The position numbers were made by a program, and so were the translations under genes. DNA of 45,221 nucleotides, the filler included, from Jimgerdemannia flammicorona (lineage: Eukaryota): NCBI GenBank assembly GCA_003990765.1. It is 2 parts of 2 records of this genome, joined end to end, with 100 filler letters (N's around TTAATTAATTAA, not from the genome) between each part and the next. Parts side by side here need not be neighbours in the genome. Positions count along the whole stretch, not along the records: positions 22,665 to 45,221 come from RBNJ01001249.1; 1 more part is not named here. One strand, 5' to 3'. This document shows, piece after piece, positions 1-45,221 of this stretch (positions are counted from its first letter, which is position 1; the number at the start of each line of letters is the position of its first letter). The notes beneath the pieces were generated by a model that was not told the origin of the DNA, did no database searches, and worked only from the letters and a program-made list of their open reading frames with translations.

Positions 1-16
1 AAAGTACAGGTTTAGG

Positions 17-140
17 ATGCTGGCATTATTTAGTATCACATCAAAATGCTAGTGCTGGAATAATTTTGCATCACCTCAGAATACTGATGCTGGCATTATC
101 CAGTATTACATGAGAATACTGGTGCTGGCATTATCCAGTT
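17..140. repeat. ~35-bp degenerate tandem repeat (about 4 units) inside the LTR
   Basis: Core TGCTGGCATTATCCAGT recurs at ~35-bp spacing. The E2 LTRs have only about two units at the equivalent place. Confidence 0.7.
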
Positions 141-151
141 TAACAAAGAAC

Positions 152-964
152 TTAGAGCAGAAAGTTCAGGATCATGGAGGCTTCATCATCATCATCACTA
201 AAGGAGATAAGATCTGCGAATTCGTCATACAGGTCATACATTTTGCATATGTCACATGGGATGACGTCATCACTGATGATGTCATCACATTCAGCTGTGG
301 CAGGAAAATTGGGAACAAGATCTGAAGCTCTCTAGTCTATGAGGTTCTCTTCCACAAAATAGAGAACAAATGTAGAGTCTTGGGGAGGTCTAACCTGGAT
401 GCTTGGGCCTTGGAATACTGAGATCAATCCTTGCAGAAATTGGTCTGGGTTATTCTGAAGGATAGGGTGTCAGAAGTCTTCTACTTCTTCACTGTTGAGA
501 GTGATAGTGGACCAGGCTTCTGTAGCCACCCTGGCTTCTAGTGCATTGATACAGCAGGATGATAGGTCTCTGAAGTCTGAGACTCTAACATACTCCAAGT
601 TGGGGAGCAATCATGGTGCATGCCTGAAGATCTGATAGATCTTCTTAGCTGTCCTTGTTTTGCATATATCCATAGGAGTGGCATCTTGTAGCTCTTGGAT
701 GCTGGCTTGTGGGAACTCCCAGCAGAGGAGGTTTCCTATTTCATACTCCTGCCATATTTGGAGGCATTCGGTAGCAATGGTGATCCTTGTTTCTATTTCA
801 CAGTGGTAGAGAATGAAGTAATAAGGGTCTGCAGTACCCAGGTTGACACTAGGAGTCCTTCTTGAGCGAGTCCTCATAGCTCTTCTGATGTCTTGGAACA
901 TCCTTTCCTCAACTGAGATATCTTGGTGATTCCTTGACCTTGAGGTTTGGTGGGCAGCAGGCAT
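152..964 (-). pseudogene. LTR-encoded accessory ORF (~270 aa, unknown function), copy 1
   Basis: ATG at 964, TAA at 152-154, one frame (813 nt): MPAAHQTSRS...QEYEIGNLL...AKKIYQIFRHAP*LLPNLEYVRVSDF...DDDEASMILNFLL*. The few internal stops are explained by G>A/C>T changes. Confidence 0.8.
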
Positions 965-1649
965 TTCATTTATGGTAAGTCTTTAAGCTATTTTGGGATT
1001 GGTGGTTCTTATTGGTTACTGCTACTGTGGTTCCTTGATCCTTCTTTTATATTCTTCAGGATGCTTGTGCTGTGGTCACAATGACTCACAGTTGGTCATC
1101 ATTGCTCATCTCATATACTATATGATCTTATGCTCCAATCTGGTGGCTTGTAAGGAAAGGCTGTCTCCTGTGCTGATGTCATCATTCTGGGGTCACTGTT
1201 ACAATATGTATCTATACTTTATTTTTTTCTATATCTGAGTCACTCTATTCTAAAGATCTCTCTTCTTTTTCTAAAAACAGAACCTTAATATAGCTGATGA
1301 TACTTTAGTAGATAATCAGATTTATCTTCTATATATTACTTAAGTAGAACTAGATCTAGATCAATACTGTAATATTTTATTTATAAATTATATAGAGTCT
1401 ATATATAGCAATAGTATTTTTTTACAATAGGTCAGTAGTATTTCTAATATAGATCTGTTCTAGAACTAAAAGATCTTATAGCTATTTTCTAATAATATAG
1501 TAGTCTGTAGTTAGTAAATCTGTAATAGCTATTATACTAAGATAATTTTTATTAGTTTATAAAACTGAAACAAGAGAATGAATAGAGTCTAAGAGAAGCT
1601 AAGAATAAGAATTTAGAGATATTAGTCAATTCTCTAGATCATTGTATGA

Positions 1650-2664
1650 ATAGTAGATATATCTTGAAACAATTGATATATACAAGAATTTTTAAAGTAT
1701 TTATTTATATTTCTTATATATACTTATATATTTCTCTAATATTATATATAAAATAATATTCTTTTTACTTGAGTTTCAGTTTAGCAGTAAAGTTAATTTC
1801 AATTATACTTTTCTAAATAAGAACTTGATCTCTAATCTTAACTTTCTAATCTTTTTATTTCTGATTATAGTACTTTTTTTTATTTTTTTAAGTCTTAATT
1901 ATCTGAGTTCAGACTTGATTTTACAATTATTTTATCTTATTTAGAAGTTCTTTAAGGCTCTTTTGGTCAGTAGTTCTGGTTTTCTTAGCAAATATCATTT
2001 TGAATAACCTTTTTTTTAATAGAGATGATAAAGATAATCTGAATTTTCTATAAATTTTCAAATAAGTAGATATCTTGGTTAATAGAATAAACTTAGACAA
2101 GTTTCTTCCTTAATGGTTTAGTTTATTTATTCTATTATTCTATTGATTTAAGAGTAGTAGAATATAGTTTTTTTTAGATAGATCTTATAAATTTATATAA
2201 GTTATATATATATAATCAGCTTATAGATGAACTCTATTTTATAGTCTGAGATAAATTTTTCTAAGAGACTATATCAGAGAGTAAGGCTATAGAGAAGGCT
2301 TATAATGATTAAGATATTTGTAATTCCTATATATATTAGAAAATTCTCAAACTATTTGGTCAAATATTTTATAATATTAAAATATATTTATTTTTTCTTA
2401 ATATTACTAACAAAGATCTAATTATATCTACTCTCTATCTTTGAAAGATATAAATGAGTAGTAAGATAGATTATAATAAGACTTGATAATTCTTCTTTTT
2501 TTAATACTTCTAGTAGATATTATATTTTCTGAAAATATCTCTAACTTATATTCTAATGCAAGATTAATATTAGTATACTTTTTGCAACTTCTCTTTTATA
2601 CTTATCTATTCTTAGTGAGTTTTTTAATATTCTAGTTAGATGAGATCTTTCAGTTTCTTAATAA
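1650..2664 (-). pseudogene. Heavily decayed Ty3/gypsy integrase (host of the E1 insertion, left part)
   Basis: Minus-strand relics VDIIRSLLVILRKNKYILIL*KYLTK*FE (cf. DIIGPLP...NKYILV.EYLTKW), KFISD..IEF and an H/P-Q-x-N-G-like segment. Very TpA-rich. Confidence 0.7.
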
Positions 2665-3119
2665 TGTAATGTAGCAGATGCTAAGGTGGGCAAGTACATC
2701 AGATTTCTTTATCTTGAATTCTTGTCTTCTTGACTCCCAGAGTCAGTAGTTCCTTGAGGCCAAATGTATTTAAGAGGTAATCCCAAAAGTTCTTTTATCA
2801 GTATACTTGTTCTTTTTCTAACACTTTCAATCTGAGGTTTATTCACTCAAAGATACTGGGTTATTTATACAAGTTTGCTAGCTATGAGATGGTTACTGAG
2901 TTATGCAGCTGAGTTATGAGTCATTTAGACAATGTCTAGAAACTTAGACAATGTCAAAATGCTATACTAAATCAGAGTGTTCAATTTGGACAATGTCTAG
3001 AAATTTAGACAATATTGAAATTGGTGACTGCTAACTATAAAACTATACTACTTTGGGAATGGGTGTGATCAAGTGTTTATTCCCTATTTTCTTCTTCCTA
3101 ATTCAGCTATACCATCACA
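2665..3119 (-). repeat. E1 3' LTR (455 bp)
   Basis: Direct repeat of 8875-9333, TGTAA...TCACA on the + strand. Preceded on the minus strand by the PPT. Confidence 0.95.
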
Positions 3120-3134
3120 ACTTCCTCCTGAATA
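3120..3134 (-). promoter_or_regulatory. E1 polypurine tract
   Basis: TATTCAGGAGGAAGT directly before the 3' LTR on the minus strand. E2 has TATTCAGGAGAAAGA at the same position. Confidence 0.8.
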
Positions 3135-3210
3135 GATGGTCTCATCTCTGAGGCATCTATTTAAACTCCCATGCTTCAACTGTCTGTATGGTTTTGTACT
3201 GTTCAATTTG

Positions 3211-3618
3211 CTACATGACTGTCTCCCAATGATGTCTCCTTACTTTATCAAAGTCGGTAGAGGTTACTCCTTGCAGGTGGGCTAATGCTGATTCATCTTC
3301 TCGAAATAGCTTGTGGATCCTTTTGGCGATGGTGATCTGTGAGTAGGAGAGTTGGCACTCTGCAATCCAGTCTTCTTTGGTCTTTACTGGATCCTGGTTG
3401 AGCACCTGTCCAAGCTTGAAGTACTCTTGGAACTCTGCCCGATGTTGGTAGGCACTAAAATGTGAGATCTGAGAGAGATGAGTCTGCACAATACTCTGAA
3501 TACTATCATAACATTTCTCTATAGTCAGAGGTTTGGTGGTGCACCATTGTCTTTCAATAGCCCTTTGTGCAGCACTAGTGATCTTGAGTGCTGTTGCAGT
3601 GTTCTGGTTATTGGCCAT
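3211..3618 (-). CDS. E1 accessory ORF (135 aa; perhaps ~153 aa if the TAG is a mutated CAG), unknown function
   Basis: Open ORF between pol and the PPT. Its ATG (3618-3616) overlaps the last pol codons (pol TAA 3610-3608). It shares the QEY..G..L / AK.I...FR / L..V...DF pattern with the LTR ORF of E2. Confidence 0.72.
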   Translation of the reverse strand: MANNQNTATALKITSAAQRAIERQWCTTKPLTIEKCYDSIQSIVQTHLSQISHFSAYQHRAEFQEYFKLGQVLNQDPVKTKEDWIAECQLSYSQITIAKRIHKLFREDESALAHLQGVTSTDFDKVRRHHWETVM

Positions 3619-6600
3619 GGTACTTCTTGAGTCAGTTTCGGTGAATGGTGGTGGGGATTATTGTGCCTGAGGGCTTTCATAGTCGGAAAGTGGTCCCTTT
3701 TATATCTTATACCAGGTAAGGTCCTTCCCATTTAGGGTCCAGTTTTCATGACCAAGAAGCTTCTACCATATTCCGATACACCAGGACTTCATCTCCTATC
3801 TTGATAATCTCCAGGGGCTTGTGGGTTTTTTCCACATTGTTCCATTGCAGTGCCTGCACCTTGATTATATAATCCTCTGCCTTTTTCCTGATCTGGTGCA
3901 ATCTCCATATCTCCATGTCCATATGCTTCCAAATTGCATCATTACTTGCTGACAAACTTCTACCAGAACTTTCTTTGCCAAATAGCATTTCTCATGGTGT
4001 AAAGTGGGTGCTTTGTGATCGTATATCCTGCAGAGTGGATAATGCTATTGGAAGATAGTGGTCCCAGTTTCTGTATTCATCACAGATCTTGGCCATGATG
4101 TTCTTGAGGGTCTTGTTAGTTCTCTCTGCTTGTCCGTTTCCTTGTGGGTGATATGTGGTGGTCTTGATGTGTTGGATCTTGTACTTTTTGTAAAGAATCT
4201 CATGGAACTGGTTGACAAATTCTGTTCCTCTATCTGTGGTAACTTGCTGCAGGGTTTTGAATTGGCAGATGATTTCTCTGTGTAAGAAATTGGCAATTGA
4301 CTGTGCATTGGCTTCCTTGAGGGGTCTGGCCTCTACCTATTTTGTAAAAAGGTCTACTATCATGATGATGTATCTGTTGCCAGTTAATGTCAGGGGTAGG
4401 GGGCCAATTACATCCATTGCAATGTGGGCAAATGGTATCAGTTCGATGTCTGCTGATCCAGGGGCTTGATCTCGTCAGTCTTGTTTCTGTTTCTGGCATT
4501 TGTTACAGGTCCTGACAAATTGTCTGATATCTTCTCCCATTCCAGGCCACCACAAGGTTCTTCTTGCTTTGTCAAATGTATTTGTTCCTCCTACGTGACC
4601 TTGTTCGTGTACCTCTTTCATCACTTGATCCTTCCGGTGCTTGGGAATGACTAATTGTTGTCCTTTCTTAAGTATTTCTCCATCAGTTTCGAATTGTTTC
4701 CATGTCCAATTAATAATTGTTTTTGTCCATTCTTCCAGATGTGGGGGCATCTTTCGCTGCCTCAGGTAGCTGATGATTCCATAATATAGCTCCCTATTCA
4801 TGGTAATTTTGTTGGGGTGGGGTCCTTCGGGGTGTCTGTGAGAGGACATCGGTATTGGCGTTGGTTCTTCCAGGGCAGTAGATGATTGTGACATCGTATG
4901 CTTACAGCTTCATGATCCATCGGGCATAGATCCCCTTGGGCTCACTGGTAGTGAGCAACCAGGTGAGTGCCGAATAATCTGTCTGGATGGTGAAGTGTCT
5001 GCCAGCCAGATAGTAGTGGAACTTCTCCACAGCCCAGATGACTGCAAGGCATTCCAACTTGTATGATTCATAGGACTGCTTGGCTCCTCAAGTATCTTGG
5101 CTGAGATAAGCTACCACATATTTGGCACCATTCTTCTTTTGTGCGAGGACAGCTCCAAGTTCCATTGCACTGGCATCTATCTGCAAAATAAACTCTTGAG
5201 TCCAGTTGGGTCTTCTCAGGATTGGGGCCTGTGTCAATCTGATCTTGAGCTCATCAAAGGCTAGTTGCTGCTGCTGAGTCCACTGGAACTTGGCCTCTTT
5301 TCTAAACAGGTCATAGATAGGGCTGGCAATGTGGGAGAATCTTCTAATAAATCTTCTGTAGTAGGATGCAAGTCCCATGAAGGCTCGGGCTTCAGTGATA
5401 CTGGTAGGTACTGGGTATACTGCTACTGCTTTGATCTTTGTAGGGTCTGTATATATTCCTTCACAGTTGATGATATGTCCAAGGTATGCGATTTCTTCTT
5501 CTCCAAACTTGCATTTCTTAGGCTTGATGTAGAGGCCATGTTTATGAAGCCTTCTGAGAATTTCCTCGATGTGTTCCAAGTGCTCCTTGGCAGTTTGGCT
5601 GAAGATGATCACATCATCTACATATACCATTATCTATTTTTCCATAACATCCCTGAAGATGCTGTTTATCATTCACTGGAAGCTTGCTGGTGCATTGCAC
5701 ATTTCAAAGGGCATGCAGAGATAGACATAGGTTCTATCAGGGGTGATGAAGGCTGATCTTTTGCTGGCTTCTGGTGTAAGGCCAATTTGGTAGAATCCTG
5801 AGAACAGATCCAAGGTGGTATAGAATCATGATTCATTCTCCAGCATGATGAGAATATTGCCGATGTTGGGCAATGGTTGTCTGTCTTTCTCTGTGACCTC
5901 ATTGAGTCTTCTATAATCTGTGCAGAGTCTTGGTACAAATTCTCCTGGTCGGCTTCCTTTCTTGAGTACAAGGACAATAGGGGAAGACCAAGGGCTGCTG
6001 GCTTCTTCGATGATACCAGATTCCTCCATTTCCTTGATTTCTGTTTTGAGCCATTCTCTGTAAGCTGGTGGAATGGGGCAGGCCTTCTGATAGATTGGCT
6101 TTGCATCTCCAGTATTGACATCATGGTAATACAAGGGTTTCTTGATCTTGATCTCCTTGAAGTCTGTGGCCAGTACATCCTTGAATGTATACAAGAGACT
6201 CTGTGATACTTCTCTGAGTGGGAAGTTTCTTCCGATTGTGTAGGTGTGTTTGTCTTGGCTTTCCTCCTTCTTGTACTCCAATTCGGTAATCTTAGTTGCT
6301 GCAAGGACTTCTCTTCCTGTAGAGCCGAATCTAGCTCTTCCTCGCTGAGTCTGTCTGATGTTTGCAATCTCCTTGATTCTTGGATTAAGAACAGGTAGGA
6401 TGAGTATTTGCACCAGCTGATCCTTCTTTCTTACTTCAAATGGGATTGTTGAGTTGTAGTTCCTGACAAGGAGAAGGATTTCTCCAGTATAATCTGAGTC
6501 GATGACTCCTCCTTCTATAGATATTTCGCTTTTCACCAGGCTACTCCTTGTCTTGAGGATTCCGACATGGTTTGGTGGGATAGTTACTTCAATTCCTATT

Positions 6601-8818
6601 CCTAGGATGGTTGTAGTCTGTGGTTCGAGTATTGTATATGTTGTTGTAGACAGGTCCATTCCAGCTGCATTTTCTGATTTGTACTATGGCAGGACTGCAT
6701 CAGGGTGGATCCTCCATCTTGACTGTGATATCTTCATCCTCATCATCACTGTCATCCAATAGCTCTGGTGGTCTATCTTCTGGTTCCTCCTGATTCTTCT
6801 TTGGCTTGTTGGTGATCTTTTTCACCTCAATGATACAAGAGTAGCAGCGATCCAAGTGCTGGGCACAGTACATTCTTTCACCATGGGGGCACCTTCCTAG
6901 TGGGGCATAATCATCTGCGATTCTTATATACCATTCTTCCTCTGTCAATTGCTTGCTTTTTCCTTTCTTCACAGTAACTATATAGGCTTCTTCTTCTTGA
7001 TCTTCCTCCATCTTGGAGTGGACTCCTTTGTGGACATTGATGGGAATTCTGATCTTCTTTCCCCAGTAGACAATCTGCATCTTCTGTGCGCTGAGATCAA
7101 TCATTGTCTTGGCTTTGTGAAGCCATTGATTGCCAATGAGGATATCATAGTTAGTTGCATTGGTGATGATGACATCCACAGGGATAGTGGCCTCTCCGAA
7201 CTTGATTGGTATATCTCGGATCTTTCCCAAGAGTGTTGCTCGTGTTCCATCAGCTGTAATGAATACCAGTTTGGTGGCTTCTTCTATTTCCCAGCCTAGG
7301 TGGTCTACTGCTTTCTTGGTGATGAGACATTCTCCTGCTCCCGTATCAATAATGGCTTCAAAGATCTGGTTCTTGATCTGGCAGGTAGCATAGGCTGATG
7401 TTTTCCAGTTATCTTCACTCTCTTCATCTGAATCTTCTTGTGTATTGTTGGCTTTGATTATTCTATAATCTTGGTCTTTGCTGATGTCTGAGATTCCTGT
7501 CCTCATTTGTTGTCTGAAAGTCGGAATTTCCACCAGCTGGCTGAAGGTTGCATTGACCTTTTGGTCCTTGAGGTCCTTGAAGATATCATACTTGAAGGTC
7601 TTGCTCTTGTACAATTTCTGTTCCTTCTTTCCTTCGCTTGATGGGATAGTGTTTCAGATAATATCTTCTACCGCTCATTCAAGTTCAGCATCTTGTTCCA
7701 GCTCCATATCTTGATTAGCTTCTCCCTGCTGAATCTCTTTTTCATTTACCATTTCTGGTTGTCTTGTCTGTGTCTGCACCTTCTTGGGAGGTCTGCTCAC
7801 TGGTTTCTTGTAGGGGCTGGATCAGATATCCTTCTTGCTTGAGATAGCAGGGTAAGCTTCCTATTCCTCCCTCTCTTCCTCGGATTCTCCAATCTCCTTG
7901 AAGGTGATAGTGTTTGCTTGTTCGCAGTTCCTGGTTGCATTGCTTGGATTGGCCTTTTGCTTGGTTTCTGTCATGTATTCAGAGGCATAGTGGCCTTCTT
8001 CTCTACAATTATAGCATGTTATTGATCATCTTGCGTTTGTAGCAGCAAACTTCTGTACTGGCTTCTTCTTGAACTCTTTGACTATATCACTGAGGTGTGC
8101 AGTCATTTCTGCAAACTGTTTGGCCAGTTCCTCTATTGGGTCGACCCTTCTCTGGTCTTGTGTTTGTAGTTGTGTATTCCGGTTGACTATGGTAGTCAGG
8201 ATTGTATTGGTGACTCTTGGTGCTTGTTCGATTTTTACTCTGGTTATCCTTTTCATTGTATGGCCTTGAGGGTGTCTGGCAGTCCAGTATCTTTGGGTGT
8301 AGGTAATGTTCTGTCCCAGGTCCAGTAGTGTTGGGGTAGATCGAATGGCTAAAGCGATTTCTTGGTGAATGCCTTTCATAAAGGTATTCTTGGTCACTTG
8401 GTCTTGAACTGCATCGAGGTAGTCAGCAAGGACTATTTGATGTCGGATTCTTGTATAGAATGTGTTTGGGTCTTCAGACATTCCTTGGCAGATAGTATTC
8501 AGTTGATCTTTGAGTACCTGTTTGATTTCGTCTATATAGTAGGTTGCTTGGAGCCAGGCCTTGAAGGCCAAGATTCTTGCTGGATCATCAGCTCCTTGTA
8601 CATTAGCTGCAGTAAACATGATTCTTGCTGGGCCTCAGAGGCTCACAGGGAGTAGGGCTACTTATTGTGCTGCTGATAAGATTCTTATAGCAGCATACTG
8701 CTCGAAATCATCAATGAAGGTGATGATTGATTTGTCAGAGGTATATCCATGGAATATGGGTAGTCTCATATCCATTCTGTCTGATTGTGTTGTATGAGTT
8801 CTGGTTGTGGTTATTCAT
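3608..8818 (-). pseudogene. E1 gag-pol polyprotein (Gag, CCHC knuckle, aspartic protease, dUTPase, RT, RNase H, integrase) with stops and frameshifts
   Basis: CYNCREEGHY; IIDTGAG; AGMDL/RSS/GVIDSDYTGE; SPWSSPIVLV, DYRRLN, YVDD; IDAS..LGAVL; integrase zinc finger (HEQGH...CNKC) and KWEGPY. Confidence 0.93.
6315..6700 (-). other. dUTPase domain within E1 pol
   Basis: Trimeric dUTPase motifs in order: AGMDL, KTRSS, GVIDSDYTGEI, LVQI, RGRARFGSTG. Confidence 0.93.
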
Positions 8819-8854
8819 TGTTCAGCTTGAAAGTGAGGGATTCATCTTGAATCA

Positions 8855-8874
8855 CCAGCCAATGAGCACCAAGT
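8855..8874 (-). promoter_or_regulatory. E1 primer-binding site
   Basis: ACTTGGTGCTCATTGGCTGG directly after the 5' LTR, with TGG complementary to tRNA CCA. Primer tRNA not identified. Confidence 0.75.
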
Positions 8875-9333
8875 TGTAACATAGTGGACACTAAGGTGGG
8901 CAAGTATGTCAGATTTCTTTATCTTGAATTCTTGTCTTCTTGACTCTCAGAGTCAGTAGTTCCTTGAGGCCAAATGTGTTTAAGAGGTAATCTCAAAAGT
9001 CCTTTTATTGGTATACTTGTTCTTTTTCTAACACTTTCAATCTGAGGTTTATTCACTCAAAGATACTAGGTTATTTATACAAGTTTGCTAGCTATGAGAT
9101 GGTTACTGAGTTATGTGACTGAGTTATGAGTTATTTAGATAATACATATCTAAAAACTTAGACAATGTCAAAATACTATACTAAATCAGGGTATTCAATT
9201 TGGACAATGTCTAGAAATTTAAACAATGTCGAAATTGGCAACTGCTAACTATAAAACTATACTACTTTGGGAATAGGTGTGATCAAGTGTTTATTCCCTA
9301 TTTCCTTCTTCCTAATTTGGCTATACCATTACA
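8875..9333 (-). repeat. E1 5' LTR (459 bp)
   Basis: Direct repeat of 2665-3119. Differences are mainly C/T and G/A transitions plus a small indel. Confidence 0.95.
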
Positions 9334-10179
9334 ATAGTTATAAAAACTTCTTTTAGAATATAATTCTCAAGTATACTCTTTCTCTAGTTTATTGGATTAT
9401 ATGAGAAAATATATCAATATTGTTATAAGTCTTCTCTACTTTATAGATAATAGTAATTTTATAATATTGTAAAATTAGGATCTAGTGGGTAAGAATTTTA
9501 ATAGAGTATTTATAATAGAATAGCTATTTGAGAGAAATATAATTAGTTATCAGAATAAATCTTTTTTTTAATAAAATAATACTTAAATAAAATAACTACT
9601 CAAATAACTATAAGATATTCTAATTTGATATTACTATAATCTACTTATTATTTATTAATAGCTCAGCTTATATAAGCTATTATATAGTATTATTAATTTA
9701 GTCCTCTTTAGGCAGAAATTGTTCTAAGGCTATTCTTAGAGATATTTATATATAATATAAATAATTTTTGTTAATTATATTATATAAAAACTGATATTAT
9801 AGTTATATAATACTTGAGATCTTAAAGGCTTGTTTTTGTAATTTCTTTTATTTATATATTACTTTCTTTTTAAATAGAGTTCAGATTGAAGCCAAAGTTT
9901 TAGTGAAAATTCTAATAAATCTTCTATAATAGAATATTAGTATTAAGAAGAATAAAACTTCTGTAATAAAACTATATACTAATAGAATTAATATATTGTA
10001 GAAAGTCAAAGATAACTTTTGGCTCTAAGTTCTAAGTTCTTGAGAAAGTGCTGAGTTCTAATTGCCTATTATAGTAGAGTCTAGATATTACTTTTAGATT
10101 TTTATACTAGTAGAGGTACCATACATATATCTTAAGTTTATCAGGCTCAGAATTATTAACAAGTCAAATCTGAGAGTTC
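9334..10179 (-). pseudogene. Heavily decayed gypsy RT C-terminus/RNase H (host of E1, right part)
   Basis: Relics FYYRRFIRIF, LQKQAF and KLEYLIVI*VVILFKYYFIKKRFILITNYISLK*LF. Orientation and domain order are continuous with the integrase relic left of E1. Confidence 0.7.
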
Positions 10180-11000
10180 TGTAATAAGAATACTACTTTA
10201 TTCTTAGGTTTAGAAAAAGTAGAGCTGAGGTTATAATATACTCAATATAGAGAGTATTTATACATATTTGAGGCTATGACTAAATATATATAGTATACTA
10301 GTTATATTCATATATAGTTATACTACTTTAGATAACTATAATTACTAGTTAGAAATTCTATAGAAATTTTTATAGAAATTTTTATTGAAATTTCTATTGA
10401 AATTTTCAGAGACTTGTAAATATATGTAATAATTCATTATATTCTTCTTTTTTTTACTTGAGCCTACTCATTGGACTCAGTATTAAACTCTAAATATTCA
10501 TTAAATTGAAGGACAGTATACTAAACTACTTGAAAAACAATTTTGCTCTATTATTTATTACTCAAGTTGATAGTATTTTTAGGAGATACTCTATAGAGAT
10601 AGTTGAAAACTTGGGATTAGATACAGAAAAGAACATAGAGTCTTTTGGTAACTATATAAGTATAGTTGTTAATGAAAAGACAAACTTGTTATTTGATATC
10701 ACTGAGAGTAGCTTATTGATAGATAAGGTATTCTATCTTATAGTACTTCTTAAGTTTTTATTAATAGCAGAAAGTCTAGAAGTATTAGATTCTTCCAAGA
10801 TATTATTAGGCTTCATTTAGATCAGAGTTTCTAGAGATTTATATATTAACAGATAGTAGTTTAGTAGAATTCCATTAATATTTAATTATTCTAAAAATAG
10901 TGGTAGTAATTTTATTCTTAGTTTATTTTCAATATTATTACTAGGTACTTATATTAAAAGAGATGAATTATCTATATGAAATTGTTTTATGATATTTATA
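10180..11000 (-). repeat. Putative 3' LTR of the chromovirus remnant
   Basis: Follows a purine tract (AAAGAGAAG, 11009-11001), starts TATAAAT (mutated TGT) and ends ...TTATTACA at 10180. Contains a ~12-bp tandem array at ~10350-10410. No second copy in the window to confirm the boundaries. Confidence 0.4.
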
Positions 11001-11084
11001 CTTCTCTTTATCAGAGTTATTTAGAGATATAACTGTCTTTTGGAAATTTCATCAGAATTTTCATTATACTAGATATTTATATCA

Positions 11085-13330
11085 GGTTATTACTTCTTCT
11101 ACATTTGGCAAAAGATTGTCTTCTTTTTCTCAAATAGTATTATACTCAGGGTATCCTTTCCATTTCATAAGATAGTACTGAGTGGGCTTGGTAGTTTATT
11201 CAAATTAGTAATTCTTATAATTCAAAATATAGTCTACTTCATATTTTAGTTATTGATTAATAATTACTAAGTCTGGAGGTGATACAGTTCTCTCTTTGAA
11301 TATATTTGAAATATATAGCTAAAGTTGAAATATATAAAACACTGAGTAAATTCTTTCTAATATTATTAAAAGATCCAACTTATATATAACAGATCTATAT
11401 TTTTTAAGAATCTTGAATAGTTTAATATAGTGAGATCTAAGTTTCTTTTTTGGACCTATATTACTCAGAGTTAGATATTAGGTACTGAGTAATACTTATT
11501 TTCCTTTTTTATAAATGACTTCTTTTATTTTTATCAGTATATACTATTTGTATTCTTTATACTTTTATGAGAATATCTTATGTTTGCTGAATATTGTCTT
11601 ATATAATATCAGTAATTTCTTATACTACTGATACTATAGTTTAGATAGTAATTATAGGAGTTTATGAGTATTTTTCATAATTTAAGCAGAATGGCATTAT
11701 CTTAGTACTTGTACTTAAGCTATTATTATATATAAATTTGGCTAGAATCAGCTTTTCATCTTAATTATTTATAATAGATGCTAAGCATCTACTTAAGAGT
11801 TTGATTAATTCTTTCTGTCTGATCATCTGTTTGCAGATAATATACTATAGATATTTTCAGTTATACTTCTAAATCCTTAAAGAGTGTTTGTCAAAAGTTG
11901 CTTATAAACTTTGTATCTTAGTCTGAGATAATTACTGATGATAGTCTGTAGAGATAGAATACATTGTCAATGATAGCTGTACTATTTCTGATACTATTGC
12001 AGTAGTAGTTATCATAATGAAGTAAGCCTGCTTACTGAGACAATTGATAAAAATAATAATTACATCTCTTCTCTTCTTGGTTTTTAGAAATTGGACAATA
12101 AAGTCCATTCTAATATAATCTCAATTTTGAGTGAGAATTGATAGTAATTGTAGAGTACCAGTTGGTGCCTGGTTACTAGACTTATATCTTTAGCAGATAT
12201 CATAGAATATAATTTAATATCAGATGTTATTTTGAGCTAGTAGAAGTCTTAGATAATATATTGGTATATCTTGTCAAAACTCATATATCTAGCTATAGGT
12301 ATATCATATAGTTCTTGTAAGATTTATAAACAGATAGAAGTATCAGAGATCCAGATTCTTATATTATTAAGATATGTATATATCTATTTTGAATAGATAT
12401 ATTTTTATAGACTTTTTTTATAATATTACAATCTTTTTTGAAAATTTGTTTGGTAATTTCTTATATATTATTATCTTTGATATACTTCTTTTTGACTTCT
12501 TCAAATAGACTGGTGATGATATTGCTAATTACAGTAAGGTTATCTGTCTGAGTACTCCAGAAGAGTATATTGACTACTTTATTTTTGGTTCTAGCAATAT
12601 ATATCAAAGAGTACAAGAATCTGCATCTATCAGACTTATCTTTCTATAAGAATTAGCTATATCTAAATATATTAGAGAGTTTGATGATTAGTCTATAAGG
12701 TGAATATTTTGCTAAGGAGAAAGTATCTCTATGCTTATAGAGATCAGATGATAGTAAAGAGTTTCTTGTCTTATATGATATATGATTAAGATTAATATAT
12801 CAATCAGTATTCTCTTGAGAGTATTTATAACTATAGTGTATTTTCTGTTCATTCTTTTTTAATATTAGCTTCCTTCTTATCAAGACTTATAAATAAAGTA
12901 GTATTTATAAAGAATTCTTGAATAAATCTCCTATAATATCCTACTAATCTATTGAATCCTTATAGAGACTTGAGGGTCTTTGAAATAGACCAATTGCAGA
13001 TTGCTTAGATCTTCTTAGGATCAATGGCAATACTATTTTCTGAGATATATATTCTAGATATTCAATTTTCTTCTTGAGAAAATAGTATTTCTTTCTTTTT
13101 GCTAAGAGCTTATATTCACAGAGTATGTCAAAGACTATTTATAGATATTATTGATAGATGATACTACTTGTACTATATATCAGAATGTCATCCAGATAGA
13201 TCTGAATAAATACTCTAAGGTATTTTCAAAAGATATCATTTATTAGTATTTAGAATATTACTAGTATATTAGTAAGGTCAAATAGTATTATATAGAATTC
13301 ATAATATCTAATTCTTGTTTAAAAGACTGT
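11085..13330 (-). pseudogene. Decayed chromovirus-type Ty3/gypsy pol (RT-RH-IN-chromodomain), 5'-truncated
   Basis: TVF*TRIRYYEF..LFDLTN..F...IYLDDILIYS (RT). C-terminal KYEVDYIL...YYLMKWKGYPEYNTI*EKEDNL (chromodomain, ~11085-11280). Confidence 0.85.
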
Positions 13331-13493
13331 TGTAATGATTGGTTCTAGTTTCTTTAAGAAGAAGTGGCTAAATCTGGAAGTTCTAGTTGGCCTAAAATAG
13401 CTCAAAGAGATACTTAAAGGTTCAAATATTCTTGAAGGATTTCTGGGAGAAAATATTTCAAGGTTTATTCAGACAGAGAATAAGAATATTTAT
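13331..13493 (-). repeat. Left part of another LTR, split by the E2 insertion
   Basis: Begins TGTAAT exactly where the chromovirus RT homology stops, and continues after the E2 TSD at 22134. Confidence 0.55.
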
Positions 13494-14960
13494 TGTAATG
13501 GTGACCTCAGAATGATGACATCAGCACAGGAGATAGTCTTTCCTTGCAAGCTATCAGATTGGAGTATAAGAAGATTATATGGCATATGAGATGAGCAATA
13601 ATGACCTACTGTGAGTCATTGTGACCACAGTATAAGCATCCTGAGGAATATAAAAGAAGGATTAAGAAACTGCAGTAACAGCAATCAATAAGACCCACCA
13701 ATTCTAAAATAGCTCAAAGACTTACTACAAACAAAATACCTACTACTCGCTAAACCTTAAGGTCAAGGAACCACTAAGGTATCTCAGTTGAAGAAAGAAT
13801 ATTCCAAGACATCAGAAGAGCCATGAGGACCCACTCAAAAAGGACTCCTAGTGTCAACCTGAGTACTGATGACCCTTATCACTATATCCTCTACTGCCAT
13901 AAAATGGAAACAAGGATCACCATTGCCACCAAATGCCTCCAAATATAGCAGGAGTATGAAATAGGAAATCTCCTCTGCCAGGAGTTCCCACAGGCCAGTA
14001 CTCAAGAGCTACAAGATGCCATTCCTATGGATATATGTGAAATAAGGATAGCCAAGAAGATCTATCAGATCTTCAGATATATACTATGATCAATCCCTAA
14101 CTTAGAGTATATTAGAGTCTCAGATTTCAGAGACCTATCATCCTACTGTATCAATGTACTAGAAGCCAGAGTGGCTACAGAAGCCCAGTCCACTATCACT
14201 CTCAATAGTGATAAAGTAGAAGACTTCTGGCATCCTATCCTCCAGAACAAATCAGACCAATTCCTGAAAGAATTGATCTCAGTATTCTAAGGCCTAAGCA
14301 TCTAGGTTAGACCTCCCCAAGACCCCACATTTGTTCTCTATTTTGTAGAAGAGAACCTCATAGACTGGAGAGCTCCAGATCTCCTTGTTCTCACTACTGC
14401 TGAATGTGATGACATCATTGGTGATGACATCATCCCATACGACATTGAAGCATATGAAAATGATGAATTCACAGACCTCATCTCCTTCGAAGATATCCTA
14501 ATCTCTGATGATGAGGATGAAGCCCCCATAGTTCTAAACTTTCTGCTCTAAGTTCTTTATTATACTGAATAATGCCAGCACCAGTATTCTGATGTGATAC
14601 TGAATTATATCAGTATCCTGAACCTATACAACCATCAGTACTGACCCTGGAACTTAGTAGTTTTAGTTATTGGAATTTATATTTAGCTTTATATCTTAGC
14701 AACTATTGAATTATATTTTGTATAAATACCCCTCTTATTTCCTCTGAAATAAAGTCAGTTCTATTCAGTTCATGTATACACTTTCTTGCAAGCAATCTAA
14801 GAGATAATAAGAAAGTTTAAAGATAAGAAGTTTGAGGACTATAAGACCTTGGGAAGGCACTCCAATAAGAACTTGCTTATAACAAACTTGAGTTAGTCTA
14901 AGAGATACACCTTGAAGAGAATCTGGCATATTTGAAGGACTCAGTGACCACTACATGACA
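13494..14960 (+). repeat. E2 5' LTR (1467 bp)
   Basis: TGTAATGGTGACC...CTACATGACA. TATAAAA at 13649, TATAAATA at 14721, AATAAA at 14748. Confidence 0.96.
13736..14551 (+). pseudogene. LTR-encoded accessory ORF, copy 2 (start mutated ATG>ATA)
   Basis: 816 nt, colinear with the copies at 152-964 and 20905-21720. Confidence 0.78.
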
Positions 14961-14980
14961 ACTTGGTGCCCATTGGCTGG
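14961..14980 (+). promoter_or_regulatory. E2 primer-binding site
   Basis: ACTTGGTGCCCATTGGCTGG, one mismatch to the E1 PBS. Confidence 0.75.
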
Positions 14981-15016
14981 TGATTCAAGATGAATCCCTC
15001 ACTTTCAAGCTAAAAA

Positions 15017-18000
15017 ATGAACAACCCCCACAACAACTACCCTGACTATAATAGTCACCCCTGCAAGAATTCAAGACAAGATAGAAATATATCCCCCCAC
15101 ATTCTATAGATATGTATACTACTGAAGAGTCAATCCTGACCTTCATTGAAGACATTGAACAATTCACCACCATATGAGCCCTTGGTGTAGATACTCAATT
15201 GGCCCTTCTACCAGTCAGTCTCAGAGGACCTACCAGAGACAAGTTCAATGCAGCCACCATTACTGATGCTGGTACAGCCAAACTTGCCAATATGAAAGCC
15301 TTCCTCAGAACAATATACTATACTGAAGAGATCAAGCAAGCTCTCAAGAATCAACTCAATACTATTTGCCAGGGACTTAGCAAAGATCCCAACTCATTCT
15401 ATACCCAAATCTGCCACCAGATTGTCTTGGCTGGCTATGATGACTGCCTCAAGGAACAAATAGTAGATTCAACCTTCCTCAAAGGAGTTCACCCTGAAAT
15501 TGCCCTAGCAATTCGGTCTACCCCAGCTGTACTGACCCTTGATCAGAAAGTGGTCTTTGCATAGAGATATTGGACTATCAGACACCCTACTGAATACTTA
15601 ATGGAGAAAATAACTGGCATCAAGATGGAGCCATCAAAGCCAACTAGTATCATATCTACCACAGTTGTAAACAGACAACTAACCCCATCTACCTCCAAGA
15701 CAGCCAAAGCTGACCTAGTGGAAGAACTCACCAAGCAGTTCACTGAGATAACTACACACCTTGGTGATGTTGTTAGAGAAGTCTGAAGTACCAACAGGAG
15801 ACCAGTGCAGAGATTTGCAGCTACTACAGAAGAACACAATATCACATACTTCAGATGTAGAGAAGAAGGCCACTATGTAAAGAATTGCATGACTGAAACA
15901 AGATGCAAAGCACAACCAAGCAATGATAGCAGAACCAGAGAACAAACCAATACAGTAGTCATCAAGGAGATTGGTGACACTGATGATGAAGAATACTATG
16001 AGGAGCTTGAATTCTACCCTACTACTGAAGGTACCTGAATCCAGTCCAAGCCCTATGACAAGAAGAGCAACAGCAAGCCAGTTGGAAGACCAAAGAAGAC
16101 CTCAGCTGTCACTATTCAAAGCAAGACCCAACCTGAAGAGATTGATCAAGACATAGAGTTAGATAAAGCTGCCTGCTAAATCATTGAAGGTACTACTCCA
16201 GTCTCAGGAGAAAGTGAAAGCTAGAAGGAACAGAAGCTGCATAAGACCAAAATCCACCAGTATGATATCTACAAGAATCTCAAGGAATAGAAGGTCAATG
16301 CTACTTTTGGATAGCTAGCTGAAGTCCCTGCCTTCAGACAACAGTTGAGAGTAGGACTGGCAACTACTGTCAAGAATCAAGAGTACAAGATTGTAGAAGC
16401 TCACAATGCACAGAAAGAATTCAAGAACTTAGGTGAAGAATCCAAAGACTAGTGCAAGATATCAGCCTATACTCCATATCAGATTGAAGACTATATCTTT
16501 GATGCCATCATTGATACTGGTGCTGAAGAATGCCTCATGAGCAAGAAGACAATTGACTGCCTAGGCTGGGACATTGAAGAGTCCACCAAGATGGTCTATA
16601 TCACAGCAGATAGTATATGAGCTACCCCTCTTGGCAAAATCCAAGAAGTCCCCATCAAGATAGGAGGAGCTACCATCCCAGTAGATGTGATTGTCATAAG
16701 TACCACCAACTATGACATCCTCATTGGTAACCAATAGCTTCATAAGGCCAAGGCTATCATTGACCTCAATGCCTAGAAGATGTAGATTAACTACAGAGAA
16801 AGAAAGGTACAAGTCTCTATCAATTTTTATAAAGGAGTCCTACCAGACATGGAGGAAGGAGATGAAGAGGACACAGAGGTCTTCATTCACTCAGTGAACA
16901 AGAACAAGAATAAGATACCCAAGCTCACAGATGAGTAGTGGTACAACAAGATCATTGATGAATATGTCCCTCAAGGAAGATGCCCCCATGGTACTAGGAT
17001 GTACTGCTCTGAACACCTGAATGACTGCTGGTCCTATATCAGTAAAGTCAGGAAAATCCACCAACAGAAATATGAGTAAGAAGTCACTGAAGCAAAAAGG
17101 AAAGCCAAAGAAGATGACCAGCCCCCAGAGCTTCAGGCTGACAGTGATGATGAGGAGGAATAAGAATCAGACATCACCCTTAAGGTCAAAAAGTTTCACC
17201 CTGAAGCCAAGATCCCAGAATACAAGACTGAAGGAGTCATAGGAATAGACCTTACCAGCATTCAAGATACTACTCTCAAACCACAGATCACTACCCTACT
17301 AGGCACTGGAATTGGAGTCAAGCTACCAGAGAACTATGCCAGAATTATCAAGACTAGGAGCAGTCTGGTCAAAAGTGAAATCTCAGTTGAAGAAGGAGTA
17401 ATTGACCCTGATTACACTGGTGAGATCTTCCTCATAGTCAGGAATCACAACTCCACCACCCCATTTGAAGTCAAGAAGCATGACAGGATTGGCCAGATGC
17501 TGGTCTATGAAATCAAGAAGCCCAAGATCATAGAAGCCATTGAACTCATTAAGACCAAGAGAAGAGAACAAGGCTTTGGATCTACTGGAAGAGGAGCCTA
17601 TGCCACTACTAAGATTACCAAACTTGAGTATAAGAAAGACAAGGACCAGAATAAGCACACATATACTATTGGAGAAAACTTTCCCCTGGAAGAACAACTT
17701 CTCAAGATCTTACATCAGAATGAAGGAGTACTTGCTATAGACTTCAGGGATATCTACAATCAAGAACCTAAGTACTACTATAAAGTTGATACTGGTGATA
17801 CCAAGCCCATCTACCAGAAAGCCAGACCCATACCACCTGCCTACAGAGAATGGCTGCAAGCAGAACTCAAGGAAATGGAAGAAGCTGGAATTATCAAGCA
17901 AGCTATTAGCCCCTGGGCCTCACCCATTGTCCTTGCCCTGAAGAAAAGAAGCAAGCCTGGAGAGTTTGCACCAAGACTCCATATTGACTACAGGAGGCTC

Positions 18001-20298
18001 ACTGTCATCACCAAGAAGGATAGGCAGCCCTTACCAAATATTCAAGAAATCCTTACCACTCTTAGAAGTGAAGCCAAATACTACACCACCTTGGATCTGT
18101 TCTCAGACTTCTATCAGATTGGTCTACTCAAGATGCTAGTGAGAAATCAGCCTTCATCATACCTGATGCCACCTATATCTATCTGCAAATGCCATTTGGA
18201 ATATGCAATACCCCAGTAAGTTTTCAGCAAATGATGAACAGAGTCTTTAGCAATGAGATTGGAAAATAGCTCTTTGTCTATATTGATGATGTGATCATCT
18301 TCAGCAATACTGCATGGGAATATATCAATCACATACAGCTAGCCCTCAAGAAGCTCAAGTAGTATGGCCTCTACATCAAGCCCAAGAAATACAAGTTTGC
18401 AGCTCAAGAAATTGCCTATCTAGGACACCTCATCAACCAGACTGGAATCCACACAGACCCCATGAAGATTGAGGCTGTTGCAGCCTACCCAAGACCCAGA
18501 ACAACTACAGAAGTCCATGCCTTCCTTGGACTAGCCAGCTACTACAGAAGGTTCATCAAAGGATACTCCAATATTGCAGTACCCATCTACAAGCTACTGA
18601 AGAAGGAAACCAAATTTGAATGGACCAAAGAGCACTAAGAAACCTTCAATGAACTCAAGATCAGATTGACCCAAGCACCTATCCTCAGAAGACCAGACTG
18701 GAACCTAGAATTCATCCTGTAGACAGACATGAGTGCTATAGGACTTAGAGCAGTCCTAGCTCAGAAGAAAGATGGATATGAATATGTCATCTCCTATATA
18801 AGCCGAGGTATCTATGGAGCAGAACAGAACTATGAGTCATACAAGCTTGAATACTTAACAGTAGTTTGGACAGTAGATAAGTTCCATTACTATCTAATCA
18901 GGAAACACTTCACCATTCAAACAGACCACTCTGCTCTTGTCTGGCTATTCCACACTCTGAACCCCAAAGAAATATATATCAGATGGATCTACAGGCTGCA
19001 AGAGTATGACTGTACTGTCAAGCACTGCTCAGGAAGAACCAATACCAATGCTGATGCACTCTCAAGGACACCCTGAAACACCCCCAATAAGACCATTCAA
19101 CATGAATAAGGAGCTATACTATGAATTAATCAGCTACCTTGGGCAGCAAAAGATGCCTAACCACCTTAAACCCTGGACAATCACCATCATCAACTGGACT
19201 TGGAAACAGTTTGAACTAAACAACACTATACTCAGAAAAGGAGGAAAGCTAGTAATATCCAAATACAAGAAGTATCAAGTAATGAAGAAAGTACATGAGC
19301 AAGGATACCTAGAAGGAATCAATACATATGACAAGGCAAGAAGAACCATGTAGTGGCTCAAGATGGAAGAAGACCTGCATCAATTTGTCAAAGGGTGTGA
19401 CAAGTGCCAAAAACAGAAACAAGATCAATAAGACCAGGCACCCAGGTCATCAATAATTGAGCCTATTCTCTTCCACTACATCACAATGGATATCATTGGG
19501 CCACTACCAGTAACACTATCAGGAAACCACTATATTATAGTTATTGTAGACCTCTTCACCAAATGGATAGAGGCAGGAGCATTATAAGAAACCAATGCCC
19601 TCTCTATAGCTGACTTCCTGAACTGAGAAATCATCTGCTGCTACAAGACACCAAAGCAAATCTCAACAGACTGCAGCACAGAATTTATCAATGGATTCCA
19701 TGAGATAATGTATCAGAAATACAAGATCCAGCACATCAAGACCACTATATACCACCCTCAAGGAAATGGACAGACAGAGAGAACCAACAAGACTCTCAAG
19801 AACATTCTAGCAAAGATCTCAGAGACATATGAGAATTGGGATAACTATATTCCAACTGCCCTCTCTGTCCTATGAGATATACAGTTACAGAGCACACACT
19901 TTACCCCAAGGAAGCTGCTTTTTGGAGAAGAAGATTCTGATGGAACCTCAGCCACAAATCTAGACCTAACTTAGAGATGAGTTGATGTAGAAATCCAGAG
20001 ACTACACCAAATTAGGAAGAAGGCTGAAGATTAAAACATCAAGTCACAAGTGCTGACAAGGAAGAATGTGGAAAAGAATCACAAGACCCTAGAATCTATC
20101 CAAATTAGAGAAAAGGTTCTACTATATTGAAATATGGTAGAAGCCTCATAATCATGAAAACTGGAGCCCAAATGGGAAGGACCCTTCTATATGTAAGATA
20201 TCAAGAGAACTATCTTCTGGCTTAGAAAAATCTCAGGGACCATACTGCCTACCATAGTACATAGGAACAGACTCAAGAAGTACCACAAACCTATATAA
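15017..20298 (+). pseudogene. E2 gag-pol polyprotein (Gag, zinc knuckle, PR, dUTPase, RT, RNase H, IN)
   Basis: YFRCREEGHYVKNC; IIDTGA; GVIDPDYTGEI/GFGSTG; SPWASPIVL, YIDD; QTDHSAL, NADALSR; KWEGPF; TAA at 20296-20298. Gag (15199) and RT (17497) ORF pieces are in the same frame. Confidence 0.93.
17173..17589 (+). other. dUTPase domain within E2 pol
   Basis: LKVKKFHPEAKIP..GIDL..KTRSS..GVIDPDYTGEI..RIGQ..REQGFGSTG. Confidence 0.93.
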
Positions 20299-20323
20299 GA
20301 GAAGCAAAATGTGATGACTGCCC

Positions 20324-20662
20324 ATGAGGTTCTAGTCTACAAATTGTAACAGCATATTCTGTAACCAGCAGGCTATCTGTCTAGACCATTCTCTAAGGGA
20401 TACAGTACTGGCAACTACTCATCTGTGAGACTTTTGAAGTCAGAGGAGTTCAAACCATCAACTGATTAGTCAAGATCAGAATCAGGCTCTTGCTCTATAT
20501 GAAGAGAGCAACCCTTCACCATCATGCCAAAATACAAAGAGAAGACACCAGCCCATAAATACCACTTTTCGACCCCTTGCCAGAGGTTATAGGATCAGCA
20601 AATTTTTCAGGACTGGACTAATGAATAAGGATGCTCAAGAAGATCCTTATTCAGGAGAAAGA
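20324..20662 (+). pseudogene. Possible decayed extra ORF between E2 pol and the 3' LTR
   Basis: 113 codons from ATG 20324 (MRF*STNCNSIFCNQQAICLDH...). Its three stops (TAG, TGA, TGA) all revert by T>C. Confidence 0.35.
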
Positions 20663-22129
20663 TGTAACGGTGACCTCAGAATGATGACATCAGCACAGGA
20701 GACAGTCTTTTCTTACAAGCTACCAGATCGGAGCACAAGAAGATTATATAGCATATGAGATGAGCAATGATGACCCACTGTGAGTCATTGTGACCAAAGT
20801 GCAAGCATCCTGAGAAATATAAAAGAAGAATCAAGGAACCCTAGTAACAGCAATCAATAAGACCCACCAATCCCAAAATAGCTCAAAGACTTACTATAAA
20901 CAAAATGCCTGCTGCTCACCAAACCTCAAGGTCAAGAAACCACCAAGGTATCTCAGTTGAAAAAAGGATGTTCTAAGACATCAGAAGAGCCATGAGGACC
21001 TGCTCAAGAAGAACTCCTAGTGTCAACCTAGGTACTAGTGACCCTTATTACTATATTCTCTACTGCTGTGAAATGGAAACAAGGATCACTATTGCCACTG
21101 AATGCCTCCAAATGTGACAGGAGTATGAAATAGGAAACCTCCTCTACTGGGAGTTCCCACAGGCTAGTACTTAAGAGCTACAAGATGCCACTCTTATGGA
21201 TATATATGAAATGAGGACAGCTAAGAAGATCCATCAGATCTTCAGGTATGCACCATAGTTGATCCCCAACTTGGAGTATGTTAGAGTCTCAGATTTCAGA
21301 GATCTGTCATCCTGCCATATCAATGTACTAGAAGCCAGAGTGGCTACAGAAGCCCAGTCCACTATCACTCTCAATAGTGATGAAGTAGAAGACTTCTGGC
21401 ATCCTATCCTCTAGGACAACCCAGACCAATTCCTACAAGGATTGATCTCAGTATTCAAAGGCCCAAGTATCTAGGTTAGACCTCTCCAAGACCCCACATT
21501 TGTTTCCTATTTTGTGGAAGAGAACCTCATAGACTGGAGAGCTCCAGATCTCCTTATTCTCTCTGTCACCAAACATGATGATGTCATTGATGATGACATC
21601 ATCCCATGCAACATCAAAGTATATGAAAATGATGAATTCACAGACCTCATCTTCTTTGAAGATATCCTGACCTCTGATGATAAGGATGAAGCCCCCATGG
21701 TCCTGAACTTTCTGCTCTAAGTTCTTTGTTATACTGAATAATGCTAGTACTGGTATTCTGATGTAATACTGAATTATACCAATATCCTGAACCTGTACAA
21801 CCATCAGTATCGACCCTGGAACTTAGTAGTTTTAGTTATTGGAATTTATATTTAGCTTTATATCTTAGTAACCATTGAATTATATTTTGTATAAATACCC
21901 CTCTTATTTCCTCTGAAATAAAGTCAGTTCTATCCAGTTTACTTATACACTTCCTTACAAGCAATCTAAGAGATAACAAGAAAGTTTAAAGATAAGAAGT
22001 TTGAGGACTATAAGACCTTAGAAAGGCACTCTAATAAGAACTTACTTATAAAAAACTTGGGTTAGTCTAAGAGATATACCTTGAAGAGAATCTGGTATAT
22101 TTGAAGGACTCAGTGACTACTATGTGACA
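20663..22129 (+). repeat. E2 3' LTR (1467 bp)
   Basis: TGTAACGGTGACC...TATGTGACA, preceded by the PPT TATTCAGGAGAAAGA. Confidence 0.96.
20905..21720 (+). pseudogene. LTR-encoded accessory ORF, copy 3 (271 aa)
   Basis: ATG 20905 to TAA 21720 in one frame (816 nt). Internal stops are transition-derived. Confidence 0.8.
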
Positions 22130-22133
22130 TTAT

Positions 22134-22453
22134 ATATAATCTGAAGAAAGATTTAGAAGGATCTTGAAAAGAAAGAGAAAGACCAAGAAATAGGTTCTCA
22201 GCAAAGCTGACTAATACTATTCTACAATGTTCTAAAAGGTTTCATGACTAGCTAAGACAAGATGCTTGGTGCCAAGGAAAGACAAGAATGTTCTAGTAGT
22301 GTATGGGCACTGAGAGAAGGTTTTTAAGCAAGTAGAAGGTAACAGAACATAGTAGAATGTTCAAGAAAAGATAAGAAAAAACTAACTAAAAGATACAAAA
22401 ATGTACTAAGACTAAATATGACTGTAAAATTGTTATATCCCTCCCACCTCCTC
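22134..22453 (-). repeat. Right part of the split LTR plus its polypurine tract
   Basis: Ends TGTTATA (mutated TGTTACA) at 22437 and is followed by TCCCTCCCACCTCCTC, i.e. GAGGAGGTGGGAGGGA as a minus-strand PPT. Reconstituted LTR is ~467 bp. Confidence 0.55.
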
Positions 22454-22564
22454 ACCACACAGGACCTTACCCCAGTGTCTCTCACTAATTACTCAAAAAT
22501 CAATCTCACTTAACTCATCTGCTGCCACATTCATCAATGCCTTTTACAGCCACCTCTTTTTTTT

Positions 22565-22664
22565 NNNNNNNNNNNNNNNNNNNNNNNNNNNNNNNNNNNN
22601 NNNNNNNNTTAATTAATTAANNNNNNNNNNNNNNNNNNNNNNNNNNNNNNNNNNNNNNNNNNNN
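22565..22664. other. Artificial assembly spacer (44 N + TTAATTAATTAA + 44 N)
   Basis: Exactly 100 bp, symmetric, with a six-frame stop linker. It sits at the LINE poly(A/T) tail. Confidence 0.95.
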
Positions 22665-22729
22665 ATAGTCACTTAGACTCTTCCTTTATTACACCCCTCT
22701 ATTCTATATAAGTACAGTGAACCCACCCC

Positions 22730-25700
22730 CTATCCAATCCCCCTAGGGGGGCCCCTCCCCCCTACTTCTTCTTGATGAAACACTACTCTATCAAAAACAA
22801 TCCCCACTCACCCACTACTCTGTTCACAGATCTCTTCCACCAGATAGTGACATTGTCCACTCTGGGAACTCCAACCAACCCACCACCCAGCCAGCAAATC
22901 TCCCATCAACCACTCTCATTTTAACAACTTCTCTTGTATATCCATCTACTGCCTCTTCTCAAAAACAAAGAGCCAATGTCCAGCCAGCCCTACCTATATA
23001 GCTAAAACCCACTCTACAGTGAGCATCCATTACTCACACCACCTACTAACTGAGATTTCAAATCCTCCCAGTGACCTCTCTCTCCATCTGGCCTCCTCTC
23101 TACACTCAACCAGTCCCCTACTGCTATCCAAAAGTCCCCCAGAATCTCACACTCTCTTAGCCAATGTTCTGGCATCTGTATAAGACCTCCAACTTGCCCT
23201 ACATTATAATACTCCTCACAATCTAATCAACCACCATCCACTAGATATCCAGTATGAAATTCAATATGATATTCCTCTGCAGCATCTGCCACTACACCAC
23301 CCAGAACTTGGGAGGAAGCCACCTCTATACCTCAGCACTCTATGACTAGACTCCTGTCCAGTCCCACTCCTCATCTATCCTCACTACCTGCCAAATACTT
23401 GGCTATAAATCCTGACCAAGTCCCTGCTGATACTCCACTCCTTTACAAATATCAAACTCAGTAAGTAGAATACCCCCTAGAAGCAGTCTGTCCCATTGCC
23501 ATATAGCTGGACCTCACAGTATCTCTCCCTCATTGCTTCACCAGCACAGGTCTATTCAGTGTGCTCCATCCACCATCTCCCACCAGAAGCCCTTATACCA
23601 TGCCATCAGCTTCCATCCAGACTCACCAGAGATAGCAAATCTCCCAAAGACTCTTGAGAGGAGAATCTCATCTCTCACACCTTCTGCATCAGTGGCACCC
23701 AGCTCTCTCTCTGTAATTCAACAGCCCTTTTTAACCACCAAGCTCACAGGCAATGCAGTCTCTTAGGAAAATCCACTAGGCCTAGCTCTTCCTGAACTAC
23801 CAGTGTTGCAAGAGTGTCCCAACTGATCTGGGACCACCTCTCTGCCCAAATCCAATCTTTAGCCAGTTTCATCAGTCTTTTCACCACTCAAGCTAGAAAG
23901 TTCAAATAGTAAGCAACATACCACAGCTTGGGGAACTAGTAGACATTCAGGATTGATACCCAGCCTACTAGGGAGATATAATGACCTCCCCAACCTCTAA
24001 GAGCCTCTCTCCAAATAGCCACTCTCCTCTTCCACCACTCTCTTGGTAAGACTGAACCATATACAGAGAGAAAGATGTCCAAATACCTCACTGCCTCTCC
24101 TGTAGAGACAATTGTTCCAATGATATTCCCTCCCACCAGCCTATTCCCCAGCACCATTGTCTCACACTTATGCTAGTTGAGTTTCACCCCAGAGTATACC
24201 TCATACCATTCCACTGTCTCCTTAAGTACCTCAACATCTACCACTGAGCCAAGTCCAACTACTATATTATCTGCAAAGGCTCCCCACCTTCCACACCACA
24301 CTATATACAGAGAGCTCTGCTACCTTCTGTCATATCCTATCCATTAGAGGTTCTAATGAAAGAGCATAGAGGATAGGAGACAATGGATCCCCTTAAGGAA
24401 CTTCTCTTCCCAAGGAGAATGCTAGATCCCAGTAATCATTATACATCAGTACTGCCCTACTCCCCTTCAACATATTCAACATAGAAGCTCAAAATCTTGG
24501 GAGAATACCAATTCTATCTAGCACCTTACTCAGCCACACCTGCTGAATGCAGTCATAGGTCTTTTTCTGATCCAAAAAGACCAGTCTTCCATTCAATTCA
24601 CAAGCTTGTACTCCTTCAATAATGCCATAAACCCAGGCAGTCCTATCTCTGATAAGCCTGCCTCTAATAAAGCCCCACTGCTCCTTACCCAGCACCTGTT
24701 GGGCAACCTTCTGTAGCCTTACAACAATCACCTTAGTCACTATCTTCCTGTCTATATCTAGGAGCATGATTAGTCTCCAGTTCTTCCAATCCTCCCTCCT
24801 TCTCTTGTCTTTATACAACAAGACCACCAGCCCTAAGTCCTGCTCTCTAACCCACCTACCATTCAGAAGAATATGGTCACAGAGGGCTGCTATTTCTCCT
24901 AACATTCCAGGGACCTCTGCCATCTTCTTTCAGAAGTCTCAAGGTAACTCATCCTCTCCTGGTGCTATCCTAAGCTTAGTTGCTGCCAGAACTCTCTGAA
25001 CCTCTTTCTTTTAGACTGGTAGTATCAAGTCTCCAAGACCCTCTATCTGTAGCAGTTCCCACTTCTCCAGCATGTTGCCAATTACCTTCTCATCTGTACC
25101 CCCTTCCTTCTCACTTCACAGACCCCTCTACCTTTTCTTCAGTTCTGTTGTATGTCATATACTATTTCCCCCTCAGTATCAAGGACCCCATCTCAATGAT
25201 GTCATACCCTCCTAGCTTAGAGGAGTCTTGACAAGTACCTCATAGGCTACTCTCCCTCCTCAAGCCCCTACCACCTTAGTCTAGCAGCCATTTCTTTCAA
25301 ATGAATCTCCTCCTCCTCTCTCAATATCTGTTATAGCTCCACTATCTCCAATTTTGCTCACTCCAACCTCCAATCATCCACCTCTTCAGAAGAAATCAAA
25401 TTAGCCCATTCCATCTGCAATCTAATCAGCCTATTAGAAGCACACCTTACTCTCTTCCTTCTCTGCCTCCCAGTCTCTCTATCAGCTCTTCCTAAATAAA
25501 CCCTTGCTGCCTCCTTCAATCTCATCCACTGGACATCCACAGATGAGCTCTCATATATCTAGCTAGTAATTTTCACCTGTATGACCTCTACCTATGAATC
25601 TCACAACACCTTCTCAGCCAGCAGAGAGGAGTTAAGGTACTAATATCTGAGTCTATCTCTACTCCCCCTAAACTGCTCCTGCCCTAATAGCCCCTAGTGA

Positions 25701-26365
25701 TTAGACCATAGGTACTACTCTACCTCTAGAGTTCTCTAAATATCTACATCCCAGCATTCAGCTGTCAGAATCCAATCAATTCTCATACTCAGTCTATTCA
25801 CCCAGTATATATAGACTTTCTTTTCACCCCATCATATTCTGCTCTATCCCCTAAGGAGCTAAGGTTCTCTACCTCCTCCTATACATCCAGACTACCACTC
25901 CTCCTGCCTGCACTCCTTCCTCCCTCAGTTCTATCTAACTGTGGATTCTACACTATATTAAAGTCACCTTCCAGAACATCTACTCCTTCCTCTAAGAGAA
26001 CTTCCTCCTCCAAAAAATCTCTAATCTACCCAATCCACTCACCCCTAGCCATAGGGCAGTAGTAGGAGCCAACCCTCACTGGTTCTTACTCAGGTCAATA
26101 CCATTCTCCCCAGACCAAACAGTTACCCCAGCTCCTGACTCCACCCAAATCTCCTCTCCCCCTCCTCACCAGAATTGCCACTTTGCTAATCCAAGCAGTA
26201 GCTTCTCTCCATTCTCTTGTCCACTTTACCCAATTCTCTTCATCCTTATACTGTACATTCTGCATCAGCCTCCAATCTCTTAAGCCAGGTAAAAATGTTC
26301 TTATGCTGTCCAGGTTCCCTTAACCCATTCACATTCAGAGAGAAAATGTTAGTTATACTGTTCAT
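22730..26365 (-). pseudogene. LINE ORF2 (APE endonuclease, RT, C-terminal CCHC region)
   Basis: MNSITNIFSLNVNGL; DFN; SNH (SDH); KNWRLIMLL; DQKKTYD; GDPLSP; FADN; ends PPRGIG*. Confidence 0.9.
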
Positions 26366-26396
26366 AAGAAATAATATTAAATATAAGTCTCATCCT

Positions 26397-28308
26397 CTAT
26401 AAGTCTGCATTCAACTCCTCCTATACTAAGTCTAAGTTATATTCAGCAGCTAGTACCTTCTCTTCTGCTGCCCATGCCTCCAGCCTAACCAGAAGTTCAG
26501 CTATCTCTCTATTCTCTTTTTTCTCAAAGTCCTCACAATACTCCAGACATACCTTCTGCCAGAGTTGCAAACCATGATGCTCTGCCCAACAGTAGACAGC
26601 TTGCTCACCAGCAATGACTGCCAGCTCAGTCTCTCTTTTCTTATCAATCTCATAACCCTCTTCTTCTAGGAAAATTGCAAGTATCTCTGCCTTCAGTACC
26701 TCCACTCCATCTCTATACAGAATCTGTATCCAATACTCCTCACTCATCACTTGTAGGTCCACTTCCCCCAACCCCTCAGCTATAAAGTTATCTATTATCT
26801 TGCTCATCCACAGCAGGTTTCCCACCTCCTTCCCTCCAGGCATCTCTGGCCTTCCTGTATCCAGCATTATAGTATCTGCCCCTACACTGGCAGTCTCATC
26901 CCATCTCTCTTCTGGGACATCCACCAGCTCATCCTTGCCAACCACCATTATCTGTCCTCCTTTTGTTATATATATCAGAAACCCCAAAGTGTACCCACTG
27001 AGTGCCCCTCATCAGCTCATCCTCTGCTACCTGACCCCTCACAGCTGGACTCTGTCTGACCAGTGGGGGAGTATTATCCATAACTGGTTCCCAGACTTTG
27101 AACATACCATCAGCAAAAGAGTCCTTATGAGGTATCTTCCCAGCCCATTCCAGGCTCTTCTTCATATGTATCTCCTTCTCCCTTACTAGCCCAGACACTC
27201 ACCTCTATATCCTCAGACTTCTCAGTGCTCCTAGCCTTTATCTTTGTCTCTCCTTCCATGCTTGCTAGCAGCTCTCTCTGCCTCCAGTACTCTTGAGCCC
27301 TCTCTCACTACCTCTTGTCAGTGCAAATACATATGCTTCCCTTCAATAATCTCCAGATGTGTCAACTTCACATACAACTTTCAGACCTTTATCCTCTGCT
27401 CAACAGCACCACTCAACTCCTCTAGAGCCTCCAACAAGTTCTCCTCCTCCTCTTCACTCCCTTTTACCCTTGATACCTTACAGACAAAAGCCCCCCACAT
27501 CAACACCAAAGGCCAGTCACTCATCTTCCCCATGGCCTCTCTCCCAGTCAGTCTAATTCTGACATTCACATCATCTATCCTGAAGATAGTTCCCTCCTAT
27601 ATCTGGAAACTAATATCAACCACATTGCCATACTCTGCTATCACCTTCTCCACCCTCCTCCTAGTCTCATCCTTTGTTACTGTAGGCACTCTCAAGTACC
27701 ACACCATAGAGACCACCATCTCTCCTATGGTCACTTCAGACTTCAAAGCCTCCTCCAATGGGCCCACCTCCTCGAAGCCTACCTCCACCCCTTCCAACTC
27801 CTTCAGAAACTTCACTGAGGCTGCTCTAGCCACCTGCTCTGATATAAGCCCCAGAACCATCCTCATCATCACTACCAAGCCCCTGAAATATAAGATCACT
27901 ATGAACTCTGAGATTGACTTCTTGAGTAATAGTACTACCACTAGCTCTGTCATACCATCAGCTAGGTCTCTCTTCCACTTTGGGCCCATCTGCCCAGTTC
28001 TCTCATCAATAGTTATATCTGGATTTTTTTTCCAGATTCCCAGTCATACTGCCATCAGCAGTCCTGCCTCTACTCCTACTAGCTACTCCACTAGCTCTAC
28101 CTCTCACTAGCTAAGGTCTAGCACTTCCAGCTTCTCCAACCTTCTGCTTCCCCTTCCCTCCTGCCTGCCTACTCTGAGTTTCTACTGGCCAACCTCCAGC
28201 CCACAGCATATCTGCAAAGCTCCTCCCCTTCTGCTCTCTGGCCTCACCACCAGTGCTGCTTTCACTGTCTAAGCTGCCCTGCCCACTCAAGCCACTGAAA
28301 GACCCCAT
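26397..28308 (-). pseudogene. LINE ORF1
   Basis: Homologous to 39788-41731. RRM-like segment VPTVTK...EYGNVVDISFQI. Confidence 0.8.
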
Positions 28309-28459
28309 CCCAAGCCTATACCCTTATCTGACATTCTGCTAGTTAAAGGCCCCAGGTCTATCCAACCCAGTCACACATTTGCTTACTTGCTGGTTACTAT
28401 TACCTTAGTACCTTTCTCCAATAAATAACTTGAAAGTGTGTTGTAAAAGTGTGTGTAAC

Positions 28460-31400
28460 ATAAATTATAGTAGAGAAAGCCTGTGACCTCAGTGGTATAC
28501 TATCCCAAATCAAATAAGTCTACTCTCTGAACCAAAGAAGAAGATTCTCAAAATATAAAAAAAGCAATAAGAAGAAAAGTACAAAGTATCAAATAAGAGA
28601 CTTACTACAAAATATCTACTATCTACTAAATAGTAAGATCAAAAAGTCATCTAGATCCATCAGTTCAAGAATAGATATTTACTAATATTAAGAGAGTTAT
28701 GAGATTGTATATAAGAAAGACCCCAAGTCTGAACTTCTATATAAGAGATCTCTACTACTATACTCTCAACTGCTGTGAAATAGAGATAAGAATCACTACT
28801 GCTACTGAGTATCTTTAGATATAACAAGGATATGAAAAGATATATCATCTCTACTAAGAATTTTTATAAGCCAGCTCTCAAGAAATTGTAGATGCTACTT
28901 GTATAGACAGATATAAACAGAAATTAGCCAAAAGAGTTCATCAGATATTTAGATATATACTCTGGGCTATTCCTAATCTGAAATATATTAAAGTCTCTGA
29001 TATTTAAAAACTAATAAGCCACTGTACAGATCACTCTGAAGAAATAGTTGCAGAAAAAGCTCAATCTACTATTACAGTTAAGAGTAAGGAGATTTAAGAC
29101 CTTTGGAAAGGATAATTCAAATCAATTTATCTATAGTTTGATTGTATTATTTCAAGGCCCTCTCTTGAGAGTCTACTTTTTCCAGAATTTCACAGATATT
29201 TCCTACTTCATAGATAACAATACTATTGAATAGAGACCTTAAGAGTAGAATAACTATATACCTTTTAATAATATCAATGACATCATCTCTCAAAATAACT
29301 TAGAGAATAATAGTGACTTACTTATTTTGCTAGAAGATGATATTAACTACTTTTCTCACTTCCAGAACCTTCTCACTGACTTCAGCACAATTGTGAAGAA
29401 TGCAAAAAATGATTTGGTCAGACCCCCTGAAGAGAAGAAGGATGAGAATGATATAATCTCAGTTATGCTAAATTTTAAGTTAAATGAGAATAGCTCTATT
29501 AGTCAAATTGAGTAAGTTAGTTAGTTAGATAAATAGTAATTGAGTATTAACTAGCTCAATTTATCATAAATATAAAATTAGCCTTATTCAGTTAGTTAGT
29601 CACCTGAATTCCAAAACTATACTAATTAGTATCTTCTAGTAATTATGATAACTAATTATCTAGTCTTATATATAGTCTAAAAACTATTAAATATCCTCTA
29701 ATCTGTAGTGAATAAACCTCAGTCAATTAGTTTGTAATATTAACTTAAGTTTTAAAAGATAAGAAAGTTGAGTGTAAGAACTTTGAAAAAAGACTCCAAG
29801 AGTTGAAGAATTACTCTTACTACCATAAAACTCAAGATATAAGATTAAGACTATTTCAAGATATAAGTCAGTTAGTTAAAATTACTGTAAAATTAGATAT
29901 AAGTCTCAGGAAATCTAGCCAAGGATATCAGAATTGTCAACTTGCCTAGAAACTCAAAAATAATATATAAACTAAATAGCCAGTTATGTGATCAATGACT
30001 TAAGATATATGAACTTCAACTTGACATAAATCCAAATAAATTAAATAGTAGTTGATATGAATATTGAGTCAGAAATATGGTTAAGAAATAAATAGGAGAT
30101 AGTATATAAATAATTAAGAGATACATTGAGCCATATAGAAGCAATAAGAGATATAAATCATGTACTACATTTTAGAGACTTGACTGAGAAAGTTTTCTAA
30201 AGACTTAATTATTTGGCTCAAGAACTCAATAACTATCTATAGTAGAGAATTTAGGAGAAACTAGCCAGCAGTAAGACCAGGGCCAACAATAGCCCACTTT
30301 AGAAAAAGAAGCTCATACTATTATCAGAACAGCCCTCACTCTGTTTAGAACCAGTAGCCAGAAAACTGAATTAGAAAAAAGAAGTGATACAGATTATAGT
30401 TTGATCTTAAAGGAAAGAAAATAACTCAGAGGACAACCTGAGTCTATCTAGATCCAAGACCCAGAACATGAAGAAGATTTTCCTGAAGAATACTAGATCC
30501 TAATCTATAGAAGAGATTTGGGCAGAAGTGACTATATTACTACTGTCATCACTTAAGCTACTTTACTAGATTAAGTATATTTTGAAATATCTGAAGGAGA
30601 AAAAGACTACTATTTCTACCTTTTAGAATAAGAGAAAGATGATAATTGAAAAAGTCAACCAGATTATCCAAGAGATGAATTCAACCTTTATCACTACTTA
30701 GACAGTAATATAGACCCTTGGTAAGATGAACAGAACTCCACTGCTTCACAACAGCAAGGGGCAGATAAACTGAAAATTAGCTATATTAGTTCTATTTTAA
30801 TTACCAGAACCTCAGTACTCTGGTTCTTTATATTCCAATACTATCTATAAGAGACAAGAAGCTTTAAATCTCTCAGTACCTCAGTACTTAGTGACCACTA
30901 TCACCTAATTAGAGAACCACTATCATCAAGAACCCTTATCCCAGCTTTAATTAGAAGGGTCAGACTCCTTATACTCTCACCAAGATACTATCTTTTGTCA
31001 GTACTAGTAGTTCATCAAGTACCTCTACTATCTCCAGGTTATCAAGAAACTCTACCCCAGAATCAGACTCAGATAGTGAAGATGAATCAAACATAAGCTA
31101 TCTTTAGAAATTCCATAGTACAGACAGTAAATATATCAAGGAATTCTTTAGAGAAATTGAAGTACAAGTAGTAGCTAAGTAGTGAGATGCTCAGAGAAAG
31201 CTCAGAATCATGGAATCACTCCTGAAAGATCCTGTTCTACAGAAGTACAACTAAGTAAAGCAAGTTGGAGGAGATATCTATAAAGTAGAACATATTAACA
31301 ACATTTGAGCAAATAGAGACCATATAGATAGATATCATATTTATAAGACCTGGCTCTATACTTAGTTCAATAGTCTTAAGCATTAATAGAAAATATAAGA

Positions 31401-33005
31401 AACATGAGTCAAGCTGCCAATAAAACTCTAAAAGGCTTCTACTATCAGATTCAAGCTCAGATAATTAAGACAAACTTATAACCTACAGTCTAACTAGCTC
31501 TGATCTCAACTACTTTCCTCAATGGAATATTCTCAGAGCTTCAAAGATAAGTCATTAGGATAGACTATTGAAGTATTGAGCAACAAGATGCTAGAGCACA
31601 AGAATGCTGGGAAGCAAACTATAGACTACTCCAATAAGTATAGAATATCAAGAACCAGCTCAAGCTAAAACTTCAAGGACTTATAGAATAACTATAGAAT
31701 AAGAGAATGCCTACTTGAGAGCCCAGTTGGTTAGCTATAAGATCAGACCCCTACTCCCAATTCTGACTCAATATAGATAACAACAGCTGCCTCTATTAAG
31801 ACCTAGCCATTACAGTTACTTAGTTAAAGAACTAAGAGAGAAGACAATAAGATTATTGTCAAGATAATAGATCAGATTACTGACAGTAAGATAACAGGAG
31901 TTTTACTCAGACTATATCAGTTATAACTGCAGATTTACTAGTGATAGGTTCCTATATTCCAACTTACTTCAACTATAGAAACTAATATCATATTCAGAGG
32001 TTTTACCTAAAGAAACAAACTCTATTCAATGATGGAAATGTCAATCTCATTTAAGTGAATGAAGAGATCTGAGAAATAGAAGAAGAAGCTATCTGGTTTC
32101 ATAGTCAAGAGGATACCTATCTATACTACAAAGCCTTTTCCTTTAAGATAACTTAGAATATAGTACCTATATAGGCCAGAGAATGAGGAAGACCTCTAAG
32201 GTCCCCACTTTCACCATAATTGTTAGTAATTATATCTATAGGCAAACATCCAAGATATGGTCATTTCTTCTTAGATACTTCTCAGAAAAAGGACAAGAGA
32301 GTCAGAAGAGATACCTCTGAACCAGAAGCTGGTCTATTAAGAGTATTAAGAAGTATCTCTCTATCTGATCTTATAGAAGACAAGTACATATATAGAGTCC
32401 TCAGCTGATAAAATACCTAATAAAAATGAGAGGATTCATTATAAGAGATCTAGATACTAAAGAAGCAGTAAGCTTTATAAAGTAGCATCACTTTGGAAAT
32501 ACCTCTGTACTCAGAATACAGGTCTTACAGTCAAACAAGTCCTTAAGAATATACTAGAACTTAGGTGAAAATTCCTCAAGAAAGCTAAAGAAGATACTAA
32601 AAAAATCTCTATTTAAAGATCACACACACTAGAGCCTAGTACTATTTATATAGTTTATGAATATTAGTACTAGGAATATCAATTTATAAGGCTAGCTAAT
32701 GGAAAAGTACATAGTGAAAATACCAGAATCCTTATTGATACTAGAGTAGTAGTTTATATTATTATCCAGTAAATGCTAGAAAGGATCAGATAGAGAATTA
32801 ATGAAGAAACTAAAGCAAGAGTTATTATGGCAGATAGATCAGCATCTACCCCCCTTAAACTAGTTAGAGATATATCTATTTAAGTTAGAAAGGTCTACTT
32901 TAATATATCCTAAGCTATTATAACTCTATCAATCTTCTATAATCTAATTTTAGAAACTGACTAATTGTACCAAGTTGGAGCCAATGTAGACATATCAAGA
33001 AACAA
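28460..33005 (+). mobile_element. E3: heavily decayed, 3'-truncated gypsy element (presumed LTR with accessory ORF, gag, protease); boundaries approximate
   Basis: Accessory-ORF homologue at ~28540-29515; gag relic KEFFREIEVQVVAK**DAQRKLRIMESLLKD (~31140); protease relic ILIDTRVVV...VIMADRS...LILETD*L (~32730-32970). Confidence 0.7.
28540..29515 (+). pseudogene. Diverged homologue of the LTR accessory ORF
   Basis: ASSQEIVDAT..KLAKRVHQIFRYILWAIPNLKYIKVSD and NQFIYSLIVLFQGP..YFID...VMLNF align with ASIQELQDAT..TAKKIYQIFRHAP*LLPNLEYVRVSD and DQFLQGLISVFQGP..YFVE...MILNF. Confidence 0.8.
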
Positions 33006-33040
33006 CTTCTGGTCTTTATCTTTTATAGATAAAAACACAA

Positions 33041-33826
33041 GGTGGAGATGAGGTAGAGTGTCAGTAGGGTCTTGGCCAGGACCTTTAGTCAAGCGGTTGG
33101 CAGGCAGTTGGGATCAGTGAGGAGTGGAACTGGGCAGGTATCTGGTCTTGGAGTGCTGAGGTGCGGTGGTGGCTTCCCCCCAAGTTCTGGGTGGTATGGT
33201 GGCAAATGCTGCGGAGGAATGTCATGCTGAATTTCTGTACTGGGCATCTGGTAGATGGTGGCTGTTTTGATTGTAAGGAGTGTTACAATGTAGGACAAGC
33301 TGGGGGTTTGGTGCAGATGCCAGAACATTGGCTGGGAGAGTGTGAGGTTTTGGGGGACCTTTGGGTTGAAATAGAGAATAGACTGGGTATGGAGCGTAGG
33401 CCAGCAGGTGAAGGGAATTGCTGGGAGGACTTGAGATCTAGGCTGGTGGGGGGGGGTGGGTGATAGTTGGCTCACTATTGGGTAGGTGTTAGCAATTTGG
33501 GTGGGATTGGCGGGATATTGGCTATTTGTATTTGAGGAGGGGTGGTAGATAAGTCTGCTGGAGAAAGTTTTAAGGTGGGAGGAGTTGTTGGGGGATCTGA
33601 TGACTGGATGGTGGGTAGGTTGGAGTCCTTCAGAAGACCAGTGGTGAGGTTTGGTGGTGAAGATATGTGAACAGAGTGGTGGGAGGGTGGGGATTATATT
33701 CGATAAAGTAGTGTTTCGTCGAGAAGAGGTAGGGGAGAGGGGCCCCCCTAGGGGGATTGGATAGGGGGTGGGTTTACTGTACTTATATAAGATAGATGGG
33801 CATAATAAAGGAAGAGTCCAAGTGAC

Positions 33827-33883
<57 letters not shown>
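33041..33883 (+). mobile_element. 5'-truncated LINE copy with intact poly(A) tail
   Basis: Matches 44650-45221 and 22665-23450. C-terminal CFDCKEC...EHWLGEC motif, AATAAA at 33804, pure A54 at 33830-33883. Confidence 0.93.
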
Positions 33884-33885
<2 letters not shown>

Positions 33886-34502
33886 TAAATGAAATTAATT
33901 CAGACTTGCAAATGTTATACTGCTTATTTTTGAACATGAGCAAGATCTTTTAGAGCTACAGATCTTGGCTGGTCCATGTCAGAGAAGATTGGATCAAACT
34001 TTTTATCAAAGACATTATGATTGTGGGAATGGTAGACAATAATCTGATAGTATAGCTATTTTTTAAATAAAAATAGAAATGATTGAGTTTGTGAACTACC
34101 AAATAAATATATAAACAGAATATAAATAAAACACTCACTATAGCATAAATTGACCCATTACTGTCTTTGGCCTTTAAGTCTATTTCTTTCAAAATTTTAA
34201 TAACAAAGTCTGTTTTTAGATCACTATCATACTTTGGAAAAAGATCTTCAAGAAAAAGGTGATGAAGAAGTATGTCTACTATAAGCTTTCAGATCACTTC
34301 ATTGATCTTATAATTTGAACAGAAATTGCTGATGCCCATAGATTTGCTAAATTATAATAAGAAATTTCAATTTGGATTCTTGAACAATCTATAATATATA
34401 AAATATAATTTATGAACTCATTTCCAAAAACAATTTACCCTTTTCGTTTTCTGTCTTGCTTAACCATCTGTTTTATATATCTGATCAAATAAGCCTCCAC
34501 AT

Positions 34503-34604
34503 TATCATCCTGAAGCACCTCATTGTCCAGAAGTACCTTATCATTTAAAAGCACCTTATCATCTGAAAGTACCTTACCATATGGAATCACCTTGTTATCC
34601 TGAA
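34503..34604. repeat. 18-bp degenerate tandem repeat (about 5-6 units)
   Basis: Units resemble CCTGAAGCACCTTATCAT. Confidence 0.65.
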
Positions 34605-35414
34605 TTATAAGGTTGGATTGTTCATCATCTCTGCCTTATTTCCAACCCCCACCTTATTCACCAACTCTATTTTCATCTTAATCTTATATAGTTTTTTACT
34701 ATTTAGCTATACTCTTATTAAAGTTAGAAGCTATGAACTTACTAGTATTGATCTTATCTAAGTGTATTGGGGTCTGCTTGGTTTTATACAACTTTATGGT
34801 CTAGTGTGGCTTGTCTATGGTCTGCTCCTTGGTGTTGTATACCTTCATAGTCTGTAGTCTGTCCATGGTCTACTACTTCTTAGTTTCATAGAACTGGCAT
34901 TATTTGTTCATAGCTTGATATATATTGTTCATGACTTGGTACTTATTATTCATACTGGGGCTTATTTTGTTCATCTTAGAATATAATCTGTTATCTTTAG
35001 ATATAAAGAGATTTTGGTAGAGGAGAGTAAGAAAAGACATAATTCTTCCAGATAAAGATCTCTTTTTATTCTAACAATATTCATAATAGATATACATATA
35101 TAGATATCAACAGAATAATAAGTGAATATAAAGCTTGCTTACTTATTTTTAGTTAATATGATGATATAATGAGTTTAGTTATATAATAAAGTACAAGTGT
35201 GTTAAATAATTTTATATTAAGCAAGTATGCCAAATAAGTATATTAAACAAGTATACATTAAGTAAGTGTACCAAGTAAGTACATAAAGAGCAAAAGTATA
35301 AAACCAATTTAATAAATAATTCCATTTTAGGCCAGTATGTTTTATGATTATAAAATTACTATATAAATTCATATTATCTTTCATATTCTTCCCTACTTTT
35401 AAACTAATATCAAC

Positions 35415-38400
35415 ATGAAGCTTTCTTGCTCATTTTGTAACCTAAAGTATAAATCAGTCTTGAGATTAACTTGATATATCTGCAAGATCCATGATGTACT
35501 TACATGATATTAGAATGACAAGTCTATTCTTGAATTTCTAGTTTATCAAGATTTTAGTAACTTTAACATTACACTACCATTGTCTATGAATTCATCTATA
35601 GTTCATAAGTTAATCTTGAATTCCACATATATTTCTAGTTCAAGCAACCCATATAAATAAACTTGGAAAATTTCAGATAATTATGCTAAGTATACATATA
35701 ATATAAGATACTATTAGCAGTAATGATCTATTTTCAATTTAAGAACAGGAAAGCCTATTGTTCAGCAAAACTGATAATTTAATTCAAAAGAAAAGACAAT
35801 TCTGCAGAGAGAATGACAATTTAATTCAAGATCAGAGAAGCCTATCTACTATATTGAAGTTCAGCAAGAATTATATTATCTACACACTAACTAGTAGTCA
35901 GATTATCAATAGTAAGGAAGTACTTATACAGTATAATAAATTTATTTCTAAACTTAGATAAGTACCTATAACTGATGTAAACAATCCTTTATATTCTTGG
36001 AAGAATGATAGAGAAATTTGGCTCATGAATTTATTGTTTTGAAGTAGAAATATATCCTGGAAGGTTGTAGATGAACTTCTTAATATATTTGTAGATACAT
36101 AGAAGAATTGCAATAGTGAATAGGTTTCTCCAGTTTGCAAACTCAAGAGAGATAATAAAACTTTTAGATATAGTAGCTAAAAATAGAGTAATACATAATT
36201 AAACAGTTATATACCTATTAAATTAATAAATATTCAGTAATTCTATTTTTTAAATTAGCCCTTCAATTGCAAAGATTTTAACATTACTCATTTGTCCAAA
36301 ACTTGGACTGGTGAATATATGCTGTTCCATTGAGATCTACTTACTGTTCTATATAAGTTTATGTTAGATACTTTGTTTAAGGATAATATGAGATTTAAAG
36401 CAGAGAAACACTATATGGTAGATGGTATATAAAAGTACTCCAAGATATATTGGAGTGATTATTGGTATCAAATACAAATAAAATATTAATTAATTTTAAG
36501 TTTGCAGGTGATCAGTTAATATACTCATTATTTGTAGACTATAATTCTTTTTCCAAACTATAGGAAAACTTTCACTTAGTACAATAATATTCCTAATATT
36601 ACTTGAGATTGACCAAATACATTGAGATCTGCTTGAACATACCAAAATATATCTGCTATATATTTCTATTAGCAACCTCTCTAAATATATTTAGTGAACA
36701 TACTTACAAAATGTATTTCCAGTATTTGCATATTTTAATTATTAAAGGATCTCTCAAGGAGACTGAAAAAGACTCCTTCTATAAAGTAAAAGTAGTTTTA
36801 TATTATATATATATATTATGGATACTTTGTAGACTCTCTGTAATAAGAAAAATATAATACATATATATGATTATAAAATTGTTAAGATAAAAATTTTAGT
36901 ATTTGATAGCTGATCATGAATATATTTGGTAGTATTATAATATATAGACTAGATAGTAAACTTCATAATTACTATCCTATAGTTATGTCCTTCATGGTCA
37001 ATTATTCAGATATGTTTAATCTATCTGTTCTATATAAATTAAATCTGCTCAAAATGTTTAGCTCCTCACTTGCAATTTTTATGTCTTAATAAGATATATC
37101 CTTTATAAATAGTTTCTGAGATATAGAGAGTAGTTGTAAATATACAGATTTATAATTTGAAAGGCAAACATAAAATAGCTGAGAAGAGTCTTCAAGAGTA
37201 TAGATTGTGGAGATCAACTATATATATTTATTTTGCTTATTTTCAAATACATAAATATTTTTACTAACAATTATATATCTGTCAACCAAACTTCAGAATA
37301 TGCTATGGGAACTACCTCTTATAAATATTTATTCAATAATTATATCTGATATGCTTCATCAAGTGAAAAAGGTATCTGGGAATACCTGGTCAATATAACT
37401 CTTAATCTTTTCAAGAGTTCATTTGATATACATATGACAAGCCTACTTATACTAGAGTTAAATCTCCATATTTGACTTGTCTCAAGATTCTGAACTCAAA
37501 AACTTCTCAACTGGAATTTCAAATCTTAGTTAAATAATTACAACTGAATATCAACAACTGATATATATGAGTATTATATATATTAAGATGAGTTTATAAA
37601 CTGTTTATAAACTCTTTAACTAAAAAAAAATATTCTTTTAAAGATATTCCTCCTATATATAAGAGGGATTTTCAAATCACTTAGTATTGTCAAATGTCTC
37701 ACAATATTCATTGAGTGGTACTTCTATATCTCATCACTAGTCCAGACTGAAACAATATCTGTAGATCAAGATATGCTATTATTTCAATTTAATAAACTAA
37801 AAGAACAGTTCACAGAGATCTCACCAAGTTTACTAAACTTTGAAAAACTTCACTCTCTGCAGTATATTTCTAAGTTAACTCAAACATTTGGTATACAAGG
37901 TAATACTAATACAGAGATAACTGAACATCAATATTGTATGGAAGTTAATTTACCATATTGATGAATAAATAAATGTGATTCTCATCCTTAAGTTATTAAG
38001 TTTGTAGATTGCCAAACAGTACTTGAGGACAAGCTTGGTCATATTATAATCAGTAAGTTCATAAACACATCAAGCTTTCTAATAACTGGGAAATACTGGC
38101 ACCTGAGGACTAGTATCATAAAGGTATATTTCATATCAATAAAGTTTCAAAATTATTTAGGCTAAATGACCTTGAACTTACCACTCAGATGTTTTTTTAA
38201 AACCTCTAGTTTATATCTAAAAATGAATATTATTATTGAGTAAATAGGAAGAATCTTCTCATACTTTCAAATCTACCAGTAAGTTATTTATACTAAGCTA
38301 GTATGTGAACTTTTTTGTAATATTTCTAATATCTCTCCTTGATCTCTATAGATTAATATCTTTACCACTTTATTAATTAGAGTTTATGACCCATTTGCAG

Positions 38401-38450
38401 ATACAAAATTAGGTTTAGCTATATTTTATCAACTTATTTCCTATAAGTGA
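35415..38450 (+). pseudogene. Decayed Plavaka-type (CMC-related) DNA transposase with N-terminal C2H2 finger; probably intron-containing; 3' boundary approximate
   Basis: CSFC..Y...LT*YICKIH; NPLYSWKNDREIWL; LFH*DLLTVL..LFKDNMRF..YSKIYWSDYW; IADH; SDMLHQVKKG; NFSTGISNLS*ITTTEY; LNFEKLHSLQY...FG..GNTNTEITE. These follow the order I recall for fungal Plavaka transposases. Confidence 0.75.
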
Positions 38451-38509
38451 CAGATCTATGAGAGTTTACAATATGACTAGATAGTATTATATAATCTCAT
38501 AAGTTGTAT

Positions 38510-39636
38510 GGCAGGTTGCCCTAAATGGTGGTGAAGATATCTTGATATTTGTTGAGAAGTTCTACTAGTTGTTGCCATTGTCAAGATATCAATTCTTCTC
38601 CAATGTTAGTAGAAGGCTTCACTGTCTCCTGGGTCACAGAGGGGCTCTTTTCTTTCTTCTGGGTCCTTTTCCTGTTTCTCAATAAGTTAAGCTCATAGAC
38701 TTCTCTGTGAATTCAGTTGAGGAAGAGCACTAGATATCCTATAATAGTTCCTTTTGGCAAGATAATACTTTCCCAACTCTGGTTTGTTACTTAGGAGTGC
38801 ACTGGATTCATCTTGTCAGAGAATGTATATCCTTCTATGTCCAGATTCCAAATATCTTTATTAGGTTCAAAGAAGAGATTCCTGGGGTCAGATAATGCAT
38901 AGATTTTGAAGATAGTCTGCTCTCTAGGCTCCAGGATGAGATTCATGTGTAGTTTGACTGGTTGGTAATATACTTGCTAAGGGACATTCTTCTTGAGGTA
39001 GTTGATCTGAAGGAGATATACTTCCTTATTGTCTGAGCTTCCAAATCCTTCAGCTTTCCTTGTTCATTCAGTCAGTTTGAGGACTTCTTATAATTGTGGA
39101 GACTTGACTTCTATGAAGACTGCTTGGACAATCTTCTGTCCTCTAATAATTCAGTACTATTCTGTACTACTGTTATGCAGGATGATCTTGATTTCACCTG
39201 TGTATTCTAGGTCTATAATTTCTTCTTCTACAGTTATTCCCTATCTGGCAAGTCCAGACTTTGAGGTCAGTTGGATATAAGTTTCTTAGGGTGACTGTAC
39301 GGCTAGTCTGGTTCTGAACATCAATTTCTTCCAGATTTGATAGATTTATCCTCCAGACTGTAGAGGTCATACCCTATATCTTCTTGGTGGGCTTTGGTCA
39401 GAGGTTGGGCCTTGGGATGTAGCAGAGCATACTGGGTAACATCTTTGCTGAGTTCAGGCTGTCCTTGGGCCGAAGCTCCACTAGCAGGAAGTCTCCAGGC
39501 TCTGAGATTGAGGTGCAGCCATCTGGCTCCAGTAGAGGGATCTCAGAGATAATTGATTCTTCTATTTTCTATAGGGTCTAGGCCTTCCATGAATTTGGTG
39601 GCATCTTCTACCCATCTTTCTCTACTACAATTCACA
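38510..39636 (-). pseudogene. Gypsy pol fragment: dUTPase, spacer and start of RT
   Basis: LLHPKAQPLTKAHQEDIGYDL..EIIDLEYTGEIKIILHN..RKAEGFGSS (~39030-39430); QQLVELLNKYQDIF (~38540). Confidence 0.8.
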
Positions 39637-39787
39637 TTACACACACTTTAATAACACACTTTCAAGTTGTTTATTGGAGAAAGATATTAAGACAATATTG
39701 ACCAGCAAGTAAGCCAATATACATACTAGGTCAGGCAGACCTAGGGCCTTCAACTGGCAGTATGTCAGGAGGGGGTATAGGCTGGAG

Positions 39788-41731
39788 ATGGGGTCTTTTG
39801 GTGGCTCAGGTGGGCAGGGCAGCTTTGGTAGTGGAAGCGGCACTGGTGGGGGGGCTGGAGGGCAGTAGGGAAGGAGCTTTGTGGACATGCTGAGGACAGG
39901 AGGTTGGCCAGTGGGAGATCACAGTGGACAGTCAGGAGGGAAGGAGAAGAAGAAGGTTGGGAATGCTGGAGGAGCTGGGCCTTCATTGGTGGGAGGTAGA
40001 GGAAGTGGAGTAGCTGCTGGGGGTAGTGGCAGGACTGCTGATGGTTGCATAATGGCAAATTAGGAGGAAAAAAAAAGAGATGTGATGGCTGATGGCCAGG
40101 GGGGGCAGGGGTTTCTGATGCGGAAGGGGGATCTGGCAGATGGTGTAATGGGACTAGTAGTGGCCCCATTACTCAAGAAGTCAATTTCAGAGTTCACCGC
40201 TACTTTGTGCTTCCAGGGCTTAGTGGTGATGGCGAGGATAGTCCTGGGGCTTATCTCGAAGCAGGTGGCTGGGGCAGCCTTGGTGAAGTTTTTGAAGGAT
40301 CTGGAGGGGGTCAAGGTGGGCTTTGAGGAGGCAGGCCCACTGGATGAGGCCCTGAAGACAAGAGTAGTAGTTGGGGAGGTGGTGGTCCCCATGGTGTGGT
40401 GCTTGCAATGGGACCCCAGGGTGGTGCAGTTTCTGGTAAGGGGGGTGCCCACAGTGACTAAGGAGGAGACTAGGAAGAGGGTGGAGGAGGTGACAGTTGA
40501 GTATGGTGATGTGGTGGACATTAGCTTTCAGGTGTGGGAGGGGACAACTATCAGGACAGGCAATGTCAATATCAGGATTTGGCTGACAGGCAAGGAGGCC
40601 ACAGGGAAGATGAGAGACTGGCCTTCAGTGCTGATGTGGGGGGCCTTCATCTGTAAGGTGTCAAGGGTGAAGGGGAGTGAAGAGGAGGAGGAGAACTTGT
40701 TGGAGGCTCTGGAGGAGTTGAGTGGAGCTGTGGAGAGGAGGGCAAAGGCCTGGAAGATGTATAAGGAGTTGATGCATCTGGAGGTTATGGATGGGAAGTA
40801 TGTCTGCACCAACAGGAAGCAGTGGGAGCAGGCACAGGGGCGCAGGAGGCAGAGGGAGTTGTTGGCAAGTATGACAGGAGGGGGGAAGATGAAGTTGGCT
40901 GGAGCTGTGTAGTCTAGAGGCATTGAAGCCAGTGTCTGGGCTGGTAAGGGAGGAGAGAAGGTGGAGATGAATGCAGAAGAGGCTGGGAAGATGCTGGGCA
41001 AGGATCCATATGCTGATGGTACCTTTGAAGTTTGGGAGCAGGAGTTGGATGGCACCTCCCCCCTACTTATCAGGAGGGGCTCGGTTGGGAAGAGAGGAGC
41101 AGTGGAAGATGTGTTGATGCAGGGGGCCCAGTGAGTTCACTTTGGGGTCCCAGATGTGGTGGAAGGGGGCCAGGTGGTGGCAGTTAGTGAGGATGAGCTA
41201 GTGGATGTCCCAGAGGAGGAGTGGGATGAGGCTGCCAGTGTAGGAGCTGACACTATGATGATGGATGCAGGGTGGCCTGGGACTCCTGAGGGGAAGGAGG
41301 TGGAGAACATACTGTGGATGAGCAAGGTGATGGATAACCTGGCAGCTGAGGCACTGGGAGAAGTGGACCTATGTATAATGCCTGAGGAGCATTGGGCATG
41401 GATTCTGTGAGGTGATGGAGTGGTGGAGGCACTGAAGGTGGAAATTCTTATAATCTTCCTGGAAGAGGAGGGATATGAGGTTGATGAGGTGAGGAAGGCA
41501 GAGCTGGTGGTTGTTGCTGGGGAATGGGCTGCCTATTGTTGGGCTGAGCATCATGGGTTGCAGCTCTGGCAGGAGGCCTGTCTGGAGTGTCATGAGGACT
41601 TTGAGGAGAAAGAGAATGGGGCAATGGTTGAACTTCTGTGAGGGTTGGAGGGGCAGGAAGCTGAGCAGAGGGAACTGGCTGTGGAATATACCTTGGACTT
41701 GGCATGGGAGGACTTGAATGTGGATTTGTAG
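39788..41731 (+). pseudogene. LINE ORF1 (~640 codons)
   Basis: MGSFGGSGGQG...; RRM-like VRGVPTV...EYGDVVDISF..RTGNV; acidic C-terminal half. Confidence 0.82.
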
Positions 41732-41762
41732 AGGATGAGTTTGATATATAATAATATTTCTT

Positions 41763-44700
41763 ATGAACAGTACAACTAACATTTTTTCACTTAATGTGAA
41801 TGGGCTGTAGGGTTCTGGGCAGTATAAGAACATTTTTACTTGGCTCAAGGGATTGGAGGCTGATCTCTTTCTACTGCAGGATGTACAGTGTGAGGATGAG
41901 GATAATCAGGTAGAGTGGACTAAGGAATGGGGCAGGGCTATTGCTTGGTTTGGAAAGGTGGTAATTCTGGTAAAGAAGGGTATGGGGGATTTGGGGGGAA
42001 TCAGGGACTGGGGTGATCACTTGGTCTAGGGAGAATGGTATAGGCCAGGGTGGGAATCAGTGAGGGTGGGCTCTTGCTACTGCCCAGCAGTTAGGGGCAA
42101 GAGGATTGCTTAGATCAGAGACCTGCTGGAGGAGGGTATTCTCTTGGAGAAAGATGTCGATGTTCTTGGTGGTGATTTTAACATAGTTCAGGATCTATGA
42201 CTGGATAGAACTGATGGAGGGAGGAATGCCAGTGGTAGGAGTGGTGGTCTGGATGTATGGGAGGAGGTGGAAAACCTTAGCTCCTTAGGGGATATGGGCC
42301 AAACATAGTGGGGTGACACCAGGGTCTACACCCTTTGGGTGAATGGATTAGGCATGAGAATTGACTGGATTTTGATAGCTGAATATTGGGGTGCTGATGT
42401 TTGGAAGACATTGGAGGTGGTGTGGTGCCCATGGTCTGACCACTGGGGACTGTTAGGGCAAGAGCAGTTTGGGAGGAGAAGGGATGGACCCAGACATTGG
42501 TGCCTTAACTCCTCCCTGCTGGCTGAGAAGGGGTTGTAGGACTCATGGGCAGAGGATGTTCAGGAGAAGATTCCTTTCTGGAGGCATGAGGGTCTGTCTG
42601 TGGATGTCTGTTAGATGAGATTGAAAGAGACTGTAAAGGCCTATTGGAGAGGAGCTGGTAGAGAGGCTGGGAGACAGAGAAGGAAGCAAATACAGTGTAC
42701 TTCTAATAGGCTGATGAGGTTGCAGAAGGAATGGGCTGATTTACTTGACTCTGATGAGGTGAAGGATTGGCAGTTTGAGCAGGCTAGATTGGAGATAGTG
42801 GAACCACAGCAGGTGTTGCGAGAGGAGGAGGAGACTCATATGTGAGGGATGGCTGCCAGGCTATGGTGGCAGGGGTTGGAGGAGAGAGAGGGGCCCACTA
42901 GGTACTTGACTAGGCTCCTTAAAGCTAGGAGGAAGCGACATCAGTGGGATGGGGTCTTTGATACTGAGGGGGAGTTGGTACATAGCACACAACAGATCTT
43001 AGGGATATTGAAGGAGAGATGGCAGGGTCTGTGGAGTGAGAAAGAAGGGGGTGCTGATGCGGAGGTGATTGAAGATACACTGGAGGAGTGGGAACTGCCG
43101 CAGATAGAGGGCCTAGGTGACTTGATATTATTAGTCCAAGAGGAGGAGATCCAGAGGGTCCTTGTGGCTACTAAGCTTGGGACTGTACTCAGGGAGGATG
43201 CGTTACCTTGGGACTTCTGGAAGAAGATGGCAAAGATCCCTGAAATGCTAGGAGAGATGGCTGCCCTCTGTGACCATATTCTTCTGTATGGCGAGTGGGT
43301 TGGAGAGCAGGACTTGGGGTTGGTGGCCTTATTATACAAAGATAAGGGCAGGCAAGAGGACTGAAAGAATTGGAAACCAATCATGCTTTTGGATATGGAC
43401 CAGAAGTTGGTGACAAAGTGATTGTTGCAAGGCTGTAGAAGGTTGCTCAACAGGTATTGGGTGAGGAGCAGTGGGGTTTTGTGGGAGGTAGGCTTATTAG
43501 AGATGAGACTGCCTGGGTGCATGGCATCATTGAAGGGGCTCAGACCTGTGAGCTAGATGGTAGGCTGGTCTTTTTGGATCAGGAGAAGGCCTATGATCGT
43601 GTCCAGTGGGTATGGCTGGGTAAGGTACTGGACAGAATTGGTGTCCCACTGCAGTTTCGGGCCTCTATGTTGAGTCTGTTAGAGGGCAGTAGGGTGGTGC
43701 TGATGTGCAATGGTCACAGGGGTTTGGCATTCCCCTTGGGGAGAGGAGTTCCTCAAGGAGACCCACTGTCCCTTATTCTGTATGTCCTTTCACTTGAACC
43801 TTTGATGGATAGGATCTGTCCGAAGGTGGCTGGGCTCTCAGTGTATAGTGTGGTGTGGAAGGTGGGGGCCTTTGCAGATGATATGGTAGTTGGGCTTGGA
43901 TCAGTAGCAGATGTCAAGGTGCTTACAGATACAGTGGAATGGTATGAGGCACACTCTGGGGCAAAACTCAACTGGCATAAGTGTGAGATATTGGTGTTGG
44001 AGAATGGGTTGGTGGGAGGGGACATCATTAGAACAATTGTTCCCACAGGAGAGGTGGTGTGGTATCTCAGTATCTTCCTTTCTATATATAGATCAGTCTT
44101 GCCACAGGTGTGGTGGGAGAGAAAGGTGGTCAATTGGGGAGAGACTCTGAGAGGTTGAGGGGGGCATCACATCTCCCTGGCAGAGCATATCACTTGGACT
44201 TTCCAGCCTAGATGGTGAAGAGGCTGATGAAGCTGGCTTGGGATTGGATTTGGGCAGGAAGAAGGTCGCAGATTAGTTGGGATACCCTTGGGGAGCCAGT
44301 GGTTAGGGGAGGCCTGGGTCTTGTAGATTTCCCTAGAAGGCTACACTGTCTGTGAGCTTGGTGGTTGAAAAGGGCAGTTGAACTAAGAGGAGGAGGTTGG
44401 GTTCTGCTGATGCAGAAGGTGTGGGAGATGAGGTTCTCACCCTGGGGATCCTCAGGAGACTTGCTCTCTCTGGTGGAGCTGAATGGAAGCCGACAGCTAT
44501 GGTATAAGGGCTTCTGGTGGGGGGTGGTGGATGGAGTGCACTGGATAGGCCTGCACTGGTGAGGCAATGAGGGAGAGGAGGTGCAGGGCCCTACTATATG
44601 GTGATGGAACCAACTGTTACTAGGGGGGGTTCCACTTGCAGAGTTTGATTTTGGTGATGGAGTGGAGTGTCAGTGGAGACTTGGCCAGGATCTTTGGCCA

Positions 44701-45221
44701 AGTAGTTGGCAGGTGGTAGGGATTGGTGAGGAGTGGGACTGGGTGGGAATCTGGGCCTGGAGTGCTGAGGTACAGCGGTGGCTTCCTTCCAAGTTCTGGG
44801 TGGTATGGTGGCAAATGCTGTGAAGGAATATTATGCTGAATTTCTGTGCTGGGCATCTGGTGGCTGGTGGCTGACTGGATTGTGAGGAGTGTTATAATGT
44901 AGGACAAGCTGGAGGCTGTGTGCAGATGCCAGAACATTGGCTGGGAGAATGCAAGATGTTGGGGGTCTTTTGGATAGCTATAGGATGCAGGCTGGGTGTA
45001 GAAAGGAGGCTGGATGGTGAGCAAGATCACTGGGAGGATTTGAAATCTAGGCTAGTGAGAGGAGTTGGCAACAGGTGGCTCACTGTAGGGTGGGTGATTG
45101 CGGTTTGGGTAGAGTTGGCTGGACATTGGCTATTTGTTTTTGAGGAAGGGTGACAGACAGAGTTGCAGGAGAAGTTAGTGAGGTGGGAGGATTTGATGGG
45201 TGATCTTCTTACTGGGTGGTG
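41763..45221 (+). pseudogene. LINE ORF2 (APE-RT)
   Basis: IFSLNVNGL, LLQD, GGDFN, RIDWIL, WSDH; DQEKAYDRV, GVPQGDPLS, FADD; EHWLGEC. Confidence 0.92.

Follow-up and report, generated by a model that had tools for sequence, protein, structure and literature searches.

Results

Elements in the window

The window, by which we mean the whole 45,221-nt stretch of Jimgerdemannia flammicorona DNA analysed here, is a nest of retroelements, and one block of it has only 24% G+C. The coordinates of the features discussed below are collected in Table 1. E1 is a Ty3/gypsy element on the minus strand and a dead copy. Its two LTRs are 91.5% identical and have TG..CA ends; they start with TGTGATGG and TGTAATGG and end in ..TTACA. 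A primer-binding site and a polypurine tract (PPT) are both present in E1, and both are common to a second element of the window, E2, and to L001, a metagenomic relative of E1 (83% nucleotide identity) with a gag-pol ORF of 1,260 codons. Pfam matches on E1 to the protease (6700-7614), the dUTPase (5826-6659) and the integrase zinc finger (4475-4894) follow the Ty3/gypsy order on the minus strand. The reverse transcriptase (RT) was assigned by its YVDD motif and by colinearity with the L001 polyprotein (81-87% amino acid identity), and the pol order of E1 is protease - RT - RNase H - integrase. As the gag-pol frame of E1 holds 17 in-frame stops among the 1,497 codons aligned to L001, the 'pol stop' named here is where a broken pol ends.

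E2 is 69% identical to E1 in nucleotide sequence across pol; their primer-binding regions agree, and their tracts are almost the same. Its LTRs, of 1,467 nt each, are 89% identical to each other. The window also contains a chromodomain element, and the decay is of the transition type. Together with the G+C-poor block and the dUTPase between protease and RT, a domain order described for a basidiomycete element (PMC2864245), these features would point to a fungal host.

Table 1. Retroelement features in the window, with positions counted along the whole stretch
Feature	Position	Strand	Details
E1 3' LTR	2665..3119	-	TG..CA ends; TATAAA 2869..2864; AATAAA 2843..2838
E1 polypurine tract region	3120..3133	-	ATTCAGGAGGAAGT; immediately 5' of the 3' LTR
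ORF3, full frame	3157..3618	-	153 codons + stop; TAG 3159..3157; colinear with L001 ORF3 (5795-6256), no indels
ORF3, open part	3211..3618	-	135 codons; ATG 3618..3616; premature TAG 3213..3211
E1 pol TAA	3608..3610	-	end of the broken pol frame
E1 gag-pol	3608..8619	-	protease, dUTPase, RT, RNase H, integrase
E1 5' LTR	8875..9333	-	primer-binding region ACTTGGTGCTCATTGGCTGG directly after
Decayed ORF3-like frame, element E4	10512..10940	-	right after the SH3-like + chromodomain pol end of E4
ORF-L in the E2-type LTR at the window edge	152..964	-	LTR 76-1206; 270 codons, 3 stops
E2 5' LTR	13494..14960	+	1,467 nt; TATAAA 13649 and 14721; AATAAA 14748
ORF-L relic, U3 of the E2 5' LTR	13736..14551	+	LTR positions 243-1058; 5 stops in 263 codons aligned
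E2 non-coding spacer	20299..20648	+	pol TAA 20296-20298; polypurine tract 20649-20662; no ORF
E2 3' LTR	20663..22129	+	1,467 nt; carries an ORF-L relic
ORF-L relic, E2 3' LTR	20905..21720	+	6 stops in 263 codons aligned
Divergent fourth ORF-L relic	28600..29250	+	47% amino acid identity to the E2 copy; 11 stops and a frameshift

A post-pol gene in E1

The original prediction for this locus was that E1 carries an extra ORF that overlaps the pol stop and lies outside the LTR, and this is what we find. The ORF, here called ORF3, lies between pol and the polypurine tract, and its reading frame contains the predicted strings FQEYFKLGQVL and TIAKRIHKLFREDESALAHLQGVTSTDF. At its start the minus strand reads C-ATG-GCC-AAT-AA, where the pol frame is CAT GGC CAA TAA; the ATG thus stands 8 nt ahead of the pol TAA and in the +1 frame, just as had been proposed, and its context is ACCATGG. 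The statement that the frame is still open holds for 135 codons, up to a premature TAG; the frame then continues for 17 codons to a second TAG, at which the relatives also stop, and the relatives are 18 codons longer than the open part. It had also been suggested that the product does not look like an envelope protein, and the hydropathy of two ORF3 homologues agrees with this: their best 19-residue Kyte-Doolittle means are 0.19-0.39, with no hydrophobic segment that could serve as the signal peptide or transmembrane segment of an env-like third ORF. The protein is near neutral (pI 6.8-7.0).

A search of 5.8 billion proteins with ORF3 gave 9 matches at E <= 0.01 among 10 candidates, with 65-82% identity. 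In an exhaustive search of 1.84 billion representatives with the ORF3 profile there were five matches at E <= 0.001, namely three family members, a divergent 165-aa protein (P0013, E = 1.7e-4) and a repeat protein (P0012). A metagenome scan returned one locus, L001, and a scan of viral contigs with P0015 and alignment A1 found no relative. The ORF3 of L001 is intact, with 153 codons, and occupies the same post-pol place; it starts at an ACCATGG within the last pol codons and stops 41 nt before ATTCAGGAGGAAGT and the start of the LTR.

Between E1 and L001 the 153 codons of ORF3 align without an indel, with pN 0.186 and pS 0.83, compared with pN 0.05-0.10 and pS 0.27-0.48 in segments of gag and pol. 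The pN/pS of about 0.2, which is like that of gag, indicates that ORF3 is under purifying selection. At the same time ORF3 has diverged about twice as far as other parts of the element: across the leader and gag-pol, 36 of the 37 blocks of 150 columns have a nucleotide identity of 0.80-0.92 (0.71 in the remaining block), compared with 0.65 and 0.63 for the blocks inside ORF3. Because saturated synonymous sites cannot arise from relaxed protein constraint, we infer that the 3' module has had a separate history, involving recombination.

A further copy is found in a fourth element, E4, which is very AT-rich and riddled with stops. The ORF3 profile matches the decayed E4 frame at 10922..10527(-) with E = 1.6e-6, over profile positions 9-138. 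The pol of E4 can barely be aligned to that of L001 (28% over 81 aa). With ORF3 present in E1, L001 and E4, the post-pol position thus occurs in three lineages. The position, the length and the start context of ORF3 are all conserved, and the comparisons indicate that it is a real accessory gene of 153 codons, of which the window copy is slightly truncated.

ORF3 is in the +1 frame and overlaps the end of pol, and in E1 as in L001 a further 16 codons ahead of its ATG are open. It could therefore be argued that ORF3 is no independent gene and is instead a C-terminal extension of Pol, made by shifting into the +1 frame shortly ahead of the pol stop. However, in both elements a stop shuts the ORF3 frame 16 codons upstream, and the pol of E2 works without such an extension. 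The strong ACCATGG start is moreover conserved in both elements for which there is DNA, and all seven homologues that cover the N-terminus start at this conserved Met (3 of the 10 full-family matches start at an internal Met). An independent start of ORF3 is favoured by this conservation of the ATG, its context and the N-terminal Met, and we regard the frameshift extension as very improbable.

A gene inside the LTR of E2

The counterpart of ORF3 in the original prediction was an ORF in an LTR, and this also exists. The frame in question (964..611(-), 117 aa) holds WQEYEIGNLL and RTAKKIYQIFRHAP, followed by a stop and then by LLPNLEYVRVSDF in frame, and it makes up the first 117 codons of a longer frame, ORF-L, in the E2-type LTR at the edge of the window. 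One ORF-L frame is colinear for 263-270 codons in all three E2-type LTR copies. Read through with X, ORF-L found five proteins among 418 candidates, including a 271-aa protein with 69% identity at 100% coverage and a 247-aa protein with 83% identity. The pN/pS between lineages is 0.38-0.40 in the ORF-L frame versus 0.93 and 0.66 in two control frames, and all 14 stops in the three E2-type copies fall at codons that are one transition away from a stop in the intact homologues. These data indicate that ORF-L is a real gene, longer than the predicted LTR ORF, with homologues of up to 271 aa. The copies of ORF3 and ORF-L in the window are both dead.

For the divergent fourth relic of ORF-L (Table 1) no LTR pair was found within the window. 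We considered whether it could be the post-pol gene of a neighbouring element, 'E3', and rejected this, as the Pfam RT matches put that element on the opposite strand and it is not Ty3/gypsy-like.

The LTRs of the three related elements share a conserved TATA module, TTGTATAAATA, with an AATAAA 26-27 nt later; the two are at LTR positions 252/278 in E1, 251/277 in L001 and 1228/1255 in E2. Judging from these motifs, the module probably marks the border between U3 and R. As ORF-L lies at LTR positions 243-1058, upstream of the module in E2, it would then be located wholly in U3, and the LTR ORF would indeed be a U3-internal gene, as predicted. A second TATAAA is found at LTR position 156, 87 nt before the ATG of ORF-L, in all three copies, although in such AT-rich DNA this is little proof by itself, and the AATAAA of the E2-type LTR comes about 200 nt after the ORF-L stop.

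Relationship of ORF3 and ORF-L

The strings quoted for the two ORFs had been taken as signs of one gene family, to be tested by profile-profile alignment. ORF3 and ORF-L share the motif order [FW]QEY .. IAK[RK]I[HY].[LI]FR .. L .. DF at an identity of about 20%; neither family is deep (Neff about 1.7-2.2). When the window was searched with ORF3 by tblastn, the best non-self match was at 13949-14128 (E = 0.004, 28% over 61 aa). Alignment of the ORF3 profile to that of ORF-L by hhalign gave P = 1.1e-4 over 46 columns, and inclusion of the intact ORF-L homologues gave P = 7.3e-5 over 110 columns with a probability of 62.5%; with the E4 copy included, P was 1.2e-4. The result is formally significant and modest, with hhalign probabilities of 55-62% across runs. 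By these comparisons, residues 16-149 of ORF-L are distantly but significantly similar to residues 31-135 of ORF3.

Several controls bear on this similarity. When the columns of the ORF-L alignment were shuffled, the scores of 200 shuffles had a median of 12.7 and went no higher than 22.3, so that none attained the 34.5 of the real alignment; reversal of the ORF-L alignment gave 19.8. The ORF3 profile was also run against the window, cut into 606 six-frame chunks. Its top four matches outside its own family were the four ORF-L loci, with E-values of 4.4e-5, 7.3e-4, 5.4e-3 and 9.1e-3, and the next chunk had an E-value of 1.4. Conversely, the best match of the ORF-L profile outside its own family among the 606 chunks was ORF3 (E = 5.1e-4; next 0.33). 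P0013 alone aligned to ORF-L in the same register with P = 0.011. The quoted similarity is thus beyond chance.

A comparison of predicted structures had likewise been proposed. The AlphaFold2 models have a mean pLDDT of 47.5 for ORF3 and 37.7 for ORF-L, which is too poor for superposition; only the order of the predicted helices agrees. In the register of the hhalign alignment, the two models place four out of five helix starts at matching positions (33/18, 81/89, 92/100 and 121/129), a weak sign, as both are of low confidence.

Alternatively, ORF3 and ORF-L could be unrelated genes that were captured independently, their shared motif order reflecting chance or the convergence of small helical proteins. 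The low identity, the modest hhalign probabilities and the shallow profiles would all agree with this, the structure models give no confirmation of a common fold, and ORF-L is 118 residues longer, with N- and C-terminal parts that are unmatched in ORF3. On the other hand, the outcome of the shuffling test and the reciprocal and specific matches in the six-frame searches speak against it, and P0013, an independent member, falls into the same register. The two genes furthermore belong to sister elements, with their 69% nucleotide identity in pol and the same primer-binding site and polypurine tract, and they occupy the same place on the RNA. We therefore find independent capture unlikely, and common descent of ORF3 and ORF-L is in our judgement probable. 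Of the proposal that one family occupies two architectures, the two positions are real, and the shared family is probable rather than proven.

Position of the gene and of the polypurine tract

The tract and the start of the LTR read ATTCAGGAGGAAGT/TGTGATGG in E1, ATTCAGGAGGAAGT/TGTGACGG in L001 and ATTCAGGAGAAAGA/TGTAACGG in E2; with its flank, the tract is CTATTCAGGAGGAAGT in E1 and L001 and CTTATTCAGGAGAAAGA in E2. Nucleotide similarity between E1 and E2 extends to the end of pol, at 3618 / 20285, and no further. At the position of the ORF3 start E2 has no ATG, since TACCACAAA replaces TACCATGGC, and a spacer of about 350 nt separates its pol stop from the tract. No relic of ORF3 was found in this spacer by tblastn (E <= 10), by blastn or by HMM (E <= 10).

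The mechanism originally put forward was that the gene stayed where it was while the PPT shifted upstream, so that the LTR grew to take in the gene. This would agree with the order of genes on the RNA, which is the same in both families (pol, ORF, R), and with the length of the E2 LTR, which is about 1 kb longer than that of E1, the surplus housing the ORF. However, the tract, its flank and the start of the LTR are conserved in E1, L001 and E2, and the tract is therefore orthologous, with the gene on different sides of it. E2 also retains its spacer between pol and the tract, and in a blastn comparison of the E1 LTR with the E2 LTR only the TATA box and the ends matched, with no relic of an old PPT and LTR start after ORF-L. 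We consider a shift of the tract improbable, and this part of the original prediction is not supported as stated. A look-alike of a PPT and LTR start downstream of ORF-L, TGTGAT..CTGAATTA, was rejected as it lies in a short tandem repeat and has no blastn support. No element with an ORF straddling the tract was seen among the elements examined.

It would thus seem that the gene changed place and that the tract did not shift. As the post-pol state is found in E1, in L001 and in the distant E4, the U3 position would by parsimony be the derived one, in a comparison that covers four elements only. The gene may have been duplicated into U3 with loss of the original, or the 3' cassette may have been exchanged, and both routes would fit; the lack of any ORF3 trace in the E2 spacer leaves duplication followed by decay without direct support.

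Discussion

We have described an accessory gene, ORF3, that lies between pol and the 3' LTR, and a gene of the E2-type LTR, ORF-L, that appears to be contained in U3. Together they probably make up a new orphan accessory-gene family, whereas extra post-pol ORFs as such are already known in Ty3/gypsy lineages. On balance, we lean towards the interpretation that ORF3 is an accessory gene of the lineage, that ORF-L in the U3 of the sister element E2 is its homologue and that the gene has been relocated.

On the genomic RNA, ORF3 and ORF-L are both located 3' of pol and 5' of R, and from this shared place we would expect the same mode of expression for both genes. A 3' ORF that follows about 1,600 codons of gag-pol would need a subgenomic RNA, re-initiation or a frameshift. 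Our first choice would be a 3'-coterminal subgenomic mRNA that arises by splicing or from an internal start; re-initiation following pol termination would come second for ORF3, and a frameshift fusion third. In termination-reinitiation of the calicivirus TURBS type, the restart AUG lies few nt from the stop and a UGGGA is found a few tens of nt upstream. For ORF3, the ATG precedes the pol stop by 8 nt in E1 and by 41 nt in L001, the ATG being conserved and the stop not, and the sole TGGGA in the 150 nt upstream is 112 nt before the ATG in both elements, inside the conserved pol motif KWEGPY. Both the variable distance and the remote UGGGA somewhat weaken the case for a tight termination-reinitiation. 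The LTR copy of ORF-L could in addition be transcribed from every LTR alone, given the TATAAA upstream of its ATG and the AATAAA past its stop.

Pfam has no family for ORF3, ORF-L or their homologues (none at E <= 1 for ORF-L). Among 13 members of alignment A5, HTH_Tnp_Mu_2 was matched by two (best E = 0.031) and TBK1_ULD by one, and none of these matches is significant. Sequence profiles of the PDB gave one match for ORF3, to a putative phage integrase (2key_A, E = 0.28), and none for ORF-L. In a protein atlas, both genes led just to unnamed or unrelated small helical clusters; three of the clusters are in the lists of both ORF3 and ORF-L, which we note as a lead only. The protein might tentatively be described as soluble and all-helical, with no match to a known domain. 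The homologues of ORF-L have no hydrophobic segment either (best 19-residue hydropathy mean 0.59-0.74). The first 40 residues of ORF-L include 9-10 K/R, and D/E account for 12 of the last 40 in ORF-L and for 14 of the last 40 in P0013. A basic N-terminus combined with an acidic C-terminal tail, as in ORF-L, suits a regulator that binds nucleic acid and has an acidic effector tail. Our best guess, from the charge layout alone, is that the protein may be a trans-acting nucleic-acid-binding regulator with a transactivator-like layout.

Genes at the 3' end of retroviral genomes offer parallels in arrangement. The sag gene of MMTV, a vertebrate retrovirus, is an ORF inside the U3 of the LTR and encodes a membrane glycoprotein. 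Like sag, ORF-L is a sense ORF that would lie wholly in U3, as U3 is delimited by the motifs, so that each LTR and the genomic RNA, at its 3' end, would have a copy; this is true of ORF-L only, as ORF3 of E1 is outside the LTR. Unlike Sag, ORF-L has no hydrophobic segment to act as a membrane anchor and matches neither the Sag family nor any other Pfam entry, and its element is a Ty3/gypsy retrotransposon. The accessory genes nef of HIV-1 and bel/bet of foamy viruses run across the PPT into U3. Seen together with these, a 3' accessory gene can be placed before, across or after the PPT/U3 border while its place on the RNA is unchanged, although the elements studied here have no straddling ORF and their genes have no sequence relation to nef or bel/bet.

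Within the Ty3/gypsy elements, an 'add. ORF' of unknown function is drawn after pol in fungal chromoviruses, and the env-like ORFs of Athila and errantiviruses are mentioned, in excerpts of the same source (PMC2864245). Extra ORFs captured by LTR retrotransposons of bdelloid rotifers have also been described (excerpts of PMC5408684). ORF3 resembles such post-pol extra ORFs in that it lies between pol and the 3' LTR and is an orphan restricted to its lineage, and it is unlike the env-like ORFs in that it has no membrane segment and no Pfam match; its likeness to the 'add. ORF' is one to the excerpted description, not to the sequence. The brtn gene is an extra gene of the Boty-like Ty3/gypsy elements of Botrytis cinerea (Zhao et al., 2011, as cited in excerpts of PMC8365987). 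ORF3 and ORF-L are like brtn in being orphan extra genes of a Ty3/gypsy element; unlike brtn, which is antisense, they are both in sense orientation. A dUTPase between the protease and RT is reported for fungal Ty3/gypsy elements such as PosPlaTy3-5 of Postia placenta (excerpts of PMC2864245). The same arrangement is found in E1, E2 and L001, a likeness that rests on domain order, and neither the ORF3 nor the ORF-L family is described for the dUTPase-bearing elements in those excerpts. For ORF0 of Retrosat2, the LTR location is not stated in the excerpted source. A keyword search of the literature, in a limited collection, gave no description of the present family or of a gene in the U3 of a fungal LTR retrotransposon.

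Little is understood of the extra genes that LTR retrotransposons carry, and outside plants and animals few examples have been described. If the homology of ORF3 and ORF-L holds, the elements described here would be a clean natural case of a 3' accessory gene crossing the PPT/U3 border, and the 3' end of such elements would be an exchangeable cassette. We can go one step further and imagine, as a speculation that is itself rather doubtful, that the accessory family, probably one of fungal elements, has travelled as a cassette between U3 and the internal 3' region, and that every LTR of the E2 type, solo LTRs included, would be a self-contained gene with a TATA and a poly(A) signal of its own. 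Its product would be a transactivator-like regulator, with a helical core between the basic N-terminus and the acidic tail. The effects open to a solo LTR in its host are different when the LTR holds a complete gene and, if this speculation is true, a U3-borne regulator could continue to act in trans, on the host or on the family, once its element has been lost.

Related elements and their debris

In E1, a dead Ty3/gypsy element, a dUTPase domain lies between protease and RT (5826-6659, minus strand; Pfam E = 1.1e-19), and its position is colinear both in L001 (837-4619), a metagenome locus carrying a relative of E1, and in E2, the sister Ty3/gypsy element. Two isolated fragments resembling the L001 polyprotein are more debris from related elements (see table). 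A fourth element in the window, E4, is strongly AT-rich and full of stops, and carries an ORF3-like relic, that is, a copy resembling the accessory gene found between pol and the polypurine tract of E1.

The block 9335-13493 has a G+C content of 24%, compared with 38.5% for the whole window. This low G+C, together with the transition-type stops in copies of ORF-L, the gene inside U3 of the E2-type LTRs, looks like the outcome of repeat-directed C-to-T mutation. By eye, we also observed a short tandem repeat of approximately 45 nt (..GATGTGATACTGAATAATGCCAGCA..) directly after the ORF-L stop in E2-type LTRs, the copy number of which differs in the edge LTR.

Features located in the window
Feature	Position	Strand	Remarks
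Isolated fragment	9573-9979	-	like RNase H region of L001 polyprotein, 30-47% aa
Isolated fragment	39034-39270	-	like dUTPase region of L001 polyprotein, 31% aa
LTR tandem repeat	1-110 and 14540-14620	- and +, respectively	seen by eye
E4 ORF3-like relic	10512-10940	-	directly after SH3-like and chromodomain pol end
E4 pol end	10941-11471	-	Pfam SH3_Tf2-1 E = 2.5e-7; Chromo E = 6.9e-5 (below Pfam's cut-off)
Retroelement copy 1	22665-28479		RT match 24492-24929 (-), near one end
Retroelement copy 2	39616-45221		RT match 43439-44155 (+), near one end
Separate copy of RT-proximal end region of this retroelement	33043-33829

Another retroelement

The two long copies of a further retroelement in the right part of the window are 75% identical and lie in opposite orientation. 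It does not seem to belong to Ty3/gypsy; possibly it is of the non-LTR type, with one copy truncated at its 5′ end. Two runs of 44 N (22565-22608 and 22621-22664), read as assembly gaps, adjoin the left side of copy 1, where its end is unreadable.

The 3′ module

Upstream of the 5′ LTR of L001, at L001 1-77, we find the end of a second ORF3, which closes with ..EAWEFE and a stop, together with a polypurine tract; this indicates that two elements stand in tandem with one LTR common to both. Among representative proteins searched with the ORF3 profile, P0012 (455 aa; whole-protein E-value 6.3e-6) contains six tandem repeats, each matching profile positions 96-130 with the motif IA.RI..LF..D...A..L. 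Nucleotide identity between E1 and L001 falls from about 0.9 at the pol end to 0.63-0.65 within ORF3 (window 3202-3651 vs L001 5795-6256). Synonymous sites within ORF3 have reached saturation, with a pS of 0.83 where gag-pol gives 0.27-0.48. The 3′ module of these elements seems to have had a separate history.

Follow-up and report, generated by a model that had tools for sequence, protein, structure and literature searches.

A once-functional gene for a protein of no known family within an LTR of a dUTPase-bearing Ty3/gypsy-type retrotransposon of Jimgerdemannia flammicorona

LTR-borne genes are familiar as curiosities of a handful of vertebrate retroviruses, and the extra ORFs of LTR retrotransposons have been described between the LTRs. 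A locus in the Jimgerdemannia flammicorona assembly GCA_003990765.1 raises a question: is the frame of about 270 codons that lies inside the LTRs of a Ty3/gypsy-type element a gene and, if so, what might its product do there? The window referred to below is the whole stretch of DNA analysed (45,221 nt, two parts joined end to end), and all positions count along it.

The element and the frame inside its LTRs

The element, denoted E2, comprises the following features.

13494-22129, plus strand: element E2, with an LTR pair, TG..CA ends, PBS, PPT and a 4-bp TSD
13490-13493 and 22130-22133: TSD TTAT, flanking the 5' and 3' LTRs
13494-14960, plus strand: 5' LTR, 1467 nt, TG...CA
14961-20662, plus strand: decayed gag-pol, the internal region between the LTRs
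14964-14980, plus strand: primer binding site (PBS; TGG...), 3 nt past the 5' LTR
~16213-17133, plus strand: protease
17203-17589, plus strand: dUTPase
up to 19073, plus strand: RT/RNase H
19321-19758, plus strand: integrase
ending at ~20296, plus strand: pol tail, followed by a 357-nt spacer
20653-20662, plus strand: polypurine tract (PPT) AGGAGAAAGA, abutting the 3' LTR
20663-22129, plus strand: 3' LTR, 1467 nt

The two LTRs (13494-14960 and 20663-22129) align over 1467 nt with 0 gap columns and at 89.4% identity; 148 transitions and 8 transversions separate them. The PBS sequence is also found after the 5' LTR of a sister element in the window, E1, and the PPTs and LTR starts of E1 and E2 are homologous. 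By its LTR/PBS/PPT/TSD structure and its pol order, PR-dUTPase-RT-RH-INT with the integrase last (Pfam and tblastn matches), E2 is a Ty3/gypsy-type (Metaviridae-like) retrotransposon. The chromodomain, the mark of chromoviruses, gave no Chromo match at E<=0.01 in read-throughs of the integrase tails (E2 19300-20702, E1 3098-4400), both of which are decayed, and a weak Chromo remnant could escape detection there.

The initial annotation had described the same 813-816 nt frame in three E2-family LTRs, with a net indel that preserves it and with stops derived by transition. All of this was borne out by the copies given below, with one addition: the copy at 152-964 lies on the minus strand, which had been left unsaid.

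13736-14551, plus strand: ORF in the E2 5' LTR, 272 codons, 6 internal stops, starting with ATA, a decayed start codon
20905-21720, plus strand: ORF in the E2 3' LTR, 272 codons, 6 internal stops, ATG kept
1-1203, minus strand: third E2-family LTR, inverted, its 3' part lost at the window edge
152-964, minus strand: ORF in the inverted LTR, 271 codons, 3 internal stops, the least decayed copy

The third LTR aligns from 1206 to 76, extending to base 4, on the minus strand, and it is taken to be a 5' or solo LTR because no E2 PPT stands beside it. The three copies hold 15 internal stops at 11 codon columns, every one of them a single transition away from a sense codon, and at 10 of the 11 columns that sense codon (CAA, CAG or TGG) is present in another window copy. 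Codon 118 is a stop in all three copies (TGA, TGA and TAG), both kinds being one transition from TGG, and it is W in the intact homologues P0004-P0007. Relative to the other two copies, the inverted one carries four indels within the frame (+6, +3, +3 and -15 nt), all multiples of three, and the remaining five frames of the interval contain 9-28 stops per copy. C->T/G->A decay has killed the copies in the window. An antisense frame of 124 aa (21448-21822) was also considered and rejected as a chance one: it has no Pfam match, and the antisense frames of the interval carry 10-28 stops per copy.

Intact relatives, selection and a sister element

Intact relatives of 247-342 aa, sharing conserved blocks and in-frame indels, exist outside the window. 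One in public protein sets has 247 aa and 83% identity, others descending to about 25-40%, and a search over 421 candidates yielded 5 homologues, one of them an intact protein of 271 aa with 69% identity at 100% cover. Among 1.84 billion representatives, 6 proteins were found at E<=0.001, and none of these 6 bears a cellular annotation or a Pfam domain. P0010 and P0011 are ~40% identical across their whole length and share with P0005 a stand-alone start (MP...); 7848 longer candidates yielded no fused or longer form, which is weak evidence. The intact homologues sit on contigs of only 600-1625 nt, and the placement in an LTR comes from the window copies. The family is abundant in several soil metagenome runs, so intact copies and a host should be obtainable. 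Scans with the family alignment gave 410 pattern matches in metagenome_contigs, 112 in viral_contigs and 137 in genome_contigs, with 0 confirmed loci in each set, and the E2 dUTPase-RT query gave 15 pattern matches in viral_contigs, 0 of them confirmed. The E1+E2 dUTPase-RT alignment retrieved 220 relatives from metagenome_contigs, of which 80 were kept; 79 of these look like ordinary dUTPases because only the dUTPase part matches, and the other one (L001) matches over dUTPase and RT at 32%, on a contig that stops before any 3' region.

The way in which the window copies differ also bears on the frame. Counted by codon position over 267 codons, the differences within the E2 LTR pair, which arose after insertion, are distributed 36/29/34 (p=0.67), whereas those between insertions are distributed 17/10/34 (p=0.0006), and the contingency between the two sets has p=0.024. 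The third-position excess is thus confined to the between-insertion differences, and the ratio of synonymous to nonsynonymous codons is 25:60 within the element versus 19:23 between insertions. Transversions alone gave no selection signal: all 10 between-insertion transversions are nonsynonymous, though mostly conservative, and those separating the fourth copy, described next, from E2 fall 24/14/23 by codon position (p=0.22). The codon-position pattern is strong evidence of purifying selection on the frame during the spread of the family.

A profile search of the window in six frames returned five places, namely the three E2 copies, 28639-29473 and, in E1, 3205-3618. The last two belong to the following features.

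28639-29473, plus strand: fourth ORF copy, ~45% aa identity, one frameshift near 29105, many stops
~28452-29890: diverged LTR-like stretch around the fourth copy, matching E2 LTR positions 190-886 and 1320-1362
2665-9334, minus strand: sister element E1, its 3' LTR from 3120
3205-3657, minus strand: distant homologue in E1, covering the N-terminal/core half of the protein

The E1 ORF aligned to the family in hhalign with a probability of 93.9% (E=1.6e-07, 67 columns). It begins where pol ends and stops ~85 nt short of the PPT and the 3' LTR (3120), so that E1 and E2 carry the ORF on opposite sides of a homologous PPT/LTR start; the LTR of E1 is short and has neither the ORF nor the TATA-like box found upstream of it in E2. 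The pol proteins of E1 and E2 are 57-62% identical, the accessory proteins only about 20-25%. At least three diverged element families in the window carry the gene (E2, the fourth LTR and E1). Since the sister element keeps its homologue outside the LTR, just after the integrase, the gene can be assigned to the lineage of dUTPase-bearing Ty3/gypsy-type retrotransposons, as an old accessory module and no recent capture. Location in the LTR, judged from these copies, is one of two arrangements of the gene in this lineage, the other being after the integrase.

On the evidence of sequence comparison, the frame is a real protein gene, encoding some 270 residues of no known family, once functional and lying wholly inside the 1467-nt LTR, so that each element has it at either end and each solo LTR holds it too. 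The proposal of an accessory gene in the LTR, as against a chance frame, is upheld by the intact homologues, the between-insertion third-position excess and the second diverged LTR family.

The protein, its possible promoter and the competing explanations

The explanation that best accounts for these observations as a whole, to which we give a probability of about 0.62, is an LTR-borne accessory gene, probably situated in U3 and perhaps read from its own promoter, whose product may be a nuclear regulator. The basic N-terminus, the helical core and the acidic tail ending in (I/V)LNFLL had all been noticed in the initial annotation, and each was confirmed. P0005 has a net charge of +8 in its first 60 residues and of -14 in its last 60; the N-terminus is arginine-rich, and in the acidic, disordered tail there is conservation of hydrophobic-acidic motifs such as occur in activation domains. 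The tail fits activation or protein-recruitment motifs equally well. A first model, based on 7 sequences, was poor (pLDDT 36.8), and an AlphaFold2 model from 14 sequences, still a shallow alignment, reached a mean pLDDT of 66.5 and a pTM of 0.57, with ten-residue block means of 73-95 over most of residues 11-160 (58-67 over 31-60) and below 50 in the tail from residue 217. The highest Kyte-Doolittle value of a hydrophobic 19-mer was 1.05 in 7 family members. The protein is accordingly predicted to be soluble, with a helical core that is modelled confidently.

Searches for a known relative of this protein returned nothing firm. No Pfam family matched the three window copies at E<=1, the 14 family members gave at E<=5 one noise-level match (ATG5_HBR, in 2 of the 14), and a sequence profile found 0 matches in the PDB at E<=10. 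Foldseek, run with the moderately confident full-length model against the PDB and BFVD, found nothing at E<=0.001, and the ESM Atlas gave a best feature score of 0.83, with a model of its own at pLDDT 0.35 and structure rows at TM<=0.33. At these thresholds, the Pfam and AlphaFold/Foldseek comparisons linked the protein to no described retrotransposon domain or fold. Regarding specific accessory proteins, Sag-type homology or a type II transmembrane segment was not seen (no Pfam family, maximum 19-residue hydropathy 1.05), nor was any likeness to Bel/Tas or Nef in Pfam, in PDB sequences at E<=10 or in BFVD/PDB folds at E<=0.001 with the moderately confident model; as to env-like features, there is no hydrophobic segment, and only the E1 homologue lies 3' of pol. 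Among the best 50 rows of a wide fold search, ~20 were helix-turn-helix or other DNA-binding/transcription proteins, aligned at residues ~60-155. The helix-turn-helix likenesses considered include ParB/KorB/SopB-like, TetR-like and other proteins.

A basic N-terminus, a novel helical core that is possibly nucleic-acid-binding and an acidic disordered tail would suit a regulator, either a transactivator or a counter-silencing factor on the LTR promoter. That the product is a soluble nuclear protein acting in trans on this promoter is nevertheless a tentative reading, somewhat less likely than not. The alternative that survives best, although it is unlikely, is a real accessory protein with another job, such as integration targeting or chromatin tethering, nucleic-acid chaperoning, or RNA export or packaging. 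In its tethering version, the protein would stand in for the chromodomain absent from the lineage, and it is in line with this that no chromodomain was found after the integrase of E1 or E2 (decayed copies both) and that the E1 homologue starts exactly at the pol end, while the arginine-rich N-terminus would suit RNA binding too. The stand-alone start of P0005, P0010 and P0011, however, argues against a fusion to pol.

The assignment of the gene to U3 and its possible own promoter turn on three signals.

13649-13656, plus strand: TATA-like box TATAAAAG, 87 nt upstream of the ORF start, candidate promoter
14721-14728, plus strand: TATAAATA box, presumed core promoter
14748-14753, plus strand: AATAAA, presumed poly(A) signal, marking with TATAAATA the presumed U3/R border

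The last two had been taken initially as the main TATA/AATAAA, with the ORF upstream of them, and their positions were verified. The same pair, 26-27 nt apart, is found in the short E1 LTR (2869-2838, minus strand), and the fourth LTR has TATATATA at 29667 and AATAAA at 29711 in the matching region. Because it lies upstream of a pair conserved across these LTRs, the gene probably belongs to U3; in that case it would occur a single time in the full-length RNA, at the 3' end. All three E2 copies keep the TATA-like box that precedes the ATG, with ATATAAAA at ~28554 in the fourth LTR. The 3' LTR copy, with no ATG between box and ORF start, is the only one to keep an unobstructed ATG, and the least decayed copy has an out-of-frame ATG 5 nt before the start, probably a product of decay. 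Whether the gene was transcribed from this box is close to an even question, leaning slightly to the negative; if it was, transcription ending at the LTR's own AATAAA would yield an mRNA of ~1.1 kb, whose source could be either LTR of an element or a solo LTR.

The same box could be read in another way, with transcription from 13649 as the main event, an R of ~1.1 kb and the ORF in the R/5' leader, where it would open the genomic RNA as its first cistron, an 'ORF0' ahead of gag. The conservation of the box 87 nt before the ATG, with no ATG between them in the 3' LTR copy, would suit such a leader, and ORFs upstream of gag occur in plant Ty3/gypsy elements, as in Retrosat2 ORF0 (PMC3485330). 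Yet the short E1 LTR keeps the TATAAATA/AATAAA pair and has neither the ORF nor the upstream box, which makes the pair the likelier main promoter; moreover, the first pass of transcription would have to run through the AATAAA at 14748, and translation of gag would depend on reinitiation downstream of an ORF of 272 codons. Placement in the leader is therefore rather improbable.

Captured gene fragments are often present in the LTRs of plant elements, and the protein has no recognisable retroelement domain, which would be expected of a passenger, that is, a host gene fragment caught in the LTR, conserved only through its short age and with no role in the element. Such an origin is quite improbable, since at least three diverged families in the window carry the gene (E2, the fourth LTR with 45% aa identity, and E1 with ~20-25%), the differences between insertions show a third-position excess and only 6 relatives, without cellular annotation or Pfam domain, were found among the 1.84 billion representatives; the lack of a fused or longer form among the 7848 candidates adds weak evidence in the same direction. 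Finally, a chance open frame in a transition-decayed repeat, for which the stops in every window copy and two poor single structure predictions (pLDDT 36.8; Atlas model 0.35) could be cited, is refuted by the intact 247-342-aa relatives at 30-83% identity with their conserved blocks and in-frame indels, by the 9-28 stops in the other frames and by the codon-position bias.

Consequences and comparison with known systems

If the LTR-borne accessory gene was expressed from the LTR, solo LTRs would be protein-coding units and not inert scars, and the dosage of the factor would scale with LTR number. The lineage would also lend itself to a natural comparison of the LTR position (E2, fourth family) with the one after the integrase (E1), to ask what is gained by lying in the LTR. 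A bolder version, which we regard as unlikely, makes every LTR, a solo one included, a self-contained cassette (own TATA box, 271-codon ORF and LTR poly(A) signal) and an independent source of a trans-acting regulator of the family. This regulator would either transactivate in the manner of Tas or counter silencing, and its fold would be unlike any solved structure. The few live copies might then be supplied by dead elements and solo LTRs, a kind of complementation at family level that is not known to have been described for LTR retrotransposons. Transcriptional interference from the upstream promoter might, in addition, gate the main one.

A full-text literature search returned no description of a conserved protein gene wholly inside a Ty3/gypsy-type LTR. 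Mouse mammary tumour virus (MMTV) has in its U3 the superantigen gene sag, whose product is a type II membrane glycoprotein. MMTV sag resembles the E2 gene in being a sense ORF of ~300 codons, wholly in the LTR upstream of the core promoter (a presumed one in E2) and therefore present in both LTRs; the E2 protein differs in having no hydrophobic segment and no Pfam match, and its host element is a gypsy-type retrotransposon without env and not a retrovirus. Further comparisons are the 3' accessory genes overlapping U3 that encode Tas/Bel1 and Bet in foamy viruses and Nef in primate lentiviruses; Tas is a DNA-binding protein of ~300 aa with an acidic C-terminal activation domain and its own internal promoter. 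These genes are alike in standing at the 3' end of the genome and reaching into the LTR, although they only overlap it, whereas the E2 ORF is entirely inside, and the Pfam, PDB and fold searches gave no similarity of sequence or fold to them. By analogy, the architecture and logic of Tas are those proposed here for the E2 LTR protein.

Plant Ty3/gypsy elements, for their part, carry aORFs (additional ORFs), for instance ORF0 of Retrosat2/RIRE3/RIRE8, placed either after the 5' LTR and before gag or after pol and before the 3' LTR. Like the E2 gene, they encode orphan proteins without homologues outside the element lineage that evolve much faster than pol, but their positions are outside the LTR and that of the E2 ORF is inside it (PMC3485330, PMC7264820); a term search of the accessible text of the review PMC7264820 found none of 'in the LTR', 'inside the LTR', 'within the LTR' or 'within LTR'. 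The dUTPase-bearing LTR retrotransposons of bdelloid rotifers (PMC5408684) have the order PR-dUTPase-RT-RH-IN and a family-specific extra ORF 3' of pol, ORF3, encoding env-like, transmembrane, coiled-coil, GDSL esterase or DEDDy exonuclease proteins. While the E2 protein matches none of these ORF3 types in Pfam and its gene is inside the LTR, the pol order and the ORF 3' of pol in the bdelloid elements are the arrangement of the sister element E1 (PMC5408684).

The LTR frame and the element that carries it

The frame under study lies within the long terminal repeats of E2, an element at 13494-22129 on the plus strand. A self-comparison pairs 13494-14960 with 20663-22129 as direct repeats (1467 nt, 89.4% identity, zero gaps), and a third copy, inverted, occupies the window from its left edge up to 1206. 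The repeats of E2 start with TG and end with CA, a primer binding site beginning with TGG is found three bases past the 5' LTR, the purine run AGGAGAAAGA directly precedes the 3' LTR, and TTAT stands on either side of the whole element. The interior contains decayed gag and pol, the latter in the order protease, dUTPase, reverse transcriptase (RT), RNase H and integrase. E2 is a Ty3/gypsy-type LTR retrotransposon, and its repeats are true LTRs. The LTR pair differs by 148 transitions versus 8 transversions and the CpG observed/expected ratio of the whole window is 0.06, which indicates that E2 has been decaying by cytosine deamination since its insertion. Many of the differences among repeat copies in the window take the form of TG/CA doublets where CpG sites once stood.

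Copies of the frame in the E2-family LTRs:
13736-14551, plus strand: 5' LTR of E2
20905-21720, plus strand: 3' LTR of E2
152-964, minus strand: inverted LTR

The initial annotation had proposed that the same frame is present in all three LTRs, that its stops derive from transitions and that the net indel between the first copy and the others keeps the frame, and all three proposals held. The frame was found in three of three LTRs; no copy is open (internal stops: 6, 6 and 3), and the ATG is missing from one. The 15 stops occupy 11 codon positions, and for 10 of them another copy in the window keeps CAA, CAG or TGG. At the eleventh, codon 118, the three copies show two different stop codons, each one transition from TGG, and the intact homologues P0004-P0007, from public protein sets, have tryptophan in this column. 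Over the same interval, the remaining five frames contain 9-28 stops per copy. Inside the frame, the inverted copy differs from the E2 pair by four indels (+6, +3, +3 and -15 nt), all of them preserving the frame; just past the stop codon, the indels are of 16 and 1 nt. This latter region (14552-14650, 21721-21820 and 4-150) contains short repeated motifs whose copy number varies between insertions, with extra units in the inverted LTR, and the metagenome contigs described below cover it more thinly than other parts of the LTR.

Conservation and distribution of the gene

The LTR frame is a gene. Five relatives of the encoded protein came from a word-seeded search among 5.8 billion proteins and six, at E<=0.001, from an exhaustive profile search covering 1.84 billion representatives; a second profile search added one further fragment. 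P0005 is intact, with 271 residues and 69% identity across its whole length, and P0004 (247 residues) is 83% identical; P0010 and P0011 align end to end at about 40% identity, and P0012 and P0013 are more distant. The family alignment shows variable stretches between conserved blocks and in-frame indels in the acidic tail, and the MP.. start is kept in P0005, P0010 and P0011.

A control for selection is available inside the window, as any differences within the LTR pair of a single element date from after its insertion. Such differences are evenly distributed over codon positions (36/29/34, p=0.67), whereas those between independent insertions fall mostly on the third (17/10/34, p=0.0006; contingency p=0.024). 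The ratio of synonymous to nonsynonymous codons is 25:60 within the element versus 19:23 between insertions. The between-insertion transversions, nonsynonymous in 10 of 10 cases and mostly conservative, add no support for selection.

Sequence words of the element were present in ten public runs from seven studies (eight labelled soil metagenome and two with a coded organism). In four runs, from four studies, 6631, 1183, 606 and 364 contigs aligned to the element at a likeness of at least 80%, covering 30 of its 30 bins in three runs and 29 in the fourth. Contigs differ from the window mostly by C for T and G for A; in one run, X1, these changes numbered 301 and 199, and the reverse ones 106 and 77. 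This fits a large family of which the window copy is a decayed member. One loose end, shared by two runs, has four CpGs and can be read as encoding the FPATAERDDV stretch of P0004, implying that less decayed copies exist.

When the family profile was compared with the six-frame translation of the window, five places matched, three of them being the E2 copies. One of the other two is listed here with the remaining retroelement features.

Further retroelement features in the window:
28639-29473: fourth ORF copy, full-length, heavily decayed, about 45% identity, one frameshift
2665-3120 and 8875-9334, minus strand: LTRs of E1, 456-460 nt
17203-17589, plus strand: dUTPase domain of E2, between protease and RT (Pfam E=1e-24)
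5829-6683, minus strand: dUTPase domain of E1, between protease and RT (Pfam E=7e-23)
39034-39321, minus strand: decayed dUTPase remnant
9564-9994 and 12858-13100, minus strand: RT remnants
23036-28371 (minus), 39725-45221 (plus) and fragment 33043-33950 (plus): non-LTR (LINE-like) retrotransposon copies, 75-85% alike

The stretch around the fourth ORF copy aligns with E2 LTR positions 190-886 and 1320-1362, and has its own TATA-like box ahead of the ORF start, with TATATATA and AATAAA past the ORF; this stretch represents a second LTR family, arranged in the same way. Between this copy and E2, transversions are not significantly uneven over codon positions (24/14/23, p=0.22), and transitions are uneven (19/25/45, p=0.002).

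The fifth match belongs to E1, a sister element of Ty3/gypsy type on the minus strand at 2665-9334, whose pol is 57-62% identical to that of E2. E1 shares its primer binding site, polypurine tract (PPT) and PR-dUTPase-RT-RH-INT order with E2, and is less decayed, with ORFs of up to 317 aa. Its accessory ORF, of 148 codons and with its own ATG, begins at the end of pol, ends about 85 nt ahead of the PPT and corresponds to the half of the family protein made up of N-terminus and core (profile positions 9-145; hhalign probability 93.9%, E=1.6e-07; hmmsearch against the window, E=3.7e-08). Since the PPT and the first LTR bases are recognisably alike in E1 and E2, the gene lies on opposite sides of one homologous landmark in the two families. 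The equivalent 357-nt stretch of E2, from the end of pol to the PPT (20297-20652, plus strand), is without recognisable coding content, and the accessory-protein profile gave no match there.

Elements of the basidiomycete Postia placenta (PMC2864245) and LTR retrotransposons of bdelloid rotifers (PMC5408684) are also reported to have a dUTPase between protease and RT; a preprint mentions dUTPase domains as enriched among the retroviral (TE-related) Pfam families of the Entomophthora muscae genome. A fungal host is plausible. The LINE-like copies encode an apurinic-type endonuclease and RT, and their sense strand has a very high G and a very low C content (GC skew about +0.4 to +0.5, and -0.4 to -0.5 in the inverted copy). 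AT-rich stretches between elements (22-26% GC) are found at about 1000-3000, 9000-13000 and 35000-38000.

The encoded protein

No Pfam family, no relative in PDB by sequence and no lead in the ESM Atlas were found for the protein. AlphaFold2 gave a poor model from 7 sequences (pLDDT 36.8); with 14, including distant members, mean pLDDT was 66.5 and pTM 0.57. For residues 11-160 of the latter model, most pLDDT means of ten-residue blocks lie at 73-95, with lower values (58-67) at residues 31-60; a small strand region of lower confidence comes next and, from residue 217, a disordered tail. Helix-turn-helix and other DNA-binding or transcription proteins make up about 20 of the best 50 matches of a fold search (including ParB/KorB/SopB/VirB DNA-binding domains, TetR, DeoR, XRE, sigma factors and CENP-B); they align at residues about 60-155, all at chance-level scores, so this model-based resemblance is to be taken as a lead only.

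The basic N-terminus, helical core and acidic tail ending in (V/I)LNFLL that had been read from the DNA were borne out: the net charge of P0005 is +8 over the first 60 residues and -14 over the last 60, a compact helical domain is predicted, and in the tail two hydrophobic-acidic motifs are conserved, DLISF.. and, at the very end, ..EAP.(I/V)LNFLL. A hydrophobic segment is absent from every family member examined. This layout, in which a compact helical domain stands between an arginine-rich basic head and an acidic tail carrying short hydrophobic motifs, is that of many transcription activators and of the foamy-virus transactivator Tas, whose gene is at the 3' end and extends into U3. The protein may be a trans-acting regulator of the LTR, a reading to which we give a probability of about one in three. 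Integration targeting, RNA handling or some other nuclear role appears somewhat less probable.

Position in the LTR and comparison with known systems

The ORF occupies LTR positions 243-1058. In the 5' LTR of E2, TATAAATA (14721) precedes AATAAA (14748) by 27 nt; the pair recurs in the short E1 LTR, 26 nt apart, and the fourth LTR has TATATATA at 29667 and AATAAA at 29711. Because of this conservation across E2, E1 and the fourth LTR, the pair is likely to represent the core promoter and poly(A) signal. Transcription would start at about AATAAA, and the poly(A) signal would then be read only in the 3' LTR. The ORF, being upstream of the pair, would be placed in U3, as the initial annotation had considered probable, also from sequence.

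A second box, TATAAAAG, 87 nt upstream of the ATG, is kept in the three E2 copies as well as in the fourth LTR. It might instead be the main promoter of the element, with the ORF inside a long R, although we regard this as unlikely. In the 3' LTR copy there is no ATG between this box and the start, and the least decayed copy has one, out of frame, 5 nt ahead of it. Given the conserved box, and that the first ATG in the 3' LTR copy is that of the ORF, the most economical model would be a short mRNA of about 1.1 kb made by the LTR itself, running from TATAAAAG through the ORF to AATAAA.

Genes embedded in LTRs are known from retroviruses: MMTV sag is one, and Nef and Tas/Bet overlap U3. In full-text searches of openly available literature we found no LTR-internal ORF of an LTR retrotransposon, extra ORFs being described only outside the LTRs. 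Retrosat2 ORF0 lies upstream of gag (PMC3485330), ORF3 of bdelloid elements is outside the LTRs (PMC5408684), and a review of plant aORFs, which are likewise outside, nowhere uses the wording "in/inside/within the LTR" or "within LTR" (PMC7264820). The LTR-embedded gene would thus represent a retroviral trick occurring in a gypsy-type retrotransposon lineage, with a protein without recognisable relative.

What the first reader, a model, noticed from the sequence alone, without database searches (positions are those of the whole stretch)
28540..29515. Diverged third-family homologue shows protein-level conservation of the LTR ORF
Seen: DNA similarity to the E2 LTR is weak, yet the translation keeps ASSQEIVDAT, AKRVHQIFR, PNLKYIKVSD, QF...LI.LFQGP, YF and MLNF. 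It again lies upstream of gag, behind a TATAAAA at ~28554. Inference: conservation of amino acids rather than nucleotides argues for purifying selection, and is the best in-window evidence that the LTR ORF was a real gene.
Basis: partly seen in the sequence, partly recalled or inferred. Interest (0 to 1): 0.7.

Follow-up and report, generated by a model that had tools for sequence, protein, structure and literature searches.

The report
Accessory gene inside retrotransposon LTRs
This is a dead, heavily mutated copy of a real protein gene of unknown function that two distantly related jumping-gene families carry inside their long terminal repeats, normally non-coding DNA, while two other families carry it just outside the repeat.

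Summary
Confirmed, with corrections. 28612-29515 is a dead copy (start codon lost, 10 stops, one 11-bp frameshift deletion) of a ~300-codon gene lying wholly in U3 of a ~1.86-kb Ty3/gypsy LTR (window 28484-30169, 5' end cut off by a LINE).

The requested test passes. Differences against the E2 LTR fall 99/75/142 by codon position (p=2e-5; DNA-only alignment 76/62/113), against 36/30/35 between E2's own two LTRs. Stop-free copies exist: 38 of 142 E2-type copies, and a 323-aa E3-type gene in metagenomes.

A fourth family carries the full-length gene once, between integrase and PPT, with its stop codon abutting the PPT. E1 carries a short, distant form there. All four families have TATAAA 58-87 bp before the start codon. 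RT and ORF trees disagree, which suggests cassette exchange.

No Pfam, PHROGs, PDB or fold match was found. The E1-type core folds confidently (pLDDT 87) as an all-helical soluble domain; the long forms add an acidic tail. Best reading: a self-promoted accessory gene, probably a regulator of its own element; the function is inferred only.

The scan noted this family many times elsewhere in this genome.

The parts
28484..30169 (+). 5' LTR of element E3 (Ty3/gypsy); about 140 bp of its 5' end are missing where a LINE abuts; full-length LTR 1863 bp (TG...CA) in contig C14
   Evidence: sister copies share both ends; 5', 3' and solo (4-bp TSD) copies seen
28554..28560 (+). TATAAAA, putative promoter of the accessory gene, 58 bp before the start-codon position
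   Evidence: TATAAA in 25 of 27 E3 copies; same relative place in E2 (87 bp), E1 (86 bp), F4 (71-76 bp); function inferred
28612..29108 (+). accessory ORF, N-terminal part with the conserved helical core; dead (start codon mutated, stops)
   Evidence: 64% identical over 150 aa to stop-free P0020
29109..29515 (+). accessory ORF, C-terminal part after an 11-bp deletion (other frame): DNPDQF..LFQGP segment, acidic tail, LNF motif, stop at 29513-29515
29685..29716 (+). degraded LTR TATA box and AATAAA (29711): the usual promoter/poly(A) pair, downstream of the ORF, which places the ORF in U3
   Evidence: TATAAATA in 22 of 24 E3 copies; same pair in E2 (21890/21918), L171 and F4; U3/R border inferred
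30170..33042 (+). E3 internal region: degraded PBS, gag-like segment (31108-31407), protease remnant (32704-33039), cut by a LINE at 33043
   Evidence: gag not named by Pfam
20905..21720 (+). homologous ORF (271 codons, 5 internal stops) in the 3' LTR (20663-22129) of E2
13736..14551 (+). homologous ORF in the 5' LTR (13494-14960) of E2
3211..3618 (-). short distant homologue in E1, between integrase and PPT, outside the 460-bp LTR, with TATAAAA at 3698-3704
22665..28479 (-). LINE that abuts and truncates the E3 LTR (not part of the gene)

Best explanation
The segment is a pseudogenised copy of a genuine accessory gene of dUTPase-bearing Ty3/gypsy retrotransposons. SHOWN: it lies wholly inside the LTR in families E2 and E3, upstream of the LTR's TATA/AATAAA pair, so it is duplicated at each replication and survives in solo LTRs; it evolved under protein-level purifying selection; full-length relatives lie outside the LTR, between integrase and PPT, in family F4, and a short distant form does so in E1. 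INFERRED (about 0.75): the gene is a cassette with its own TATA promoter that makes a short sub-genomic mRNA ending at the LTR poly(A) signal, which is how a 3'-terminal ORF can be translated at all. INFERRED (about 0.65): it began in the internal 3' position and entered U3 when plus-strand priming moved to a purine tract upstream of the cassette; it was exchanged between lineages by recombination. INFERRED (about 0.35): the protein is a soluble, non-enzymatic regulator, a helical nucleic-acid- or chromatin-binding core plus an acidic tail, that activates or de-silences its own element in a host that methylates and hypermutates repeats. The confidence below is for 'real, self-promoted accessory gene in U3 that serves the element'; the specific regulator function is only about 0.35.
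For: Codon-position bias between families, flat within an element. 0-fold/4-fold transversion ratio 0.50 over 442 E3xE2 pairs (range 0.31-0.80; pairs not independent) and 0.42-0.55 between near-intact copies of three families. 26 of 29 DNA-selected E2 LTRs keep the frame although lengths run from 803 to 828 bp, all 29 end in TAA, against 6 of 20 for the downstream non-coding stretch. 38 of 142 E2-type copies are stop-free, among them a solo LTR with a 4-bp TSD (L063). Stop-free 323-aa E3-type gene with the same TATA-ORF-TATA-AATAAA layout in metagenome locus L171. F4: five elements with two 811-bp LTRs and a single ORF copy before the PPT; stop codon directly followed by PPT and LTR start in 30 of 35 loci, TATAAA 71-76 bp upstream in 29 of those 30. 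RT identity E1-E2 64%, E2-E3 43%, but ORF identity E2-E3 58%, E1-E2 27-31% over under 100 aa; AU tests reject E2+E3 for RT (p=0.011) and E1+E2 for the ORF (p=0.026). E2 has no E1-type ORF between integrase and PPT (best E 0.35). The E1-type core folds as a helical domain, pLDDT 87, pTM 0.80; no transmembrane stretch (max hydropathy 0.9); long forms have net charge -20 to -34, mostly in the tail.
Against: No functional evidence: no Pfam, PHROGs or PDB sequence match and no fold match (best Z 4.4), so DNA binding is a guess from helix pattern and charge. The core itself is not basic (residues 61-150 of P0020: 8 K/R, 15 D/E). The full-length E3 model failed (pLDDT 38.6). No transcript was shown. 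An A/T-only TATA box cannot be erased by C-to-T decay, so its conservation within a family is weak evidence. The upstream non-coding control also kept length modulo 3 in 22 of 29 copies, and the 7 indel events in the ORF core were all frame-breaking. E1 homology is weak (profile probability 83.5%, E 8e-6, 103 columns). The AU groups were named after the trees were seen, and E3 rests on one hypermutated, long-branch RT. Direction of movement is not rooted: the long-form clade is unresolved at its base.
Confidence: 0.7

Rival explanations
1. Real accessory protein, but it acts after transcription: RNA export or packaging, particle assembly, nuclear entry of cDNA, or copy-number control.
For: All coding evidence fits equally. 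Small helical proteins with acidic tails suit chaperone roles (inference). An RNA-export accessory protein is known for a nematode LTR element (PMC10309623, title and start of abstract).
Against: Nothing tested here argues against it. A separate promoter and survival in solo LTRs suit a trans-acting factor made independently of the genomic RNA slightly better.
Confidence: 0.3
2. Accessory protein aimed at the host or at rival elements: a suppressor of RNA silencing, an inhibitor of a methyltransferase or of the hypermutation machinery, or an exclusion factor, without binding DNA itself.
For: Repeats are strongly hypermutated: CpG is almost absent; 148 of 156 differences between E2's LTRs are transitions, at CpA 75/219, CpC 27/115, CpT 5/220. 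The gene is shared among lineages only 34-45% identical in RT and is less constrained than pol.
Against: No likeness to any known suppressor. Most copies carrying the gene are themselves hypermutated.
Confidence: 0.25
3. The gene was functional only in the internal position; once inside the LTR it is a passenger or a source of regulatory DNA.
For: E3 copies in this genome decay neutrally (ratio 1.09); this copy is dead.
Against: E2 and E3, both LTR-borne, form a supported clade (96/97) and differ with a purifying signature (ratio 0.42); window E3 against L171 gives 0.25; E2 length variants keep the frame.
Confidence: 0.06
4. An env-like fusion or membrane protein.
For: Sense orientation and 3' position in F4 and E1 are those of env-like ORFs (PMC7264820).
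Against: No hydrophobic segment of transmembrane or signal strength in four members; acidic; all-helical soluble model; no spliced expression needed given a TATA box.
Confidence: 0.03
5. Not protein-coding: similarity reflects a conserved DNA or RNA element, or chance after biased mutation.
For: Nucleotide identity is 57-61% in the core; one antisense frame reaches 39% identity.
Against: Third-position excess also in a DNA-only alignment; that antisense frame mirrors codon positions and holds 27 and 10 stops; no Rfam match; stop-free copies in several families.
Confidence: 0.02

Closest known systems
MMTV sag, the LTR ORF of mouse mammary tumour virus and related betaretroviruses (PMC4667437, passages read)
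   Same: Protein gene in U3 of the LTR, present twice per element and kept in solo LTRs; the coding constraint makes otherwise unalignable LTRs alignable across lineages; sag has promoters of its own.
   Different: sag lies only mostly within U3 and encodes a membrane superantigen of an enveloped retrovirus; here the gene lies wholly in the LTR of an env-less Ty3/gypsy element, is soluble, and shows no sequence or fold likeness in the searches run.
Additional ORFs between pol and the 3' LTR of plant LTR retrotransposons, including Grande gene23 (review PMC7264820, parts 1-2 of 3 read)
   Same: Family-wide conserved extra ORF of unknown function at the 3' end; gene23 has its own promoter and a nuclear product. 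The F4 and E1 forms fit the sense class by position.
   Different: Those ORFs lie in the internal region (gene23 is antisense; sense ones are often env-like with transmembrane parts). The parts read describe none inside the LTR. No homology shown.
ORF3s of bdelloid rotifer LTR retrotransposons (PMC5408684, passages read)
   Same: dUTPase-bearing gypsy-like elements with accessory ORFs shared between distant lineages as modules.
   Different: Those are recognisable enzymes or env/TM proteins, internal and typically spliced; this family matches none in Pfam and crosses the PPT boundary.
VANC anti-silencing proteins of Arabidopsis VANDAL transposons (PMC5735166, PMC10398659: search listing and start of abstract only)
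   Same: Functional model only: a transposon-encoded accessory protein that counters host silencing of its own family.
   Different: DNA transposons of plants; no homology found; binding and anti-silencing untested here.

Membership tests
Ty3/gypsy LTR retrotransposon (element E3) | Two direct terminal repeats with TG...CA ends, target-site duplication, PPT before the 3' LTR | tested here: met
   1863-bp LTR; C1868 has both LTRs (80.5% over the 524 bp present); solo copy L005 with 4-bp TSD; nine copies share a purine-ending 3' flank. The window copy itself has one truncated LTR.
Ty3/gypsy LTR retrotransposon (element E3) | pol order PR-RT-RH-IN | tested here: inconclusive
   PR, dUTPase and RT/RH in order in C1868; integrase not detected in that hypermutated copy. 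The order is met for E1, E2 and F4.
Ty3/gypsy LTR retrotransposon (element E3) | gag after the PBS | tested here: inconclusive
   No Pfam hit; 31108-31407 has at least 150 relatives in G000, many in long open frames; the gag label rests on position and a recalled motif.
U3-encoded accessory gene (sag-like layout) | ORF inside both LTRs, downstream of the PPT and upstream of the LTR TATA/poly(A) signals | tested here: met
   the U3/R border is inferred from motifs
U3-encoded accessory gene (sag-like layout) | Purifying selection on the protein | tested here: met
U3-encoded accessory gene (sag-like layout) | Own transcript and protein product | not testable with these tools
   No RNA holder listed; only contigs available
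MMTV Sag protein family | Sequence homology; membrane anchor | tested here: not met
   No Pfam or PDB match; maximal 19-residue hydropathy 0.15-0.91
env-like sense additional ORF | Transmembrane segment | tested here: not met
Sense additional ORF between pol and PPT | Single copy in the internal region, conserved across the family | tested here: not met
   Not met for E2 and E3 (inside the LTR); met for relatives F4 and E1
Helix-turn-helix DNA-binding domain | Structural match to a known HTH | tested here: inconclusive
   Model has helices 81-88 and 92-105; SopB/VirB DNA-binding domains align at Z 3.2-3.5, rmsd 5.0-5.5, 83-89 residues, within background
VANC-like anti-silencing factor | Sequence-specific binding and loss of methylation on its own family | not testable with these tools
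   needs bench data

The most novel reading that the evidence does not exclude
A previously undescribed helical protein family forms a mobile promoter-plus-gene cassette of (probably fungal) gypsy elements. It moved across the PPT into U3 and was swapped between distant lineages, so that every LTR, solo LTRs included, is a complete expression unit for a trans-acting activator or counter-silencing factor against the host's methylation and C-to-T hypermutation of repeats.
Probability: 0.3. Interest if true: 0.85.

Novelty: new variant of a known kind. Interest (0 to 1): 0.56.

Why it matters
LTRs are ordinarily non-coding; the standard exception is retroviral (MMTV sag, PMC4667437). Four literature searches listed no conserved protein gene wholly inside the LTR of a fungal gypsy element; the library lacks most subscription journals. 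One genome holds both states, gene before the PPT and gene inside the LTR, so LTR growth by a PPT shift and module exchange can be studied directly. Annotators that treat LTRs as non-coding will miss thousands of candidate copies (6960 first-look candidates, 142 scored). If the protein counters silencing, it would be a rare retrotransposon answer to fungal-type genome defence and a new fold to solve.

Tried and rejected
Naming the protein: Pfam, PHROGs, PDB sequences, ESM Atlas (27: best 0.86, below the meaningful range; 28: 0.95 to unnamed prokaryotic and viral clusters, not supported by any alignment, lead only), Foldseek PDB and BFVD (77, 79: none at E<=0.001), VIA-align (78: best Z 4.4, none >=5; 107: best 3.0). 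Absence of a match does not show a new fold. Full-length E3-type structure: pLDDT 38.6, unusable (45). Expression: no RNA holder listed (63); contigs of X1-X3 lie on the LTR, but RNA status is a guess and contigs show no starts or ends (68), so no evidence either way. Rfam on 28400-30400: nothing (89); no tRNA genes in the window (88). Look-up of earlier notes by sequence: nothing (57). Internal homologue in E3's own 3' region: none found, but integrase was not detected there either, so inconclusive (108). Indel lengths event by event: 35 of 68 multiples of three in the ORF against 9 of 56 outside (Fisher p=6e-5), but BLAST splits gaps, so net frame was used as well (44). The host was not determined; 'probably fungal' is inference from the mutation spectrum and from earlier scan notes. 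No complex prediction was run, as no binding claim is made. Supplements of papers were not read.

Full report
Setting. The window comes from a 231-Mb eukaryotic assembly (G000) and is a nest of decayed repeats. CpG is almost absent. E2 (13494-22129) is a Ty3/gypsy element with 1467-bp LTRs, 89% identical, and PR-dUTPase-RT-IN homology; E1 (9334 to 2665, minus strand) is a relative with 460-bp LTRs and the same PBS and PPT. Between E2's two LTRs 148 of 156 differences are transitions, mostly at CpA and CpC. The host is probably a fungus; that is inference, not tested.

Observation. Every motif is present and TATAAAA is at 28554. The motifs are in two frames: a DNA alignment with the E2 LTR gives a 502-bp ungapped block (E2 20900-21401, E3 28607-29108, 61% identical), an 11-bp deletion, then 136 bp more; outside the ORF the alignment breaks into pieces of 47 bp or less. 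The deletion is private to this copy. The start-codon position is 28612 and is mutated; there are 10 stops, 8 of which differ from a natural stop-free relative only by the genome's usual transitions. This copy is dead.

Is it in an LTR? Yes. A DNA search gave 48 matches from 40 scored candidates of 837. Sister copies end at the equivalent of 30169 and begin about 140 bp upstream of 28484, where a LINE abuts in the window. The full LTR is 1863 bp, TG...CA. Of six distinct full-length copies four are 5' LTRs, one a 3' LTR and one a solo LTR with a 4-bp TSD; contig C1868 has both LTRs around PR, dUTPase and RT. For E2, 20 full-length LTRs split 9, 9 and 2 solo. In both families the usual TATAAATA...AATAAA pair lies downstream of the ORF, which places it in U3. 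The gag label downstream rests on position; Pfam does not name it.

Selection. Window E3 against the E2 3' LTR: 243 codons, differences 99/75/142 by position (p=1.8e-5), 42% amino-acid identity against 28.5+-2.1% for permuted substitutions (the alignment was protein-guided, which inflates this). The DNA-only alignment gives 76/62/113, p=2.5e-4. The neutral control, E2 5' against 3' LTR, gives 36/30/35. Transversions, which the hypermutation does not make, give a 0-fold/4-fold ratio of 0.50 across 17 E3 x 26 E2 copies, 0.59 within E2, 1.09 within the decayed E3 copies, and about 0.18 for dUTPase/RT of E1 against E2; 0.42-0.55 among near-intact copies of three families and 0.25 for the window copy against L171. 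For the single window pair the transversion signal alone is modest (52/30/48, p=0.04). Of 29 E2 LTRs chosen by DNA, 26 keep the frame over lengths of 803-828 bp and all end in TAA; controls were 6 of 20 downstream and 22 of 29 upstream. 38 of 142 scored E2-type copies are stop-free. Stop-free 323-aa E3-type proteins occur in metagenomes (P0018, P0020), and locus L171 shows the same TATA-ORF-TATA-AATAAA layout.

Relatives and position. A profile search of 1.84 billion representatives found 12 proteins at E<=0.001, none with a name beyond 'hypothetical protein'. One led to locus L170 and a fourth family in G000, F4. Five F4 elements have two 811-bp LTRs and one ORF copy, after integrase. In 30 of 35 distinct loci the stop codon is followed directly by a purine tract and the LTR start; 28 of those 30 are in frame, 12 stop-free, and 29 have TATAAA 71-76 bp before the ATG. 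The other five mostly end at a contig edge. E1 has a 135-153-aa form in the same internal place, at least 150 copies, with TATAAA 86 bp upstream in 14 of 18 copies parsed; its kinship is weak but repeated (BLAST E 7e-5; profile probability 83.5%). E2, whose RT is 64% identical to E1's, lacks this internal form and has the long form in its LTR. RT groups E1 with E2, the ORF groups E2 with E3 (96/97); AU tests reject the alternative groupings at p=0.011 and 0.026, with the cautions that groups were named after the trees were seen, that E3 rests on one hypermutated RT, and that one RT row and eight ORF rows were left out.

Protein. No family or structure match. The E1-type core with 21 aligned sequences folds confidently (pLDDT 87, pTM 0.80) into seven helices; the conserved Y/E-x-G-x-x-L and A-x-R-I-x-x-x-F motifs sit on the long helix and on a helix pair at 81-105. 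The long form adds a conserved middle segment and an acidic tail ending in LNF; there is no transmembrane stretch. The full-length model failed.

Mechanism. Shown: location, coding selection, two positional states. Inferred: on the genomic RNA the ORF is last and poorly placed for translation, so the TATA box kept 58-87 bp upstream in four families most simply drives a short mRNA that ends at the LTR poly(A) site. Because U3 begins wherever the PPT primes, use of a purine tract upstream of such a cassette moves it into the LTR, doubles it, and makes solo LTRs complete genes (L063 is a solo LTR with a stop-free ORF). For function I favour a trans-acting activator or counter-silencing factor (about 0.35) over post-transcriptional roles (0.3) or host-directed inhibition (0.25); nothing here separates them.

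Comparison. The layout matches MMTV sag, mostly within U3 and with its own promoters (PMC4667437, passages); the internal forms match sense additional ORFs (PMC7264820, parts 1-2 of 3), and module sharing recalls bdelloid ORF3s (PMC5408684, passages). It is no member of the Sag or env families. A survey of fungal LTR elements has no hit for 'accessory' or 'dUTPase' (PMC3248453, term search); rice ORF0 lies upstream of gag-pol (PMC3485330, passages). Searches listed no gene wholly inside a fungal gypsy LTR. Earlier notes of this scan report the same family, both positions and the sag comparison many times in this genome; they are not independent support. The codon tests, LTR ends, F4 anatomy and tree conflict were tested here.

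Verdict. Observation confirmed, interpretation supported; a new variant of a known kind with an undescribed protein family; interest 0.56.

Noticed in passing
window 13494-14960 against 20663-22129; all repeats: Repeat hypermutation with an unusual spectrum: CpG nearly absent, C-to-T at CpA 75/219, CpC 27/115, CpT 5/220. Families differ strongly in damage: E3 is wrecked, F4 keeps many CpG.
   Followed up: partly
window 9334-2665 (-) and 13494-22129 (+): E1 and E2 share PBS, PPT, LTR end motifs and 64% RT identity but have unrelated LTR bodies (460 against 1467 bp): an LTR swap in closely related elements.
   Followed up: partly
L210, L213, L214, L218, L221: In family F4 the dUTPase lies before the protease, in E1, E2 and E3 after it.
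   Followed up: no
window 20285-20662: In E2 the pol frame seems to run on about 120 codons past the point where E1's pol stops, up to the PPT (L146); this C-terminal extension was not identified.
   Followed up: no
window 3698-3704 (-): The TATA box of E1's accessory ORF lies inside the integrase coding sequence, and the ATG overlaps the last pol codons.
   Followed up: partly
window 30170-31100: About 0.9 kb between the E3 LTR and the gag-like segment is conserved in sister copies (about 80%); leader or a further ORF, not resolved.
   Followed up: no
flanks of L050-L079 and L001-L030: E2 and E3 insert mostly into (TA)n-like sites with 4-bp duplications; F4 flanks look less AT-biased.
   Followed up: no
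window 76-1206 (-): A third E2-type LTR with the same ORF, longest open piece 123 aa.
   Followed up: partly
window 22665-28479, 33043-33829, 39616-45221: Three copies of one LINE family (75-79% identical); two bracket E3, cutting its LTR and its protease.
   Followed up: no
L172-L209, start of the F4 LTR: The F4 LTR opens with a variable array of short GAACGA-like repeats directly after the terminal TGTAATAG.
   Followed up: no
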